From the IMG/VR virus record IMGVR_UViG_3300010392_000634: a stretch of DNA of 64,000 bases. One strand, 5' to 3'. The first letter of the stretch is position 1; each line of letters opens with the position of its first letter. The stretch comes from a virus. Under the pieces are notes generated by a model. The model saw nothing but the letters and a program-made list of their open reading frames with translations, had not been told where the DNA came from and ran no database searches. The position numbers were made by a program, and so were the translations under genes. Positions 1-64,000 of the stretch are shown one piece after another.

Positions 1-31
1 ATAAACTCTATAATGGGTAGAGGTATTAAAA

Positions 32-235
32 ATGTCAGTTTCGAATGGTTCCAAATCTGAGGTAGACATGCAAACATTCAAATATAAAGGCTGGTACATT
101 CATGAAAACTTTACAGACAATAGACTTGGAATTGAAATAGGGGTTATGGTTCAATCTCCAGACTATGAATTGATTACTGTTAAATCTATTCATGCTGCAA
201 AGTGTTTGATTACCAGACGCATCAAAAAGAAATAA
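32..235 (+). CDS. hypothetical protein
   Basis: 67-aa ORF; the minus-strand ORF 35..280 overlaps it and was judged less likely given the plus-strand gene polarity of the window. Confidence 0.4.
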   Translation: MSVSNGSKSEVDMQTFKYKGWYIHENFTDNRLGIEIGVMVQSPDYELITVKSIHAAKCLITRRIKKK

Positions 236-303
236 AATGGAAGAATTGATTTTTCTTAGTATTTGTGCTGCTGTATCCATTATCGAGTTAAATAGGAAAA
301 CAA

Positions 304-732
304 ATGATTGACTTGGAAAAAGTATTGCGTGGTTATGTTAATTGTGCCCTGTGGTCCACTACTGATGATGAAGAATGCACAGCGGAAGATATCGAGTACC
401 GTTGTGAAGAATGTGATGCGTGCAATAGTGATTCTTCTCTATCGGATAACGGATACACTTATGACGACATTGAATCTGACACTTTGAAAGATATGCGTAC
501 AGATGTATATGCTTTCGTTAGTGCCAACTATGATTACATCATGTGTTTATCTGACACATACAGAGAAGATGACGAAATGTTAGGGCATGACTTCTGGCTG
601 TCTCGCAATGGTCATGGTGCTGGTTTCTTCGACCGTGGAGAGGGTGCAATTGGAGATTTACTTCAAGAGAAAGCCAGAGAGTATGGGGAGTATTATCTGT
701 ATAGTGCTGTAAACGGACAGGTATGTAACTAA
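304..732 (+). CDS. hypothetical acidic Cys-rich protein
   Basis: 142-aa ORF with AGGAAAA-type RBS at 293-299; CEECDAC Cys cluster. Confidence 0.5.
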   Translation: MIDLEKVLRGYVNCALWSTTDDEECTAEDIEYRCEECDACNSDSSLSDNGYTYDDIESDTLKDMRTDVYAFVSANYDYIMCLSDTYREDDEMLGHDFWLSRNGHGAGFFDRGEGAIGDLLQEKAREYGEYYLYSAVNGQVCN

Positions 733-759
733 TCCTTTTTGAAGAAATGGTAAAGAACA

Positions 760-969
760 ATGTCTACACAAGAAATGCTTGGAGAAGTAATTTATCTTTT
801 CTCAAAAATGCCAGTCATCAATGAAGATACAGTTGTGGTATTTTACTGCGATGAGGAAAAATTTGAATTATCTATCCAGAAAGCACTTGACTGTCTCTAT
901 AATGATGTGATATACTTTGAAGAGTTCACATTGACAGATACAGATAGTATCGAAGTTGTTAATTACTAG
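760..969 (+). CDS. hypothetical protein
   Basis: 69-aa ORF ending in TAG; the next ORF (1012) is in the same frame with no intervening stop. Confidence 0.45.
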   Translation: MSTQEMLGEVIYLFSKMPVINEDTVVVFYCDEEKFELSIQKALDCLYNDVIYFEEFTLTDTDSIEVVNY

Positions 970-1011
970 TGTCATAGCTTAATAATCGGCATTGCAGCCG
1001 GGGGAGTAATC

Positions 1012-1236
1012 ATGAGAACTTATTTCATGTGGATGTGTGAGGATGGAGAGGGTGGCTATCGTCATACAGGGACGAATCAGACTTATGCTGAGTTTGGTAC
1101 TGCTGGCGATGCTGAAGATATGCTAGTTGCTTGTGGTTTGGTTGATAGAGCAATTAAAGAAAAATGGGTTCTTGTTTTATTTGAACTTAATCCTATTCCG
1201 GTAGATTTTGACAATTTGCCATATTACAATGAGTAA
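1012..1236 (+). CDS. hypothetical protein
   Basis: 74-aa ORF with RBS GGGGGAG upstream. Confidence 0.45.
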   Translation: MRTYFMWMCEDGEGGYRHTGTNQTYAEFGTAGDAEDMLVACGLVDRAIKEKWVLVLFELNPIPVDFDNLPYYNE

Positions 1237-1286
1237 AAATTGTTGCCATACGGAAACATGGCGTTGCATTAACAAGGAGTAGTAAT

Positions 1287-1541
1287 ATGATTAGACTACT
1301 AGGCACAATCAAAGTTACAGAGACTTACTCTGGTAAATCTAAATTTGACTTCTGGAAAGAAGTGCAAGTTGGTGATATTATTAGTGTGGAAATACCGATT
1401 AAACCAACAGGAAGTAATGGCGGTCGCATCTACTCGCCTCCACTGTTCCTACAGAATAAGAGCAATAATACAAACTTCTCAGGCGGGTTTAATGAAGTAC
1501 AGGTATATCTTAACAAGATTAAATACGAAGAGGTTAAATAA
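1287..1541 (+). CDS. hypothetical protein
   Basis: 84-aa ORF with RBS AAGGAG at 1273; the alternative-frame ORF 1345..1551 was rejected. Confidence 0.5.
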   Translation: MIRLLGTIKVTETYSGKSKFDFWKEVQVGDIISVEIPIKPTGSNGGRIYSPPLFLQNKSNNTNFSGGFNEVQVYLNKIKYEEVK

Positions 1542-1547
1542 AATAAG

Positions 1548-1577
1548 CTAGGAATACGCCTAAACTAACTGCAAAGG
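1548..1577 (+). repeat. 30-bp intergenic element CTAGGAATACGCCTAAACTAACTGCAAAGG, copy 1
   Basis: Exact 30-nt direct repeat of 1850..1879; both copies lie just upstream of a start codon and just after an AATAAAATAAGC motif. Confidence 0.6.
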
Positions 1578-1596
1578 GAAAATAAGGAATCGAAAA

Positions 1597-1782
1597 ATGA
1601 AAATTATTAAGGCAATCGGTTTTTTTATGTATTCTATAGCAATGATACTACCTATATTAATTTGCTATATGTTCTATGAAAGCGATTATTTCCGTATGTT
1701 TGTCTGGCTCACTGTATTGTATTACATAACCACTCCAGAAAGAGTCGGCCTGACGAATATGTTTACTGGAGAAAAACTATAA
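1597..1782 (+). CDS. small membrane protein
   Basis: 61-aa ORF with a hydrophobic core; preceded by the repeated 30-bp element. Confidence 0.4.
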   Translation: MKIIKAIGFFMYSIAMILPILICYMFYESDYFRMFVWLTVLYYITTPERVGLTNMFTGEKL

Positions 1783-1849
1783 TATAAGAATTGAATAAAA
1801 TAAGCGATGGGTTGACTGATAAGGTCAACGAATTCAGTGGAATAAACCA

Positions 1850-1879
1850 CTAGGAATACGCCTAAACTAACTGCAAAGG
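1850..1879 (+). repeat. 30-bp intergenic element, copy 2
   Basis: Exact copy of 1548..1577; preceded by inverted repeat GTTGACtgataagGTCAAC at 1811-1829. Confidence 0.6.
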
Positions 1880-1886
1880 AAAAACT

Positions 1887-2825
1887 ATGTGGAATGATAT
1901 CAAGCGAATCGACAGTTCTGAAAATGATGTATGTAAGTTTGTATATACAAACGATAGTGCTGTAGCTGAGAGCGTATTGTACAAATATCCAACATACGAA
2001 AAGCGAACTGTTATCTGTTGTTCTACAATGTCTGGATGTCCTGTAGGCTGTCGATTCTGTGGTGCTGGCGATTATTTCGTTAAAAGCCTGTCTGCGGCTG
2101 AGATTGTTAGCCAAGTTGAATATTCTCTTGAACAAACTGGCACGAATCCATTGACAATGGAACGACTACAGGTTATGTTTATGAGTATGGGAGAGCCATT
2201 ACTGAACCTGAAAAATTTGGCAGAAGCGTGTCGAATCTTGTACGCAAAATATCCGAATGTCGCATTGTTAATCAGCACAATCGGGCCTAAGATTGATTAT
2301 GAACCGTTGATGCAGTTAAGTGTAGAAATCCCCACTATCGGGCTACAATTCTCACTTCATGAATCAAACGATGAAGCAAGGGACAAACTTATTCCTTTTA
2401 AGGCAAAATTAGACCTAGATGGTATTGCACTTATCGGTGAGGGGTGGTATACTCGGACAGGCAGAAAGCCATTCTTTAATTATTGTGCTGCTGACCATAA
2501 TACATCAGACGAAGATGCTGATGCAATCATGTGTAGATTCCTTTCATCTGTATGGGAGTGTACAATCAGCGTAATATGTGAACGTAATGAGGGTATGCCT
2601 GCTAAGAATGCACACCAACAGGAGTTAGCCAGACAATTCAGTGGGAAGATGCTGGAACGTGGTTACAATGTTAGAGTATTTGACCCTGCTGGACAAGATG
2701 ATATTGGCGGTGGCTGTGGTCAATTATGGTTTGTTCAGAAATGGATGGAAGAACACCCTGAAAAAGCTAAAGCCAGTGTAGGCAATGGTTTACCAGTAAT
2801 TCATGTACCTATTTGTGGAAAGTAA
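1887..2825 (+). CDS. radical SAM enzyme, RlmN/Cfr-like RNA methyltransferase family
   Basis: CPVGCRFCGAG (CxxxCxxC) cluster and MSMGEPLLN motif, both characteristic of RlmN/Cfr. Confidence 0.6.
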   Translation: MWNDIKRIDSSENDVCKFVYTNDSAVAESVLYKYPTYEKRTVICCSTMSGCPVGCRFCGAGDYFVKSLSAAEIVSQVEYSLEQTGTNPLTMERLQVMFMSMGEPLLNLKNLAEACRILYAKYPNVALLISTIGPKIDYEPLMQLSVEIPTIGLQFSLHESNDEARDKLIPFKAKLDLDGIALIGEGWYTRTGRKPFFNYCAADHNTSDEDADAIMCRFLSSVWECTISVICERNEGMPAKNAHQQELARQFSGKMLERGYNVRVFDPAGQDDIGGGCGQLWFVQKWMEEHPEKAKASVGNGLPVIHVPICGK

Positions 2826-2826
2826 T

Positions 2827-3222
2827 ATGAAAACTGAACGACGTATAGAAATGGCAAGAAAAAAGAGTTGGTCCCAAGCTCAAGAAGAAATCACTTCTTA
2901 CATTGATGAGCGAGCCAAACACATTGACGGATACCAGAACAACAATGGATTTACTTTTAGTGACTGTTCACATACATCATTTAGTATCGCGTGGGCTGTT
3001 GAATGTAACCTGCGTGTTAACGGTGTGTCAGAACTAGTTACGCATGATGGAAAAGATTATATGCTAGTGACTGTTAGCTGCTCCGTTAATTGGAGTTCTA
3101 CTGGCAGAAGCATACCGTGTGCGTTAGCTGCTGTCAATCTGTATTCAGATGTCATCAATCTTGGTGCTAAGATTGAATCATACTTTAATAAGGAATACCT
3201 TGTGGAAGTAGAATGTTCTTAG
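2827..3222 (+). CDS. hypothetical protein
   Basis: Start moved to ATG 2827, downstream of the previous stop and in the same frame as ORF 2803..3222. Confidence 0.5.
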   Translation: MKTERRIEMARKKSWSQAQEEITSYIDERAKHIDGYQNNNGFTFSDCSHTSFSIAWAVECNLRVNGVSELVTHDGKDYMLVTVSCSVNWSSTGRSIPCALAAVNLYSDVINLGAKIESYFNKEYLVEVECS

Positions 3223-3284
3223 AAGATTTTACAGAAGAGTTATGCTGAGTTTCTTGATACTTTTAATAAGAAAGCAAAATAATT

Positions 3285-3539
3285 ATGTTCCCTGTATATA
3301 TTTCACTTTTCTTTGCTATTATGTTGTGCACATCAATTATGACAGTAGCAGCCATTGCTGCTGGCGATAAAAAGTTTGCTGAAAGAGCTGCTGTATATGG
3401 GAGTACAGTGGCTATTCTGAACCTCTTCCTATTACTACCATTATCTATCGCGTTATTGATTTACATGGTTTGTGCATATAAGAGAGTGTACACAGAAACA
3501 GCAAAAGAAATTGTGGAAAAAATCAAAGAAAGCATGTGA
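3285..3539 (+). CDS. small membrane protein
   Basis: 84-aa ORF with two hydrophobic helices. Confidence 0.45.
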   Translation: MFPVYISLFFAIMLCTSIMTVAAIAAGDKKFAERAAVYGSTVAILNLFLLLPLSIALLIYMVCAYKRVYTETAKEIVEKIKESM

Positions 3540-3545
3540 ATGCGG

Positions 3546-3580
3546 TTGACTTGGCCTTTTTTACCTGCTAAACTACTTGT
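3546..3580 (+). promoter_or_regulatory. putative sigma70-like promoter (TTGACT, 17 bp, TAAACT)
   Basis: Hexamers seen upstream of ORF 3606. Confidence 0.25.
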
Positions 3581-3605
3581 ATGACTTAACCAATTACACT
3601 TTTTC

Positions 3606-3812
3606 GTGAACATGAATGGATTGGATACTATTATGAGTGAGTGTGCTCGTACTGTATGTAACCACAAGGCAAAATATAGAATATTCAATAATCCATCTAC
3701 AGTTGAAGGATATAGAGAATACTGTACTTCTTGTTGGCGTGGTATCATTAAATACAATCCTGAACTCAAACATGAAAGAATAGAAAATGGCTCTGACTCT
3801 GGAACAACATGA
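3606..3812 (+). CDS. small Cys-rich protein
   Basis: 68 aa with CxxC-type pairs (CNHK ... CTSC). Confidence 0.4.
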   Translation: MNMNGLDTIMSECARTVCNHKAKYRIFNNPSTVEGYREYCTSCWRGIIKYNPELKHERIENGSDSGTT

Positions 3813-4293
3813 AGAATGGATGAAATATTCATGTCGTGCTTGCGGTGTTGGGAACTTGTACAAAGAATGGAATCTTCAATATTTTACAAGTATGCAGTCT
3901 GATAATACAGGCCATATTTTAGGTCAATGCCACACTGTGTTATATCCACACGACAAAGTTAAACATACAATTCGTCTACTTGATAATAGCATTATTCCCT
4001 CATGGTATACAGAAGAACATCAGCGTACAACTGTTATTCATGAAGCCTGTCATGCTATTACATATTACTATCTATTTAAAGAACATGGTCTTACAGAGTT
4101 AGCAATGAATCTAGGTGCCCAAATGGGAGGACATATAGATTTATGGTACAAATGTATGCGTAAATGCGGATATGAAAAACCAGAGGCGTTTGCTGAGGCT
4201 GACTCTGCCCCAAAATTCAAACAGAAAAAACTTTCATTATTTTTAGGAGATTTTAAGCATGCGACTAGACAACTTCTATCAAAAGCAGTATGA
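3787..4293 (+). CDS. hypothetical protein with HExxH motif (possible metallopeptidase)
   Basis: VIHEACHAI contains HEACH. Confidence 0.45.
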   Translation: MALTLEQHEEWMKYSCRACGVGNLYKEWNLQYFTSMQSDNTGHILGQCHTVLYPHDKVKHTIRLLDNSIIPSWYTEEHQRTTVIHEACHAITYYYLFKEHGLTELAMNLGAQMGGHIDLWYKCMRKCGYEKPEAFAEADSAPKFKQKKLSLFLGDFKHATRQLLSKAV

Positions 4294-4447
4294 TGCTGAA
4301 ACACAAGAGGTTGCTCGACAGGCAAAAAGCCTTCAAGATGACAATCCTGACCTAACTTGGGGCGAATGTATTCGTATTGCGGAGAAATGGAATGCAGAAA
4401 ACAAACGTTGATAAACTAAAAAATATTTGAAAATATAAGGAGAAAAA

Positions 4448-4687
4448 ATGAGTTTATTATCTTTTTGGGCTGGGTCGGCTGCATTTGGAGCTTTGCTTAT
4501 CTGTATTAGTACTGTATTAAGTTTTATATTTCATGGGACTTCAGATGAAAAAGATGCCCATATTGCGTGTCTAGTCGGTTTAGGACTTATATTTGCTCCA
4601 CTTAGTATTCCTTTACTTTTGCTTATTGGGGTCATCAGGAGTTTATATTTCACTTATAAGAGTGTTATGAAAAATATTGGAGAATAG
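4448..4687 (+). CDS. small two-helix membrane protein, tandem paralog 1
   Basis: 79 aa; similar architecture and a C-terminal ...GE tail to 4690..4938. Confidence 0.5.
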   Translation: MSLLSFWAGSAAFGALLICISTVLSFIFHGTSDEKDAHIACLVGLGLIFAPLSIPLLLLIGVIRSLYFTYKSVMKNIGE

Positions 4688-4689
4688 AA

Positions 4690-4938
4690 ATGAACTTTCC
4701 TTTGTTTGCGTGGGGTGTGGCCAGCTTATTCGGTGTTGTACTAATGGGGTCATCATTATTATTTCGTATTGCAGACCAGAATATGTCTGATAAAGATAAG
4801 CACGACTGTAATTTGATAAACTTGGGTGGTATCGCTTTGCTTTTGCTGCCAGTATCAATAGTTGCGTTAGTTATTTTTGGTTTTGTGCGTGGACTATTAT
4901 TTGTTGCCTCAGAAGCTAAGAAATTTTTTGGAGAATAA
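4690..4938 (+). CDS. small two-helix membrane protein, tandem paralog 2
   Basis: 82 aa; tandem duplicate of 4448..4687. Confidence 0.5.
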   Translation: MNFPLFAWGVASLFGVVLMGSSLLFRIADQNMSDKDKHDCNLINLGGIALLLLPVSIVALVIFGFVRGLLFVASEAKKFFGE

Positions 4939-4940
4939 AA

Positions 4941-5096
4941 ATGGTTGAAGTAGTTTACTTTGCTCTTAACACTGCTAACGGTATTCTTACTAGCATTATT
5001 GGCCAGTACGGTGAGCAAATGAAAGATGAACACAGAGAAAAGATTCATCAAATTACTAGAATCCTAGATGAACTCTCGTATGAGGTACGCAAATGA
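4941..5096 (+). CDS. small hypothetical protein (51 aa)
   Basis: ATG 3 nt after the previous stop with a GGAGA RBS; below the 60-aa threshold of the ORF track. Confidence 0.35.
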   Translation: MVEVVYFALNTANGILTSIIGQYGEQMKDEHREKIHQITRILDELSYEVRK

Positions 5097-5232
5097 ATAA
5101 TGAAGTTGGCAAGATTGTATTAGAAGCTATGAATAATCTTGCAAAATCACAAGAAATTTAGCATACAGCATTGACATAAAAATCCATTACCGTATAATAC
5201 ACGTATCAACATTACTCTTACAGGAGAAACAA

Positions 5233-5661
5233 ATGCAGTTCGTGTACAATGATGGTGGTCGCACTAAAAAAAGAACGAAGAAAACTAGAGATTGTGTTGT
5301 TCGTGCTATTGCAATTGCTACTGGAAAAGATTATGATGCAGTTGCAGATGAGGTAGTTCGTAGAGCTAACAGTGCCAGACGTAATAGTAAGAAGTCTCGC
5401 TCGTGTCCAGAAAAAGGCGTGTTTCGTGAGCTATACGAGCCAATGTTAGCTGAATGGGGATGGAAGTGGGTAGCAGTTAGCGGTATTGGTACTGGTTGTA
5501 AAATGCATATGCATGCTGATGAACTGCCTGATGCTACTATCATCTGTCGAGTATCTAAACACTTGGCCTGTGTTAAACATGGTGTATTACATGACACTTA
5601 CGATTGTTCCAGAGGTGGTACAAGATGTGTCTATGGTTACTTTATTAAGGAAAACGAATGA
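5233..5661 (+). CDS. hypothetical protein, possible Cys/His hydrolase
   Basis: RBS AGGAGAAACAA; Cys in DCVVRAIA and His/Asp in HLACVKHGVLHD suggest a papain-like triad (weak). Confidence 0.5.
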   Translation: MQFVYNDGGRTKKRTKKTRDCVVRAIAIATGKDYDAVADEVVRRANSARRNSKKSRSCPEKGVFRELYEPMLAEWGWKWVAVSGIGTGCKMHMHADELPDATIICRVSKHLACVKHGVLHDTYDCSRGGTRCVYGYFIKENE

Positions 5662-6080
5662 ATAATTATATTGTAGTTGACGTTGATGGATGTGATAAAA
5701 CTCAACAGCCTGTTCAAGTCGAAGTATACACTGACATGCAAGATGCATTGAAGGCAATTGATGGTAATAAAAAGTTGCTAAAAGTATTCGTTAACAATAC
5801 ATTCCACTGCGGAATTAAAAGTGGAAGGAGTGATTTCTTTGAGTGGTCAGTTGTCGGATACTCTGATGAGTTTATCTGTGAACAGGTAAATAAATACTAC
5901 GAAAACAAAACCTATATGTTGTCCGATTTGAAATATGGTGATAAGTTTCACTTCGGTGACAGTCACACACGTGTGTTAGTTGATGCAAGTCGTATCAAGA
6001 CAAAAAATGATGATATTGTATATATGCTTGGACATGAACTACATACTATGCATGATAGAAAGTGCTGGAGGTGCAGATGA
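5658..6080 (+). CDS. hypothetical protein
   Basis: 140-aa ORF with ATGA start/stop overlap with the previous gene. Confidence 0.5.
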   Translation: MNNYIVVDVDGCDKTQQPVQVEVYTDMQDALKAIDGNKKLLKVFVNNTFHCGIKSGRSDFFEWSVVGYSDEFICEQVNKYYENKTYMLSDLKYGDKFHFGDSHTRVLVDASRIKTKNDDIVYMLGHELHTMHDRKCWRCR

Positions 6081-6472
6081 AATACTATATTAAATGTGAT
6101 TCTCAATATGTTGTATACAGTGAGCCAGACCCATATGATGATTGGGACCAAGGCGAAGATGGTTATGAGGCACACGAATTTACTGTTAGTACAGAGACTG
6201 ATGGTTACCCTGACGAAACATTTGATACAGACATAGAAAAACCTTATTTTATTGCTGTAATTTATTCCACCGGATGTACTTTTGGTACAACTTATGGCGT
6301 AGTACAATATCTCGGTCCTTTTACTAAAGAGAAGGGAGAGAAAATCCATAAACAGTTGGAAGACAGCAATGGTGATAACTATGAAGGATTAGAGGGAGAT
6401 AATAAATACTTCTATCCTTACTGGATTGGATACTTCGAAAATTATCAAGAGTCTGTCCTGTTGGAAGGATAA
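6062..6472 (+). CDS. hypothetical acidic protein
   Basis: 136-aa ORF. Confidence 0.5.
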   Translation: MLEVQMKYYIKCDSQYVVYSEPDPYDDWDQGEDGYEAHEFTVSTETDGYPDETFDTDIEKPYFIAVIYSTGCTFGTTYGVVQYLGPFTKEKGEKIHKQLEDSNGDNYEGLEGDNKYFYPYWIGYFENYQESVLLEG

Positions 6473-6473
6473 T

Positions 6474-6746
6474 ATGTTAGCAAAGAAAAATGTAAGGCAG
6501 GGCGTCCGTATCGCTTTAACCAGAACATCTCCCCAATTACAATGCACTGTAAACGGGGGCGATACTGGATACATTACACATGATTGTATTGGTACAATTA
6601 ACATCAGGCGTTATTCAGATAGGTATCTGATTGCATTTGCGGAATACGATGATGGACGTATCAAGTATTTAGGAGATACATTGGATGGTAAAAAATGGCA
6701 CTACAATGATGATACTTTGAAAAAATTCAAAATTGTTAGCGAGTAG
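6474..6746 (+). CDS. hypothetical protein
   Basis: Start moved to ATG 6474, in frame with ORF 6426..6746, directly after the previous stop. Confidence 0.45.
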   Translation: MLAKKNVRQGVRIALTRTSPQLQCTVNGGDTGYITHDCIGTINIRRYSDRYLIAFAEYDDGRIKYLGDTLDGKKWHYNDDTLKKFKIVSE

Positions 6747-6815
6747 TATTTACATATCGTCTATTATCTAGTAAGATACATACATAACAAACAACATTAC
6801 TTTTAAGGAGATGCG

Positions 6816-6968
6816 ATGAAGACTTACGTTGTAATGCAGAGTATTCGTGGATTTGTGTTCAATGCTATGGTTACTCAAGACAAAACGCAGGCACTGGAAT
6901 TCGAAGACTATGACTATATTCAAATCTGGGAAGATGGTGAATTAGTCGATACTATCGGTGAAAACTAA
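6816..6968 (+). CDS. small hypothetical protein (50 aa)
   Basis: RBS AAGGAG at 6805; not in the ORF track (<60 aa). Confidence 0.4.
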   Translation: MKTYVVMQSIRGFVFNAMVTQDKTQALEFEDYDYIQIWEDGELVDTIGEN

Positions 6969-7250
6969 TTTTTAATACATGTCATAGCCTCACAATCACG
7001 ATTAGCTCCGAAAGAACAAAAAACGGCTTAAATTGTGTTTGAGGCTTGACATTTTTCTAAGCACAACAAAAATTCATTCAAAGGTTAAATGAAGTACTTT
7101 CATGAAACTTATCTTCAGTGTAGTAGTCGCAATAACTGCTAATACGTTTTTTAAATGGTTAAACCCAGAAGCAACAAATGTTGATATGCATATATGTTTT
7201 GAATTTCACTGTTTAGTTTCTTACATGATTATAAATTATTTGGAGAAAAA

Positions 7251-7700
7251 ATGAGTACACGTTCTAATATTGGTGTCGAGATTAATGGTATTGTTAAAGC
7301 TGTATATTGTCACTTTGATGGATATCTTGATGGTGTCGGTGAAACTCTAGTTAGACATTATTCTTCTAGAGAGCTGGCAGAACAGATTGTCAACCTTGGC
7401 CATTTGAGTTGTCTGTATGAAAATTCTGGAACACCGCCAGAAGGTCATTCGCATGATAATAAATTCACAGGATACACTGTAGCCTATCATCGTGATAGGG
7501 GTGAGGCTCTTGGCTGTAACTCCTACGCGACAAGACAACAGTACCTTGAAGATACCAGAGACTCTATATTTATTGAATACACATACCTCTGGGATGATGA
7601 AAAAGGATGGATGGTATTCTCAAAATATTTTGATATTGATGAGTTTGTACCATTTGATGAAGCAAAACGTATCGAAGCCAAACTGAACGAGGAGTATTAA
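7251..7700 (+). CDS. hypothetical protein
   Basis: 149 aa; RBS GGAGAAAAA; preceded by a ~280-bp intergenic region. Confidence 0.5.
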   Translation: MSTRSNIGVEINGIVKAVYCHFDGYLDGVGETLVRHYSSRELAEQIVNLGHLSCLYENSGTPPEGHSHDNKFTGYTVAYHRDRGEALGCNSYATRQQYLEDTRDSIFIEYTYLWDDEKGWMVFSKYFDIDEFVPFDEAKRIEAKLNEEY

Positions 7701-7703
7701 TAA

Positions 7704-8042
7704 ATGTTTAGTGCATCAGAAGCATTTAGTATGGCACAAAAAGCAAATAGCGACCTGAACTATACTAAGGTACAAAAAGAGATTGCCATTGTAATAGACA
7801 GGGTAAAGAAAGCTGCCGGTGATGGTAAATATCATATCGACCTTGGATACTTCTCAGATGATTTTTTCTGGTATGAAGGAACACATAAAGAGTCTGACTT
7901 GTGGCATCAATGCTGTAAAGAACTGCGTAACTCTCCATACAATTTCAAAGTAGAGGTAAAACAAGAAAATGAGGCTGGCTGTGGTCCATATGATGTGAGT
8001 ATTAACAGACTTTACACTAGGATTTCTTGGGGAAGTGAGTAA
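7704..8042 (+). CDS. hypothetical protein
   Basis: 112-aa ORF. Confidence 0.5.
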   Translation: MFSASEAFSMAQKANSDLNYTKVQKEIAIVIDRVKKAAGDGKYHIDLGYFSDDFFWYEGTHKESDLWHQCCKELRNSPYNFKVEVKQENEAGCGPYDVSINRLYTRISWGSE

Positions 8043-8119
8043 TATCAGTTGACCCCCACTTTTTATTCTGCTATACTATATTAAAATCAAAAAACTAGAC
8101 ATAGAGGAAAAGTTGATAG

Positions 8120-8491
8120 ATGAATACACACTCTGAAATCACTGCTGAAGACTTTTTTGTGCTTTTTGGCATAATTGCAATCGTTGGATTCTTGATTTTT
8201 GGAATTGTTTCTTGTAATATAGACGACAGAGATGGACAAGAATCAGCAAGGCTCGAAAAAGAAGTTAGTATGATTCTATTACAGGAATCTACTGAAGGAT
8301 TCGAAAGAGATGATGTATGGGGAAGCCCTGTAGAATATTCATACAAAGAAACTGACACTGGATATGTCGCATCTGCTAAATCTTGTGGAAAAGATAAGGT
8401 TTATGGTACTAGTGACGATATTATCCACATGACTAAAAAACACAAGCGTGAGAAAAACATTAAACGTATGGCGGATTTCTTATTCAAATAA
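8120..8491 (+). CDS. membrane-anchored hypothetical protein
   Basis: N-terminal TM helix FFVLFGIIAIVGFLIFGIV. Confidence 0.5.
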   Translation: MNTHSEITAEDFFVLFGIIAIVGFLIFGIVSCNIDDRDGQESARLEKEVSMILLQESTEGFERDDVWGSPVEYSYKETDTGYVASAKSCGKDKVYGTSDDIIHMTKKHKREKNIKRMADFLFK

Positions 8492-8591
8492 CACGGGGAA
8501 CTCTGTGGGAGTCAGCAGCTTTCATTAGGCTGAGTGTAGCTAGGTAGCCTGCTAAGCATCTAGTGTGATGGTTCGATTCCATCCCCCGTTA
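8492..8591 (+). ncRNA. tRNA-like element (atypical, ~100 nt)
   Basis: T-arm GATGG-TTCGATT-CCATC followed by CCCCGTT; a 5' CACGGGG can pair as an acceptor stem; too long for a canonical tRNA and sits in a gene-free gap. Confidence 0.3.
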
Positions 8592-8629
8592 ATATAAATG
8601 TAACTTTGATAGTGGGGAGTATTATTGAT

Positions 8630-8788
8630 ATGAATGATTCTTTATATAAGCGTCACAACGATGGAATGCGAGATGGTACGAAATATGACAAAAAATACAA
8701 ACATCTTAGGGATATTCTGAAGCGAGAAGTAGCCAAGATTGTCTGGGAATTCGAAGAAAATCAGGAGAAAGAATCAGATGACAGTTGA
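8630..8788 (+). CDS. small hypothetical protein (52 aa)
   Basis: ATG 8630 with GGGGAG RBS; the ORF track began at a TTG at 8606. Confidence 0.4.
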   Translation: MNDSLYKRHNDGMRDGTKYDKKYKHLRDILKREVAKIVWEFEENQEKESDDS

Positions 8789-8842
8789 CACAGAAGAAAA
8801 ATATGATTATATTACTACTATTGAACAGATTTAGGAGAAAAA

Positions 8843-9016
8843 ATGTATTTATTAATTTTCGAAGACATGTCAATGCAGCAATGTGTAGAGTTTAATCCTA
8901 AGTGGATTGAATATGTTTCTGATGGATACCTATCTGTCATGAAATTTGAACATGGTAAGTTCCTTGATATGGACGAAGATGGAAGTTGGTATGAGCCAGA
9001 AGTAATTGTAGAATAG
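8843..9016 (+). CDS. small hypothetical protein (57 aa)
   Basis: RBS AGGAGAAAAA; TAG stop followed in frame by ORF 9026 with no intervening stop. Confidence 0.4.
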   Translation: MYLLIFEDMSMQQCVEFNPKWIEYVSDGYLSVMKFEHGKFLDMDEDGSWYEPEVIVE

Positions 9017-9025
9017 GATAATCAC

Positions 9026-9220
9026 ATGCTGAGTGAATGGAAAGATATTGACCTAAGTGATGGTGAAAAACTTTTCAAAGCCAAAGATGATGCTGATATA
9101 GATTACTTATGGTCTTACATTATAAAACAGTGGTGGAGAATTAAAGATTTAGAAAAACATGTCGGCGTGGCATGTAATACTGTTAACTCTTTCCTTGGGG
9201 ATAGAAATGAAGAAGCGTAA
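9026..9220 (+). CDS. hypothetical protein
   Basis: 64-aa ORF. Confidence 0.4.
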   Translation: MLSEWKDIDLSDGEKLFKAKDDADIDYLWSYIIKQWWRIKDLEKHVGVACNTVNSFLGDRNEEA

Positions 9221-9368
9221 AGAGTCTCTTGGCTCTATTAATCCAAACAAGATGAAACTGAGCATCGGGCATCAGACACGTGAATCTGGATGCGGTGTGC
9301 ATTCCAACAAGCCTAAGCGTCAACGTACCCGTCAGGCAGTACGTGATGCTGTTTTAAAGGAATGGTGA
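9207..9368 (+). CDS. small basic protein (53 aa)
   Basis: Start moved to ATG 9207, in frame with ORF 9159..9368; Lys/Arg-rich. Confidence 0.4.
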   Translation: MKKRKESLGSINPNKMKLSIGHQTRESGCGVHSNKPKRQRTRQAVRDAVLKEW

Positions 9369-9369
9369 T

Positions 9370-9771
9370 ATGAGTCCTAATATTGATGTAGACAGTCTGC
9401 AAGTAGGAGATGCTGTGGGACACCAGCCATCAGGTATATGGTATATGAATGCATCTTGTTATGTTAGCACAGTTGAACGGATGACTAAGACTCAGATTAT
9501 TCTTGCAAATGGACGTAAGTTCAACAAACATGGCCGGGAATTAAAGTCTCCAGTGACAGATGTTCCAAGCCATAAATTGATTCATCCAGACTATGCTAGG
9601 GAATACATCGCAAAAGCAAAACGTAAGTCAGAAGTTTTTGCTATTCTTAAACAAGTCGAGGCTTTGTGTACTCGTGTTCGTAGCAACAGCTATGAGCTGT
9701 CAGACGAGCAGGAAGAACTGTTCTTTAATCTATTAATCAACTTTGAAACATGTGAGGACGACCAACAATGA
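9370..9771 (+). CDS. hypothetical protein
   Basis: 133-aa ORF. Confidence 0.5.
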   Translation: MSPNIDVDSLQVGDAVGHQPSGIWYMNASCYVSTVERMTKTQIILANGRKFNKHGRELKSPVTDVPSHKLIHPDYAREYIAKAKRKSEVFAILKQVEALCTRVRSNSYELSDEQEELFFNLLINFETCEDDQQ

Positions 9772-9971
9772 TTTTCTGGTTCTGTGTATTTGCTTATTTT
9801 GTGTGTGGACTTACGTATGTTATTGGTATTGTTACATGTCCAGAACATATTGTAAAACATAGTATTTCTAAGTTAATTCTTGGATTTATTATTTCTCCAG
9901 TTTCGCTTGCTGCTTTTTTACTGGCGATTCCTCATTTTATTGTTTCCTCATTTTTACAGGCTATTGACTAA
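9768..9971 (+). CDS. small membrane protein
   Basis: 67 aa with two hydrophobic helices. Confidence 0.45.
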   Translation: MIFWFCVFAYFVCGLTYVIGIVTCPEHIVKHSISKLILGFIISPVSLAAFLLAIPHFIVSSFLQAID

Positions 9972-10645
9972 TGCCAAACAATATTTCTAACTGTCTACAC
10001 GCTCCTAAACACATTGTTGATTCGCTCAAATCTGAAGATAGGCTAGTTGATTTCAATAATATTATTAAGATGCCTAATAGTCTTGGTATGGAAGGGTTCA
10101 GTCATGCTGTAGATATTGCGGTGCGTTCTGCGTACGACAGGCTATATTGTATTCCAGAAGATGTAGAAGAACTAATTTTGCATCACCCAGACCAGTTTTT
10201 AATGACAGGATGTGAGCAATATAATACATGGAATAGGGATATGAGATTGGAAGCATGTATCCTATTGCAAAATTATCATCAGTATGGTTATACTAGTTGG
10301 TATGACTGGTCTATTGACAACTGGGGTACTAAATGGAATGCATATAACATCGAAGAAAAGTCATATGGCGTTTATTTCGAAACAGCATGGTCTATCCCAA
10401 TGCAAGTTTATAATAGATTATCATCTCGTTTTCCATCAGACTATTTCTGTGTAAGGTGGGCGAGCGAAGATGTAGGATATTACAGTGGTATTGCTATCTT
10501 TCAATATGGTCGTGTTGTAGCTGGTGGAGAATTTACACCTGAAAGCCAACAGGCATATAACAATTATATCGAAGCATGCAACGATGGTATTATGCCAGAC
10601 TACATGTTTTGGAATAATGGTAAATTAGAATATAAGGACGAATAA
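9971..10645 (+). CDS. hypothetical protein
   Basis: 224-aa ORF with overlapping stop/start. Confidence 0.55.
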   Translation: MPNNISNCLHAPKHIVDSLKSEDRLVDFNNIIKMPNSLGMEGFSHAVDIAVRSAYDRLYCIPEDVEELILHHPDQFLMTGCEQYNTWNRDMRLEACILLQNYHQYGYTSWYDWSIDNWGTKWNAYNIEEKSYGVYFETAWSIPMQVYNRLSSRFPSDYFCVRWASEDVGYYSGIAIFQYGRVVAGGEFTPESQQAYNNYIEACNDGIMPDYMFWNNGKLEYKDE

Positions 10646-10899
10646 TGGCAGAAGAAAAAGATATGTGCGAATTACTTGACGACTTCTACGACAAATTTGG
10701 CTCGCTAAGCTCATTAGACACTCTAAACACTTTTGCTCAAGCATTGGGGTACAGGAAGAGTTTCTATGGATGTCCTATTGATGATATGTTGTCTGACTGT
10801 CCGGGTTTAGGGGAATACATTCTTGATTTCTTTGACAAACATGCTAGTGACGACACACGGAACAAATTTGAAAAATTTCTTGCAGAACACGACAAATAG
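10645..10899 (+). CDS. hypothetical acidic protein
   Basis: 84-aa ORF. Confidence 0.5.
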   Translation: MAEEKDMCELLDDFYDKFGSLSSLDTLNTFAQALGYRKSFYGCPIDDMLSDCPGLGEYILDFFDKHASDDTRNKFEKFLAEHDK

Positions 10900-10986
10900 A
10901 CTTGAAAACTAAAACTGAATAGCTTATAATATCTACATGACTGCTGCGGTGTTGCAGCGAACTTTACTTTCTTTTTTGGAGAAGTT

Positions 10987-11316
10987 ATGCGTACTGAGTT
11001 TAAAAAGGCCAAAAAGGTCAATCGTCTGGAACTGTTCACTGTTGTTCGTATTGATAAAACCGATGAAGGTTATGATATCAATATCAAGAATGACAACAAT
11101 GATTACATTGACATGTGCACAGGTGTGCCAGCGGACGTGTTGTTCAACTGCATGGAAGCAGAGGATATCGATTACATGTTGTGGAGGGACCTTGATGAGT
11201 GTGGATACTTTGCACTGATGCGTCCAGAGCGGGATAAAATTCGTAATTCCGCAAAAGGATACAAGTCAGCAAAATATCCTCGTATCTATGTTAATCTGGA
11301 GGATTGGGATGATTGA
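10987..11316 (+). CDS. hypothetical protein
   Basis: 109 aa with GGAGAAG RBS; preferred over the overlapping frame 10937..11218, which reads as low-complexity junk. Confidence 0.5.
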   Translation: MRTEFKKAKKVNRLELFTVVRIDKTDEGYDINIKNDNNDYIDMCTGVPADVLFNCMEAEDIDYMLWRDLDECGYFALMRPERDKIRNSAKGYKSAKYPRIYVNLEDWDD

Positions 11317-11404
11317 TTTTTTATACAATGCTGCTGAGTTTTGTCAGATAGGCGGTTTATGTTTTGCTGGTGCAGCTTTCTTTTTTCTATCTGAATAGAT
11401 TAAT

Positions 11405-11429
11405 GGGCAGGTAAAACTGCCCTATTTTT
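11405..11429 (+). terminator. rho-independent terminator
   Basis: GGGCAG-gtaaaa-CTGCCC followed by TATTTTT. Confidence 0.6.
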
Positions 11430-11438
11430 GAGGTAAAT

Positions 11439-11606
11439 ATGTGTTTATTTTTCCACAAATGGTCACGCTGGAGTGAGACAAAGATTAAGAAGTACAGAAG
11501 AGTATATATCATAACAAATGAAGGTTATGATTATACTACAGAAGTACAAACAAGACATTGTGAAAAGTGTGGATTGGTTCAAGAGAAAGAGGTAAAAAAT
11601 GTATAA
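11439..11606 (+). CDS. small hypothetical protein (55 aa)
   Basis: ORF below the 60-aa threshold with an HCEKCG motif; overlaps the start of the next gene. Confidence 0.25.
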   Translation: MCLFFHKWSRWSETKIKKYRRVYIITNEGYDYTTEVQTRHCEKCGLVQEKEVKNV

Positions 11607-11877
11607 AGTAAGAGTAATTGAAAAAGAATTCAAAATCAGACTGGACGATGTTGGAAACGAACTGTCTCGCAGTGTCTGGGACGAGTCAATCTACTTCATG
11701 GTTATGGATGGACCCCGCAAACAAGATGCACGCCAGAAAGTAAAACAGGCTGCAATTGACATTGTTGTAAACACGCCTGAGAAATATACGAAAGTTTCTG
11801 TCGGTCGTGCATATCCTTACAATGGCAATCTGGAAGCTGGTGAAACAATCGATATCCCTATCAAGGAATTAGTGTAA
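11599..11877 (+). CDS. hypothetical protein
   Basis: 92-aa ORF with RBS AGAGG. Confidence 0.5.
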   Translation: MYKVRVIEKEFKIRLDDVGNELSRSVWDESIYFMVMDGPRKQDARQKVKQAAIDIVVNTPEKYTKVSVGRAYPYNGNLEAGETIDIPIKELV

Positions 11878-12050
11878 TGAAAATTCGTCTGTTGACTTAT
11901 CTCTATTGTGTATTCTGTGGGAGTGTAATTACATTCCTAGTACACACTCGGATGGTGTCTGCTTTAGGATGGTTATTCCTTTTTATAGTTACCGTATTAT
12001 CAGCAGCAGTTATTGAAGAGTTGCTTTATTATTTCATGGGTGAAAAATGA
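11877..12050 (+). CDS. small membrane protein (57 aa)
   Basis: Hydrophobic ORF filling the gap; ATGA overlap with the next gene. Confidence 0.35.
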   Translation: MKIRLLTYLYCVFCGSVITFLVHTRMVSALGWLFLFIVTVLSAAVIEELLYYFMGEK

Positions 12051-12910
12051 AAATGCTTGTTACAGGGGGGACTGGATTTCTCGGTGAGCCTCTTATCAAA
12101 CGTCTGACAGAATCTGGACATGAGATTCGAGTTCTATCAAGAAATCAGGGTAAGTTAATCTCACTACAGCAAAAGTATCCGATTGAGATATTCAGTGGCG
12201 ACGTGTGTAACTATGCCGATGTATATAAGGCGATGGATGGCGTTGATGGTGTTTATCATCTTGCAGCTAGTAAGCACGTAGGATTAGCTGAGAAGTTGGT
12301 TAATGAGTGTGTAAGGTCTAATCTAATCGGCTCTCTTAATATTCTCGATGCGAGTGTATGGCACTGTCCTGAATTTGTATTGGGTGTTAGTACTGATAAG
12401 GCAGCACAAGTGGCTGGAGTTTACGGTGCTACTAAGATGTTGATGGAAAGACTGTTCAAAGAATATCATGAAGATTTCGGTGAGCTTACAGATTATAGAA
12501 TTGTGAGATATGGAAACGTACTTTATAGCACTGGTTCTGTATTATGTAAGTGGTTGGACTTGATTAAGCAAGGAAAAGAGATTATAGTAACCGAACCAAA
12601 GGCAACTAGATTCTTCTGGACAGTTGACCAAGCGTTGGATTTGATTGAAGACTGTTTATTGTATGCTGAATGCCCTGAACCATATGTACCAGAGATGAAG
12701 GCTATGAGTATTGAGAATTTACTTAAAGCCTTAATCACAAAGTACTTAGGAGTACACAATCCATATGTTAAAGATGGTGAGTTTACTTCTCTTGTTAAAG
12801 TAATTGGACTTCAACCGGGAGAGAACTTGCATGAGAAGATTCTTGAGCAAGGTCCTGCATCTAATGAAGTGGAACAATTCACTATTTCTGAAATTATGGA
12901 GTTAATCTAA
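12047..12910 (+). CDS. NAD-dependent epimerase/dehydratase family protein (extended SDR)
   Basis: N-terminal Rossmann motif MLVTGGTGFLG, and YGATK catalytic Tyr-x3-Lys. Confidence 0.65.
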   Translation: MKMLVTGGTGFLGEPLIKRLTESGHEIRVLSRNQGKLISLQQKYPIEIFSGDVCNYADVYKAMDGVDGVYHLAASKHVGLAEKLVNECVRSNLIGSLNILDASVWHCPEFVLGVSTDKAAQVAGVYGATKMLMERLFKEYHEDFGELTDYRIVRYGNVLYSTGSVLCKWLDLIKQGKEIIVTEPKATRFFWTVDQALDLIEDCLLYAECPEPYVPEMKAMSIENLLKALITKYLGVHNPYVKDGEFTSLVKVIGLQPGENLHEKILEQGPASNEVEQFTISEIMELI

Positions 12911-12920
12911 GAGGAAAATT

Positions 12921-13412
12921 ATGAGTACAACACCTAAACTTGGCGAGCTAACAACTGAAACAGAGCGTGATGCCATCCACCTTGCAGTAATTCCGTTGAT
13001 TGCCTCACATAACACGACACCGGGACAGAACGTTGGTCTGAACGAATACGGACAGGCAGATGCGGATGCATACCCACATGTTGGTATTGTTGACCCATAT
13101 TTGAAGAAGATGGTTTTCAAAGGACAGAAGATGTGGGTATGTTTGTATCCTGATACTGTAACTGGTATGAAGCATCACTGGGAACATCCTGTATTCCGTA
13201 AACTGGAAGAGGCATATGGTGTACGTGCACCTGAAGCTACTCTTGAAGAGATAACTAAACTATCTGAAAATGAGTATGACTCAGAAGTGGACGACTTTGA
13301 AATTTGGTGCTGCGGGTCAGACGCACCGGAGCCTGAAGACAAATACGAAGAAGATGAAGACGACACTTGGTCGTGTTGTCCAGATGATGATGACGAATGG
13401 TCTTGCTGTTAG
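12921..13412 (+). CDS. paralog-family protein A1 (DAIHLAV ... PGQ ... GIVDPYL ... KHHWEHP), Cys-rich acidic tail
   Basis: Shares ordered motifs with 17385..17948 and 50421..51026; C-terminus WCCGSD ... WSCCPDDDDEWSCC. Confidence 0.55.
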   Translation: MSTTPKLGELTTETERDAIHLAVIPLIASHNTTPGQNVGLNEYGQADADAYPHVGIVDPYLKKMVFKGQKMWVCLYPDTVTGMKHHWEHPVFRKLEEAYGVRAPEATLEEITKLSENEYDSEVDDFEIWCCGSDAPEPEDKYEEDEDDTWSCCPDDDDEWSCC

Positions 13413-13421
13413 GAGATAATT

Positions 13422-13754
13422 ATGGACTTAAGAATCCCCCGTCCAAGCGAAGTATACACTACTGATGTTTGTAAAGCAGTAAATGCTATTGTGAAATTCA
13501 TCTATCGTAACTCAACTGGTTGCGAATTTGAAGAACATCGTGGAACAATCGAATTCAAGAAAGCACAAATTGAAGCCATTGCTCTTGAAGATGGTTATAG
13601 GCGTGATTGCAGGTTTAGTTCCCACACAATGTCGGCTGCTTGCCGTATCATTGCCAACCACGGCTGGCTCTTCTATGAATATGGTAATTCAGAAGACCCA
13701 AGTGAGGATACTTACTATTTAGAACCAGATGAGGAATCATATGAAACCGATTAG
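13422..13754 (+). CDS. hypothetical protein
   Basis: 110-aa ORF. Confidence 0.5.
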   Translation: MDLRIPRPSEVYTTDVCKAVNAIVKFIYRNSTGCEFEEHRGTIEFKKAQIEAIALEDGYRRDCRFSSHTMSAACRIIANHGWLFYEYGNSEDPSEDTYYLEPDEESYETD

Positions 13755-14061
13755 ACCAGACGAATTAAAATTAGAATTGTACAGAGAAAAGTTTCTGTAT
13801 TCGTTTGACAAAGTAATTCAAAATAACTATAATGGCAAACGTGTAAAGATATTTCACAGTGATATTTCACAACAGTTGTGTTATGACCATAATGGTGATG
13901 TGAGAGACTTTTTTGTATCAATGTCGTATAAGGCATTTGATGGGTTCCTAGATAATTATAGACCATACTGGAATATAGACTACAAGAGACCGTGGTGGTC
14001 AGACGATTATCGTATTATAATGGCTCCGAAGGAAGATTATGAGTATCCCAAAAAGACCTGA
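13741..14061 (+). CDS. hypothetical protein
   Basis: Start taken at ATG 13741, in frame with ORF 13729..14061. Confidence 0.45.
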   Translation: MKPIRPDELKLELYREKFLYSFDKVIQNNYNGKRVKIFHSDISQQLCYDHNGDVRDFFVSMSYKAFDGFLDNYRPYWNIDYKRPWWSDDYRIIMAPKEDYEYPKKT

Positions 14062-14326
14062 AGAAACTGCATCCGACTTTAAGACAATCAATCTGATTGA
14101 TGTAATCAACGACTGTCTTAAAAGACCTATATGTACTATCAGTGGAAAATATATTAAAGAGAAGTTTTTCCTGCATACACAAGAACATGTTTCTAATGAT
14201 GATATTCAGCAGGCTCTGTTTCTGTTTGTTCTATCTGGGTGGGACATAAGTAAAAATGTAGATAAGATAGACATTGAAAGTTTTGAATATTCCTGCACAC
14301 CTAGAAATAACTATAGAACTGTATAA
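14039..14326 (+). CDS. hypothetical protein
   Basis: 95-aa ORF. Confidence 0.45.
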   Translation: MSIPKRPEETASDFKTINLIDVINDCLKRPICTISGKYIKEKFFLHTQEHVSNDDIQQALFLFVLSGWDISKNVDKIDIESFEYSCTPRNNYRTV

Positions 14327-14335
14327 AGGTTTACT

Positions 14336-15196
14336 ATGAAACTACTGATTCCAACATGTGATGCCAGCCTTTTTCTTCTGCCATTATATGAACACTTGTT
14401 TAACAAGTACGAGCTAGGTTCTATCTTTGAGCCTGTTGTACTTGGTTTTACTGAACCTAAAGATTGTGGTATGGAATTTGTGTCAATGGCAGACAAACAG
14501 GATTGTTGGTCCCGACATATATACGATTATCTCAATTCTATTTCAGATGAGTATGTAGCCTTCACTCTCGAAGACTTCTTGCCTGTAAGTAGAGTAGACG
14601 CTGAATCATTCCACTCATTGATGGCTGCAATGTTGTCTGGTAATGTTGGTCGTGCGGACCTAACGTGGGATTTGTATGCAAATTGTGAAACACAGGTATA
14701 TAATACTCTTGAAGATAAACCTTACAGTTTAATCTCGTGTCCGCGTGACGGACGTATGGTAGAGGGTAAGTCTTTATATCGTATTACTACACAGCCTGCT
14801 ATATGGCGACGTGATTACCTGATGAAGTTTCTGAAAAACGAATGGACACCTTGGAATTTTGAGATTGATGGGTCTTCACTATCTTCTCAGTTCCCAGAGG
14901 AAGTTATCGGTATTTGTGACCCAACTTTTAAACATTATCCTACTAAATGGACGCCTAAAGGTGCGATTAGTCGTGCTCAACCGGGAAAATTCAATTGCTT
15001 AGGGATGGATATTGAAACCATTAAAGAGTGTATTGAACTGGGATACTTAAAAGAGGAAGACTTAATCTGGGGCATGTGGGTTGGTAATCCAGTTACATTT
15101 CATGGTGGTGGTGGATATAACTTCACTGTAGATAGGATGCCTTTCCATTCTGCAAGTCCTACTAACTGGGAAGAATGGAGAAGTACTTATGAGTAA
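14336..15196 (+). CDS. hypothetical protein
   Basis: 286-aa ORF with no recognisable motif. Confidence 0.55.
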   Translation: MKLLIPTCDASLFLLPLYEHLFNKYELGSIFEPVVLGFTEPKDCGMEFVSMADKQDCWSRHIYDYLNSISDEYVAFTLEDFLPVSRVDAESFHSLMAAMLSGNVGRADLTWDLYANCETQVYNTLEDKPYSLISCPRDGRMVEGKSLYRITTQPAIWRRDYLMKFLKNEWTPWNFEIDGSSLSSQFPEEVIGICDPTFKHYPTKWTPKGAISRAQPGKFNCLGMDIETIKECIELGYLKEEDLIWGMWVGNPVTFHGGGGYNFTVDRMPFHSASPTNWEEWRSTYE

Positions 15197-15428
15197 TATT
15201 CTATTAACATACTTTACATTTATGGCCATACTTGGATGGATATCTTTTGCTGTGCTATCAAATGAATATTTTGTACTTGAAAGTGATGAGGCCAAAGCTG
15301 GTGTAATTTTAGGTTCTATTTTTTGGCCAATCGGAATTTTTCTTGGTGTTTGCTATTGCATTTTTAAATGTTTTATGGTATTTTACCGTCTGTACAATAA
15401 ATATGCAACTAACTTTTTGAAAGACTAA
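15189..15428 (+). CDS. small two-helix membrane protein, FWPIGI family
   Basis: Contains SIFWPIGIFLGV. Confidence 0.5.
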   Translation: MSNILLTYFTFMAILGWISFAVLSNEYFVLESDEAKAGVILGSIFWPIGIFLGVCYCIFKCFMVFYRLYNKYATNFLKD

Positions 15429-15429
15429 G

Positions 15430-15642
15430 ATGACTGTTTACGAAAAATATCTAAAGGCATTAGATGACTTAGAACAGATTCACAAAGCTGCTGTAGAAAG
15501 CCTCGACGCAATATTAGAGGCCGAACAAGAAGTCTGTAAACATAAATGGGGAGAAGTTAATCCTCACATGTTCTACGCATTAGGAAATACTGCTCCGGGT
15601 AAGAGTTGTATCGAGTGTGGTATGAAAGTCCATGTAAAGTGA
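15430..15642 (+). CDS. hypothetical protein
   Basis: 70-aa ORF with a CxxC pair (CIECG). Confidence 0.45.
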   Translation: MTVYEKYLKALDDLEQIHKAAVESLDAILEAEQEVCKHKWGEVNPHMFYALGNTAPGKSCIECGMKVHVK

Positions 15643-15818
15643 CGAAAATTTTATATGAATCGCTCTTAGTTTTTCTAAGTTTATTCTATATCATACAGTT
15701 CATACTATTTATAGTGTACGCTTGGAAAGATAGCGAAAATCCTAATATGATTTCTGTATGGAAGTGGGCACTTATATCCTCAACAATTTTAACTATTCTA
15801 ATCAAGGTGTTAGTATGA
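15606..15818 (+). CDS. small membrane protein
   Basis: Hydrophobic 70 aa; start uncertain (ATG 15606 or GTG 15639). Confidence 0.35.
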   Translation: MYRVWYESPCKVTKILYESLLVFLSLFYIIQFILFIVYAWKDSENPNMISVWKWALISSTILTILIKVLV

Positions 15819-16567
15819 CAGACTTATATGAAAAGTACCATAACGAGATGATGAAGCATATCAATGAAAACAACATTGATAAAGAGGATGCTTATCAATT
15901 ACTCGAAGCAGCAAAAGATTATTCTAATATGGAGCTGGAGCATGCTCTTAAGGTACTCGACTGGGAAGTTGGAGAGGTAAACCTAGACAGAGTTTACAAC
16001 TTTGCACAAGATGCACATTCTGGTCAAACTAGGAAAGATGGTAAGACACCATATTTTAGACATCCTGTACAAGTACGCGACCTTTTGGTAAAATGGGGTG
16101 TTGAAAATACTAACATTCTTGCCGCTGCTCTTCTACATGATGTATTAGAAGATACAGACGTAACTGGCCCACAATTGAAAAAAGTTTCAAATGGTTTAGT
16201 ATTAGATTACGTTTTACAGTTGACACACCATGAAGATGATGATAAGATTGAATATATCAGGGATTTTGCTAATATTCATTTAAAAAGCACTGAAGTAGTT
16301 CTTATTAAAGTAGCAGACCGTTGTTGTAACACGCTTGACTTTGTAAAGAGCGACCCAAAATATGCAGTAAAATATTGGAGAAAAGGGGAGCCTATTCTTG
16401 AAGGATTACGAGCACATATTTATAATTGTACATACGGTGATGGTTACCCCGGCCTTTTGCATTCACTACAAAATGCGAAAAAGTTTGTTGATGTAATGTA
16501 CCAGTTAATCTATGCTTTAGATTCTGTACAGGTTCGTAAGCGTGAAGTATATGATTTACTAAAATAA
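15815..16567 (+). CDS. HD-domain protein, RelA/SpoT-type (p)ppGpp hydrolase-like
   Basis: FRHPVQV ... AALLHDVLEDT motif (H ... HD ... ED); start moved to ATG 15815 with an ATGA overlap. Confidence 0.55.
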   Translation: MTDLYEKYHNEMMKHINENNIDKEDAYQLLEAAKDYSNMELEHALKVLDWEVGEVNLDRVYNFAQDAHSGQTRKDGKTPYFRHPVQVRDLLVKWGVENTNILAAALLHDVLEDTDVTGPQLKKVSNGLVLDYVLQLTHHEDDDKIEYIRDFANIHLKSTEVVLIKVADRCCNTLDFVKSDPKYAVKYWRKGEPILEGLRAHIYNCTYGDGYPGLLHSLQNAKKFVDVMYQLIYALDSVQVRKREVYDLLK

Positions 16568-16678
16568 TCAGACGGGTCTGCCCACAGGCGTCCTTATAAG
16601 GCGTTCCGCTTTAACAACAGTGGGAGGTTGCGGAAAGGTTCAATCCCTTGGCCTGTTATTTTTACTCTAGAAAGAAAA

Positions 16679-16822
16679 ATGATGAAGTTATTATCGAAAG
16701 TATCAATGGTTTTAGCTGCATTAGTATACATATTTGATGGTATCAATTTTAGCGGTCCTGAACACTGTATGTATTTCATTGGTTTGGCAATCTACGATTC
16801 ATTACAAAAGGATGAAGAATGA
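16679..16822 (+). CDS. small membrane protein (47 aa)
   Basis: In frame with ORF 16628 (TTG); ATG 16679 lies after a T-rich run; hydrophobic. Confidence 0.35.
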   Translation: MMKLLSKVSMVLAALVYIFDGINFSGPEHCMYFIGLAIYDSLQKDEE

Positions 16823-17148
16823 AAGTTTTAATAATTCATCGTCAATGTGTGCAAGTTTGTTTAGTCGAAGAAGAGGGGCTGACAGACGAGCAAGTTTTTG
16901 AGAAAGCTATGAAGGTTGAGGGTTCTTCTCAGTTGACAGAGCCATTTGTTCCTACTAATATGAACGGTGACTCTTTTATTTTTGACTATGAATGTCATGA
17001 ACCAACAGACGAGATTATTGCTCAGTACTTCACTAAACATGAGTACACAGAAGCGTTGCTCGATATTGAAGAGTCTAAGCGTATAGTTGAAAAACCAAAA
17101 CGAAAATACCGGAAAAGAAAGAAAAAAGCAAATGAGCGTCCCTTATAA
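16819..17148 (+). CDS. hypothetical protein with basic C-terminal tail
   Basis: 109 aa ending in KPKRKYRKRKKK. Confidence 0.5.
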   Translation: MKVLIIHRQCVQVCLVEEEGLTDEQVFEKAMKVEGSSQLTEPFVPTNMNGDSFIFDYECHEPTDEIIAQYFTKHEYTEALLDIEESKRIVEKPKRKYRKRKKKANERPL

Positions 17149-17392
17149 ATTAGAGTGCGAAGTAGAAGTGTGTTCTGATATAGAAATGATTGAATGCGGC
17201 TTCAGACAGGAATGGGTTACAGCTAACATTGACGAAGATAGTGTTGATGTGACTAGTGGGGCAGGATGTGGTAGTCCTTGGATGACCGCTACTATAAAAA
17301 TTGGGGATAAGACTCATAATATCCGTTACAACATTAAAGATTTAATCAAAAAACTGTATGATAAAGCGAAAGAAGGTGAGTTCGATGAATGA
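17132..17392 (+). CDS. hypothetical protein
   Basis: Start moved to ATG 17132, in frame with ORF 17087. Confidence 0.45.
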   Translation: MSVPYKLECEVEVCSDIEMIECGFRQEWVTANIDEDSVDVTSGAGCGSPWMTATIKIGDKTHNIRYNIKDLIKKLYDKAKEGEFDE

Positions 17393-17948
17393 ACTAGGAA
17401 AACTGATTGAAGGTAGTGAGTGTCGTGATGCCGTACACGTTGCTATTATCCCTATGGAAGCCTCAGAGATGCTACGACCCGGACAAAGGGTAGGAATCGT
17501 CTCAGATGGCATTGCTGGGCCTTCTAGCAAGGCTCTGGGGGTTGTGGACCCGTTCCTCGATGACGTTGTACCAAAGGGAAAGCAATTTTGGCTGTGCCTC
17601 TTTCCAAACAGTATTAGTGATATGCGTCACGCATGGGTTCATCCTGATTTCAAAGATGATGTTGCGGAACATGTTGATGAGCACGTACAAGGTGTTATTG
17701 AAAATACAAAAGTTAAGCAAAAAGAAATCGAAGAATGGATGAAAAAACAGGCGGACATTCTTGGTTGTGATGTCTATGACCTGCTTGATATCAATGGAGA
17801 TATTCTATCTGGTGAATATATCATTACTTATATGAATGAATCTGCTAGAGATTACTGGGCACAAATTTACAATGAATATCAAGAAAAAATCGAAGATTAT
17901 CATGGTATCCCATTTGATGATATTGGTGGTTTTTCTTGTAGTTGCTAG
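17385..17948 (+). CDS. paralog-family protein A2 (DAVHVAIIP ... PGQRVG ... GVVDPFL ... RHAWVHP)
   Basis: Paralog of 12921 and 50421; C-terminus GGFSCSC; start at ATG 17385 with an ATGA overlap. Confidence 0.55.
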   Translation: MNELGKLIEGSECRDAVHVAIIPMEASEMLRPGQRVGIVSDGIAGPSSKALGVVDPFLDDVVPKGKQFWLCLFPNSISDMRHAWVHPDFKDDVAEHVDEHVQGVIENTKVKQKEIEEWMKKQADILGCDVYDLLDINGDILSGEYIITYMNESARDYWAQIYNEYQEKIEDYHGIPFDDIGGFSCSC

Positions 17949-17956
17949 GAGGTAAC

Positions 17957-18244
17957 ATGAGTGCTGATAATTGGGGCGACTGCCCAAAATGTAAAGTACT
18001 GGTAGCTGAAAAGAACGCGGCAGAGATTGAGTCTGTAAATAAACTCTATGGAACGGTCACTGTCGAAGACTTTAAATATAAACTAAGTAGAGCCGGTTCC
18101 CATGAATATGAACATGGGACACTGCGTGAAGACTACCAGATTTGCACTACTAGTCATGGTCAATTTTACATTGGTTATGAATGTTATTGTGCTAAATGTG
18201 GTTTCGAACATAAATTTAAACACAGTGAGGATATTAAACTATGA
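17957..18244 (+). CDS. hypothetical zinc-ribbon-like protein
   Basis: RBS TAGGAGGT; CPKC ... CAKCG motif. Confidence 0.45.
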   Translation: MSADNWGDCPKCKVLVAEKNAAEIESVNKLYGTVTVEDFKYKLSRAGSHEYEHGTLREDYQICTTSHGQFYIGYECYCAKCGFEHKFKHSEDIKL

Positions 18245-18576
18245 ATTTTCAAGAAGCAATACAGGTTTTACGTGTTGGGGGACAAATCCGTAGACAATCA
18301 TGGAATAACAAATCATATCGGTGGTTTGCGAGAACATTTGACGCTACAATTAGAAGTGCCTGCAATCAATATAAGTCTAACAATGCCGCCCTGATAAGTG
18401 TGGCTGACTGTGCTGCAGAAGATTGGGAAGAGTACAAGGAGCCTACTGAGGCGTTGGTAGAGCGTATTGAAAAGTTGGTCGCTGCGTTCGAGCGAGGTGT
18501 AGTTCCGTCCGATATTAATACAGCGTACATCGTCAATGTTTTAAAACAGGCAGTCGAAGCTATAGACGTACCGTGA
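18241..18576 (+). CDS. hypothetical protein
   Basis: 111-aa ORF. Confidence 0.5.
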   Translation: MNFQEAIQVLRVGGQIRRQSWNNKSYRWFARTFDATIRSACNQYKSNNAALISVADCAAEDWEEYKEPTEALVERIEKLVAAFERGVVPSDINTAYIVNVLKQAVEAIDVP

Positions 18577-18636
18577 CCATATACGGACATAGCATTCGTC
18601 CATATCCTGAATTAACTGGGGGTTAAGACAGTTTTA

Positions 18637-18665
18637 CAGTAAATTTCAACACTAGATAATGCGTG
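18637..18665 (+). promoter_or_regulatory. putative promoter (TTTACA, 16 bp, GATAAT)
   Basis: Hexamers in a ~450-bp AT-rich intergenic region. Confidence 0.25.
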
Positions 18666-18884
18666 GCGAGATGTTAACAAGTATGTCCGACCCAGTTGTT
18701 GGCACAGAGCTAGGATTTGATTTTTATTTAATCTCTGATGGTCACGAGCCATCCGAACACCAACTCTAATTGGCTAGATTAGATTCTGTGAAGTTCCTAC
18801 ACCCAAGTCCACTGGAAGAAGGGCTTAATTTAGTTTAACCAGCGAATTTTTGAACTTAACGCAATTTACTGTAAGCCAGATTAT

Positions 18885-18912
18885 ATATTGTATATAATAT
18901 ATTGTATATAAT
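18885..18912 (+). repeat. perfect tandem repeat 2 x ATATTGTATATAAT
   Basis: Each unit contains a TATAAT box; lies in the intergenic region upstream of 19024. Confidence 0.55.
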
Positions 18913-19023
18913 CCTATGTGAGCAAACCTTGCTCTATACTAGTTTAGTTTTTTCTTCTGATTAAAACCAAACTTTTTCGGTGATTTCTATGGATTTTTTC
19001 AGACTTTTATTCTATCATGAAGT

Positions 19024-19344
19024 ATGACTATTACAGAATACGTTGCAGAACACTACCCGAATCATACTATTGTCTTCTCTACATGTAGTCCGAAGCTGCT
19101 TGAGAGTTACCTCGAATTGTATTCGTTGTGTGTCAGGGACTCTGATAATGACTATCGGCTATTCAGGCTGGATTATGACTTTTACGGAATGATTGCGATG
19201 GCTCTATTAATTGAAGACTGGCAACGTGACGATTTTGTTGATGAAATAGTGTCAAGACTATATAAAATAGCTGTGGTTAGTAAAGATGCAGGCTACCACC
19301 TCGCTCTCTCACATCTGCATGAAAATGAACCTAGTAATAATTAG
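19024..19344 (+). CDS. hypothetical protein
   Basis: 106-aa ORF. Confidence 0.5.
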   Translation: MTITEYVAEHYPNHTIVFSTCSPKLLESYLELYSLCVRDSDNDYRLFRLDYDFYGMIAMALLIEDWQRDDFVDEIVSRLYKIAVVSKDAGYHLALSHLHENEPSNN

Positions 19345-19357
19345 CAGGAGAAAAAAG

Positions 19358-19582
19358 ATGAGTTGGTTTTTAGTTGTAGTTTATATTCTAGTAGTAGTCC
19401 CTATTGTATATGAGTGCTACCATGAAGATTCTCGTTCAATGGAAGAGATTGTTGGCAAATACACTTTGGCAGCATTGTGGCCTATCGCTGTATGTGCTCT
19501 TTTTATCGGAATAGTTGGCTCAGTGTACTACGAGATTTATTCTGACATTTCTGATAAAATTGACAAAGACTTGGAGAATTGA
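19358..19582 (+). CDS. small membrane protein
   Basis: RBS AGGAGAAAAAAG; start moved to ATG 19358. Confidence 0.45.
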   Translation: MSWFLVVVYILVVVPIVYECYHEDSRSMEEIVGKYTLAALWPIAVCALFIGIVGSVYYEIYSDISDKIDKDLEN

Positions 19583-19618
19583 TATTGACGAATCATTTTT
19601 TCCTGCTACAATGGAATT

Positions 19619-19816
19619 ATGATTACAAACCCAGTTTTGATGGAACTGTACGACGCGGCACTATGCTTTATTTTCATGTATCTTGGCATCTGCTGCATTT
19701 TTTGGTTTTCTGACTATCTAAAATCGAAGTCAGAAATGAAAGATGAATATGACTTCTCGAATGGGGAGCGTGGAAAATTTTACAATGAGAAGGAGAAAGA
19801 AGATGGCAGAAAATAA
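19619..19816 (+). CDS. small membrane protein
   Basis: 65-aa ORF with a hydrophobic segment. Confidence 0.35.
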   Translation: MITNPVLMELYDAALCFIFMYLGICCIFWFSDYLKSKSEMKDEYDFSNGERGKFYNEKEKEDGRK

Positions 19817-19997
19817 CTCTAATTCTGGAGGTATCGGATTCTGCGGTTTGCTTGGTATCGTGTTTATTACACTCAAGTTGACTGGATTTATTAACTGGTC
19901 TTGGTGGTGGGTTTTGGCACCGCTGTGGGGACCAATCGTGTTTGTGTTAGCTTTTCTGGCTATCGCTTTTGGAATCTTGTGGATGTTTGATAAGTAG
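19803..19997 (+). CDS. small two-helix membrane protein
   Basis: RBS AAGGAGAAAGAAG; start at ATG 19803. Confidence 0.45.
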   Translation: MAENNSNSGGIGFCGLLGIVFITLKLTGFINWSWWWVLAPLWGPIVFVLAFLAIAFGILWMFDK

Positions 19998-20004
19998 GAC
20001 AATT

Positions 20005-20532
20005 ATGGCTAAACCTTGGGTACACGCAAAGAACTCAGCTAGGAAATACGGTGGCGTTCCTGAAGACTACATTGATATCCACAATCTTATGGATAATACA
20101 AAAGGAACACTGGCTGACAATAGACATAGAGCACTCACTCACAATTCTTGGTTCATCTCTTCTGGTGGACCGTTGGAGTTGATTTTTGGTGTTGTTATTA
20201 CAAACTCTGACGGTAAGGAAGTTTCTGTCCGCGAGATTGGTGAGCAGCATATCCTTGAGGATTTCAGTATGAAGTTTATTCCTACCCCTCAAGATTGGCT
20301 TGCAGACATTCCTATGAGAGCGTGGATGAACAACGGAAAGTCTGATGTTCCTCCTAGTTTTAAACAAATTGAAAGTCAAAAGCAAACTAAGTTCACGTCT
20401 TTTGGTGAAATTGATGGACGGTTCGATGAGGAATCGCAGCGTATTTTGGAACAACATGGATATATTGTGATTGATAATCCAGTATCACATGAACCAATTA
20501 TTACAGAAAATTTTTACCCACATTCAGATTGA
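20005..20532 (+). CDS. hypothetical protein
   Basis: In frame with ORF 19969; start uncertain. Confidence 0.5.
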   Translation: MAKPWVHAKNSARKYGGVPEDYIDIHNLMDNTKGTLADNRHRALTHNSWFISSGGPLELIFGVVITNSDGKEVSVREIGEQHILEDFSMKFIPTPQDWLADIPMRAWMNNGKSDVPPSFKQIESQKQTKFTSFGEIDGRFDEESQRILEQHGYIVIDNPVSHEPIITENFYPHSD

Positions 20533-20539
20533 GGAAAAT

Positions 20540-21001
20540 ATGGAACATTATTTAGCTGTTGTTGAAGCATCAAAAGCGTACGAAAAAGCAAAGCAATTGG
20601 TATTCGATGTATACTATGAATCTACTATCAAGAATTTAGAAAAGGCTTTTCAGGAGCTGTTTGATACATATCCTCAGTTGACTGCATTCGACTGGCGACA
20701 GTATGTTCCTTCATTTAATGATGGAGATGCATGTTATTTTACAGTCAATAACTGGGGAACATGTTGGTTCACTGTAGATGGAGTCACTTTTGATGTTGGC
20801 GACTATGCAGATTATGAAGAGTATGATTATAATACAGCTAAGTCTGTTCTAAAACAAAACGGACTTGATGAGGTCGGTAACGAAATATGTTGCTTGATTG
20901 GTGCTGTTCCATATGATATCATGGAGAAGCGTTTTGGAACTTATTCTCATGTAAAGGTTACCCGTGAAGGAATTGAGGAGGATGAATACTATGATTATTA
21001 A
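20540..21001 (+). CDS. hypothetical protein
   Basis: RBS GAGGAAAA; start at ATG 20540. Confidence 0.5.
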   Translation: MEHYLAVVEASKAYEKAKQLVFDVYYESTIKNLEKAFQELFDTYPQLTAFDWRQYVPSFNDGDACYFTVNNWGTCWFTVDGVTFDVGDYADYEEYDYNTAKSVLKQNGLDEVGNEICCLIGAVPYDIMEKRFGTYSHVKVTREGIEEDEYYDY

Positions 21002-21380
21002 TAAAGAAAATATCAACTCATATGAATACACTAACGTTATGGTAGGACCATTAACTTTTACCTTAATTCCTTTTCTGATTGGTGCTTTACCTATTATATT
21101 TGAATCACCAACATTCTTGTGGTTTGCTTTCTGGTCATTCCTCTTGTTTTTTCTTTCTGCTTTATTTGGATTTATTGCCGGATGCATTGGGCTTTCTAGT
21201 ACTGGTGGATATGGCAATGATATGCTAGTAGATAGAATTCCACGCTCTGAATCAATCACGTATATTGTCTGTTGTACTATCTTTCCTTTACTGTGGATTG
21301 CTCTATTTATTGGATGTGTAAAAGGATTGTTACGGCCACTGTCACATATTTTTAAGTCTTTGATGAAGGAAGAAAAATGA
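20982..21380 (+). CDS. two-helix membrane protein, FWP-family-like
   Basis: RBS GAGGAGG; C-terminal motif TIFPLLWIALFIG. Confidence 0.5.
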   Translation: MNTMIINKENINSYEYTNVMVGPLTFTLIPFLIGALPIIFESPTFLWFAFWSFLLFFLSALFGFIAGCIGLSSTGGYGNDMLVDRIPRSESITYIVCCTIFPLLWIALFIGCVKGLLRPLSHIFKSLMKEEK

Positions 21381-22585
21381 ACAGGCGAGAATTTTTAGGT
21401 GTAACTAGCTTAGGTGTACTTGGTGTCGGTCTTAGTTTCGGTAATGTATCTGTTTCTGAAGAGCAGAAGAAAAAGGGGAGCGTGATTTACATCACACTTG
21501 GTGGTGGTGCTTCACACGTTGAGTTCTTCAATCCTGCTCCAGATGCTCCATCAGAGTATCGCTCAGTTACTGGTAACATCTATACTAATACGCCGGGATT
21601 ACACTTTGGTAGTCTTATGCCTAATCTGGCCAAAATGTCAGACCAGTTTACAGTAGTAAAATCATTCACTCATCGTGACTTCAACCACGCTAGTGCAACA
21701 CACTTAGTTCAAACAGGAAAATATAATACACGTACTCCTGATACACAAACATGGCCAAGTTATGGGAGTGTTGTAAGCGAACAACTTGGTGCTGTTGGTA
21801 AGACTGGGCTACCTAGTTATATCAAACTGAACAAGACAGACCATGACGGGGCTGCTTGGCTAGGATTAGACCATTCTGGTTTCAATGCATCTAAGGAAGG
21901 TTTAGGCGACATGATTATGAAGGTGTCCGAAGAGAGATTCCTTCGCCGTGAGCAAATGTTGTCAGAGATTGATAAGAGTGGCAATATTCGTGACCCTTGG
22001 CTTAAGTTGCGTGACCAAGCTGTGGGTGTTTTAATGGGTGATGCATCAAAAATCTTCAACATTACCAAAGATACGATGTACAATGACTATAAAGACTCTC
22101 AGTTCGGCAAAGACTTGTTAACTGCCAGACGTCTTGTTCAAGGTGGAGCTGCTTTTGTTAAAGTCAGTAATCCGGGCTGGGATATGCACTCTAATATCGA
22201 GTCTGGACTAAAATCTAAACAAGGTGAGATTGATAAGTATCTTGCTATCCTTATTTCTGACTTAGAGAATAAGGGTCTTAATGAAGACGTGTTAGTTGTA
22301 TTCACCACAGAGTTTGGAAGGACACCGAAGATTAATCCTCAGTCTGGACGTGACCATTGGGCAAAAGTGTGTAATCTGATGCTTTATGGTGGAAGATACA
22401 ACGGTGGATTCATTGGAGAAGTTGACAGAACCTCAAGTGAGGTAGTTAGCGAACCAGTAACACCTGCTGACTTATGTAAGACTGTGCTAGACCATTGTGG
22501 TATTGCTGACAATGCACATACTATTGATAATTTGCAACGTCCTAGAATGTTTGTAGAAGATACAGCTAAAATAATTGGAGTATGA
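21377..22585 (+). CDS. Tat-signal secreted protein, DUF1501 / sulfatase-superfamily-like (tentative)
   Basis: N-terminus MNRREFLGVTSLGVLGV carries a twin-arginine motif; 402 aa; the family assignment is from memory and is weak. Confidence 0.5.
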   Translation: MNRREFLGVTSLGVLGVGLSFGNVSVSEEQKKKGSVIYITLGGGASHVEFFNPAPDAPSEYRSVTGNIYTNTPGLHFGSLMPNLAKMSDQFTVVKSFTHRDFNHASATHLVQTGKYNTRTPDTQTWPSYGSVVSEQLGAVGKTGLPSYIKLNKTDHDGAAWLGLDHSGFNASKEGLGDMIMKVSEERFLRREQMLSEIDKSGNIRDPWLKLRDQAVGVLMGDASKIFNITKDTMYNDYKDSQFGKDLLTARRLVQGGAAFVKVSNPGWDMHSNIESGLKSKQGEIDKYLAILISDLENKGLNEDVLVVFTTEFGRTPKINPQSGRDHWAKVCNLMLYGGRYNGGFIGEVDRTSSEVVSEPVTPADLCKTVLDHCGIADNAHTIDNLQRPRMFVEDTAKIIGV

Positions 22586-22847
22586 TATGAGTACTATTAT
22601 CTGGTTTTTTGTAATTTCTTGCATACTTAGTCTTGTATTTTTTCTGCTGGCCTGCTATTATCTTAATATGGGACACGGCAATAGAAAAATAATTGACAGC
22701 TACACTCGTTATCAAGTGTGCAAGATTATTGCTGGTTCAATTTTTTGGTGGGTTACTTTTTTTGTTGTGATTCGTAAGTGCTATACATCAATAAGCAAAC
22801 CAGTGACAAACGTGTTTAAATATGTCGTAGGAGATAATGATGAATAA
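22575..22847 (+). CDS. small membrane protein
   Basis: 90-aa hydrophobic ORF. Confidence 0.45.
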   Translation: MEYDMSTIIWFFVISCILSLVFFLLACYYLNMGHGNRKIIDSYTRYQVCKIIAGSIFWWVTFFVVIRKCYTSISKPVTNVFKYVVGDNDE

Positions 22848-23196
22848 AGTTGATGGTGATTTGATTGGTCCTTGGGTGTGTACTGTATTATTGAATCTAA
22901 TTGTATCTCTTATTGTTGTGGCTATATGTGCTCCAGTATCGACAATCGTAGGGTTTTTAATTTTATTCTCTGTCTGGTTTATTCCATCTGGTATTATTTG
23001 CTTTGTGTTTTCTGCACATGAAATCACGGCGAATAGTAATCATTATACAAAAAAAGACGCTTGGGAAATTAGCTTATTTTCACTTTTTTGGCCAATTGGT
23101 ATTATGATTTTATTAACGTATGCTTTGATTCTAGCATGCAAGCCAATTGGTGGACTTTTACAGAAGTTGGGGTTGCAAGATGAACGTACCAAATAA
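22837..23196 (+). CDS. membrane protein, FWPIGI family
   Basis: Contains LFWPIGIMILL. Confidence 0.5.
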   Translation: MMNKVDGDLIGPWVCTVLLNLIVSLIVVAICAPVSTIVGFLILFSVWFIPSGIICFVFSAHEITANSNHYTKKDAWEISLFSLFWPIGIMILLTYALILACKPIGGLLQKLGLQDERTK

Positions 23197-23707
23197 AGAT
23201 TATGTTATAATCAATGCCCTTTTTGGGTTTTTCCCATTAGTTTTATTTTTTTTATTTTGTATCATATTCTTGTTCTTGGATATTGGCTTGCCGTTATTTG
23301 TACTCTTGTTGTTATTTGTCATTGCAGCTTATAGTGCAAGCGTGATATCACTTATTGTCTCTGCATGTTATCATATACATACTTCAAGAGTAGACTATGA
23401 CCTTGAAAAACCTCGACTTGATGATTACAGAGACGGTTATGACCACGATTGGGGTAAATACAATGTTGATGTAGCAGAATATGAAGCTACAAGAAAATAT
23501 GCACCAATCGAAAAAATGAGTAGAACAGACGTTATTAAACTAATGGTTACATTGACATTTTGGCCAGTATTTGTGTTAAAATGTATTTTTGACTGGCTTG
23601 TATCATTATTTAACCCAATTATCAAAACTTTTGTTTATATTATAGGAGAAAAGAATGAAGGCGATTCGGATGCCGAAGATAGAACAGTTTCGGACAGTAG
23701 TCAGTAA
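23180..23707 (+). CDS. membrane protein, FWP family
   Basis: Contains TFWPVFVLKCIF; start at ATG 23180. Confidence 0.5.
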   Translation: MNVPNKDYVIINALFGFFPLVLFFLFCIIFLFLDIGLPLFVLLLLFVIAAYSASVISLIVSACYHIHTSRVDYDLEKPRLDDYRDGYDHDWGKYNVDVAEYEATRKYAPIEKMSRTDVIKLMVTLTFWPVFVLKCIFDWLVSLFNPIIKTFVYIIGEKNEGDSDAEDRTVSDSSQ

Positions 23708-24719
23708 CATCAAGCGTACAGCTCAATTTGTTGGGCTGGATGAAAATGGAGATGCTATTGTTGATAGAGATGCCAAGATGCCAACAGTTACTTTTACTGG
23801 TACTGTAAAACTACATGGAACTAATGCATCTATTGTAAGAACTTCTGATGGTCAGATTTATCCCCAGTCTAAGACTAATGTTATTAGCATGGAAAAAGAT
23901 AATGCTGGCTTTGCTCAGTTTGTCCACTCTAATCACGAAGTACTTAAGGACATGTTGGACTGTATTGCATACGACCTAGAACGCAATGCAGCTATGTATA
24001 AAACTCCATGTGAGTTTGACCCTGAGTCTAGTATTACAGTTTATGGAGAATGGGCTGGTGGAAACATTCAAAAAGGATGTTCTTTAAATGGTCTAGATAA
24101 GATGTTCTTCATTTTTGCTTGTAAAGTTACCCCAAACGATGAAGAAAAGCAGTCTTACTGGATTCAATCTGGGCATCAACATATTAGACCAAGCCGACAC
24201 GATGACATCAATACTCATAACATTTATGACTTTGATACATATACAATTGATATCGATTTTAACGAGCCGGACTTATTTACTGAAGAGCTTGAGCGTATCA
24301 CTCTTGCTGTAGAGGAAGAGTGTCCTGTCGCTAAGATGTTCGGTGTCGAGAAAGGTGTTGGTGAGGGTGTAGTATGGACTGGTTGGTACAATGGTAACAT
24401 CTATAGATTCAAGGTTAAGGGAGAAAAGCACTCAGTAACTAAGGTTAAGAAGTTGGTTGTTGTAGCTCCTGAAAAGATTGAGTCTATGCAAAAGTTTGTT
24501 GAGTATGCCTGCACGCGTAACCGTTATGAGCAGGCCATCAATGAAGTTATCGGTGATGAAGAAAAGGCGATGAACCGTCTTGGTGATGTCATTCGATGGG
24601 TCCAGAAAGATATTATTGATGAAGAAACTGATGTTTTGACTGAATCTGGCTTGACACACAAAGATGTAGCGAGTAGAATTGCTACACAGGTCAGAACATG
24701 GTATCAGTCTGAATTATAA
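23655..24719 (+). CDS. RNA ligase, T4 Rnl2-like family
   Basis: Nucleotidyltransferase motif I KLHGTN; N-terminal domain typical of Rnl2; RBS AGGAGAAAAGA. Confidence 0.6.
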   Translation: MKAIRMPKIEQFRTVVSNIKRTAQFVGLDENGDAIVDRDAKMPTVTFTGTVKLHGTNASIVRTSDGQIYPQSKTNVISMEKDNAGFAQFVHSNHEVLKDMLDCIAYDLERNAAMYKTPCEFDPESSITVYGEWAGGNIQKGCSLNGLDKMFFIFACKVTPNDEEKQSYWIQSGHQHIRPSRHDDINTHNIYDFDTYTIDIDFNEPDLFTEELERITLAVEEECPVAKMFGVEKGVGEGVVWTGWYNGNIYRFKVKGEKHSVTKVKKLVVVAPEKIESMQKFVEYACTRNRYEQAINEVIGDEEKAMNRLGDVIRWVQKDIIDEETDVLTESGLTHKDVASRIATQVRTWYQSEL

Positions 24720-24736
24720 AAAAATGGAGAGTAACT

Positions 24737-24934
24737 TTGAGTTTAATATTTGAAAGTATTGATTCTGAAGGAAATGACGCTGAGATGCGTGCTACAAGAG
24801 TTCCATATGGAACTGATAGGCGTGATAGATTACGTATTAGCGTTTCTCTTCCGTGGAACGATGGTCCACGTGACATTGAACTCACTAGAAAACAAGCCGA
24901 TGAACTAGTTAAACTGATTGGAGAAATGCAATGA
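24737..24934 (+). CDS. hypothetical protein (TTG start)
   Basis: 65-aa ORF with GGAGAG RBS. Confidence 0.35.
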   Translation: MSLIFESIDSEGNDAEMRATRVPYGTDRRDRLRISVSLPWNDGPRDIELTRKQADELVKLIGEMQ

Positions 24935-25254
24935 TTATTGACAGTAAAACAAAACGTGTAGTTGACTGCTTTCGTTCAGACGACTATGCTGGACTTGAGT
25001 ATGGTGACTATGCCTTCTATTATGGTTACGAAGAGACTGTTCCTAAGCACGATTTAGAAAATGGTGAGTGGGCTTTCGTTGCCGACTACAAAGGTAATGA
25101 GTTGTGTCGTCTGACTGTAGATGATTTTAAAGAATATGTTTGTAGAAATACATTCGAAAGGCTTGACAAATGGAATGTTGAGCATGTATTATTAACCGGA
25201 GTTGGAATTGTTTTAAATAACGAAAAATTTCACCCAGAAAGAAAGGCAATGTAA
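24931..25254 (+). CDS. hypothetical protein
   Basis: 107-aa ORF. Confidence 0.5.
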   Translation: MIIDSKTKRVVDCFRSDDYAGLEYGDYAFYYGYEETVPKHDLENGEWAFVADYKGNELCRLTVDDFKEYVCRNTFERLDKWNVEHVLLTGVGIVLNNEKFHPERKAM

Positions 25255-25610
25255 TGAAATGTTTCCCAGAATCAGTTGGCGTTTTTGGTCCCGTTTTGTC
25301 CCTCACAGCAAGTTTAATTTGTTTTGTAACTCTATTTGAGGCTAGTCTCATTGGTGTACTGTTTTTGCTGGTTGCAATCAGTTGCTTCAATTTGTTAGCT
25401 GCGATTCTATTTTTTACTTCTGAGTCATTATGTAGTAGTAGTCCACGTATTAATGATTACAATAAAGTTACAGTTGCTACAGTATTATTTTCTTCTGTAT
25501 GCTGGCCAATCGGAATCTTAATTGGACTATTTGCTCTGCTCAAAGTTGCTGCAGGACCACTTATGTTAGTTGTTAATAAGTTTGCAGATACTAAGTCAGA
25601 TACAGAGTAA
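25254..25610 (+). CDS. membrane protein, FWPIGI family
   Basis: Contains VCWPIGILIGLF. Confidence 0.5.
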   Translation: MKCFPESVGVFGPVLSLTASLICFVTLFEASLIGVLFLLVAISCFNLLAAILFFTSESLCSSSPRINDYNKVTVATVLFSSVCWPIGILIGLFALLKVAAGPLMLVVNKFADTKSDTE

Positions 25611-25638
25611 AATCTCAATTATATAGAAAGAATTAAAA

Positions 25639-26763
25639 GTGAAACCAGTTAAAATTTACGCTGAAAATATTGAAGAGACAGCATTAGAGCAGTTTAATTC
25701 AGCTTTAGAGTTGGATTGTGTCACTCGTGCTGCACTTATGCCTGACGCTCATACTGGGTACAGCCTACCAATTGGTTCTGCTGTTGAGTCTGACCAGATT
25801 GTTTTTCCAAGTTGGGTTGGATATGATATCGGTTGTGGTATGTCTGCAATCCCCACCAGCTTCACGAAAGAAAAGGTAGAACAGAACTCAAAAGATATTT
25901 TTCATCAGATTTATCGTGATGTTCCTACTGGATTCACTGAGCATGACGATAAGCAGTTTTGGAATGAGGCTACTCATTTCGATGCTACACCTGAGCTAGA
26001 AGAACGATTCTGGACTGGAAATGCACAGAACCAGCTTGGTACTCTTGGTGGTGGTAACCACTTCATTGAAGTAGGATACGATGAGAACAATCAGGTATGG
26101 ATTATCATTCACTCTGGTTCTCGTAAGCTGGGACATCGTACTGCTGAGCGATATATGAAAATTGCTGCTGGACAGGACCCAGAAGACCGGAAGAAAGCAA
26201 AAGAAGGTCACTACGGTTTCGCTGTTGATTCAGAAAATGGTGAGAATTACATCAAGGACTTGAATTACTGTTTACAGTATGCTTTAGCAAACCGTCGTCA
26301 TATGATTGAGAATGTTATTCAAAGCATCTCACGTAAAGTAGGTGGCGGCTATGGAGAATGGGACCGTTTCATCAATCGTAACCACAACCATGCCGAGGAC
26401 CGTAAAGACGATGGTAAATGGATTCATCGTAAGGGTGCTACACATGCTGAGAGTGGCATGGACGGTGTTATTCCGGGCAATATGCGTGATGGTTCCTTCA
26501 TCGTAGTTGGTAAGGGTAATCCAGACTCTCTGTATTCCAGTTCTCATGGAGCTGGGCGTGTACTCTCTCGTAGTAAGGCACGTAAGACTCTGAATGTCGA
26601 TGACTTCGTTAAAGATATGGAAGGTATCACTGCTCGCGTTGAAGAGAAAACTCTTGATGAGTCTAGTAGTGCCTATAAAAACATCTTTGAGGTGATGGAC
26701 CTACAGAAAGACTTAGTCAATGTTGTTACTCACGTCAAGCCAATTATCAATGTGAAGGGATAA
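25639..26763 (+). CDS. rtcB: RNA-splicing ligase RtcB
   Basis: GGGNHFIEVG, HSGSR and HNHAED motifs; 374 aa; GTG start. Confidence 0.8.
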   Translation: MKPVKIYAENIEETALEQFNSALELDCVTRAALMPDAHTGYSLPIGSAVESDQIVFPSWVGYDIGCGMSAIPTSFTKEKVEQNSKDIFHQIYRDVPTGFTEHDDKQFWNEATHFDATPELEERFWTGNAQNQLGTLGGGNHFIEVGYDENNQVWIIIHSGSRKLGHRTAERYMKIAAGQDPEDRKKAKEGHYGFAVDSENGENYIKDLNYCLQYALANRRHMIENVIQSISRKVGGGYGEWDRFINRNHNHAEDRKDDGKWIHRKGATHAESGMDGVIPGNMRDGSFIVVGKGNPDSLYSSSHGAGRVLSRSKARKTLNVDDFVKDMEGITARVEEKTLDESSSAYKNIFEVMDLQKDLVNVVTHVKPIINVKG

Positions 26764-26765
26764 TA

Positions 26766-26927
26766 ATGGAAATTGGAACTGACCATGATGGCAATAAAAT
26801 AGAGATGAATGTCAAAAAGGAAAGTGATGCAGTCTACCGATTCACTGTCGGGAATCATGGCGTATACACTAATATAGATGGTATATTGAGAATCATCGAC
26901 TATATAAAAGAAAGTATCTCAGAATGA
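26766..26927 (+). CDS. small hypothetical protein (53 aa)
   Basis: Fills the gap between rtcB and the next gene with an ATGA overlap. Confidence 0.4.
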   Translation: MEIGTDHDGNKIEMNVKKESDAVYRFTVGNHGVYTNIDGILRIIDYIKESISE

Positions 26928-27316
26928 AAATTTTAAATGAATTAAAAAATGATGCAGAGACGCGATGTTTCTTCTTCTGGTTTGGATTACTTGTAACAGC
27001 AATTGGTTTTGGATTGGCGGCCATTGCCACTAGCTTGATTTTTTTCTTGCCAAAATTATTGACTTTGGTTTTGTGTTTTGCCATGGTTTGTCCTTTTCTC
27101 GGATTTGTGTTTGCCTGTTTGATTACTCATGATACTCGTGAATCAGAAACAAGAGAAGAGGTTGGTGCAGTATTACTTGTATGTACTTTTTATCCCATTA
27201 CATGGTTATATATTGTAGTTTCTGCTATATTTCCATTGTTTAACAATTTTATGTACTGCCTCAAGTCAATGAGAGATACAGTAATGTATGTAATTGAAGG
27301 GAAAACAGATGAATAA
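26924..27316 (+). CDS. membrane protein, FWP-family-like
   Basis: Contains FYPITWLYIVV. Confidence 0.5.
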   Translation: MKILNELKNDAETRCFFFWFGLLVTAIGFGLAAIATSLIFFLPKLLTLVLCFAMVCPFLGFVFACLITHDTRESETREEVGAVLLVCTFYPITWLYIVVSAIFPLFNNFMYCLKSMRDTVMYVIEGKTDE

Positions 27317-27776
27317 GTTCTGGTATGGAATTTCTGTAACATTTGTTTTGTGTGTTGTTGGAGTATTTTCACATGCTGAACCTATCGATGCACCAAAACC
27401 TTTTGTTTCAGAACAAGTCAATTTTGGCATTATATTTCCGGGTAAGGTAATTAATGTTGTTGATGGTGATACAGTTGATGTAGAAGTAAGACGCGTAATC
27501 CGTATTCGTATGTTAGACTGTTGGGCACCAGAATCACGCACAAAAGATTTAGCAGAGAAAAAAGAGGGTCTGGAAGCAAAGGCTGAGCTGGCAAAAATTA
27601 TTAGTGGTCGCAAAGTAGTCGTACAGGTTCCTATTGGTAGAGATGCTAGATTTGGTGAGTCTATGACTTTTGACCGTGTTCTTGGACGAATTATTGACGA
27701 AGAAACACGTCTTGATTACTCTAAGTATATGGTACAGCACGGCTTCGCAACTAAAAATAAGGAAAAAGATGATTAA
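27309..27776 (+). CDS. secreted thermonuclease (staphylococcal-nuclease-like)
   Basis: Signal peptide followed by VVDGDTVDVE ... RIRMLDCWAPE, the SNase Ca-binding and catalytic motif. Confidence 0.6.
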   Translation: MNKFWYGISVTFVLCVVGVFSHAEPIDAPKPFVSEQVNFGIIFPGKVINVVDGDTVDVEVRRVIRIRMLDCWAPESRTKDLAEKKEGLEAKAELAKIISGRKVVVQVPIGRDARFGESMTFDRVLGRIIDEETRLDYSKYMVQHGFATKNKEKDD

Positions 27777-28377
27777 ATACGTTAAAGGGGACTTATTTGA
27801 TTTTGTCAATCAGACTGAATCGGAATACGATGTTACTTTTATTCCACATATTGTCAATACGTATGGATATTGGGCGTCTGGTTTTGTTTGTGCAGTAGAG
27901 TCACATTGCCCAGCAGCCAAGAGTCGTTATGACTCCTTGTTTGAAGGCGTTCATGCTCCATATGATTACGGCGAAGCAAATAAATGGCTTCTAGGTATGA
28001 ACCAGATTGTGTTCACCAACACTCGGAGTACTGCAATTATCAATATGTTCGCTCAGTTATTCGGTGGTGATAGACCATTAAGATACAATGCACTTACAAA
28101 GTGTATGGATAGCATAGGAGACTCAGTGCAGACATCTGAACATAAAGTTCGCATTGTAGCTCCTATGTTTGGGAGCCTTCGGGCTGGAGGAAATTGGGAT
28201 TTTATTGAGAAATTAGTAGAAGATTGCTGGATTTCTCGCGGTATTGATACTACAATAGTAGAGTACATACACAAACAAATTAAGAGTCAATGCCAAAAGT
28301 GCAACAAACAAGAGAAGCCTTTGTTTCGTATGTCAAATACTTTGTATTACTGTAGGGAATGTTATTCAGAAAGGTAG
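27769..28377 (+). CDS. macro-domain protein (ADP-ribose 1''-phosphate / O-acetyl-ADP-ribose processing family)
   Basis: GDLF ... IPHIVNTYGYWASGF resembles the macro-domain ligand-binding motifs; C-terminal Cys cluster. Confidence 0.5.
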   Translation: MIKYVKGDLFDFVNQTESEYDVTFIPHIVNTYGYWASGFVCAVESHCPAAKSRYDSLFEGVHAPYDYGEANKWLLGMNQIVFTNTRSTAIINMFAQLFGGDRPLRYNALTKCMDSIGDSVQTSEHKVRIVAPMFGSLRAGGNWDFIEKLVEDCWISRGIDTTIVEYIHKQIKSQCQKCNKQEKPLFRMSNTLYYCRECYSER

Positions 28378-28379
28378 TC

Positions 28380-28733
28380 ATGGACTATAAATTAGCAGAT
28401 GCTATTCAAACAACACTCTTTTGGGTCGGATTAGGTGTATTTGTTCTGTGTTTTCTGGCATGTACCCCTATACCATTTATACTCATAACATGGCCAATCT
28501 TAGCTATTATTTCTTCTACTTATTATTGTATTGGGCTAGTAGCAAAAAAAAGATATGATGATGTACCAAGAGATATTGAACAGGTTACTAAACTAGAAGT
28601 TATTACGATTCTTTTTTGCTGCTTTTTCTGGCCAGTTGCTTTGCCCTGTTTGGGGGTATATCTAATCGGATGCATGATATCTTTTCTATGCAAGCCATTT
28701 AAAGAGGTGTTTGAATTTTTAATTAAGGAGTAG
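28380..28733 (+). CDS. membrane protein, FWP family
   Basis: Contains CFFWPVALPCLG. Confidence 0.5.
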   Translation: MDYKLADAIQTTLFWVGLGVFVLCFLACTPIPFILITWPILAIISSTYYCIGLVAKKRYDDVPRDIEQVTKLEVITILFCCFFWPVALPCLGVYLIGCMISFLCKPFKEVFEFLIKE

Positions 28734-28735
28734 AT

Positions 28736-30013
28736 ATGCTTGAGTGGCTGACAACTTATTATACAGACTTTATCGCATTCAGTAAATCAAATCCTTTATT
28801 TGCCGGTATTATAAGTGTTTGGGGATTAGGAGTTGTAACATTCTGTTTACGGACTGTTCCGAGTAAAATTTTTAATTTCATTTACAGACAGTGTACTACC
28901 AACTTAGTTCTTAATAGTTACGATAGTATCTATCATGAGTTCTTACAATGGGTGTCTGAAAACAATATGCACTCATTTGTGCGTGACCTTAACTTCAATA
29001 ATAGAGGCGTGTGGAGTGAAGGTGTTCCAATGATTAGCATAGGATATGGGAAAACGATTTTCCTATTCAAGAGACGACTCTTCGTTCTTCATAGATTCAA
29101 AGAAGAAGCTAATCAGACAATGAGACCGAAAGAAACAATCAAGATTACTTTGATTGGTAGGTCGCATCAAATTTTTAGTGAGCTATTCGATGTTATACAT
29201 GAAAGTCAGGAAGAAGAAAACTCAATCAGCGTCCATACTTGGAAAGAGGGATGGAATTACACTGCTTATCAACCAAAGCGTGATTTAGATACTGTAGTTG
29301 TAGAAGAACATATTAAACAAGATATTCTCACCTGTATTGATAATTTCATTGGTGATTCTGATTGGTATTTTAAAAATGGAATACCATATCATCTTGGGAT
29401 TATGTTTCATGGACCAAGTGGAACAGGTAAGACGAGCTTAATCAAAGCTATCTGTGCTAAATATGACCGTCCATTATATATTATTCATCTTTCTAGAATG
29501 AGCGATGATACTCTTGAAACAGCTTTGGCTGAGATTCCTATCGGTGCTGTGGTTGCAATCGAAGATATTGACACCGCTAACTTAGGTAAAAGAAATATCA
29601 GTAATAAAATTACGACAATTAAACAAAGTGGTACAATGTCTCTTGTTCGAGGAACGAGCCATGGAGACTCTGAGGCTTCTTTGACACTCGGTGGTGTATT
29701 AAATGCTCTTGATGGAATTACTACATCAGAAGGTAGAATTTTAATTGCTACCACTAATGTTTTAGACTCGCTTGATGAGGCGTTAATTCGCCCCGGAAGA
29801 TTTGATTTGACAAAAGAAATAGGTTATATGACAGACGATACTCTACGTACGTACTTGGGAAGATTTTATCCGTATGATTTTTCCAAATGGTGTGTTAATG
29901 ACAATGTTAAACCTTGTGATGTTCAGAAGTTAGTTTTTGATAACCGTAACTCGCCTGACAATGTACTTGCAGCAGTGGCACATAGGTGTGATAATGGAGG
30001 ACTTGAAGATTGA
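28736..30013 (+). CDS. AAA+ ATPase, BCS1-like
   Basis: N-terminal TM helix; Walker A GPSGTGKTS; Walker B VVAIEDID. Confidence 0.7.
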   Translation: MLEWLTTYYTDFIAFSKSNPLFAGIISVWGLGVVTFCLRTVPSKIFNFIYRQCTTNLVLNSYDSIYHEFLQWVSENNMHSFVRDLNFNNRGVWSEGVPMISIGYGKTIFLFKRRLFVLHRFKEEANQTMRPKETIKITLIGRSHQIFSELFDVIHESQEEENSISVHTWKEGWNYTAYQPKRDLDTVVVEEHIKQDILTCIDNFIGDSDWYFKNGIPYHLGIMFHGPSGTGKTSLIKAICAKYDRPLYIIHLSRMSDDTLETALAEIPIGAVVAIEDIDTANLGKRNISNKITTIKQSGTMSLVRGTSHGDSEASLTLGGVLNALDGITTSEGRILIATTNVLDSLDEALIRPGRFDLTKEIGYMTDDTLRTYLGRFYPYDFSKWCVNDNVKPCDVQKLVFDNRNSPDNVLAAVAHRCDNGGLED

Positions 30014-30963
30014 ATAAACATGAATTAATTGGAAAAGAGTTTAAGGTACTGAGTCATGGTAGTATTATGCTAGTTGACTATATGGGTAGTGACGAAGAGA
30101 TTGAGAATGCTGCTCGTATTTCATACGGTGAAGGTACAAGACCAGTAAGTGAGACGCGTACGTTGCTACGTTACCTCAAGAGACACTGGCACACTACACC
30201 ATTTGAGATGGCTGAGCTGAAATTTAAGATTAAGATGCCTATGGATGTAAACCGTCAGTGGATTCGACACCGTACTGCTAACGTTAATGAGTACAGTACA
30301 CGCTATTCAAATCCTATTGATGATACGGATACTACACCTGTATGGCGTAAGCAAAGCACAAACAACAAGCAGGGTAGTGACGGGAAAGTCACAGAATGGC
30401 CTGAAGGTTGTGAGTGGGAATGTGAAATAGAATGGCATGATACTCCCAGCAGTTTTTTATCTGAAATGGAACAGGAGACTATTAAAGCGTGTAAAAGTTT
30501 TTATGATATTACACAGCAATTTGGGGTTGCTAAAGAGGTGTCACGCAAACATCTACCTTTGAGCACCTATACTGAAATCTTCTGGAAGTGTGACCTGCAT
30601 AATATCATGCATTTTCTACGCTTACGTTGTGACTCACATGCACAACAGGAGATTCGTGAGTACGCTAACATTATGGCTGGTATTTGCAAAGAGTTATTCC
30701 CTTTAAGTATGGAAGCGTGGTACGATTACGCTCATATGTCTCGTAACTTCAGTCGTCAAGAGATGAAAATTTTGCAACACGTACTGGATAGAGAACAGAT
30801 TCGTAATTCTGGTGTACTAAAAACTCTGGCTCAACAGGTTGGATTGTACGACCCTAATCGAAAAAGTAACCGTGAGTACGATGAATTTGTGAAAAAATTT
30901 GCAGATAATTACTCTACTAGTATTGACTCTGAGTTTGAATTGCCTTATAATAAGGAAGACTAA
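30010..30963 (+). CDS. thyX: flavin-dependent thymidylate synthase ThyX
   Basis: ThyX motif RHRTANVNEYSTRYS (RHR ... S.R). Confidence 0.8.
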   Translation: MNKHELIGKEFKVLSHGSIMLVDYMGSDEEIENAARISYGEGTRPVSETRTLLRYLKRHWHTTPFEMAELKFKIKMPMDVNRQWIRHRTANVNEYSTRYSNPIDDTDTTPVWRKQSTNNKQGSDGKVTEWPEGCEWECEIEWHDTPSSFLSEMEQETIKACKSFYDITQQFGVAKEVSRKHLPLSTYTEIFWKCDLHNIMHFLRLRCDSHAQQEIREYANIMAGICKELFPLSMEAWYDYAHMSRNFSRQEMKILQHVLDREQIRNSGVLKTLAQQVGLYDPNRKSNREYDEFVKKFADNYSTSIDSEFELPYNKED

Positions 30964-31511
30964 TGAATCGACTTGATAGACATACAGTTTACCTAGCTGG
31001 AAGCATAGATGAGTCAAAAAATACTGCACACTTGTGGCGTGAAGAGATTACCAATTTTCTTCAACCATTAGGCATTGGCACATTTAATCCATGTGATAAG
31101 CCGTGTGGGAAGGTTGAAGACCCGGATTTTGTAGATTATTGCAACCAACTCAAAGCAGAAGAAAAATGGGATGAGTTGGTTAGTGAAATGACTGGGGTTG
31201 TTCGTGCAGATTTGCATATGGTTGACCTTTCTAACTTTATGATTGCTGCTATTGATAAGGATAGACATTTATGTGGTAGTTACAGTGAAATCACTTATGC
31301 TGCATTAGAGAAGAAGCCTGTTATTATTTGGTGCCCACAAGGTAAAGCACAAGTTCCTAACTGGTTGTGGGGTTTAGGTTTAAGGCATGAATTATTTTTC
31401 TCTACTTTAGATGAAGTTAAAGATTATATTACACATGTACACACATCAGATGTGGTAGATACGCTTGGTAGATGGCGTTTTATCAACTATAGAAAGGTCT
31501 TTGGTAAATGA
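30963..31511 (+). CDS. nucleoside 2-deoxyribosyltransferase-like protein (tentative)
   Basis: YLAGSI ... NP and FMIAAID ... EITYA ... KPVI resemble the NDT fold motifs. Confidence 0.4.
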   Translation: MNRLDRHTVYLAGSIDESKNTAHLWREEITNFLQPLGIGTFNPCDKPCGKVEDPDFVDYCNQLKAEEKWDELVSEMTGVVRADLHMVDLSNFMIAAIDKDRHLCGSYSEITYAALEKKPVIIWCPQGKAQVPNWLWGLGLRHELFFSTLDEVKDYITHVHTSDVVDTLGRWRFINYRKVFGK

Positions 31512-31915
31512 AACTACAGCTAACAGGAAATAACAGTGAGCAGTATTCTGGATACACTCATATCAATGTTGAAGAGATGTATAAAATGGACAACATTGCA
31601 GATAACTCTTGTGAAGATATCGTCGCATTAGGTTTTTTCCACGAGTATACTGTTCCTGAATTACAGAATGTTATCAGGGAAGTTGTTTCAAAATTGAGGC
31701 GAGGCGGAGCACTAACTTTCAATTTTGTGAACTATCATACATTCGATGTATATAAAACAGATGTGGAAACTATTAACTCAATATTGAGTTCATCTGCTAA
31801 TGTTCTTACAATCAAGTATGTAAATGAATTAATTGCCAGCTTTGGGTTAAAAATGATTACAAAAGAAACTAATCCTACTACACATGAAACAACAATTGTA
31901 GCAGAGAGGGTGTGA
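31508..31915 (+). CDS. hypothetical protein
   Basis: 135-aa ORF. Confidence 0.45.
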   Translation: MKLQLTGNNSEQYSGYTHINVEEMYKMDNIADNSCEDIVALGFFHEYTVPELQNVIREVVSKLRRGGALTFNFVNYHTFDVYKTDVETINSILSSSANVLTIKYVNELIASFGLKMITKETNPTTHETTIVAERV

Positions 31916-32841
31916 TGTATAATTTTATCAGTGTGGTAATTCCTACATACAAACCAGTATTCTTGCGTGATACTTTGAATGCGATGCGTAAGCAGAAGTA
32001 TCCTAACAATAGATATGAAGTAATTGTTGTTGAAAATCCATTAAAAACTGATGAAGTATACAACGCTTGTAAAGTATATAATGCAAAATATTACATTTCG
32101 GAGTTGGGTTCAAATTGTGCTAGGAATCTCGGCATCAATCGTTCTCAAGGTGATTGGATTGTTTTATGTGATGATGATATTCTGCCACAGAATGGGTGGC
32201 TTGCTGGGATTAACAACAGAATCAATAGTAATCCGGGGCATGGTGTATATGGAGGACCTGTTGAGATAATTTGTCAAAAAGGTAGACCTTCATGGTTATA
32301 TGGAGAGTTTCTACAATATCTGTCTGCTGTCTCTTATGGTCCATCTGTGATAGATTTTAGTGTAAACTCTGGCATGCATCTTGTGTCAGCCAACTGCTTT
32401 TTTAGCAAGGAAAAATGGGCAAAGGTAGGCGGGTTCGATGAGTCTGTAGGATATCATGGTGATAATTTAATACCTAATGATGAAGTAGAGTTCTTTTATA
32501 AGATGGCATTTGCTTCTGAAGAGAATTCCCCTTACTTGTATGATGGCGGGCTTGGCGTTGCACATATTATTAGAGATGAACGTACAAAATTAGATTGGCT
32601 CAAACGGCGATTCCATAATCAGGGTGTCGCAGACGCTAGGATGTTAGCCAAGAATAAGGACGTGCTAGATGTTTACCATGACATGTCATACAATGATAAG
32701 TTTATGAGAATGGTAGATATCAATACTGTCATGGATGTTCGCAATATTGTTCAGAATGAAGCTGTTACAAGAGAATACATCAAGAATATTATAATTTGTA
32801 AGACAGAGTATATGGTTGGTTTCAACAAAGAGTTGGCCTAG
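31912..32841 (+). CDS. glycosyltransferase family 2
   Basis: VVIPTYKP ... VLCDDD (GT-A DxD) motifs. Confidence 0.6.
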   Translation: MMYNFISVVIPTYKPVFLRDTLNAMRKQKYPNNRYEVIVVENPLKTDEVYNACKVYNAKYYISELGSNCARNLGINRSQGDWIVLCDDDILPQNGWLAGINNRINSNPGHGVYGGPVEIICQKGRPSWLYGEFLQYLSAVSYGPSVIDFSVNSGMHLVSANCFFSKEKWAKVGGFDESVGYHGDNLIPNDEVEFFYKMAFASEENSPYLYDGGLGVAHIIRDERTKLDWLKRRFHNQGVADARMLAKNKDVLDVYHDMSYNDKFMRMVDINTVMDVRNIVQNEAVTREYIKNIIICKTEYMVGFNKELA

Positions 32842-32866
32842 TTTTTTAAAAATGAAGGAGAAGAAG

Positions 32867-33292
32867 ATGTACAAGCAATTTATTCGTAACAAAGACCGTC
32901 GTCCTATCGGTGTACTTCTTGCAGAAATGCGAGATGGTAAGCTAGTTTTTGGTTGGAGCATGCATACTGGTCTACGTCGTCAGGAAATTACTGACCCAGA
33001 GACTGGTGAAGTCACTCTAACAGACCGTGCAGTATTTACTCATACTTGGGACAAAGAGTATGGCACAGACGTAGCAAAAGGACGTCTGGACATGTGTACT
33101 CGCAGTTTTCTAAATAAGGGGCTTCCAAGTCAATATTATGACATTCCAAAAATGGGTTCTGGTCAAGCAGACGCATTTATTAAGCGTGTTCGTGGTATTG
33201 AGCAACGAAAGATTCAAGAGCAGCAAGAGGAAGCTGTAGCTCAGTCTACAATTACTCTATATACTATGGAGGAAGCACTTGCTAATGGCTAA
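32867..33292 (+). CDS. hypothetical protein
   Basis: RBS AAGGAGAAGAAG; start at ATG 32867. Confidence 0.45.
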   Translation: MYKQFIRNKDRRPIGVLLAEMRDGKLVFGWSMHTGLRRQEITDPETGEVTLTDRAVFTHTWDKEYGTDVAKGRLDMCTRSFLNKGLPSQYYDIPKMGSGQADAFIKRVRGIEQRKIQEQQEEAVAQSTITLYTMEEALANG

Positions 33293-34100
33293 ATCTGGTT
33301 CTGATTGGCTTAATGCCTTTTTTCCAGAGTCATTATGGCCCCCTACTGATTCGGATTATTATGATAAGGTCATAGGGGGTTATAATTTTATTCAGGACAA
33401 GAAGGTAATAATCTGTGGTGTTTGTAAGAATATCGAGCATAATGCTAGAAATATTACTGCAAAAATAGCAACTATTGGTGAGATGTTTGGTAGCTATTCT
33501 GTGTTCATTTATGAAAATGATTCAACTGATGCGACTGTCAAAACTTTATCAGATGGATTATGTTCAAATAATATCCCAGCCACACTACGTTCAGAAAAAT
33601 TAGATGCCGCACCACACGAGCAAGACAAGTCATTGTATCGTAGACAGGTTATGGCACAAGCACGTAATAAATACTTAGAGTATGTACGTTCCGAAACTGC
33701 TGACTATGTTATCATTATGGACTTAGATATTAAGTTTGGATTCTCATATCAGGGAATTACCCACTCTTTTTCTTGCCCATTTAATGTGGTTGGTTCTAAT
33801 GGAATTATCTATGAAACATTAGAAGACGGTAATAAAGTACGACTATTTTATGACACTTGGGCCTATCGTGAGAATGGCGAAGACTTGGGAGATGAGGCTA
33901 ATCTTTTGAGATTTAATAGGGGTGAACCTTTGGTTCCTGTCGAATCTTGTTTTGGCGGATTGGCAATTTATGAGAAGAAATGGCTTGACAATGTGGAGTA
34001 CATGGACTATGATTGTGACCATGTCACCCTGCATGACCAAATCAGGGCGAACGGGGGCAAGGTGGTCTTGAATCCGTCACAAATTGTGGTCTACGAATGA
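33279..34100 (+). CDS. hypothetical protein, possible nucleotide-sugar transferase
   Basis: 273 aa; IIMDLD could be a DxD motif (weak). Confidence 0.5.
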   Translation: MLMAKSGSDWLNAFFPESLWPPTDSDYYDKVIGGYNFIQDKKVIICGVCKNIEHNARNITAKIATIGEMFGSYSVFIYENDSTDATVKTLSDGLCSNNIPATLRSEKLDAAPHEQDKSLYRRQVMAQARNKYLEYVRSETADYVIIMDLDIKFGFSYQGITHSFSCPFNVVGSNGIIYETLEDGNKVRLFYDTWAYRENGEDLGDEANLLRFNRGEPLVPVESCFGGLAIYEKKWLDNVEYMDYDCDHVTLHDQIRANGGKVVLNPSQIVVYE

Positions 34101-34108
34101 GGAATTAA

Positions 34109-34363
34109 ATGAAGTTTTGTTTTTGGTTAGTTGGATTGTGTTTCATCCTAGTTTTTAATGAAGCGGCTATCCATATGATTTTGCCAGAAGTCCAAGTAGA
34201 TGCAGCTATGCGTCAGATGGATGGGGCAGCTTTGTCATCTAGTGGTTTTACATATGCTGACAGAGCACGTCAATTGTTTGTTCCAGTATCATGTTTGGTC
34301 TGGACGTGTATTATGTATCTTGGTGATATTGTAAGTATGTTTAAAAAAGGAGAAAGTAAATGA
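34109..34363 (+). CDS. small secreted/membrane protein
   Basis: 84 aa with a hydrophobic N-terminus. Confidence 0.4.
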   Translation: MKFCFWLVGLCFILVFNEAAIHMILPEVQVDAAMRQMDGAALSSSGFTYADRARQLFVPVSCLVWTCIMYLGDIVSMFKKGESK

Positions 34364-35379
34364 AGAAGTTACTGTTATGCGTTGTTGGACTGATGGCTAC
34401 TGGTTGTATGTATGATGTTCCAGAATTCGAGATGATTGAGACATCTGAGACTGGATTCTTGATTCCTCTTGAGGGGGATACTGCTGCTCAGAAGAAAATG
34501 CCATCTAAAGATGTGTTGGAGCAACAAAAGGTTGCTACTAAACGTGTACAAATTACTCACAAATGGGTAAGTACTGGTTATCTTCCTTGGTCCGGTGAGT
34601 ATATGGACACAGTCCGACTCGTTAAAGTAGACCGTAAACCTGTCACGCGAGAGTGGACTTCTGACCCTAATAGCGGTACATCGAATCAAAATCAGGCAGT
34701 GAAAGTTGAAAGTGCTGATTCTGTTGATTTTGGAATTGGTTTTACAGTTACGGCTATGATTCTTGAGGAAGATACATCACAATTCTTGTATAACTATACA
34801 AGTAAAGATTTATCTGGTGTTGCTGACAAGGAAATCAGAAACAAGGTTCAAGAGTACGCGTCTGATTATTGTGCCAAGTTCCCTCTCGACATACTACGGG
34901 GACAAAAGGGTGAGCTGATGGCCTTTGTTCGAGAATCAATTATTCCATTCTTCAAAGAAAAAGGCATCACTATTACCTCAGTTGGAATGGCTAGTGGGTT
35001 TATGTATACAAACCAAAAGGTACAGGATGCAATTGATAAGACTGTTCAAGACCAACAGCTCAAAGTATCTGCTCTAGCAGAGAAAGATGCTCAACTTGTC
35101 AAGAATGAGACTATCAAACTTGAGGCAGAAGCTGCTGCGGAAGCTGCCAAGATTAAAGCTGAAGGTGAAGCAAACGCTATTAAGGCTGTTGCTGACGCCA
35201 AAGAGTACGAAATTCAGAAAGCAACTCAGAATACTGAAACGTATATCGAGCTGAAGCGTCTGGAAGTTGATGTCAAACGACTTGAGAAGTGGGACGGTAA
35301 ATATCCTACCTACTTTATGAGCAATGGGGAGTCACCACAGTTACTCCTCCAGACACCAAATATTCCTTCCCCTAAATAA
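34360..35379 (+). CDS. lipoprotein, possible SPFH/band-7-like
   Basis: Lipobox LMATGC; C-terminal Ala/Glu/Lys coiled-coil resembling HflK/prohibitin tails. Confidence 0.45.
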   Translation: MKKLLLCVVGLMATGCMYDVPEFEMIETSETGFLIPLEGDTAAQKKMPSKDVLEQQKVATKRVQITHKWVSTGYLPWSGEYMDTVRLVKVDRKPVTREWTSDPNSGTSNQNQAVKVESADSVDFGIGFTVTAMILEEDTSQFLYNYTSKDLSGVADKEIRNKVQEYASDYCAKFPLDILRGQKGELMAFVRESIIPFFKEKGITITSVGMASGFMYTNQKVQDAIDKTVQDQQLKVSALAEKDAQLVKNETIKLEAEAAAEAAKIKAEGEANAIKAVADAKEYEIQKATQNTETYIELKRLEVDVKRLEKWDGKYPTYFMSNGESPQLLLQTPNIPSPK

Positions 35380-35387
35380 TCGAGATG

Positions 35388-35410
35388 GCGGGGGCAACCC
35401 CGCCTTATTT
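35388..35410 (+). terminator. rho-independent terminator
   Basis: GGCGGGG-caa-CCCCGCC followed by TTATTT. Confidence 0.6.
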
Positions 35411-35422
35411 AATAGGTGTTGT

Positions 35423-35584
35423 ATGACAATCAAAGAATTAAAAGAGTATATCAAAAATCGTATTTCTCACTGTGAGGATGTTATGGTTGCTAAATGTGAT
35501 GTTGACCACATTTACAGTCAATGGTCATGGCATAAAACTGCATATCAAGATATACTCAATATGCTAGACAAAATAGATGATTAA
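35423..35584 (+). CDS. small hypothetical protein (54 aa)
   Basis: ATG 35423, in frame with ORF 35324 and downstream of the terminator. Confidence 0.35.
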   Translation: MTIKELKEYIKNRISHCEDVMVAKCDVDHIYSQWSWHKTAYQDILNMLDKIDD

Positions 35585-35649
35585 TGTCACTGGCCACACT
35601 GACGACCCAAAAGATTATAATCGCACAGTCAGCTTGGAGATTTATATAA

Positions 35650-36495
35650 ATGAAACCGAAGTGGATAATTCAGACTGATATTTTTCAAGAAAATCTTGAT
35701 ATTTTGGCAGAAGAAATCAAACGGCAGGGGATGGAATGTCGTATATATAATTACCAGCCATTTACAGACTGCCTAGATATTATCTCAGAGTACGAAGAAG
35801 GGGACTGTGTTATCGTATATGGTTCCCTTCAAATGGGAAGAGTGTTCAAGAAGAATTCAACTTTCGTCCCCGGAGTATATTGTAACCTTGACTCTTTTAA
35901 GTGTTCCAATTATTATACATACTTTGGAGATTCACTTCTAAATAGCACATATATGTTAATTCCATATGGCGATTTACTCAGACAAAAACATTTTATTTTC
36001 GATACACTTGGTTGTATAGATTATGTTTTTGTAAGACCTGACAGTGGTTTTAAAAATTTTACTGGTAATGTAATTCATAAACAGAATTGGGAGAAAGATG
36101 TTCCTTGGTTGGGTGATTATGATGTTGATTCTGATACTCTTATCTTGGTTGCTCCTTATCAGCCTGTTGATAGAGAGTGGAGGTTCGTAGTAGTTGACGA
36201 TGAGGTAGTTAGTGGCTCACAATACAGAAATGCTAGTGGTACTAAACTATCAGAAGCTGAGAAAGATATTTATGATTATGCACAGAAAGCTGTTACACAT
36301 GCTATTCATGCTGGGTTTTTAACAGATAGAGCATGGTGTATCGATATCTGTGAAACAAAAGACTCATTAAATGTCTTGGAAATTGGATGTTTCAGTTGTG
36401 CCGGATTATATGTTGCACCGAAAGAGCCGATTGTAAGAGAGGTTAGTAGGGCAGCATTAGAAGAGTTTCAAGAATTTCAAGAATACGGAGGCTGA
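35650..36495 (+). CDS. hypothetical protein, possibly ATP-grasp-like
   Basis: 281 aa; REWRFVVVDDEVVSG resembles an ATP-grasp C-domain strand (weak). Confidence 0.5.
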   Translation: MKPKWIIQTDIFQENLDILAEEIKRQGMECRIYNYQPFTDCLDIISEYEEGDCVIVYGSLQMGRVFKKNSTFVPGVYCNLDSFKCSNYYTYFGDSLLNSTYMLIPYGDLLRQKHFIFDTLGCIDYVFVRPDSGFKNFTGNVIHKQNWEKDVPWLGDYDVDSDTLILVAPYQPVDREWRFVVVDDEVVSGSQYRNASGTKLSEAEKDIYDYAQKAVTHAIHAGFLTDRAWCIDICETKDSLNVLEIGCFSCAGLYVAPKEPIVREVSRAALEEFQEFQEYGG

Positions 36496-36520
36496 CTTGG
36501 ATTACTATGACTTGGGTAGA

Positions 36521-36667
36521 ATGTATAAACAAGCAAGCGAAGAAGTAAATGACTTTGTAGACTTGCATGAAGAGTTCCATACTATGTATGATGATTTTTA
36601 CGACACTATTGAAGATGCTTTAGAGAGAGAGTATAACGCTGAATGGACAGAGGAAGAGACGATTTAG
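36521..36667 (+). CDS. small acidic protein (48 aa)
   Basis: Short ORF in the gap; overlaps the annotated start of the next gene. Confidence 0.25.
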   Translation: MYKQASEEVNDFVDLHEEFHTMYDDFYDTIEDALEREYNAEWTEEETI

Positions 36668-38019
36668 CTGTTTTTGTTCTTGGCGATGTAGTTCCAGCAA
36701 CTTACTTGCCAGAGATTGTAATCAATGTAAACTCTATTGGTGAAATTACTAAACATGTCTTTCACCTGCCACAACATATCAAAAAAATTGCATTTATAGA
36801 TGACAGAACCGTGTTTACAAATAGACACTGGATTACAGAGGCATCAAACCTGTTAGATAGATGTGAAACATGTCAATTGTTCGAGTCTGTATATAATGTT
36901 GATTCAGAAGGTAGAATGAAATTCGCTAATCATAGTGTTGCATACAGATATGTTAACAGGATGGATGGTGATTTATCTACTTATGATTATGGATTCGCGT
37001 GGGCTGCTAATAGAAATTGGGTTGAACAAATTGGATTAGTCCGTTTGGATGTTATGACTCCAATCTTCTGTAATTATGAGTCTAACAACAATTTATCTAC
37101 GTTAGAAAAACAATGGATTAATCGTTCAGAAAGAATCAAAGGCAATACAGGATGCGTCAGAGGCTCAATTCTATTACAAGATTATCATGAATACAGACAT
37201 ATCGCCAGATTTGTAAATTTAGCAGAATATGAACCTGTACCTGTTGAATGTGATGTGATAATCCCATATTGCCAAAACAACGTTAGATGGCTAAGAGAGT
37301 CCATTGACTCTGTTCTTAATCAGAGTGGATGTAATTCTGTTGTCCATGTTATCGCAGATGGATTTGAACCAGACGCTTTTCTATTCGACATGCCTATCCA
37401 CTTATACATGAACGAGAAAACATGTGGACCTTATGTCAGTGCGAATCGCGTATTCCGTTTTATGGAAACTGACTATATTGCAATCCAAGACAGTGATGAT
37501 ATTGCATTGCCTCATAGACTACATTTTTCTATCAATGAAATGCTAAGAAATGGTACTGAGATGTTTGGTGCTGGCATGAGACAATTTGCATCTTATGAGA
37601 CAGCAGATGAAGAGTCTATTGATTATGTTAATAAGGCTCCATTCCACATTTCATCTAAAAATCTGACTTGGTCTATATCCCCTTATGGAGTGGTAATTAA
37701 TGGTACTCGTGTAATGACAAAACAATTGTTCGAAGAAATGAATGGTTTCGGAAATTATTTTATGTCTGGCGACTGCGAATTCACTACTCGATGCTACAAT
37801 TATGATAGAAAAATCAGCACAAGCGATGAGATTGTTGCATTAAGACGTGTTCATGGCATGAGCTTATCACGTGGAAAAGATTATGGCCTGAAATCTAAAA
37901 TTAGGGAATCATTACACGATGATATTGCTGTATCAATTCGTGATATGAAAACATTACCGAAAGAAAATTTTGGCAATCTGAAAAATGATTACCGTAGTAA
38001 TATTCAGAGGCTTAAATGA
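36643..38019 (+). CDS. glycosyltransferase-domain protein
   Basis: 458 aa; central CDVIIPYCQNN ... SVLNQ is a GT2-like motif; start uncertain. Confidence 0.5.
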   Translation: MDRGRDDLAVFVLGDVVPATYLPEIVINVNSIGEITKHVFHLPQHIKKIAFIDDRTVFTNRHWITEASNLLDRCETCQLFESVYNVDSEGRMKFANHSVAYRYVNRMDGDLSTYDYGFAWAANRNWVEQIGLVRLDVMTPIFCNYESNNNLSTLEKQWINRSERIKGNTGCVRGSILLQDYHEYRHIARFVNLAEYEPVPVECDVIIPYCQNNVRWLRESIDSVLNQSGCNSVVHVIADGFEPDAFLFDMPIHLYMNEKTCGPYVSANRVFRFMETDYIAIQDSDDIALPHRLHFSINEMLRNGTEMFGAGMRQFASYETADEESIDYVNKAPFHISSKNLTWSISPYGVVINGTRVMTKQLFEEMNGFGNYFMSGDCEFTTRCYNYDRKISTSDEIVALRRVHGMSLSRGKDYGLKSKIRESLHDDIAVSIRDMKTLPKENFGNLKNDYRSNIQRLK

Positions 38020-38810
38020 TTAGTATAGCAAATCTAGAAATCCATGTTGCCCATAGTTGTAACCTATTTTGTAATCAATGTACTCATTACAGTAATTTTA
38101 GCCATAAAGGAGTTTTAAGTGCAGAAGAAGCAGATAGACAGATGGCTTTGTGGTCTGATAGAATTTCTCCTAGAATGTTCTCAATGCTTGGTGGAGAGCC
38201 TGCTGTAAACAAAGAGTTATGTGATATTGTCCGTATTGCCCGTAAACACTGGAAAAATAAGATGCAGTTGGTATCCAATGGTTTTCTTTTAAAGAATCAT
38301 CCTGATTTACCAAAAGTGTTAATTGATACTGACTGCAATTTGGAAATCTCAGTACATCATAACTCTGAAGAATATCAAGAGAAATTCAGACCTGTACGAG
38401 AACTTCTGCTAGAATGGCAGGAAAAATGGGGCATCCAGTTGAATATCAGACAGTCTGTAGATAGATGGACTCGCACCTATCAAGGTTCTGGCTCAGATAT
38501 GAAGCCTTATAACGATAGAAAACCAGAGCAGAGTTGGAAGGTCTGTCGAGCAAAATGGTGCCCCCAAATATTAGATGGGAAAATCTATAAGTGCCCACAG
38601 CTTGCATACCTACCAATGCAGCTAGAAAAAATTGGAATCACAGAGGGGTGGGAAAATTACTTACTGTACAAGCCTATCGAACCGGATTGCACGTACAGAG
38701 AACTAGAAGAGTTCTTAAATAGGAAAGCAGAATACTACTGCAATATGTGCCCTGCTTATCCAGAGCTATTTCAGTTACAGAACCCATTAAGGAAAACTGA
38801 TGAACAGTAG
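38016..38810 (+). CDS. radical SAM / SPASM-domain protein
   Basis: CNLFCNQCTHY (CxxxCxxC) plus a C-terminal Cys cluster CRAKWCPQ ... CPQLAYLP ... CNMCPAYPE. Confidence 0.65.
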   Translation: MISIANLEIHVAHSCNLFCNQCTHYSNFSHKGVLSAEEADRQMALWSDRISPRMFSMLGGEPAVNKELCDIVRIARKHWKNKMQLVSNGFLLKNHPDLPKVLIDTDCNLEISVHHNSEEYQEKFRPVRELLLEWQEKWGIQLNIRQSVDRWTRTYQGSGSDMKPYNDRKPEQSWKVCRAKWCPQILDGKIYKCPQLAYLPMQLEKIGITEGWENYLLYKPIEPDCTYRELEEFLNRKAEYYCNMCPAYPELFQLQNPLRKTDEQ

Positions 38811-47287: not shown

Positions 47288-48031
47288 ATGTGGAAGGTAA
47301 TTCTTTTTCTTTTGCTAATCTCACCATGTATGGCAGACCAAGGCTTAATTGCCAAGAAACCATATGATGATGAAATATATGTCTGCAAGAAAAGAACTCT
47401 CTATATTGCTGTTGACAAAACAGAGCTAACTACGTTAGAATCTAGCTTAACTAAAAGATGGATTGATAGAGTCAATCCGAAAGTTCTAGCAACACTTGAT
47501 TCGGATTTTATTTCTGACAAAATGTTGGAATATGACTTACGTGTTGCGAACATCAAGAGGCATTTTGATGTCAAATTTGTAGACTGGTATGACCAGAATA
47601 TTACCTACTACCCAGCTTATAAAATTGGAAGTGTTTGGCATCCATTGCCTAAAGGTGAGTATGAATCTCATAGGTGGTTGCAATTTTGGGAGTGGTTCAT
47701 TCGTGAGTGGAATCTTCTAGATAATCATGAGCGATGGGATATCAAAAAATGGTCCATAAGAAATGAAGTATACAATCAACGTACAGCAGACAGAAAAAAG
47801 TTTGTTGAAAATTTAGTCTCAAATAGCGATGGTAGATACAGTTACGTTGAATATGGATGCGACGAAGTAGACGAAATTGGTGACTGTGGTTATTATGTCG
47901 TATTCGATAATAATACACAAGAAGGTGTTACCATATTTGATATTGGTTATGTCCCAAAACATATGCCAGCAGAGCCAGTGGAACCAGTAAGTACTGAATG
48001 TCCATTGGACCCAAAATACAAAATAAACTAA
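47288..48031 (+). CDS. secreted hypothetical protein
   Basis: Signal peptide MWKVILFLLLISPCMA; 247 aa; lies inside the tRNA array. Confidence 0.55.
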   Translation: MWKVILFLLLISPCMADQGLIAKKPYDDEIYVCKKRTLYIAVDKTELTTLESSLTKRWIDRVNPKVLATLDSDFISDKMLEYDLRVANIKRHFDVKFVDWYDQNITYYPAYKIGSVWHPLPKGEYESHRWLQFWEWFIREWNLLDNHERWDIKKWSIRNEVYNQRTADRKKFVENLVSNSDGRYSYVEYGCDEVDEIGDCGYYVVFDNNTQEGVTIFDIGYVPKHMPAEPVEPVSTECPLDPKYKIN

Positions 48032-48034
48032 TAT

Positions 48035-48107
48035 GGGGTTATAGCTCAATTGGATAGAGCAACGGTCTTCTACACCGTAGGTCGGGGTTCGAGTCCCTGT
48101 AGCCCTA
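48035..48107 (+). tRNA. tRNA-Arg (anticodon TCT)
   Basis: Acceptor GGGGTTA/TAGCCCT, D-arm GCTC..GAGC, anticodon stem ACGGT/ACCGT with loop CTTCTAC. Confidence 0.8.
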
Positions 48108-48112
48108 CTTAA

Positions 48113-48187
48113 CTCGCTGTAGCTCAATTTGGTAGAGCGGCGGTCTGAAGAGCCGCGTCTGTAATGGTTCGATTCCATTTAGCGGGA
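48113..48187 (+). tRNA. tRNA-Phe (anticodon GAA)
   Basis: Acceptor CTCGCTG/TAGCGGG, anticodon stem GCGGT/GCCGC with loop CTGAAGA, T-arm AATGG-TTCGATT-CCATT. Confidence 0.7.
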
Positions 48188-48214
48188 CTTTTAAAAAAAA
48201 TACGACAGATGGCA

Positions 48215-48243
48215 TTGACAACATGATTCAACTCATGTACAAT
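48215..48243 (+). promoter_or_regulatory. sigma70-type promoter (TTGACA, 17 bp, TACAAT) inside the tRNA array
   Basis: Consensus -35 at 48215-48220 and -10 at 48238-48243 with a 17-bp spacer. Confidence 0.45.
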
Positions 48244-48255
48244 ATGCAAAACAAC

Positions 48256-48325
48256 GTGGAAGTAGCTCAGTTTGGTAGAGCAGGGTTCGCGACCTGTGTC
48301 GGTGGTTCGATTCCACCCTTCCCGG
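48256..48325 (+). tRNA. atypical tRNA-like gene (70 nt, short anticodon arm; anticodon undetermined, possibly CGC)
   Basis: Canonical D-arm TAGCTCAGTTTGGTAGAGC and T-arm GGTGG-TTCGATT-CCACC, but mismatches at 1-72 and 2-71 and only ~19 nt between the D and T arms. Confidence 0.4.
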
Positions 48326-48384
48326 CTTGCAGAAGAACAAAGGGTGTGTTCGTACAATGGGCACATTTTTCTTCTGCTAAACAT

Positions 48385-48458
48385 TGGAGATTGGTGAAGA
48401 GGACTAACACACTCCCCTCATAAGGGAATATTCACGGGTTCGAATCCCGTATCTCCTA
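48385..48458 (+). tRNA. tRNA-Met/fMet/Ile2 (anticodon CAT)
   Basis: Acceptor (T)GGAGAT/ATCTCC(T), anticodon stem CTCCC/GGGAA with loop CTCATAA, T-arm ACGGG-TTCGAAT-CCCGT. Confidence 0.7.
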
Positions 48459-48594
48459 TTAGAATGTTCTCCGCACGAGAACGCGGCATTAAGCGGGAGG
48501 GGATACCCTTGACATACGGAAGACTGCTATAGAAGTCCAAGTATTTTCGGTAATAGAACGACTTACCCTCATGCGGAGAATATTTTATACATAT
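48459..48594 (+). other. structured non-coding spacer with a 9-bp inverted repeat (TTCTCCGCA ... TGCGGAGAA)
   Basis: Repeat arms at 48467-48475 and 48562-48570, about 90 nt apart, between two CAT tRNAs. Confidence 0.25.
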
Positions 48595-48663
48595 CGCAGA
48601 TGGTCCGGTGACCAGCCAAGCCTCATAAGCTAGGATAGACAGGTTCAACCCCTGTATCTGCCA
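48595..48663 (+). tRNA. short tRNA-like gene with CAT anticodon loop (69 nt, minimal D-arm)
   Basis: Acceptor CGCAGAT/ATCTGCC, D hairpin GGTC-CGGT-GACC, loop CTCATAA, T-arm ACAGG-TTCAACC-CCTGT. Confidence 0.4.
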
Positions 48664-48817
48664 TTTTTGTAGGAGTTAACTTAACAGCTACATGCTATAG
48701 CTTAATAGTTATCTTCTGCATTATGTCTAGGAGTTGCGGTAGTTGGTTACTACACTCTCTTATAAGCAAAAGTCCTTAAGAGAAACCAAAAACAACTCTA
48801 TTGGACATAAAATTTTC

Positions 48818-49432
48818 TCAAATTCGAGATATAAAATGCTGTTCTCTATGACAATTAGCACATAGAAGTTGACATTTATCTAACTCGGATTTGATTTTAA
48901 TATGATGCTTCTCCCAAGAAGTGTGTCTGGCTTTTGATATATTAAAGTCTTTTTCAGTTGGGTCAACATGATGAAAGTCTAATGCCCCTTGACATTTATC
49001 GTAACCGCATTTTTCGCATTTGCCGCCCTTGTATTCAATACACTTTTGTTTCATAAGCTGATGTCTTTCTATTGCTTTTTCGGTATTACATGTTTTGCAA
49101 GTAGGATGATATGTGAATTTGATTTTACTCGTTCTTTTATGAAAGAATGATATATCTTTTTCTATATTGCATTTGTTACAAACTTTTGTTTTTAGTTCAG
49201 TATAAACTTTTTTATAAGCACCGATGTCGAAACATTTTTTACAATAAGTTAAATTTGCTGCAATTTTTTCTTGACAAATTTTACATTCTTTTGTAAGATG
49301 TCTTTTAACATGAATTTTGTTATTATATGTTGCAGAACATGAGCGGCTACAAAAGTGATTAGGGCTTTTTTTAATTTCACTTGGTAGTTTTTTAAATTCC
49401 GTGTTACAGTTTAAACAATTGACCTGTGGCAT
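48818..49432 (-). CDS. HNH homing endonuclease
   Basis: The only convincing minus-strand gene; Cys-rich zinc fingers and DFHHVDP ... CANCHREQH HNH motif; sits inside the tRNA array. Confidence 0.65.
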   Translation of the reverse strand: MPQVNCLNCNTEFKKLPSEIKKSPNHFCSRSCSATYNNKIHVKRHLTKECKICQEKIAANLTYCKKCFDIGAYKKVYTELKTKVCNKCNIEKDISFFHKRTSKIKFTYHPTCKTCNTEKAIERHQLMKQKCIEYKGGKCEKCGYDKCQGALDFHHVDPTEKDFNISKARHTSWEKHHIKIKSELDKCQLLCANCHREQHFISRI

Positions 49433-49496
49433 GATATTCCTTCGTGTTTGTTATATTGTTGTTAGTTCGTCTCCCACTATATTATACACCTTTTTC

Positions 49497-49568
49497 GCGT
49501 CTAAAGTGTTATTGGCTGCATTTCTGGCTTCCAACCAGACGGTCAGGGTTCGAGTCCCTGTAGACGCA
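49497..49568 (+). tRNA. tRNA-Gly (anticodon TCC)
   Basis: Acceptor GCGTCTA/TAGACGC, anticodon stem TCTGG/CCAGA with loop CTTCCAA, T-arm CAGGG-TTCGAGT-CCCTG. Confidence 0.65.
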
Positions 49569-49837
49569 CTTTCGGGCTATTTTCGGATTTGCCTAGATAA
49601 CGGAAGAATTAACTTCAAGTAGTGGTTGATGGACAGGCCACTTTAAAAGTCTATCAAAAAGTAACTGCAAAACAGTTCGCAATCGCTGCGTAATAGCAGC
49701 TAATGATGCCTGACTGAGCTATAAATCATGTCAAAACAGGTAGAAGCTGTAAAGCCTGTGGATTTATCTCAGCAACAACATATACTTTGCCGGTGAAGTC
49801 ATCGGATAAACTTGTAAACGTTATTTGAATAAATTAT

Positions 49838-49871
49838 ACTAGAAACGACGGTTCGAATCCGTCATAGTCCA
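49838..49871 (+). other. orphan tRNA 3'-half-like element (T-arm plus acceptor 3' strand)
   Basis: GACGG-TTCGAAT-CCGTC-ATAGTCC-A with no complementary 5' acceptor within 150 nt upstream; lies immediately upstream of the HNH gene at 49886. Confidence 0.3.
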
Positions 49872-49885
49872 ATAGATATTGATAT

Positions 49886-50431
49886 ATGTACACAAAATTA
49901 GTTTGTAACTATTGTGGTAATTACTTCGAAAAGAAAACCAACGAATATAATAGATGCGTCAAAAAAGGACAAAAGAATTATTTTTGTTCTAGGGACCATG
50001 CAAACAAATTTTTACCACGGCCACACTTAAAACCGAGAATGGAAAATATCATTCCCGGCTCATTTAAAGATGAATATTCTGATTTTAAGTGGTATATGAA
50101 GGTTGTAAGAAATCGATGTAATAAAAAACAATACGAAACAGATATTAGTTTAATGTTTTTAAAACATCTTTGGAAAGAACAAGAAGGTAAATGTGCATTA
50201 ACTCAAATACCTATGCAATTAAGAACTCATGATAGTTCAGATAAGTTGGAATTTTATACTGCATCGTTAGACAGGATAGACAACACAAAAAGATATACAA
50301 AAGATAATGTTAGATTTGTCTGTGTTATGACTAACTATGCGAGAAATACTTTTTCTGATAATGATTTTTATGAGTTTATAAAACTAGCATCAAAAGCTAT
50401 TTTAGGAAAAGGAAAAAAGGATGGCAATTAA
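49886..50431 (+). CDS. HNH-family homing endonuclease-like protein
   Basis: N-terminal CNYCG ... FCSRDH zinc finger shared with the other HNH genes; C-terminal SLDRIDNTKRYTKDNVRFVC. Confidence 0.45.
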   Translation: MYTKLVCNYCGNYFEKKTNEYNRCVKKGQKNYFCSRDHANKFLPRPHLKPRMENIIPGSFKDEYSDFKWYMKVVRNRCNKKQYETDISLMFLKHLWKEQEGKCALTQIPMQLRTHDSSDKLEFYTASLDRIDNTKRYTKDNVRFVCVMTNYARNTFSDNDFYEFIKLASKAILGKGKKDGN

Positions 50432-51026
50432 CAAACAACCCACTCTAGGAAAAAAAGCACAAGAAGCCGGTATCAAAGATGCAGTGCATGTTGCTATCGT
50501 TTCGTGTCGTGCTGGTGGACCCCTCTCTCCCGGTGATAGGGTGAAACTCAACGAGTATAGAGAAGCAATCAAGACATATAGTAAAGACTATATCGGAGTT
50601 GCTGACCCTTTCATTAAGGGAGGTATTGACAAAGGAAGTTTCTTCTGGCTTGTAATGAAGCCTAATGAAACTGAAGCAGTTCGGCATGTTTGGGACCACG
50701 AATTGGACTTTTCCGCTCCAGACCGTGAAGTTCAGGAATGCAAATGGATAAAAGAGTACGCAGACGACCTTGGGGTGAGCTATCAGTTCTTGATGGATGC
50801 TGCAAGAAAAGCTGTCAATGGAGAGTCTTCTCCTAAGTACGAAGGAACAAAAACTCAGGAAGAAATCGAAGAAGTATTAGATGACTTCTATGACTTCTGG
50901 TATTACTGGAGCGAAGAAACTGGATACGAGTTTGAAAACTGTGGGTCTGCGTGTTGTCCAGAATACGAACATCCTTCCTCGTTTAGTATATTTGACTATT
51001 CTGAAGCTAAGAGTGAAGAATCTTAG
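50421..51026 (+). CDS. paralog-family protein A3 (DAVHVAIVS ... PGDRV ... GVADPFI ... RHVWDHE)
   Basis: Third paralog; C-terminal GSACCPEYE Cys motif. Confidence 0.55.
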   Translation: MAINKQPTLGKKAQEAGIKDAVHVAIVSCRAGGPLSPGDRVKLNEYREAIKTYSKDYIGVADPFIKGGIDKGSFFWLVMKPNETEAVRHVWDHELDFSAPDREVQECKWIKEYADDLGVSYQFLMDAARKAVNGESSPKYEGTKTQEEIEEVLDDFYDFWYYWSEETGYEFENCGSACCPEYEHPSSFSIFDYSEAKSEES

Positions 51027-51037
51027 ACTTTAGATAA

Positions 51038-51111
51038 CAACCCATAGTGTCAATGGTCTAGCACATTACTCTGATAAGGTAATAGTCGTGGTTCGAGTCC
51101 ACGTGGGTTGA
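51038..51111 (+). tRNA. tRNA-Ile (anticodon GAT)
   Basis: Acceptor CAACCCA/TGGGTTG, D-stem GTGT/GCAC, anticodon stem TTACT/GGTAA with loop CTGATAA. Confidence 0.8.
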
Positions 51112-51115
51112 CTTT

Positions 51116-51186
51116 CGCATCTTAGTTTAAAGCTAGAATACCTACCATGAGGGTAGGAGACGGTGGTTCAATTCCATCAGGTGCGA
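51116..51186 (+). tRNA. atypical tRNA-like gene (71 nt; loop CATGAGG, anticodon possibly TGA with A33)
   Basis: Acceptor CGCATCT/AGGTGCG pairs 7/7; tiny D-arm AGTT-TAA-AGCT; anticodon stem CCTAC/GTAGG; T-arm GGTGG-TTCAATT-CCATC. Confidence 0.5.
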
Positions 51187-51249
51187 CTTTAAGAGATGTT
51201 AGAAAAATAGGTCGTCTATCAACCTTTGTTCTCCGGCATCTCTTTATAA

Positions 51250-51322
51250 TGTGGAGTAGCTCAATTGGCAGAGCACTTGTCTTGTAAACAAGAGGTTGCG
51301 GGTTCGATGCCCGTCTCCACAT
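51250..51322 (+). tRNA. tRNA-Thr (anticodon TGT)
   Basis: Acceptor TGTGGAG/CTCCACA, D-arm GCTC..GAGC, anticodon stem CTTGT/ACAAG with loop CTTGTAA. Confidence 0.8.
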
Positions 51323-51327
51323 CTTAT

Positions 51328-51400
51328 GCCTCTGTAGCTCAATGGTTAGAGCAAGAAACTCTAAACTTCTTGGTTGCAGGTTCGAATCCTGTCGGGGGCA
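51328..51400 (+). tRNA. tRNA with anticodon CTA (putative amber suppressor)
   Basis: Fully canonical 73-nt tRNA: acceptor GCCTCTG/CGGGGGC, D-arm GCTC-AATGGTTA-GAGC, T-arm GCAGG-TTCGAAT-CCTGT. Anticodon stem AGAAA/CTTCT has an A31-C39 mismatch and the loop is CTCTAAA, so positions 34-36 read CTA. Confidence 0.6.
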
Positions 51401-51584
51401 CTGTTTTTATTTTTAACAAAACTATCTTCAAAGGAGAAAAGTAATGTTGTAGGTTGACGAAAAATGGTTAGCACATGGTGAATTAGTTTGGAGTTTCTAT
51501 CAGAAGCTCTTAAAAGGTGACTGGGATAATTTAAGACTCCCAGAGTGGTTTGTAGAGCATCACGAAATACTCGTATCTCTTCAG

Positions 51585-52259
51585 TTGCCTATCAAACAAG
51601 TTAAACAGTATATCATTTATCACGATTGCGGAAAGCATTTGTGTGAAACTGTTGACGAAGGTGGTAAACATTATCCAGACCACGCGAATGTTTCTGCTGA
51701 TTATTGGGCAGAACATAGTGATGACAAACTAGTTGAGAAGTTGATTCGTAATGATATGTTTTTTCATATCTGTAAAGCGAATGACTTAAAAGAAACAACA
51801 CTAACCAAACGTGAATTAGCAACATTATTAGTGACAGCACTTGCTGAGATTCATGCCAATGCAGAAATGTTCGGTGGAATCGAATCACAATCTTTCAAAA
51901 TTAAATACAAGCAGATTGAAAGACGTGGCAAATCCTTCGTAAAAGATAATCTTATCGACAATTACAAGGGTTACACATACTGTTTTGTGAGAACAGATAT
52001 TACTCCCTCTCAACAAGCAGTACAAATGTCACATGCGTGCATTGAAGCACAGAAAAAATTCAGTCCTAGTAGGCATCCATCAATTGTGGCTATCGGGACT
52101 AAAAAGAAAAAAATACAAAAAATTATACAGGAATGTATTGACAACGAGATAGATTTCGCTATATTTAGAGATAACATATTTGATAACGAGGTCACAGCAA
52201 TTGCAACTGAACCTCTTTATGAAAACAGAAAAGTTTTTGACAGGTATACATTACTCTAA
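51585..52259 (+). CDS. two-domain protein: N-terminal HD-like region plus C-terminal peptidyl-tRNA hydrolase PTH2-like domain
   Basis: YHDCGKH (HD-like) in the N-terminus; C-terminal YCFVRTDITPSQQAVQMSHACIEA ... VTAIATEP resembles the PTH2 core; no in-frame ATG upstream, so the start is probably TTG. Confidence 0.5.
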   Translation: MPIKQVKQYIIYHDCGKHLCETVDEGGKHYPDHANVSADYWAEHSDDKLVEKLIRNDMFFHICKANDLKETTLTKRELATLLVTALAEIHANAEMFGGIESQSFKIKYKQIERRGKSFVKDNLIDNYKGYTYCFVRTDITPSQQAVQMSHACIEAQKKFSPSRHPSIVAIGTKKKKIQKIIQECIDNEIDFAIFRDNIFDNEVTAIATEPLYENRKVFDRYTLL

Positions 52260-52277
52260 ATTAAAGGACCAACTATC

Positions 52278-52715
52278 GTGTTAGTCTCGAAGTACAATCC
52301 AAAATTTGATGGTTGTTTACATGTACAACAATACAAACAACTATCTGAACTTTATCTGGAAAATTTTAATGCTCCAGTATTGACATACAACGAGTTTGTC
52401 GATAGAATCAATTCAGACGATGTCACTATTTACACTTTCGAAGTGGGTGACAAAGTAGTGGCAACAGCTTCAGGATATTTATACCCGTCTCTGTTACACG
52501 GTGGACAGCCTAGAATGCAGATTGAAAATGTCTGCACTAGAAAAGAGCATCAAGGTAATGGATATGCATCACATTTAATCGGATTGCTCATAGAGCTGGC
52601 AGAAGAAAAAGGGTGCTATAAAGTATCACTAAGCTGTTCTGACAAAAACTTGGACTTCTATCAGAATAGAGGTTTCAAACAACATGAACACACTATGAGG
52701 ATTGATTTGGTATGA
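52278..52715 (+). CDS. GNAT family N-acetyltransferase
   Basis: Acetyl-CoA-binding motif HQGNGYASHLIG; GTG start. Confidence 0.6.
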   Translation: MLVSKYNPKFDGCLHVQQYKQLSELYLENFNAPVLTYNEFVDRINSDDVTIYTFEVGDKVVATASGYLYPSLLHGGQPRMQIENVCTRKEHQGNGYASHLIGLLIELAEEKGCYKVSLSCSDKNLDFYQNRGFKQHEHTMRIDLV

Positions 52716-52906
52716 CTACTGCTGATACGCATTTAGAGAATGCAAGAGACAAAGTAAAAGAGGCTGTTCGTGACCTATCACAAATTTTAATCGAAGAGTG
52801 TTATGGACATGATGAATATGCTGAAAGTTTCAATTTAAAACTGGAATCAGCATTTACAAAACTGAGAGTAGTTGATAAACTACTAAATAATAAAGATATC
52901 GAATAA
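52712..52906 (+). CDS. hypothetical protein
   Basis: 64-aa ORF. Confidence 0.4.
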   Translation: MTTADTHLENARDKVKEAVRDLSQILIEECYGHDEYAESFNLKLESAFTKLRVVDKLLNNKDIE

Positions 52907-53094
52907 AAACGACAAGGCGAATGATATGACTCGTCACCATATTATGCTTGCCGCAAACCAATCAACTGCTGCTCGCAGAGAGCATAAAGTTGTATTGAGA
53001 ACATATTCCACAACGACGATTACAGTGGTGCAGATTGAGACGTGAGGGTAATTGCCTCTAACTTCCATCTAAATGTTTGCTAGATTTTTATTCA

Positions 53095-53154
53095 TCGCGG
53101 GTAATGCTAAGGGAATCATTGACTAAGCTGGCGGTTTGAATCCGCTCCCGCAAC
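53095..53154 (+). other. 60-nt tRNA-like mini-element (acceptor + D-arm + T-arm, no anticodon arm)
   Basis: TCGCGGG-TA-AATG..CATT-...-GGCGG-TTTGAAT-CCGCT-CCCGCAA; the acceptor strands pair. Confidence 0.3.
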
Positions 53155-53309
53155 CAACAAATAATGTATGACAAGCCGAATGACTATGAATCAACTTGGC
53201 GTAAACCTGTTTTTAGGTCGCTACTAAAGACAGAGAATTGAGTACAGGCTAGTGAATTAGCTACTCACGAACAGGTCTGTAGAAATGTTTACTTGATACA
53301 TTAAAATAT

Positions 53310-53384
53310 GGCGGTGTAGTCCAATTGGCAGGAGACGCATGTCTTAGGAACATGACAGTATGGGTTCGAATCCCATTGCCGCTA
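53310..53384 (+). tRNA. tRNA, anticodon TAG (Leu-type anticodon but short variable loop)
   Basis: Acceptor GGCGGTG/TGCCGCT (with wobbles), anticodon stem CATGT/ACATG with loop CTTAGGA, T-arm ATGGG-TTCGAAT-CCCAT; 3-nt connector between the D and anticodon stems. Confidence 0.55.
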
Positions 53385-53682
53385 CTTTTATGGCCGTGAG
53401 TGAAAAGAGGCTGTTGAAATACATAAGCCGTTCACCTTAATAGTATGATAAATGTGTCAAATAAAACATACTGTATCTTACGCTTTGACTTATTGCGTCG
53501 GTCATATTTAATATAAGAGGTCGAGCCGGTGTGCGACTAAGTCTAGTAGACTGCTAGATTGAATACGTCGGTTCATCCAGAAGTTAACTGGCTTATGTGC
53601 GAACGCGGAGTAGTCACTGCTTAGTAGGCATATGTTTGGGCTTCATCACGGATGCACATCGGCACGCCCTCTTATATAACAT

Positions 53683-53773
53683 TCCCCGGTACGCTAACTG
53701 GTAAGCGGCCAAGCTGTTAACTTGGTGTAGTCCGTCTTTGAACGGTATAGAGGTTCGACTCCTCTCTGGGGAG
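53683..53773 (+). tRNA. class-II (long variable arm) tRNA, anticodon GTT by manual reading
   Basis: Acceptor TCCCCGG/CTGGGGA, D-arm CGC-TAACTGGTAA-GCG, anticodon stem CCAAG/CTTGG with loop CTGTTAA, variable-arm hairpin CCGT..ACGG; Tyr-like architecture with a non-GTA anticodon. Confidence 0.55.
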
Positions 53774-53788
53774 CTTAGGAGAAATACT

Positions 53789-54223
53789 ATGAAGGTTTTG
53801 ATTAGCGGACATAGAAAATCAAAATTAGCCAACTATGACATCAAATGGATATCTAATGAAATAGAACGGCTTATATTTGAGAATCCAGCTATAATTGGAT
53901 TATCAGGGATGGCCGATGGCATAGACCTTTTATACTGCCAACTATTACTTCAATATAGGCGTGGGTATCATTGCTATATCCCCTTTGATGAACAAGACAA
54001 GTATATGTCAGACCATGATAAAACATGGCGTCAAAGTTTAATTGACTCATCTTGGGCTGTCATAAAAGCAAAAAATTCACAAATGGTTTCAGATTGTGAT
54101 TATGGAATCATAGTTTGGGATGGAAATAAAGGTGGTACACACAACGTGTTCCAGCAAATGCTCGAAGCAAAGAAAAACTTTTGGTGGATTGAACCACATA
54201 ATCAAAAAGTAATTTATTTTTAA
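53789..54223 (+). CDS. hypothetical protein, possibly SLOG/YpsA-like Rossmann fold
   Basis: RBS AGGAGAAATACT; LISGHRKSKL ... GLSGMADGIDLL; start moved downstream of the tRNA. Confidence 0.5.
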   Translation: MKVLISGHRKSKLANYDIKWISNEIERLIFENPAIIGLSGMADGIDLLYCQLLLQYRRGYHCYIPFDEQDKYMSDHDKTWRQSLIDSSWAVIKAKNSQMVSDCDYGIIVWDGNKGGTHNVFQQMLEAKKNFWWIEPHNQKVIYF

Positions 54224-54296
54224 GGTATTAAAATGTCTATTAAACGCAAACGCAAACATCGATAAACGCATGGAGTTTATGACTTCATGTTAGCAT

Positions 54297-54368
54297 GGGG
54301 TCATGGTGTAGCGGTTGCATTGCAGACTTTTAATCTGTTAGGCGGGGGTTCGAATCCCTCTGGCCCTA
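54297..54368 (+). tRNA. tRNA-Lys (anticodon TTT)
   Basis: Acceptor GGGGTCA/TGGCCCT, anticodon stem GCAGA/TCTGT with loop CTTTTAA, T-arm GGGGG-TTCGAAT-CCCTC. Confidence 0.75.
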
Positions 54369-54396
54369 TTTTTAAACACATATGAAAAAAAGATAT

Positions 54397-54471
54397 AGGG
54401 GATTAGTTCAATTGGATAGAATATCAGTCTACGAAACTGAAGATGTTGAGGTTCGAGTCCTACATTCCCTA
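54397..54471 (+). tRNA. tRNA-Arg (anticodon ACG)
   Basis: Acceptor AGGGGAT/ATTCCCT, D-stem GTTC/GAAT, anticodon stem TCAGT/ACTGA with loop CTACGAA; weak T-stem. Confidence 0.7.
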
Positions 54472-54479
54472 CTTTATTT

Positions 54480-54902
54480 ATGAAAAAACAATGCTATCAA
54501 TGCAACCAAGAGTTGCCACTATCCTCTTTTAATAAAAACTGCAAGAAAAAAGATGGGTTGCAATCAGAGTGTAGAGATTGTGGCAAGACGTACCGTAAAC
54601 AGCATTATCAAGATAACAAACAGTATTATATAGATAAGGCAGTAAAAAGACGGGACAACAATGTTAAAAAACTTACGCCTTTATTAGTAGAATATCTGGA
54701 ACAGAATCCTTGTGTGGACTGTGGAAACAATGATATACGTGTGCTGCATTTTGACCATTTAGAAAATAAGCAATATCATGTCCCGGAAATGATTAGACTA
54801 GGACATAGTTGGCAAAATATTCTATCTGAGATATCGAAATGCGATGTTAGATGTGCTAACTGTCACGCCATCAAAACATGGCCGAACAGGTTTGATACTT
54901 AG
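54480..54902 (+). CDS. HNH homing endonuclease
   Basis: N-terminal CYQC ... CRDCG zinc finger; HFDHLENK ... CANCH HNH motif. Confidence 0.65.
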   Translation: MKKQCYQCNQELPLSSFNKNCKKKDGLQSECRDCGKTYRKQHYQDNKQYYIDKAVKRRDNNVKKLTPLLVEYLEQNPCVDCGNNDIRVLHFDHLENKQYHVPEMIRLGHSWQNILSEISKCDVRCANCHAIKTWPNRFDT

Positions 54903-54911
54903 GAATAAAAC

Positions 54912-55121
54912 ATGGAAATCACTGGAAAAGAAGTATCGGAATGGCTAATTAGCAATAAAGACAGGCTTGCTTTTATCTTGCCAAAAGTCGATGTTGCTGA
55001 ATTAGGCAAATGTATCTATGCTGTTGAAGATGATGCAATTATTTTTATGCTTCAGGAAATTCAATATCCAGAAGTTAAGCTGGACAACATGTGTCCTGAA
55101 ATAGATAATACGGGGGCGTAG
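54912..55121 (+). CDS. hypothetical protein
   Basis: 69-aa ORF; its 3' end overlaps the start of the next tRNA by ~9 nt. Confidence 0.4.
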   Translation: MEITGKEVSEWLISNKDRLAFILPKVDVAELGKCIYAVEDDAIIFMLQEIQYPEVKLDNMCPEIDNTGA

Positions 55122-55187
55122 CCCAATTAGGCAGAGGCAAGCGACTTAAAATCGCTCCAGTATGGGTTCGAGTCCCATCGTCCCTAC
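55113..55187 (+). tRNA. tRNA, anticodon TAA (Leu-type anticodon but short variable loop)
   Basis: Acceptor GGGGGCG/CGTCCCT, anticodon stem AGCGA/TCGCT (perfect) with loop CTTAAAA, T-arm ATGGG-TTCGAGT-CCCAT. Confidence 0.55.
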
Positions 55188-55235
55188 TCACGTGACAGTT
55201 TTAAAAGAGGTTTCTGTACAAAAAACCAATACATA

Positions 55236-55307
55236 CCAGATTAGTGTAATTGGTAGCACATCGGTTTCCAAGTCCGAAAGTCAGGGTTCGAGTCCTTGGT
55301 CTGGTGC
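55236..55307 (+). tRNA. tRNA-Trp (anticodon CCA)
   Basis: Acceptor ACCAGAT/GTCTGGT, D-arm GTG..CAC, anticodon stem TCGGT/TCCGA with loop TTCCAAG. Confidence 0.7.
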
Positions 55308-55317
55308 TTTTTTAATG

Positions 55318-55399
55318 GGAATACTACGCTTGTGGGAAAGTGGGATGGGTTGTAACCCCGTCGTCTCTGACTAAGCGGTTCGATTCCGTATATTCCCAC
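55318..55399 (+). tRNA. tRNA-Tyr (anticodon GTA), class II
   Basis: Acceptor GGGAATA/TATTCCC (perfect), anticodon stem ATGGG/CCCGT with loop TTGTAAC, 12-nt variable arm. Confidence 0.7.
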
Positions 55400-55412
55400 T
55401 TGGAGGTTCAAA

Positions 55413-55636
55413 TGTCAAAATTCTTATTTTTCGATATCTTAGGATATTTAGAAGAGACAGATACTCCAGTACTCAAAAAATGGTTCGACTTCGATAAAGA
55501 AGAAGGACAAATTTTGATTAAAGATTATGTTTTTACCGTAAGACCAAAAGATTCGTATATAATTGGAAAAATTCCACAAACGGACTTGAATTACGACAAC
55601 TACATAACTATAATTGATACAATCAACGAAGGATAA
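55413..55636 (+). CDS. hypothetical protein
   Basis: RBS TTGGAGGTTCAA; start moved downstream of tRNA-Tyr. Confidence 0.45.
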
Positions 55637-55639
55637 AAC

Positions 55640-56047
55640 ATGCATTGGCCAAAACTATTTTTCAAACGTGCAGACGGTGGTGAAAAATCTGGTGTAACTG
55701 GTTATATGTTGATTGAATGGAAGTCAGTTTTCTCAATTGGGCTGTTACATTTTAAAGAAGGCTCACGAGAAGCATTTCATACACACGCATTCAATGCTAT
55801 TACTTGGTGGCTTAAAGGTCTTGTTGTAGAAGTACACGCTAATGCGGATAATATACTTGACAAATTCAAATTATTTCGTCCGTCATTAAAACCAAAATTT
55901 ACAAGTAGAGACTGCTATCATAAAATTATAGCATACACAGATACTTGGGCCTTAACTTTTCGAGGACCGTGGAAAAACGAATGGAAAGAGTTAAGACCTG
56001 ACGGTGAAGTAGTTTTAACTCATGGAAGAAAAATTCAGTCTCTATAA
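55640..56047 (+). CDS. hypothetical protein
   Basis: 135-aa ORF. Confidence 0.5.
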   Translation: MHWPKLFFKRADGGEKSGVTGYMLIEWKSVFSIGLLHFKEGSREAFHTHAFNAITWWLKGLVVEVHANADNILDKFKLFRPSLKPKFTSRDCYHKIIAYTDTWALTFRGPWKNEWKELRPDGEVVLTHGRKIQSL

Positions 56048-56170
56048 ATAATATCAACTTGAGAGTATAACAGATTCATGACTGGCCGTAGTTGAGAACA
56101 TAAGAAACGCTACGAGCAAGTTGGTAACTGAAACCGTGGGAGGCAGCGGTATACAAACAGCCTTATATGA

Positions 56171-56243
56171 GGGCTGGCATGTACCAAGGGGGCGAGAAAT
56201 ACTTGCAATATTTCTGTGACGAGTTCGATTCTCGTTCGGTCCA
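56171..56243 (+). tRNA. tRNA-Ala (anticodon TGC)
   Basis: Acceptor GGGCTGG/TCGGTCC includes the G3-U70 alanine identity pair; anticodon stem AAATA/TATTT with loop CTTGCAA; T-arm ACGAG-TTCGATT-CTCGT; irregular D-arm. Confidence 0.6.
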
Positions 56244-56246
56244 TTT

Positions 56247-56771
56247 ATGATATATTATATAGAAAAATCTGGTAGAAAACGAAAAGGAATAGAGAAGACA
56301 TGTCCTGTATGTCATAATTTGTTTGTAACTAGACTAGACCAACAAGGAACATATTGTTCTAAACAGTGCTGTTCTGATAGTCGTAAGAATAAGGTACAAT
56401 TACAATGTGACTGCTGTGATAAATTGTTTTACAGACATCCTAGTGCTTTATCTTGTTCAAAAAGCGGGTTTTATTTTTGTTCTAGGGAATGTAAGGACAA
56501 ATCACAAAGACTTGGTGGTATTGAAGAAATTATGCCGAGTCACTACGGTTCATTCCAAGGTAGAAAATCAGCTATATATCGTAGAACATATAAAGAGCTG
56601 AATAATATAGAAATACTATCATGTATTCGCTGCGGATATTCTGAATTTGAATCTGCTGTAGACATCCATCATATTGATGAAAATTGTAATAACAACTCAA
56701 TAGAAAACTTAACTGCCTTATGTGCGTGTTGTCATAGGGGATTACATTATAGGCTGTGGGAATTACAATGA
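56247..56771 (+). CDS. HNH homing endonuclease
   Basis: CPVCHN ... zinc finger; HHIDENCNNNSIENLTALCACCHRGLH HNH motif. Confidence 0.65.
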   Translation: MIYYIEKSGRKRKGIEKTCPVCHNLFVTRLDQQGTYCSKQCCSDSRKNKVQLQCDCCDKLFYRHPSALSCSKSGFYFCSRECKDKSQRLGGIEEIMPSHYGSFQGRKSAIYRRTYKELNNIEILSCIRCGYSEFESAVDIHHIDENCNNNSIENLTALCACCHRGLHYRLWELQ

Positions 56772-57211
56772 TAGTAGAACCAAAAGAAATTCCATATGTC
56801 AAAATTTTAGATGGACAGACGGTTGGTCTAACAAGCGGTTGTTTTGACTTGCTCCACTTCTATCATTTGAATTATCTATTACGTTGTAAAGCTAGATGCG
56901 ATGTTTTAATCGTAGGCGTCGATGCTGACGACGTAGTCCAAGAAAACAAAGGTAAAGCACCAGCTAATCCTGAATATCACAGAGCAGCAATGTTAGCCGC
57001 ATTAGACTGTGTTGATGTGGTTTTTGTCTTACGAAGTCTTGATGACCTAGTAAAAGCTGGTGACCATGCAGATTTTCTGTTTAAAAATAATCCAACTATT
57101 TACGGACAAGAAGTAGTTGGTACGCAAAGAGCAGAATTGGTAATCGTGCCAGATGTTGAGGAAGTTACTTCAACAACTGCTCTGAAAGATAAAATCAGGA
57201 GAGATACATGA
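56768..57211 (+). CDS. cytidylyltransferase-like nucleotidyltransferase (HxGH family)
   Basis: GCFDLLHFYHLNYL (HxGH-type motif) at the N-terminus. Confidence 0.55.
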   Translation: MIVEPKEIPYVKILDGQTVGLTSGCFDLLHFYHLNYLLRCKARCDVLIVGVDADDVVQENKGKAPANPEYHRAAMLAALDCVDVVFVLRSLDDLVKAGDHADFLFKNNPTIYGQEVVGTQRAELVIVPDVEEVTSTTALKDKIRRDT

Positions 57212-57402
57212 GATTTACACAGCTTAAAAATGGTGAAGGAATTAAACGCGGTGTAATTGATATTATCGGTGCGTTTTCTGGAACCCCAAAAATAATACAG
57301 CATATGCAATTTCACGATGAAAATAATTTTGAGTCGAAAAATGAAGATGCTGAAAATGGAAGAGAGCCGAATATTGGTTTGTCGGACTCGCCTGCTAAGT
57401 GA
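57208..57402 (+). CDS. hypothetical protein (doubtful; 3' end overlaps tRNA-Ser)
   Basis: 64-aa ORF whose last ~45 nt coincide with the tRNA beginning at 57358. Confidence 0.25.
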   Translation: MRFTQLKNGEGIKRGVIDIIGAFSGTPKIIQHMQFHDENNFESKNEDAENGREPNIGLSDSPAK

Positions 57403-57445
57403 GGCCGTAGCAATGCGGTGATGGGTTCAATTCCCTCCTCTTCCG
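57358..57445 (+). tRNA. tRNA-Ser (anticodon GCT), class II
   Basis: Acceptor GGAAGAG/CTCTTCC, anticodon stem CTCGC/GTGAG with loop CTGCTAA, long variable arm. Confidence 0.7.
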
Positions 57446-57607
57446 CTTTAGTCAATCGGTTTCTAACGAGAGAATACGTGGAAGATTGGTCCCATTAGAC
57501 TAACCTGTGTTATCACGATGTTTTAGGTGCTGTGATTTAATGGAATTACTATGCAACACTACATATATAGCACAGGCGTAGCAAAGTCTCTTATTGACTA
57601 CTTATTT

Positions 57608-57694
57608 GGAAGCTATCCTGCTGGATTAGGAGCTTGTTTAGAAAACATGTGGGTCAGAAATGGCCTTGGTCGGGTTCGAGTCCCCCAGCTTCCG
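57608..57694 (+). tRNA. class-II tRNA (Ser/Leu-type), anticodon uncertain (AGA or TAG)
   Basis: Acceptor GGAAGCT/AGCTTCC (perfect), D-arm CCTG..., long variable arm, T-loop TTCGAGT; the anticodon stem has a mismatch. Confidence 0.55.
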
Positions 57695-57702
57695 CTTTTT
57701 AT

Positions 57703-57776
57703 GGTGACTGTAGTGTAATTGGTTAGCACGGGACCTTGTGACGGTTCTAGTGCGGGTTCAAGTCCCGTCGTTCACC
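57703..57776 (+). tRNA. tRNA-His (anticodon GTG) with encoded G-1
   Basis: Extra 5' G pairs with discriminator C; acceptor GTGACTG/CGTTCAC; anticodon stem GGACC/GGTTC with loop TTGTGAC; T-arm GCGGG-TTCAAGT-CCCGT. Confidence 0.7.
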
Positions 57777-57784
57777 CCTTTTTT

Positions 57785-57869
57785 GGAAGTCATCCGGCTG
57801 GATGAGGGTGCTGTCTTGAAAATAGCTGTGTCATTTATGGCATTGTGGGTTCGAGTCCCACGGCTTCCG
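57785..57869 (+). tRNA. tRNA-Ser (anticodon TGA), class II
   Basis: Acceptor GGAAGTC/GGCTTCC, anticodon stem GCTGT/ATAGC with loop CTTGAAA, variable-arm hairpin TGTCAT..ATGGCA. Confidence 0.7.
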
Positions 57870-58135
57870 CTTATGTAAAGTCTATGAGTTAATCCAACCC
57901 GGACAATGATTCGTAGCAAACACTGGAGGATAGGCAGGACGAAAGTGTAAAAGTCCAATGAAGGGCGGTTGTGGCAGTAGCTCCAACTTCCCAGAGGATG
58001 CTGTTTTTTCCCTGCAAAATAGACACCTTCGCTATCCTTCAGGTTTTATACAAGGAAATTAATATGGGCTGTCAATATATCTAGAGTGGTGTATTGATAA
58101 TCACAATAAAATCAAAAAGACATTAGGACAATAAG

Positions 58136-58543
58136 ATGGACAGCTTTGAAACAAACTTTACGATTATGCCAAAAGATGCAAACTATATGTATCCAATGGT
58201 ATTCGGCGGAGCACTTTATTCCGAAATGGATTTATGTGCAGCAAAATGTGTTGATTTGTTTCTAATTCCATCTGAATGTCAGGCTGCTGTAACTCATAAG
58301 TCAAAAGTTGAGTTTATGAAGCCTACATACGTTGGTGATACAATTCACTTGTATGCTAATGTTGTGAGTACAGGTAAAAAATCAGTAGTAGTTTTTGTTT
58401 CAGCTCATAGAAATCGCAGAGGTGAAACGGGGCAAGAAAAAGTAGCAGATGGTGAATTTATTTTTGTGTCAATCGAAAATACTGACGATGTACAAAATAA
58501 GCCAGACCTACTTCCATATAAAGAACATGGATTAAATTTGTGA
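58136..58543 (+). CDS. acyl-CoA thioesterase, hot-dog fold
   Basis: YMYPMVFGGALYSEMD matches the 4HBT-type hot-dog N-terminal motif. Confidence 0.55.
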   Translation: MDSFETNFTIMPKDANYMYPMVFGGALYSEMDLCAAKCVDLFLIPSECQAAVTHKSKVEFMKPTYVGDTIHLYANVVSTGKKSVVVFVSAHRNRRGETGQEKVADGEFIFVSIENTDDVQNKPDLLPYKEHGLNL

Positions 58544-58633
58544 CTTTTTTTTGGATTTTTCATGTTTTTATCTTTACTTTTTGGTCTTTCAATACTATTA
58601 TCTATTGTAACAACACTTTTTAAAAAATAACAT

Positions 58634-58704
58634 GCCGTATTCGTCTATCGGGAGGATACTTGGTTCTCAGCCAAGAGAGAGGGGTTCGATTCCCCTATAC
58701 GGTA
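58634..58704 (+). tRNA. tRNA-Glu-like (anticodon CTC by manual reading)
   Basis: Acceptor GCCGTAT/ATACGGT, Glu-type D-arm GTCTATCGGGAGGA, anticodon stem CTTGG/CCAAG with loop TTCTCAG. Confidence 0.6.
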
Positions 58705-58785
58705 CTTAGGGTAGAGAAGTAGAACTCTTATAAATGATAAGCAGGCGACCTGAAATCGCCGTTCAGCCTAATCGTCCTAAAACAC

Positions 58786-58858
58786 GCCGCATTCGTCTAC
58801 TGGATAGGACACGTAGGTTTTCAACCTATGGACACGGGTTCGAATCCCGTATGCGGTA
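58786..58858 (+). tRNA. tRNA-Glu (anticodon TTC)
   Basis: Acceptor GCCGCAT/ATGCGGT, D-arm GTC-TACTGGATAG-GAC, anticodon stem GTAGG/CCTAT with loop TTTTCAA. Confidence 0.75.
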
Positions 58859-58939
58859 CTTTATAGGATGTTCGTCTAAGCGGGCTATAAACAAGGTAGC
58901 AGTGTTAAAAATATAACATGATTTGCTCCAATCCTACAT

Positions 58940-59012
58940 GGGGTTATAGCTCAAGTGGCAGAGCACCCGTCTCTTAAACGGGAGCGTGTGGGTTCGAGTA
59001 CCACTAGCCCTA
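58940..59012 (+). tRNA. tRNA-Lys (anticodon CTT)
   Basis: Acceptor GGGGTTA/TAGCCCT (same as the Arg-TCT gene), anticodon stem CCCGT/ACGGG with loop CTCTTAA; T-stem has a G-A closing pair. Confidence 0.65.
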
Positions 59013-59018
59013 CTTTTT

Positions 59019-59096
59019 AACTACGGAACTTAATATCAGCGGCTGGTAGCCGGACTGCAAATCTGGTAGTAAGCAGTTCGACTCTGCCTGTAGTTT
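59019..59096 (+). tRNA. tRNA-Cys (anticodon GCA); 5' boundary uncertain
   Basis: Anticodon stem CCGGA/TCTGG with loop CTGCAAA and T-loop TTCGACT, both as in bacterial tRNA-Cys; acceptor AACTACG/TGTAGTT; enlarged D region. Confidence 0.55.
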
Positions 59097-59107
59097 TTGA
59101 GGATTAT

Positions 59108-59314
59108 ATGAGGAAATTCATTAAAGAGGGAACATTCTGGGAAGATGGGGATGGGCTATTGTACAAAGTGATTTGTATAGCAAACTTCGATAATAAATCT
59201 CCCAATTTCCCAGAAACTGTTGTATATGAATCTTTTCCCAAAAATGAAGATTACACATATGCTAATAAAATTGATTACTTTTTAGAAAATATGCAACAAA
59301 TTATTTGGGAATAA
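59108..59314 (+). CDS. hypothetical protein
   Basis: 68-aa ORF between tRNAs. Confidence 0.4.
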   Translation: MRKFIKEGTFWEDGDGLLYKVICIANFDNKSPNFPETVVYESFPKNEDYTYANKIDYFLENMQQIIWE

Positions 59315-59529
59315 GTTTGAAATCTCGCAAAGAAAAAAATATTATCGTTGAAGCAAAATTTAATGTTCCAACAGATAGTACACTCTACTACATATTCAAA
59401 CGAGCAAATATGCTAGGGTGGAGAACATATAAAAGATACGCGAATCTAAGTGCAGCAGAAGAAGCAATCAAAACGTTAAACAAAAATGGTTCAACTGCTC
59501 ACCAAGAATTTCGCATAAAACAGTCGTGA
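59305..59529 (+). CDS. hypothetical protein
   Basis: 74-aa ORF; start uncertain. Confidence 0.35.
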   Translation: MGISLKSRKEKNIIVEAKFNVPTDSTLYYIFKRANMLGWRTYKRYANLSAAEEAIKTLNKNGSTAHQEFRIKQS

Positions 59530-59553
59530 GGTAGGACTTTAAACACCTCTCAT

Positions 59554-59627
59554 GGTCATGAAGCTCAGAAGGGAGTAGCATCCGGTTGTCAACCGGAAGG
59601 TTGCGGGTTCGACCCCCGTGATGACCG
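59554..59627 (+). tRNA. tRNA-Asp (anticodon GTC)
   Basis: Anticodon stem TCCGG/CCGGA (perfect) with loop TTGTCAA; T-arm GCGGG-TTCGACC-CCCGT; acceptor GGTCATG/GATGACC with one mismatch. Confidence 0.65.
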
Positions 59628-59787
59628 CTTGCAATTCGGCAGTGCTCGTTCGTCGCTGTACAGGACAACCTTGCATGGGTTCTGGTAACGGAGGTACGTA
59701 ACGAACTTACCGGGGCACTATGTAGCAAACCTAGCTGTAATTGCAAAGCCCGGCTTTCGACGTAACATTCCGAAAGTCGGGTTACAT

Positions 59788-59859
59788 AGCTCTATAGTGT
59801 AATTGGCAACACAGGTGGTTTTGAGCCATCTATTCTAGGTTCGAGTCCTAGTGGGGCTA
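59788..59859 (+). tRNA. tRNA-Gln (anticodon TTG)
   Basis: Acceptor AGCTCTA/TGGGGCT, D-arm GTG..CAC, anticodon stem GGTGG/CCATC with loop TTTTGAG, T-arm CTAGG-TTCGAGT-CCTAG. Confidence 0.7.
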
Positions 59860-60286
59860 CTTTCTATGTGTAATGAGCACCAGAATTAAAAAAAGTACTC
59901 GCAGAGACCATTATTGTGAAATCTGGGACACGGTCAGGGCTGCGGTTTCGCTCATTTGACGACGAGTCGGTAAAACGTTGACTTCTGGGAACAGACCAGT
60001 TCACGCCGGAACCTTCAGGTAAGTACGTTGTGGTCAATTTTAATACGTTGGGGACTGCCCATCTAAAGCGTTGACTGCTAATTTCGAAAACGTATGGCAG
60101 ATGAGATGGTTATCGCACATGGGTTACATCAACTCTGGTTGGTTCGATTCCAACATCCGGCACTTCTTTTTGTGTTAGCAACAACTGGAATCGGATACTA
60201 GACTCCGACGTTAAACTAAAAATGGAGATTCCCAGCAGTGGGTACGCGAAGCCTTCAATGGTAATGGCTAACACTTCTCTTTTCTT
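59860..60286 (+). other. 427-nt non-coding region with (A)CGTTG direct repeats and a terminal orphan T-arm/acceptor element
   Basis: CGTTG-containing motifs at 59976, 60026, 60046 and 60069. At 60138-60162 sits GTTGG-TTCGATT-CCAAC-ATCCGGC-A, with no matching 5' acceptor within tRNA distance. Confidence 0.3.
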
Positions 60287-60319
60287 ATGCTAGGATGGCT
60301 TCCAATCTATGAGGTTCTT

Positions 60320-62584
60320 ATGAGTAAAATTTTCACTTTAATTCTCGCCCTATCTTTCTTTCCTGCCAGCCTATTCGCAGATATCAATTACAGTTCAATT
60401 TGTAAAGTAGTGGCAAGTACGTCTGATAGAACTCAAGGCGGTACTGGATTTATCTACAATGAAGACAAAGACAATTACTATGTTATGACTAATGGTCATG
60501 TCGTAGAAGGTATGTCAAATACCTACATTTCATTTTATAAGGATAGTTACGTAAGTAATCTTATCCCAACAAAAGTCGTAGCGAAGCAATTCCAGCCAAA
60601 CACAACAAAAGATATTGCTGTTCTGCTACTTGACAAAGAAAAAGCTCCATTTAAGGTTACACCGTTGAAATTATACGATGTCGCTCAAGGTGGAGCTTTA
60701 AAAGTTGGGGACAAGGTTATTGGAGCTGGATATCCAGATGGATACTGGCTACAAGAATGGCAGTCAAGACTCTCACAACGTAAGATTCAAAATGTCCCAA
60801 GTCTAACTACATTAACAATGGGACCTGTTGGTGGACAAAGTGGTTCACCAGTCATGGTCGAAATTGATGGTGAAAACTATGTTGTCGGCATGGTAACATT
60901 CAGATTTGGTGCAGGTATCAAACCTACTGAGTCATTCGGAGGATACATTAACATTGATTATATTAAGTCTGTGCTGAATAACACATCAACAAGAATTGAT
61001 GTAATGCCAGCAAAGGTTGAGTATCACATTAATCCAGAAATTAGACGTGCTGATTCTTATATCCAAACCGTATCTACACAACAAAATGTACAATATTACG
61101 TTTGGGTAAATCAAAGAAATCAAGTAGTAGACTATTATATCTTACCAAATGGTGAGAAGATGCCAAAATTCTACACTGAAGCTGAATTTGGTCAGGCTAA
61201 ACTGCGTCCCGGCGACTCTTTTTTCCCTGCTGAACAACATCCAGTATGTCGTGATGGTAAATTCAAGAGATGGCTACGCCAATTTGGGAACAAATTTCCT
61301 ACTATTGAGATGCATCCACCAAAAGAACCATTCATCAACAAAGACCTTCCACCATTCAATAACGTTCAACCTAAAGATGAGAAGTTGAATTTATGGCCTG
61401 AAGGGTCCCCGTTTGATAAAAAGAATAAGCCTGAAGCCAAGGATGGCGATAAGGCTGCTAATAATGACGTCGAGAAGGCCCCACAGAAGCCAGTAGAGGC
61501 CCCTAAACCAGACCCAAGGATTGCAGAGCTGGAGGCGAAGTTAAAGCACGCACAGGACGAGCAGAAGCGTCTAAAGGATGATACGTTATCTGCTCAGAGA
61601 AAAGTGTGGGAGAAAAAAGAAGCAGAGCTATTAGCTCAGATTGAGGCAGAGAAAAAAAGACAAGCTGAAAAACCAGCCCCGTCTAAGCCTAAGAGTCCCG
61701 GTTTGTTTGCTAGACTGTTCAATAAGGTAAGCGATATTAGTAGTAACGCTATCGGTGGAATAGCAGGCATGTTAGGTTTTTCTCAAGAAGGGGTAATCTT
61801 ATCGTTAATTGGCCTTGTAGGACCATTATTAATCCCCGGAGTCAGACAATTCGCTATTGCAAAAGGTATCAGTCCAGCATTAATCAAAGGTGCTGAATAT
61901 GCTGTACGTTTTGGAAAGTATCTAGTCTCTAAAAAAAACGATAAAGTAGCCAGCAAACCATCTGTAATGGATGATGATGTTTTGTGGGCACCATTTGAGC
62001 CAGATGATATCCCTGTAGAGGAAGATTCTGTCCCAGTACCAGTGACTACGGTTGTAGTAGAAGAAAATTCTGAAAAAAATGAAGAAAAAGAACAAAATAG
62101 TTCGGAATCTCAGCCAGAAGAAAACTATAATCAGACAGAGTTTAACAAAACTGTAGAAGAATTGCAAGACTCAAAGGTCACTGTTCCTCAAAGTATCAAA
62201 GATTATATTGATTTGAGGGTTACTCATGGTGAAAAACTGCAAGAGATGGTGTTAATTGGCCATCTGTATGAAGAAGCGGTTACCAGACTGGGAAAAGGTG
62301 AGCTGACAGACACAAATGGTGGACCATTAGTCAGCCACAAAAGCATCCACAACGCTATTTCTAGATGGGTGCGTGACGAGTACATCAAGAAAATACCATA
62401 TCAAACTTCTCTAAGTGCTGATGCTACAAGTTACTTAACCGCATATCGCGGATGGCTATACCAGCAAGCCGTACAGTTGCTGGAAAATGGAGAGTTCAAC
62501 GTACTCAACCACGCTACTGCAGCACGAGTAATTCAGGAGTGGGTGCAAAACGAGTACTATAAGAAGATTACTAGACATATTTAG
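60320..62584 (+). CDS. secreted trypsin-like serine protease with a long C-terminal extension
   Basis: Signal peptide; His (TNGHVV), Asp (KDIAVL) and Ser (GGQSGSPV) triad motifs; Lys/Glu-rich coiled-coil and a hydrophobic segment; 754 aa from ATG 60320. Confidence 0.6.
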   Translation: MSKIFTLILALSFFPASLFADINYSSICKVVASTSDRTQGGTGFIYNEDKDNYYVMTNGHVVEGMSNTYISFYKDSYVSNLIPTKVVAKQFQPNTTKDIAVLLLDKEKAPFKVTPLKLYDVAQGGALKVGDKVIGAGYPDGYWLQEWQSRLSQRKIQNVPSLTTLTMGPVGGQSGSPVMVEIDGENYVVGMVTFRFGAGIKPTESFGGYINIDYIKSVLNNTSTRIDVMPAKVEYHINPEIRRADSYIQTVSTQQNVQYYVWVNQRNQVVDYYILPNGEKMPKFYTEAEFGQAKLRPGDSFFPAEQHPVCRDGKFKRWLRQFGNKFPTIEMHPPKEPFINKDLPPFNNVQPKDEKLNLWPEGSPFDKKNKPEAKDGDKAANNDVEKAPQKPVEAPKPDPRIAELEAKLKHAQDEQKRLKDDTLSAQRKVWEKKEAELLAQIEAEKKRQAEKPAPSKPKSPGLFARLFNKVSDISSNAIGGIAGMLGFSQEGVILSLIGLVGPLLIPGVRQFAIAKGISPALIKGAEYAVRFGKYLVSKKNDKVASKPSVMDDDVLWAPFEPDDIPVEEDSVPVPVTTVVVEENSEKNEEKEQNSSESQPEENYNQTEFNKTVEELQDSKVTVPQSIKDYIDLRVTHGEKLQEMVLIGHLYEEAVTRLGKGELTDTNGGPLVSHKSIHNAISRWVRDEYIKKIPYQTSLSADATSYLTAYRGWLYQQAVQLLENGEFNVLNHATAARVIQEWVQNEYYKKITRHI

Positions 62585-62593
62585 GAGTAATTC

Positions 62594-63232
62594 ATGCCTA
62601 ACACATTTCGCGGGTATCAACCCGAAACAAACAATCGTGGAATTTACGCTCTTTGCGAAGAGATTATTAACTTCCGTAAGCAATTAACTGTTCGTGATGA
62701 GATTAAGTCACACAGTGGATGGAGTGATTCTCTGAATCACTTCATGATTGGGCGTCTTGAGCGTATCGCTGACACACTGGAGAGTGTAACTTACATGCCA
62801 GCACCTAAGACTCAAGAAGAACTTGAGGCAGACGCTGCTGACACAACACGTACACTTCTAGAAGACTATGACGTCTACTCAGTGAATACTGATAACGTTC
62901 TACTTCCTGCAGGTCGTTCAATTCCTTTCCGTTGGCAACTTGACGGTAGTGACCCGGACATTCCTCAGTTAACTACTGCGAACTGTCCTAATGACTGGAT
63001 GTTCAATTTCATTACTGACTTGGACTCCATCTTCACAGACATCACTCGTCTGGATTCACGTTCACAATCCAGCACAATCACAAAGTATGAGTCTGTAATG
63101 ATTCGTGCTAGACTGAATGAGCTGATTGCAATCACACAGCGTAAAGGTGGAGAGGTTAACCGGAATGACGTACCTACTGGTACTCTTCCTTCACAGGAAC
63201 CCGGAACACTCGAAGACACGCCACAGGCGTAA
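62594..63232 (+). CDS. hypothetical protein
   Basis: 212-aa ORF followed by a terminator. Confidence 0.5.
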   Translation: MPNTFRGYQPETNNRGIYALCEEIINFRKQLTVRDEIKSHSGWSDSLNHFMIGRLERIADTLESVTYMPAPKTQEELEADAADTTRTLLEDYDVYSVNTDNVLLPAGRSIPFRWQLDGSDPDIPQLTTANCPNDWMFNFITDLDSIFTDITRLDSRSQSSTITKYESVMIRARLNELIAITQRKGGEVNRNDVPTGTLPSQEPGTLEDTPQA

Positions 63233-63248
63233 TAGTCGTTTGACTAAC

Positions 63249-63283
63249 AACCCGTTATACTTAAAACCTATAACGGGTTTTTT
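63249..63283 (+). terminator. rho-independent terminator
   Basis: AACCCGTTATA-(9-nt loop)-TATAACGGGTT followed by TTTTT. Confidence 0.65.
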
Positions 63284-63295
63284 AATCACTAATAG

Positions 63296-63487
63296 GTGAA
63301 TATGCATACTGAAATATGTAAATTTTGTTCGTCTGTGAATTACATTTATGATGTACCAACAGATGGTTTTTTGTGTTGGAACTGTAATCATGGTAACTTG
63401 TCTTTTGATTTGGAATTAGAAGTAGGAGTTTACCATCTCAGTCCAATATTGTCGATTGGACAATCGTGTCCAGAGTTAGAGGAGTAG
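63296..63487 (+). CDS. small Cys-rich zinc-finger-like protein
   Basis: CKFC ... CWNC motif; 63 aa. Confidence 0.4.
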   Translation: MNMHTEICKFCSSVNYIYDVPTDGFLCWNCNHGNLSFDLELEVGVYHLSPILSIGQSCPELEE

Positions 63488-63494
63488 GTAAGTA

Positions 63495-63896
63495 ATGAGT
63501 TATTGTAAGGTTCAAATGATTGGTAATCTGACTAGAGACCCGGAAGTTAAACAGGTCGGCAGTGGAACATCAGTAGCAAATGTAGGTTTGGCAACAAACA
63601 AGCGAATCAAGAGTGGTGATAATTACACCGAGAAGGTGTCTTTCCATGATTTGGTTCTTTGGGGCAAGCAAGCAGAAATTTTTTGTAAGTATCTGTCTAA
63701 GGGTAGTCAGGTCTTCATTGATGGAGAGCTGGAATATGATGAGTGGGAAGACAAGGAAAGTGGAAAGAATCGGCGTAAAGCTGTAATCCGTGTAAATGAA
63801 TTCAAGATGCTTGGAGGCAAGAACTCTAGCTCTGATAATTCTCAACCAAGTGCTCCTGCTAACACAGATATTCCAGATGACGATGTTCCATTCTAA
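63495..63896 (+). CDS. ssb: single-stranded DNA-binding protein (E. coli SSB type)
   Basis: OB-fold N-terminus; acidic C-terminal tail ending DDDVPF. Confidence 0.85.
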   Translation: MSYCKVQMIGNLTRDPEVKQVGSGTSVANVGLATNKRIKSGDNYTEKVSFHDLVLWGKQAEIFCKYLSKGSQVFIDGELEYDEWEDKESGKNRRKAVIRVNEFKMLGGKNSSSDNSQPSAPANTDIPDDDVPF

Positions 63897-63909
63897 TAGG
63901 AGATTCTAA

Positions 63910-64000
63910 TGATGTATTACAACTGTCAATTTTGTGGTACACCAACGGAATCAGAACAAAATAGCGATTTAGAGGCGAGGACGTGCAAAGCATGTTCTCG
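63910..64000 (+). CDS. hypothetical zinc-ribbon protein (5' partial, runs off the window)
   Basis: MMYYNCQFCG ... CKACS; truncated by the window end. Confidence 0.35.

Follow-up and report, generated by a model that had tools for sequence, protein, structure and literature searches.

Some tRNAs with a class II body carry a non-cognate anticodon: nematode nev-tRNAs carry leucine and bacterial allo-tRNAs carry serine, and in both cases the entire body is Leu- or Ser-type and sets the charging.

The type I tRNALeu(CAA) of Streptomyces coelicolor has been shown by experiment to be leucylated by the organism's own LeuRS (PMC6614811). It is not chargeable by E. coli LeuRS, whose determinants are A14, A15, G18, G19, U48, and A73 (PMC6614811). 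SerRS disregards the anticodon and depends on a large variable arm and on G73 (PMC9976931). Phage tRNAs have been reported to evade anticodon nucleases via changes in the anticodon loop (PMC10264068), and the PARIS nuclease AriB cuts Lys(UUU), Thr(UGU), and Asn(GUU) between positions 40 and 41, with the T5 versions of these tRNAs rescuing infection (PMC12409363).

The tRNA array and its setting

We analysed a stretch of 64,000 nucleotides (the window) from an uncultured phage contig, IMG/VR record IMGVR_UViG_3300010392_000634, which contains a 27-gene tRNA cluster. The window is 38% G+C and has no close relative in GenBank. The relevant features are:

47036..59860, + strand: whole tRNA array (26 ARAGORN tRNAs and one tmRNA)
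49574-49874, + strand: tmRNA, inside the array
51328-51400, + strand: amber-suppressor tRNA(CUA), inside the array
23655..26763, + strand: RNA-repair genes, upstream of the array (PHROGs, Pfam)
23655-24719, + strand: Rnl-type RNA ligase (PHROGs/Pfam search)
25639-26763, + strand: RtcB ligase (PHROGs/Pfam search)

The matches for the RNA-repair genes were phrog_548 (8e-59), phrog_1075 (6e-116), and PF01139 (2e-90). The array is interspersed with HNH endonuclease genes and small ORFs, and it holds at least one tRNA that ARAGORN missed, a tRNA-Ser(GCU). A tRNA-like sequence at 48256-48324 is also not among the ARAGORN calls.

A preliminary description of this DNA had proposed that five of the genes combine anticodon and architecture in unexpected ways, and might be decoys, recoding tRNAs, or tRNAs charged by non-cognate rules. 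All five are genuine tRNA genes. ARAGORN called a tRNA at each locus, and in Infernal searches with the Rfam covariance model RF00005 (gathering score 29 bits), the two Leu genes, the Asn gene, and a proline-type gene scored above gathering. The fifth, tRNA-Ser(AGA), matched the tRNA-Sec model with only 28.9 bits; the adjoining canonical tRNA-Ser(UGA) also scored low (34.8). We judged the identity of the tRNA bodies by published determinants and by homologues. Most of the reported oddities are present, but body and anticodon agree in four of the five genes, for which decoy, recoding, or non-cognate roles are unsupported. The exception has proline-type ends and the anticodon UGA. We propose that the five genes are four different things rather than one phenomenon, and we put the probability of the full four-part explanation at about 0.7. 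From 45027 to 58628, the window is identical to JGI contig Ga0118733_100024937, so the odd bases have no cross-check from an independent assembly.

Leucine tRNAs with short variable loops

53310..53384, + strand: tRNA-Leu(UAG), class I (ARAGORN tag: 53310-53385; RF00005 52.9 bits)
55112..55186, + strand: tRNA-Leu(UAA), class I (ARAGORN taa: 55112-55187; RF00005 54.2 bits)

ARAGORN bears out that both genes have Leu anticodons (TAG and TAA) and 5-nt variable loops. tRNA-Leu(UAG) has the variable loop ACAGT, a 3-bp D stem with a C13xA22 mismatch, the D-loop AAUUGGCAGG, a G1·U72 pair, A73, and no encoded CCA. tRNA-Leu(UAA) has the variable loop CCAGT, a D arm of the same type, and likewise G1·U72 and A73.

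The pair is not anomalous, as had been supposed. The nearest match to tRNA-Leu(UAG) is the Leu(tag) gene of Rhodococcus phage Dorin (89.8% over 59 nt), and a blastn search with tRNA-Leu(UAA) found tRNA-Leu genes of 73-77 nt in 31 GenBank phage records. Annotated genes of this length occur in phages of Prochlorococcus, Synechococcus, Pseudomonas, Mycobacterium, Rhodococcus, Gordonia, Myxococcus, Acinetobacter, Bacillus, and Lactobacillus. The type (73-78 nt) is also present in at least 118 bacterial genomes: the 20-mer of the Leu D arm occurs at 120 or more loci in GTDB species genomes, and among the matches listed, 118 lie in tRNA-Leu genes of 73-78 nt and 108 are loci where the class I Leu gene is the lone tRNA within 8 kb.

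We aligned 18 sequences of the class I Leu type, including both genes from the window. In this alignment, 99.4% of cells were paired and 17 of 20 pairs showed compensatory change, a level that none of 500 shuffles reached. All six determinants of E. coli LeuRS (A14, A15, G18, G19, U48, and A73) were invariant, and the family as a whole has A73, A14, A15:U48, and G18G19. On our reading, the short Leu tRNAs are of a class I tRNA-Leu type that is widespread in phages and cells. Leucine is their most likely amino acid, and the codons that they would read, UUA and CUA, are frequent in the phage (TTA makes up 30% and CTA 15% of the window's Leu codons). Given that E. coli LeuRS fails on the S. coelicolor tRNA, charging by the LeuRS of the phage's host is not guaranteed.

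An asparagine tRNA with an enlarged variable region

53683..53773, + strand: tRNA-Asn(GUU), enlarged variable region (ARAGORN gtt: 53683-53774, 92 nt; RF00005 50.6 bits)

This gene does have the GTT anticodon and a long variable region (23 nt, 53726-53748) that were reported for it. The Tyr-like reading was rejected: the body is Asn-type (U1-A72, G73, anticodon loop CUGUUAA), and the Tyr(GTA) tRNA of the window is a separate molecule of 83 nt. U1-A72 and G73 are shared with the three other phage Asn tRNAs compared, and the cloverleaf is intact outside the insert. The closest relative, L024 (its anchor protein is 83% identical), has an Asn(GTT) of ordinary length, 76 nt, at the matching position. 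The two Asn genes are only 61% identical, so their orthology rests on position and the "insertion" could instead be a gene replacement.

The variable region contains a 4-bp hairpin (CCGU/ACGG, 53732-53745) that is marginal: it folds at -3.4 kcal/mol (z = -0.9), and 39 of 200 shuffles fold equally well, so that this comparison gives no sign of selected structure. By comparison, two Ser variable arms of the phage have z of -3.4 and -4.1. The insert is not repeated elsewhere within the window, and no sequence resembling this tRNA was found in GenBank phages.

In favour of serylation, the GTT tRNA has G73 and a long variable region, and SerRS depends on G73 and a large variable arm (PMC9976931). 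However, only 2 of 7 bacterial Ser determinants are present (C72, G2-C71, R4-Y69, C11-G24, and G30-C40 are absent), and the arm is marginal. Conversely, the gene has the two determinants known for bacterial Asn tRNAs (GUU and G73), which form a transplantable identity. We infer that this is an Asn tRNA that gained extra sequence in its variable loop, and since the anticodon and G73 define Asn identity in bacteria, it probably remains a substrate of AsnRS.

Serine tRNAs

57608..57694, + strand: tRNA-Ser(AGA), class II (ARAGORN aga: 57608-57695, 88 nt; Infernal alignment)
57358..57445, + strand: tRNA-Ser(GCU), class II (RF00005 27.5 bits, E = 0.0014; absent from the ARAGORN calls)
57785..57869, + strand: tRNA-Ser(UGA), canonical class II (ARAGORN, Infernal)

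With tRNA-Ser(GCU) added, the phage has a three-member Ser set (GCU, AGA, and UGA). tRNA-Ser(AGA) had been described as class II with an ambiguous anticodon stem; it is class II, and the stem has one mismatch (U28·U42), but the anticodon AGA is not in doubt. The acceptor sequence is GGAAGCU, with G73; the anticodon loop is UUAGAAA; and the variable arm has 6 bp with a GAAA loop. Of the bacterial Ser determinants (PMC9976931), we read G73, G1-C72, G2-C71, A4-U69, G30-C40, and the large variable arm, while C11-G24 is present under one D-stem register only. The T stem has just three G-C pairs (GG-UC-GGG / CCCCC). On our reading, this gene is an ordinary serine-type class II tRNA whose A34 pairs exactly with UCU, the commonest Ser codon of the phage (TCT accounts for 32% of the window's Ser codons).

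A proline-type paralogue

51116..51186, + strand: proline-type tRNA paralogue with a non-canonical anticodon loop (ARAGORN "Ser"(tga): 51116-51187, 72 nt; RF00005 47.5 bits)

By its sequence, this is the one real mismatch between body and anticodon. The Rfam model matches it over its full length. It has C1-G72, A73, G37, G49, a variable loop of 4 nt, and a D-loop without GG. The anticodon loop reads C32 A33 U34 G35 A36 G37 G38 (CATGAGG), which makes UGA the nominal anticodon; the A at position 33 that was noted earlier is there. The "3-nt D-loop" is a minimum-energy alternative from RNAfold, whereas ARAGORN gives a standard 4-bp stem (with two G·U pairs) and a 7-nt loop. Of the bacterial Pro determinants, it keeps A73, G72, G35, G37, and G49 but has lost G36, on which ProRS depends strongly. 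None of the Ser determinants is present, and the canonical tRNA-Ser(UGA) already covers the nominal codon.

The orthologue in L024 (8297-8367) has the loop CGUGGGG, with G33 and the anticodon UGG. We found an orthologue in this one relative only. The two genes differ at 9 positions, of which 6 are in stems with all pairing kept, and 2 of the 3 unpaired differences are in the anticodon loop (positions 33 and 36). No other tRNA is as well conserved between the two phages; a recent transfer between them could also explain this. We suggest that the gene is a paralogue derived from a proline tRNA: the body is strongly conserved, but U33 is missing from the anticodon loop and the anticodon has drifted from UGG to UGA. 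Its decoding is probably poor or absent, and it may be a decoy or have some other role outside decoding.

Alternative explanations

Some of the odd genes may instead be degenerating functionless copies, which are common in large tRNA arrays; this seems unlikely to us. The candidates are the Asn gene with its insert, tRNA-Ser(AGA), which could be decaying given its U·U mismatch and its 3-bp or bulged T stem, and the proline-type paralogue with A33 and G36A. Decay does occur nearby: in L024, a tRNA-Ile gene that has lost about 30 nt survives as a remnant immediately upstream of the paralogue's orthologue, some L024 tRNAs have an 8-nt anticodon loop or lack U33, and the window has the uncalled sequence at 48256-48324. 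The extra region of the Asn gene, which gives no sign of selected structure, fits as well. Against decay, pairing is kept at all of the stem differences in the paralogue, whose conservation between the two phages is the highest of any tRNA; tRNA-Ser(AGA) shows compensatory changes relative to tRNA-Ser(UGA) in the acceptor stem and the variable arm, and fits the top Ser codon; and the Asn gene, with its intact cloverleaf outside the insert, scores 50.6 bits.

It is similarly doubtful that the oddities are adaptations against host tRNA-cleaving immune nucleases, with the tRNAs made uncleavable or acting as bait or inhibitors. This could cover the extra region of tRNA-Asn(GUU), the purine 33 and drifting loop of the paralogue, and perhaps also the long arm lost from the Leu pair. 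Anticodon-loop variants are reported to evade anticodon nucleases (PMC10264068), and Asn(GUU) is among the AriB targets whose T5 versions rescue infection (PMC12409363). Enlarged variable regions recur in the lineage (L024 has an 86-nt Lys(UUU)), the paralogue combines the best-conserved body with changes concentrated in its anticodon loop, and RNA-repair genes (RtcB and an RNA ligase) and a tmRNA gene occur in the phage. However, the case is purely circumstantial; the extra region of the Asn gene folds no better than shuffled sequence and was seen in one genome only; and class I Leu is a normal chromosomal tRNA of many bacteria, so the Leu pair needs no defence explanation.

Insertion of non-cognate amino acids, the main idea of the preliminary description, is very improbable: the array does include an amber suppressor and the paralogue joins Pro-type ends to a Ser-codon anticodon, and might put proline at UCA, but that gene lacks G36 and U33, ORF lengths in the window show no sign of stop-codon reassignment, and the Leu pair, which would have to carry another residue, belongs to a normal cellular type that holds the LeuRS determinants.

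Comparison with known systems

Known nuclease-resistant phage tRNAs include tRNALys, tRNAThr, and tRNAAsn of T5, which resist PARIS AriB, and anticodon-loop variants of mycobacteriophages (PMC11464382, PMC12409363, PMC10264068). Like those systems, the window has phage versions of isoacceptors that are often targeted, among them Asn(GUU) and Pro(UGG) (a minor AriB target), with changes within or adjoining the anticodon arm. The genome here also has RNA-repair genes. The known resistant variants are point substitutions, whereas here we see the loss of U33 and a variable-loop insert of about 18 nt, and resistance would be by analogy.

The GTT tRNA resembles nev-tRNAs and allo-tRNAs in joining a long variable region to the anticodon of a class I isotype. 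Unlike them, it has an Asn-type body (U1-A72, G73), a weak hairpin, and intact Asn identity elements.

Pseudomonas phage VCM and related Otagovirus phages have an annotated tRNA-Ser(aga) that is class II like the window's. The anticodon loop UUAGAAA is identical and the variable arms are similar (GUCAGAAAUGGC core). The VCM gene forms a perfect cloverleaf, carries U as its discriminator base, and encodes its CCA, while the window's gene has G73, the U·U mismatch, and the weak T stem. The unusual backbone GGAAGnnA-UCC is common to the window's tRNA-Ser(AGA) and an unannotated Ser(UGA) of Streptomyces phage BRock.

The closest known system for the Leu pair is the type I tRNALeu of Actinomycetota (such as the S. 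coelicolor CAA isoacceptor, PMC6614811), together with the 73-77-nt tRNA-Leu genes annotated in GenBank phages (P-SSM7, P-RSM6, S-SKS1, ZC03, Bromden, Dorin, Sixama, Mx1, Bacchae, and P59). Leucylation has been demonstrated only when the Streptomyces tRNA was paired with its own LeuRS. G1·U72 is present in 17 of 18 aligned phage copies, versus about 16 of 111 cellular copies among the matches listed. The Leu pair and the known type share the 5-nt variable loop, the 3-bp D stem with its 13x22 mismatch, the D-loop AAUNGGCAG, A73, A15:U48, and the anticodon types (UAA, UAG, and CAA), and the genes of the window align with the known ones from end to end, with common covariation.

Anticodon and architecture in five phage tRNA genes

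All five of the genes that had been described as pairing an anticodon with an unexpected architecture were identified as tRNA genes by two independent methods. Four of them scored above the RF00005 gathering score of 29: 52.9 bits for the Leu(UAG) gene at 53310, 54.2 bits for the Leu(UAA) gene at 55112, 50.6 bits for the GTT gene at 53683, and 47.5 bits for the gene at 51116. The fifth, a class II gene at 57608, scored poorly with Infernal, as did the canonical Ser(UGA) gene beside it. The preliminary description of odd architectures was largely correct, but its suggestion that these are decoys, recoding tRNAs, or tRNAs charged by non-cognate rules was unsupported for four of the five genes; it may still apply to the gene at 51116, which is the sole real mismatch between anticodon and architecture. 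To assign isotypes, we compared each gene to its nearest neighbors with the anticodons masked. This gave usable assignments for both Leu genes and 51116; for the Asn and Ser genes it was uninformative, and we set it aside.

The array and its closest relative

The window is phage-like, uses the + strand only, and has a G+C content of 36-41%. Its relevant features are:

47036-59860, + strand, tRNA array with 26 tRNAs (ARAGORN) and a tmRNA, most of them confirmed by Rfam
Scattered within the array, HNH endonuclease genes and small ORFs
23655-24719, + strand, Rnl-type RNA ligase, upstream of the array
25639-26763, + strand, RtcB ligase, adjoining the Rnl-type RNA ligase and also upstream of the array
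49574-49874, + strand, tmRNA (68.4 bits), with the tag AKQFAIAA
51328-51401, + strand, amber-suppressor tRNA(CUA), labeled "Pyl" by ARAGORN (RF00005, 65.6 bits), 5 nt past Thr(UGU)
48256-48324, + strand, tRNA-like sequence with no ARAGORN call (RF00005, 35.4 bits)
57358-57445, + strand, class II tRNA-Ser(GCU), missed by ARAGORN and detected by Infernal (RF00005, 27.5 bits, just below the gathering score)

The two ligase genes, side by side, have the appearance of a tRNA-repair pair. By eye, the anticodon arm of the tRNA-like sequence at 48256-48324 appears truncated, with a loop of about 5 nt, which may reflect tRNA decay.

The region 45027-58628 is identical to a JGI metagenome contig. A megablast search of the array against GenBank phages gave zero matches, that is, no close relative there. 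A conserved BCS1-like ATPase matched only jumbo phages, at about 30% identity. In IMG/VR, we found no relatives of a 765-amino-acid protease and just two loci for a 224-amino-acid protein, both without tRNAs. A GNAT protein, tried as a second anchor, matched only itself. Using a YoqJ-like protein as the anchor, we examined 11 genomic contexts and found one close relative, the contig L024 from Logan, which shares 83% identity in the anchor protein. The arrays and tmRNAs of L024 and the window are syntenic, and the L024 tmRNA (1315-1579) is 84% identical to that of the window; L024 is the closest relative that we found. L024 also encodes a tRNA (8373-8447) whose anticodon loop, CGGTGTAG, has 8 nt, and ARAGORN assigns a further one (7284-7359) as His(atg). 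The more distant tRNA arrays (L032, L033, and L156) contain neither a long-armed Asn tRNA nor an ortholog of 51116.

Stop-codon reassignment within the window was rejected, as ORF statistics showed no clear gain under read-through of TAG, TGA, or TAA. The amber-suppressor tRNA(CUA) accompanies no visible TAG reassignment in the window's ORFs, and it has no counterpart in L024.

Class I leucine tRNAs are a recurrent type

The short variable loops described for the genes at 53310 and 55112 were borne out by the ARAGORN structures. Both genes combine a Leu anticodon with a 4-5-nt variable loop and a standard cloverleaf (ARAGORN and RF00005). They are not anomalies, as this architecture is a known and recurrent type: in a sensitive blastn search of GenBank phages, they aligned along their full length with annotated tRNA-Leu genes that are 73-77 nt long. 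The hosts of these phages include Prochlorococcus, Synechococcus, Pseudomonas, Mycobacterium, Rhodococcus, Gordonia, Streptomyces, Myxococcus, Acinetobacter, Bacillus, and Lactobacillus. A short variable loop on Leu(UAG) is also noted in a paper on mycobacterial tRNA clusters.

We aligned 18 class I Leu genes from phages, including both genes from the window. In this alignment, 99.4% of cells were paired and 17 of 20 pairs showed compensatory change; none of 500 shuffles reached these values, and no slid register came near them. A14, A15, G18, G19, U48 (the last base of the variable loop), and A73 were invariant. Also invariant or nearly so were a D stem of 3 bp, mismatched at C13xA22, and a G1·U72 wobble (17 of 18 sequences). 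The six invariant bases match determinants for the E. coli leucyl-tRNA synthetase (LeuRS), which are A73, A14, A15:U48, G18G19, and U54-A58 (PMC6614811), and both genes from the window have all of these. We also scanned one genome per bacterial species for a 20-mer from the D arm. Of at least 120 loci, at least 118 lay within tRNA-Leu genes of 73-78 nt with the anticodon UAA, CAA, or UAG, and in at least 108 loci the class I tRNA-Leu was solitary within 8 kb. This implies that class I tRNA-Leu is also a normal chromosomal type. Among the matches listed, the genomes were mostly Actinomycetota. Among cellular copies, most of which have G1-C72, the wobble at the top of the acceptor stem is found in only about 16 of 111, as compared to 17 of 18 in the phage genes; it is also found in some class II Leu tRNAs of phages (in the arrays L033 and L156).

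The genes at 53310 and 55112 most likely accept leucine. The type I tRNALeu(CAA) of Streptomyces coelicolor (PMC6614811) offers indirect evidence: it is leucylated by its own LeuRS, although the E. coli LeuRS failed to do so. TTA and CTA account for 30% and 15% of the Leu codons in the window. Each of the two genes has a promoter-like site ending 3 nt before it, but these sites carry little weight because the whole scan was barely above shuffles (31 sites in total versus 22.5 ± 4).

A short variable loop on a phage tRNA with a Leu anticodon therefore does not warrant an anomaly flag in annotation. A 2019 study described nearly all bacterial tRNALeu as type II (PMC6614811); that one class I type occurs in phages of very different hosts and, as a solitary chromosomal gene, in genomes of at least 108 bacterial species seems to be underappreciated.

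The AGA gene is a serine-type tRNA

The bacterial Ser set comprises G73, C72, G2-C71, R4-Y69, C11-G24, a large variable arm, and G30-C40 (PMC9976931). The gene at 57608 has this set: its acceptor stem is GGAAGCU/AGCUUCC, with G73, G2-C71, and A4-U69; it has G30-C40; and its 6-bp variable arm is well formed (z = -3.4). C11-G24 depends on the register, as the D stem can be drawn as UCC/GGA (ARAGORN) or, one position over, as CCU/AGG, and only the latter yields that pair. In Pseudomonas phage VCM, a gene annotated as tRNA-Ser(aga) shares the anticodon loop UUAGAAA and resembles the window gene in its variable arm. The Ser codon used most often in the window is TCT (32%), with which AGA forms exact Watson-Crick pairs. 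The irregular anticodon stem that had been described is real and amounts to one U·U mismatch (U28·U42). The T stem is also weak, with just three G-C pairs or else a 2-nt bulge, and the gene may be partly decayed. Overall, a phage Ser tRNA with A34 is a recurrent type that does not need to be flagged as an anomaly.

The window has a set of three Ser tRNAs, including Ser(GCU) at 57358-57445, which overlaps the end of a mechanical ORF (57208-57402). The genes at 57608-57694 and 57785-57869 share an unusual backbone, GGAAGnnA-UCC-nGCUGGAUnA-GGr, with A8; as ARAGORN draws them, a single nucleotide separates the acceptor stem from the D stem. Unannotated Ser(UGA) genes in the Streptomyces phages BRock and pSt2308 have the same backbone, and ARAGORN misses these too.

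The GTT gene is most likely an asparagine tRNA with extra sequence

The gene at 53683 has the loop CUGUUAA with the anticodon GUU, as well as G73 and U1-A72. GUU and G73 suffice to transplant bacterial Asn identity (PMC9976931), and U1-A72 is common to the other phage Asn tRNAs that we compared. With a variable region of 23 nt instead of 4-5 nt, the gene does lie outside the class I architecture, as had been described, but the proposed resemblance to bacterial class II Tyr tRNAs, which call for A73, G34, and U35 together with a well-formed long variable arm, did not hold up: position 73 is G rather than A, position 36 is U, and the variable region forms only a 4-bp hairpin that is no stabler than shuffles (z = -0.9, as compared to -3.4 and -4.1 for Ser variable arms of the same phage). 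The true Tyr(GUA) of the window, at 55317, is unrelated in sequence. Nor does the gene resemble a substrate of SerRS, as it lacks five of the seven Ser determinants (it has A72, C2-G71, C4-G69, G11-C24, and A30-U40) and has just G73 and the long variable region.

At the same position, L024 has an Asn(GTT) of 76 nt. A blastn search of GenBank phages found nothing similar to the gene at 53683, and the insert is single-copy in the window, with no sign there of a repeated mini-element. Patterns for the T arm and acceptor of this tRNA, and of 51116, had no matches in IMG/VR. We infer that 53683 is most likely an Asn tRNA whose extra sequence is specific to its lineage and tolerated by AsnRS. L024 also has a Lys(UUU) of 86 nt with a 16-nt variable region (10635-10720).

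A proline-type tRNA without U33

ARAGORN labels the gene at 51116 as Ser(tga). By the known rules it cannot be a substrate for SerRS: position 73 is A rather than G, position 72 is G rather than C, and a variable loop of 4 nt takes the place of a large variable arm. The bacterial Pro determinants are A73, G72, G35, G36, G37, G15:C48, and G49 (PMC9976931); of these, 51116 has A73, G72, G35, G37, and G49, while G36 is replaced by A and position 15 is A. Its ortholog in L024 (8297-8367) retains G36, with the loop CGUGGGG and the anticodon UGG. Neither copy has the U33 expected in the 7-nt anticodon loop of a functional elongator tRNA: position 33 is A in the window, as had been described, and G in L024. 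The 3-nt D-loop that had also been described belongs to an alternative minimum-energy fold; in the ARAGORN structure the D arm is normal. Pairing of C32 with G38 is possible and would reduce the anticodon loop to 5 nt. Both phages have a separate, conventional Pro(UGG).

The two copies differ at 9 of 71 positions. Six of these differences lie in stems without breaking any pair, and among them are two double compensatory changes that fall in the anticodon stem; a seventh affects the D-loop, and the other two are at positions 33 and 36 of the anticodon loop, so that the anticodon itself differs (UGA versus UGG). Identity between the copies is 0.90, as compared to 0.57-0.80 for all other pairs of tRNAs from the window and L024 with the same anticodon. 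The pair-preserving differences and the high identity point either to selection on the body of this tRNA or to a recent exchange. A tRNA-Ile precedes the gene in both phages; in L024 it is reduced to a remnant. This tRNA-Ile(GAU) remnant (about 8240-8296), directly upstream of the ortholog, lacks about 30 nt, extending from the anticodon arm into the T arm.

Beyond L024, blastn against GenBank phages gave only 25-nt matches to the T arm of 51116, a 17-mer from its anticodon arm had only chance matches in IMG/VR (in protein-coding DNA), and two metagenome scans turned up no sequence of this type. Pseudomonas phage ZC03 has another aberrant extra proline-type tRNA: a second "tRNA-Pro(tgg)" of 82 nt (601-682 of locus L001), with C33 and an enlarged variable region, adjoins its canonical 75-nt Pro(UGG).

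Codon supplement or escape from host nucleases

The simplest account would be that the array is a tRNA supplement tuned to the phage's own AT-rich codon usage, assembled from tRNA types in circulation between phages and undergoing continued structural change and some decay.

A more elaborate reading would give the odd features roles of their own. Given its conservation through compensatory changes, its lack of U33, and the drift of its anticodon, 51116 could be a non-decoding, tRNA-like RNA with a sequence-specific role, and bait for, or an inhibitor of, a host nuclease or toxin that targets tRNAs is a candidate for that role. Similarly, the enlarged variable regions of Asn(GUU) in the window and Lys(UUU) in L024 could shield isoacceptors that nucleases target. 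We consider this reading unlikely. A proline-type tRNA with a purine at position 33 that is kept in both phages could be worth experiments, as could the extra variable-loop sequence of Asn(GUU) and Lys(UUU).

Changes in phage tRNAs can let them escape host tRNA nucleases (PMC10264068), and the PARIS defense system targets Lys(UUU), Thr(UGU), and Asn(GUU), with cleavage at 40|41 (PMC12409363). The two isoacceptors with extra variable-loop sequence, Asn(GUU) here and Lys(UUU) in L024, are both known targets of tRNA-cleaving defenses. In light of this published work and the RNA-repair genes of this phage, an origin of the Asn insert and of the 51116 loop in such an arms race seems plausible. If these features are adaptive, they would extend the known routes by which phage tRNAs escape from tRNA-cleaving defenses.
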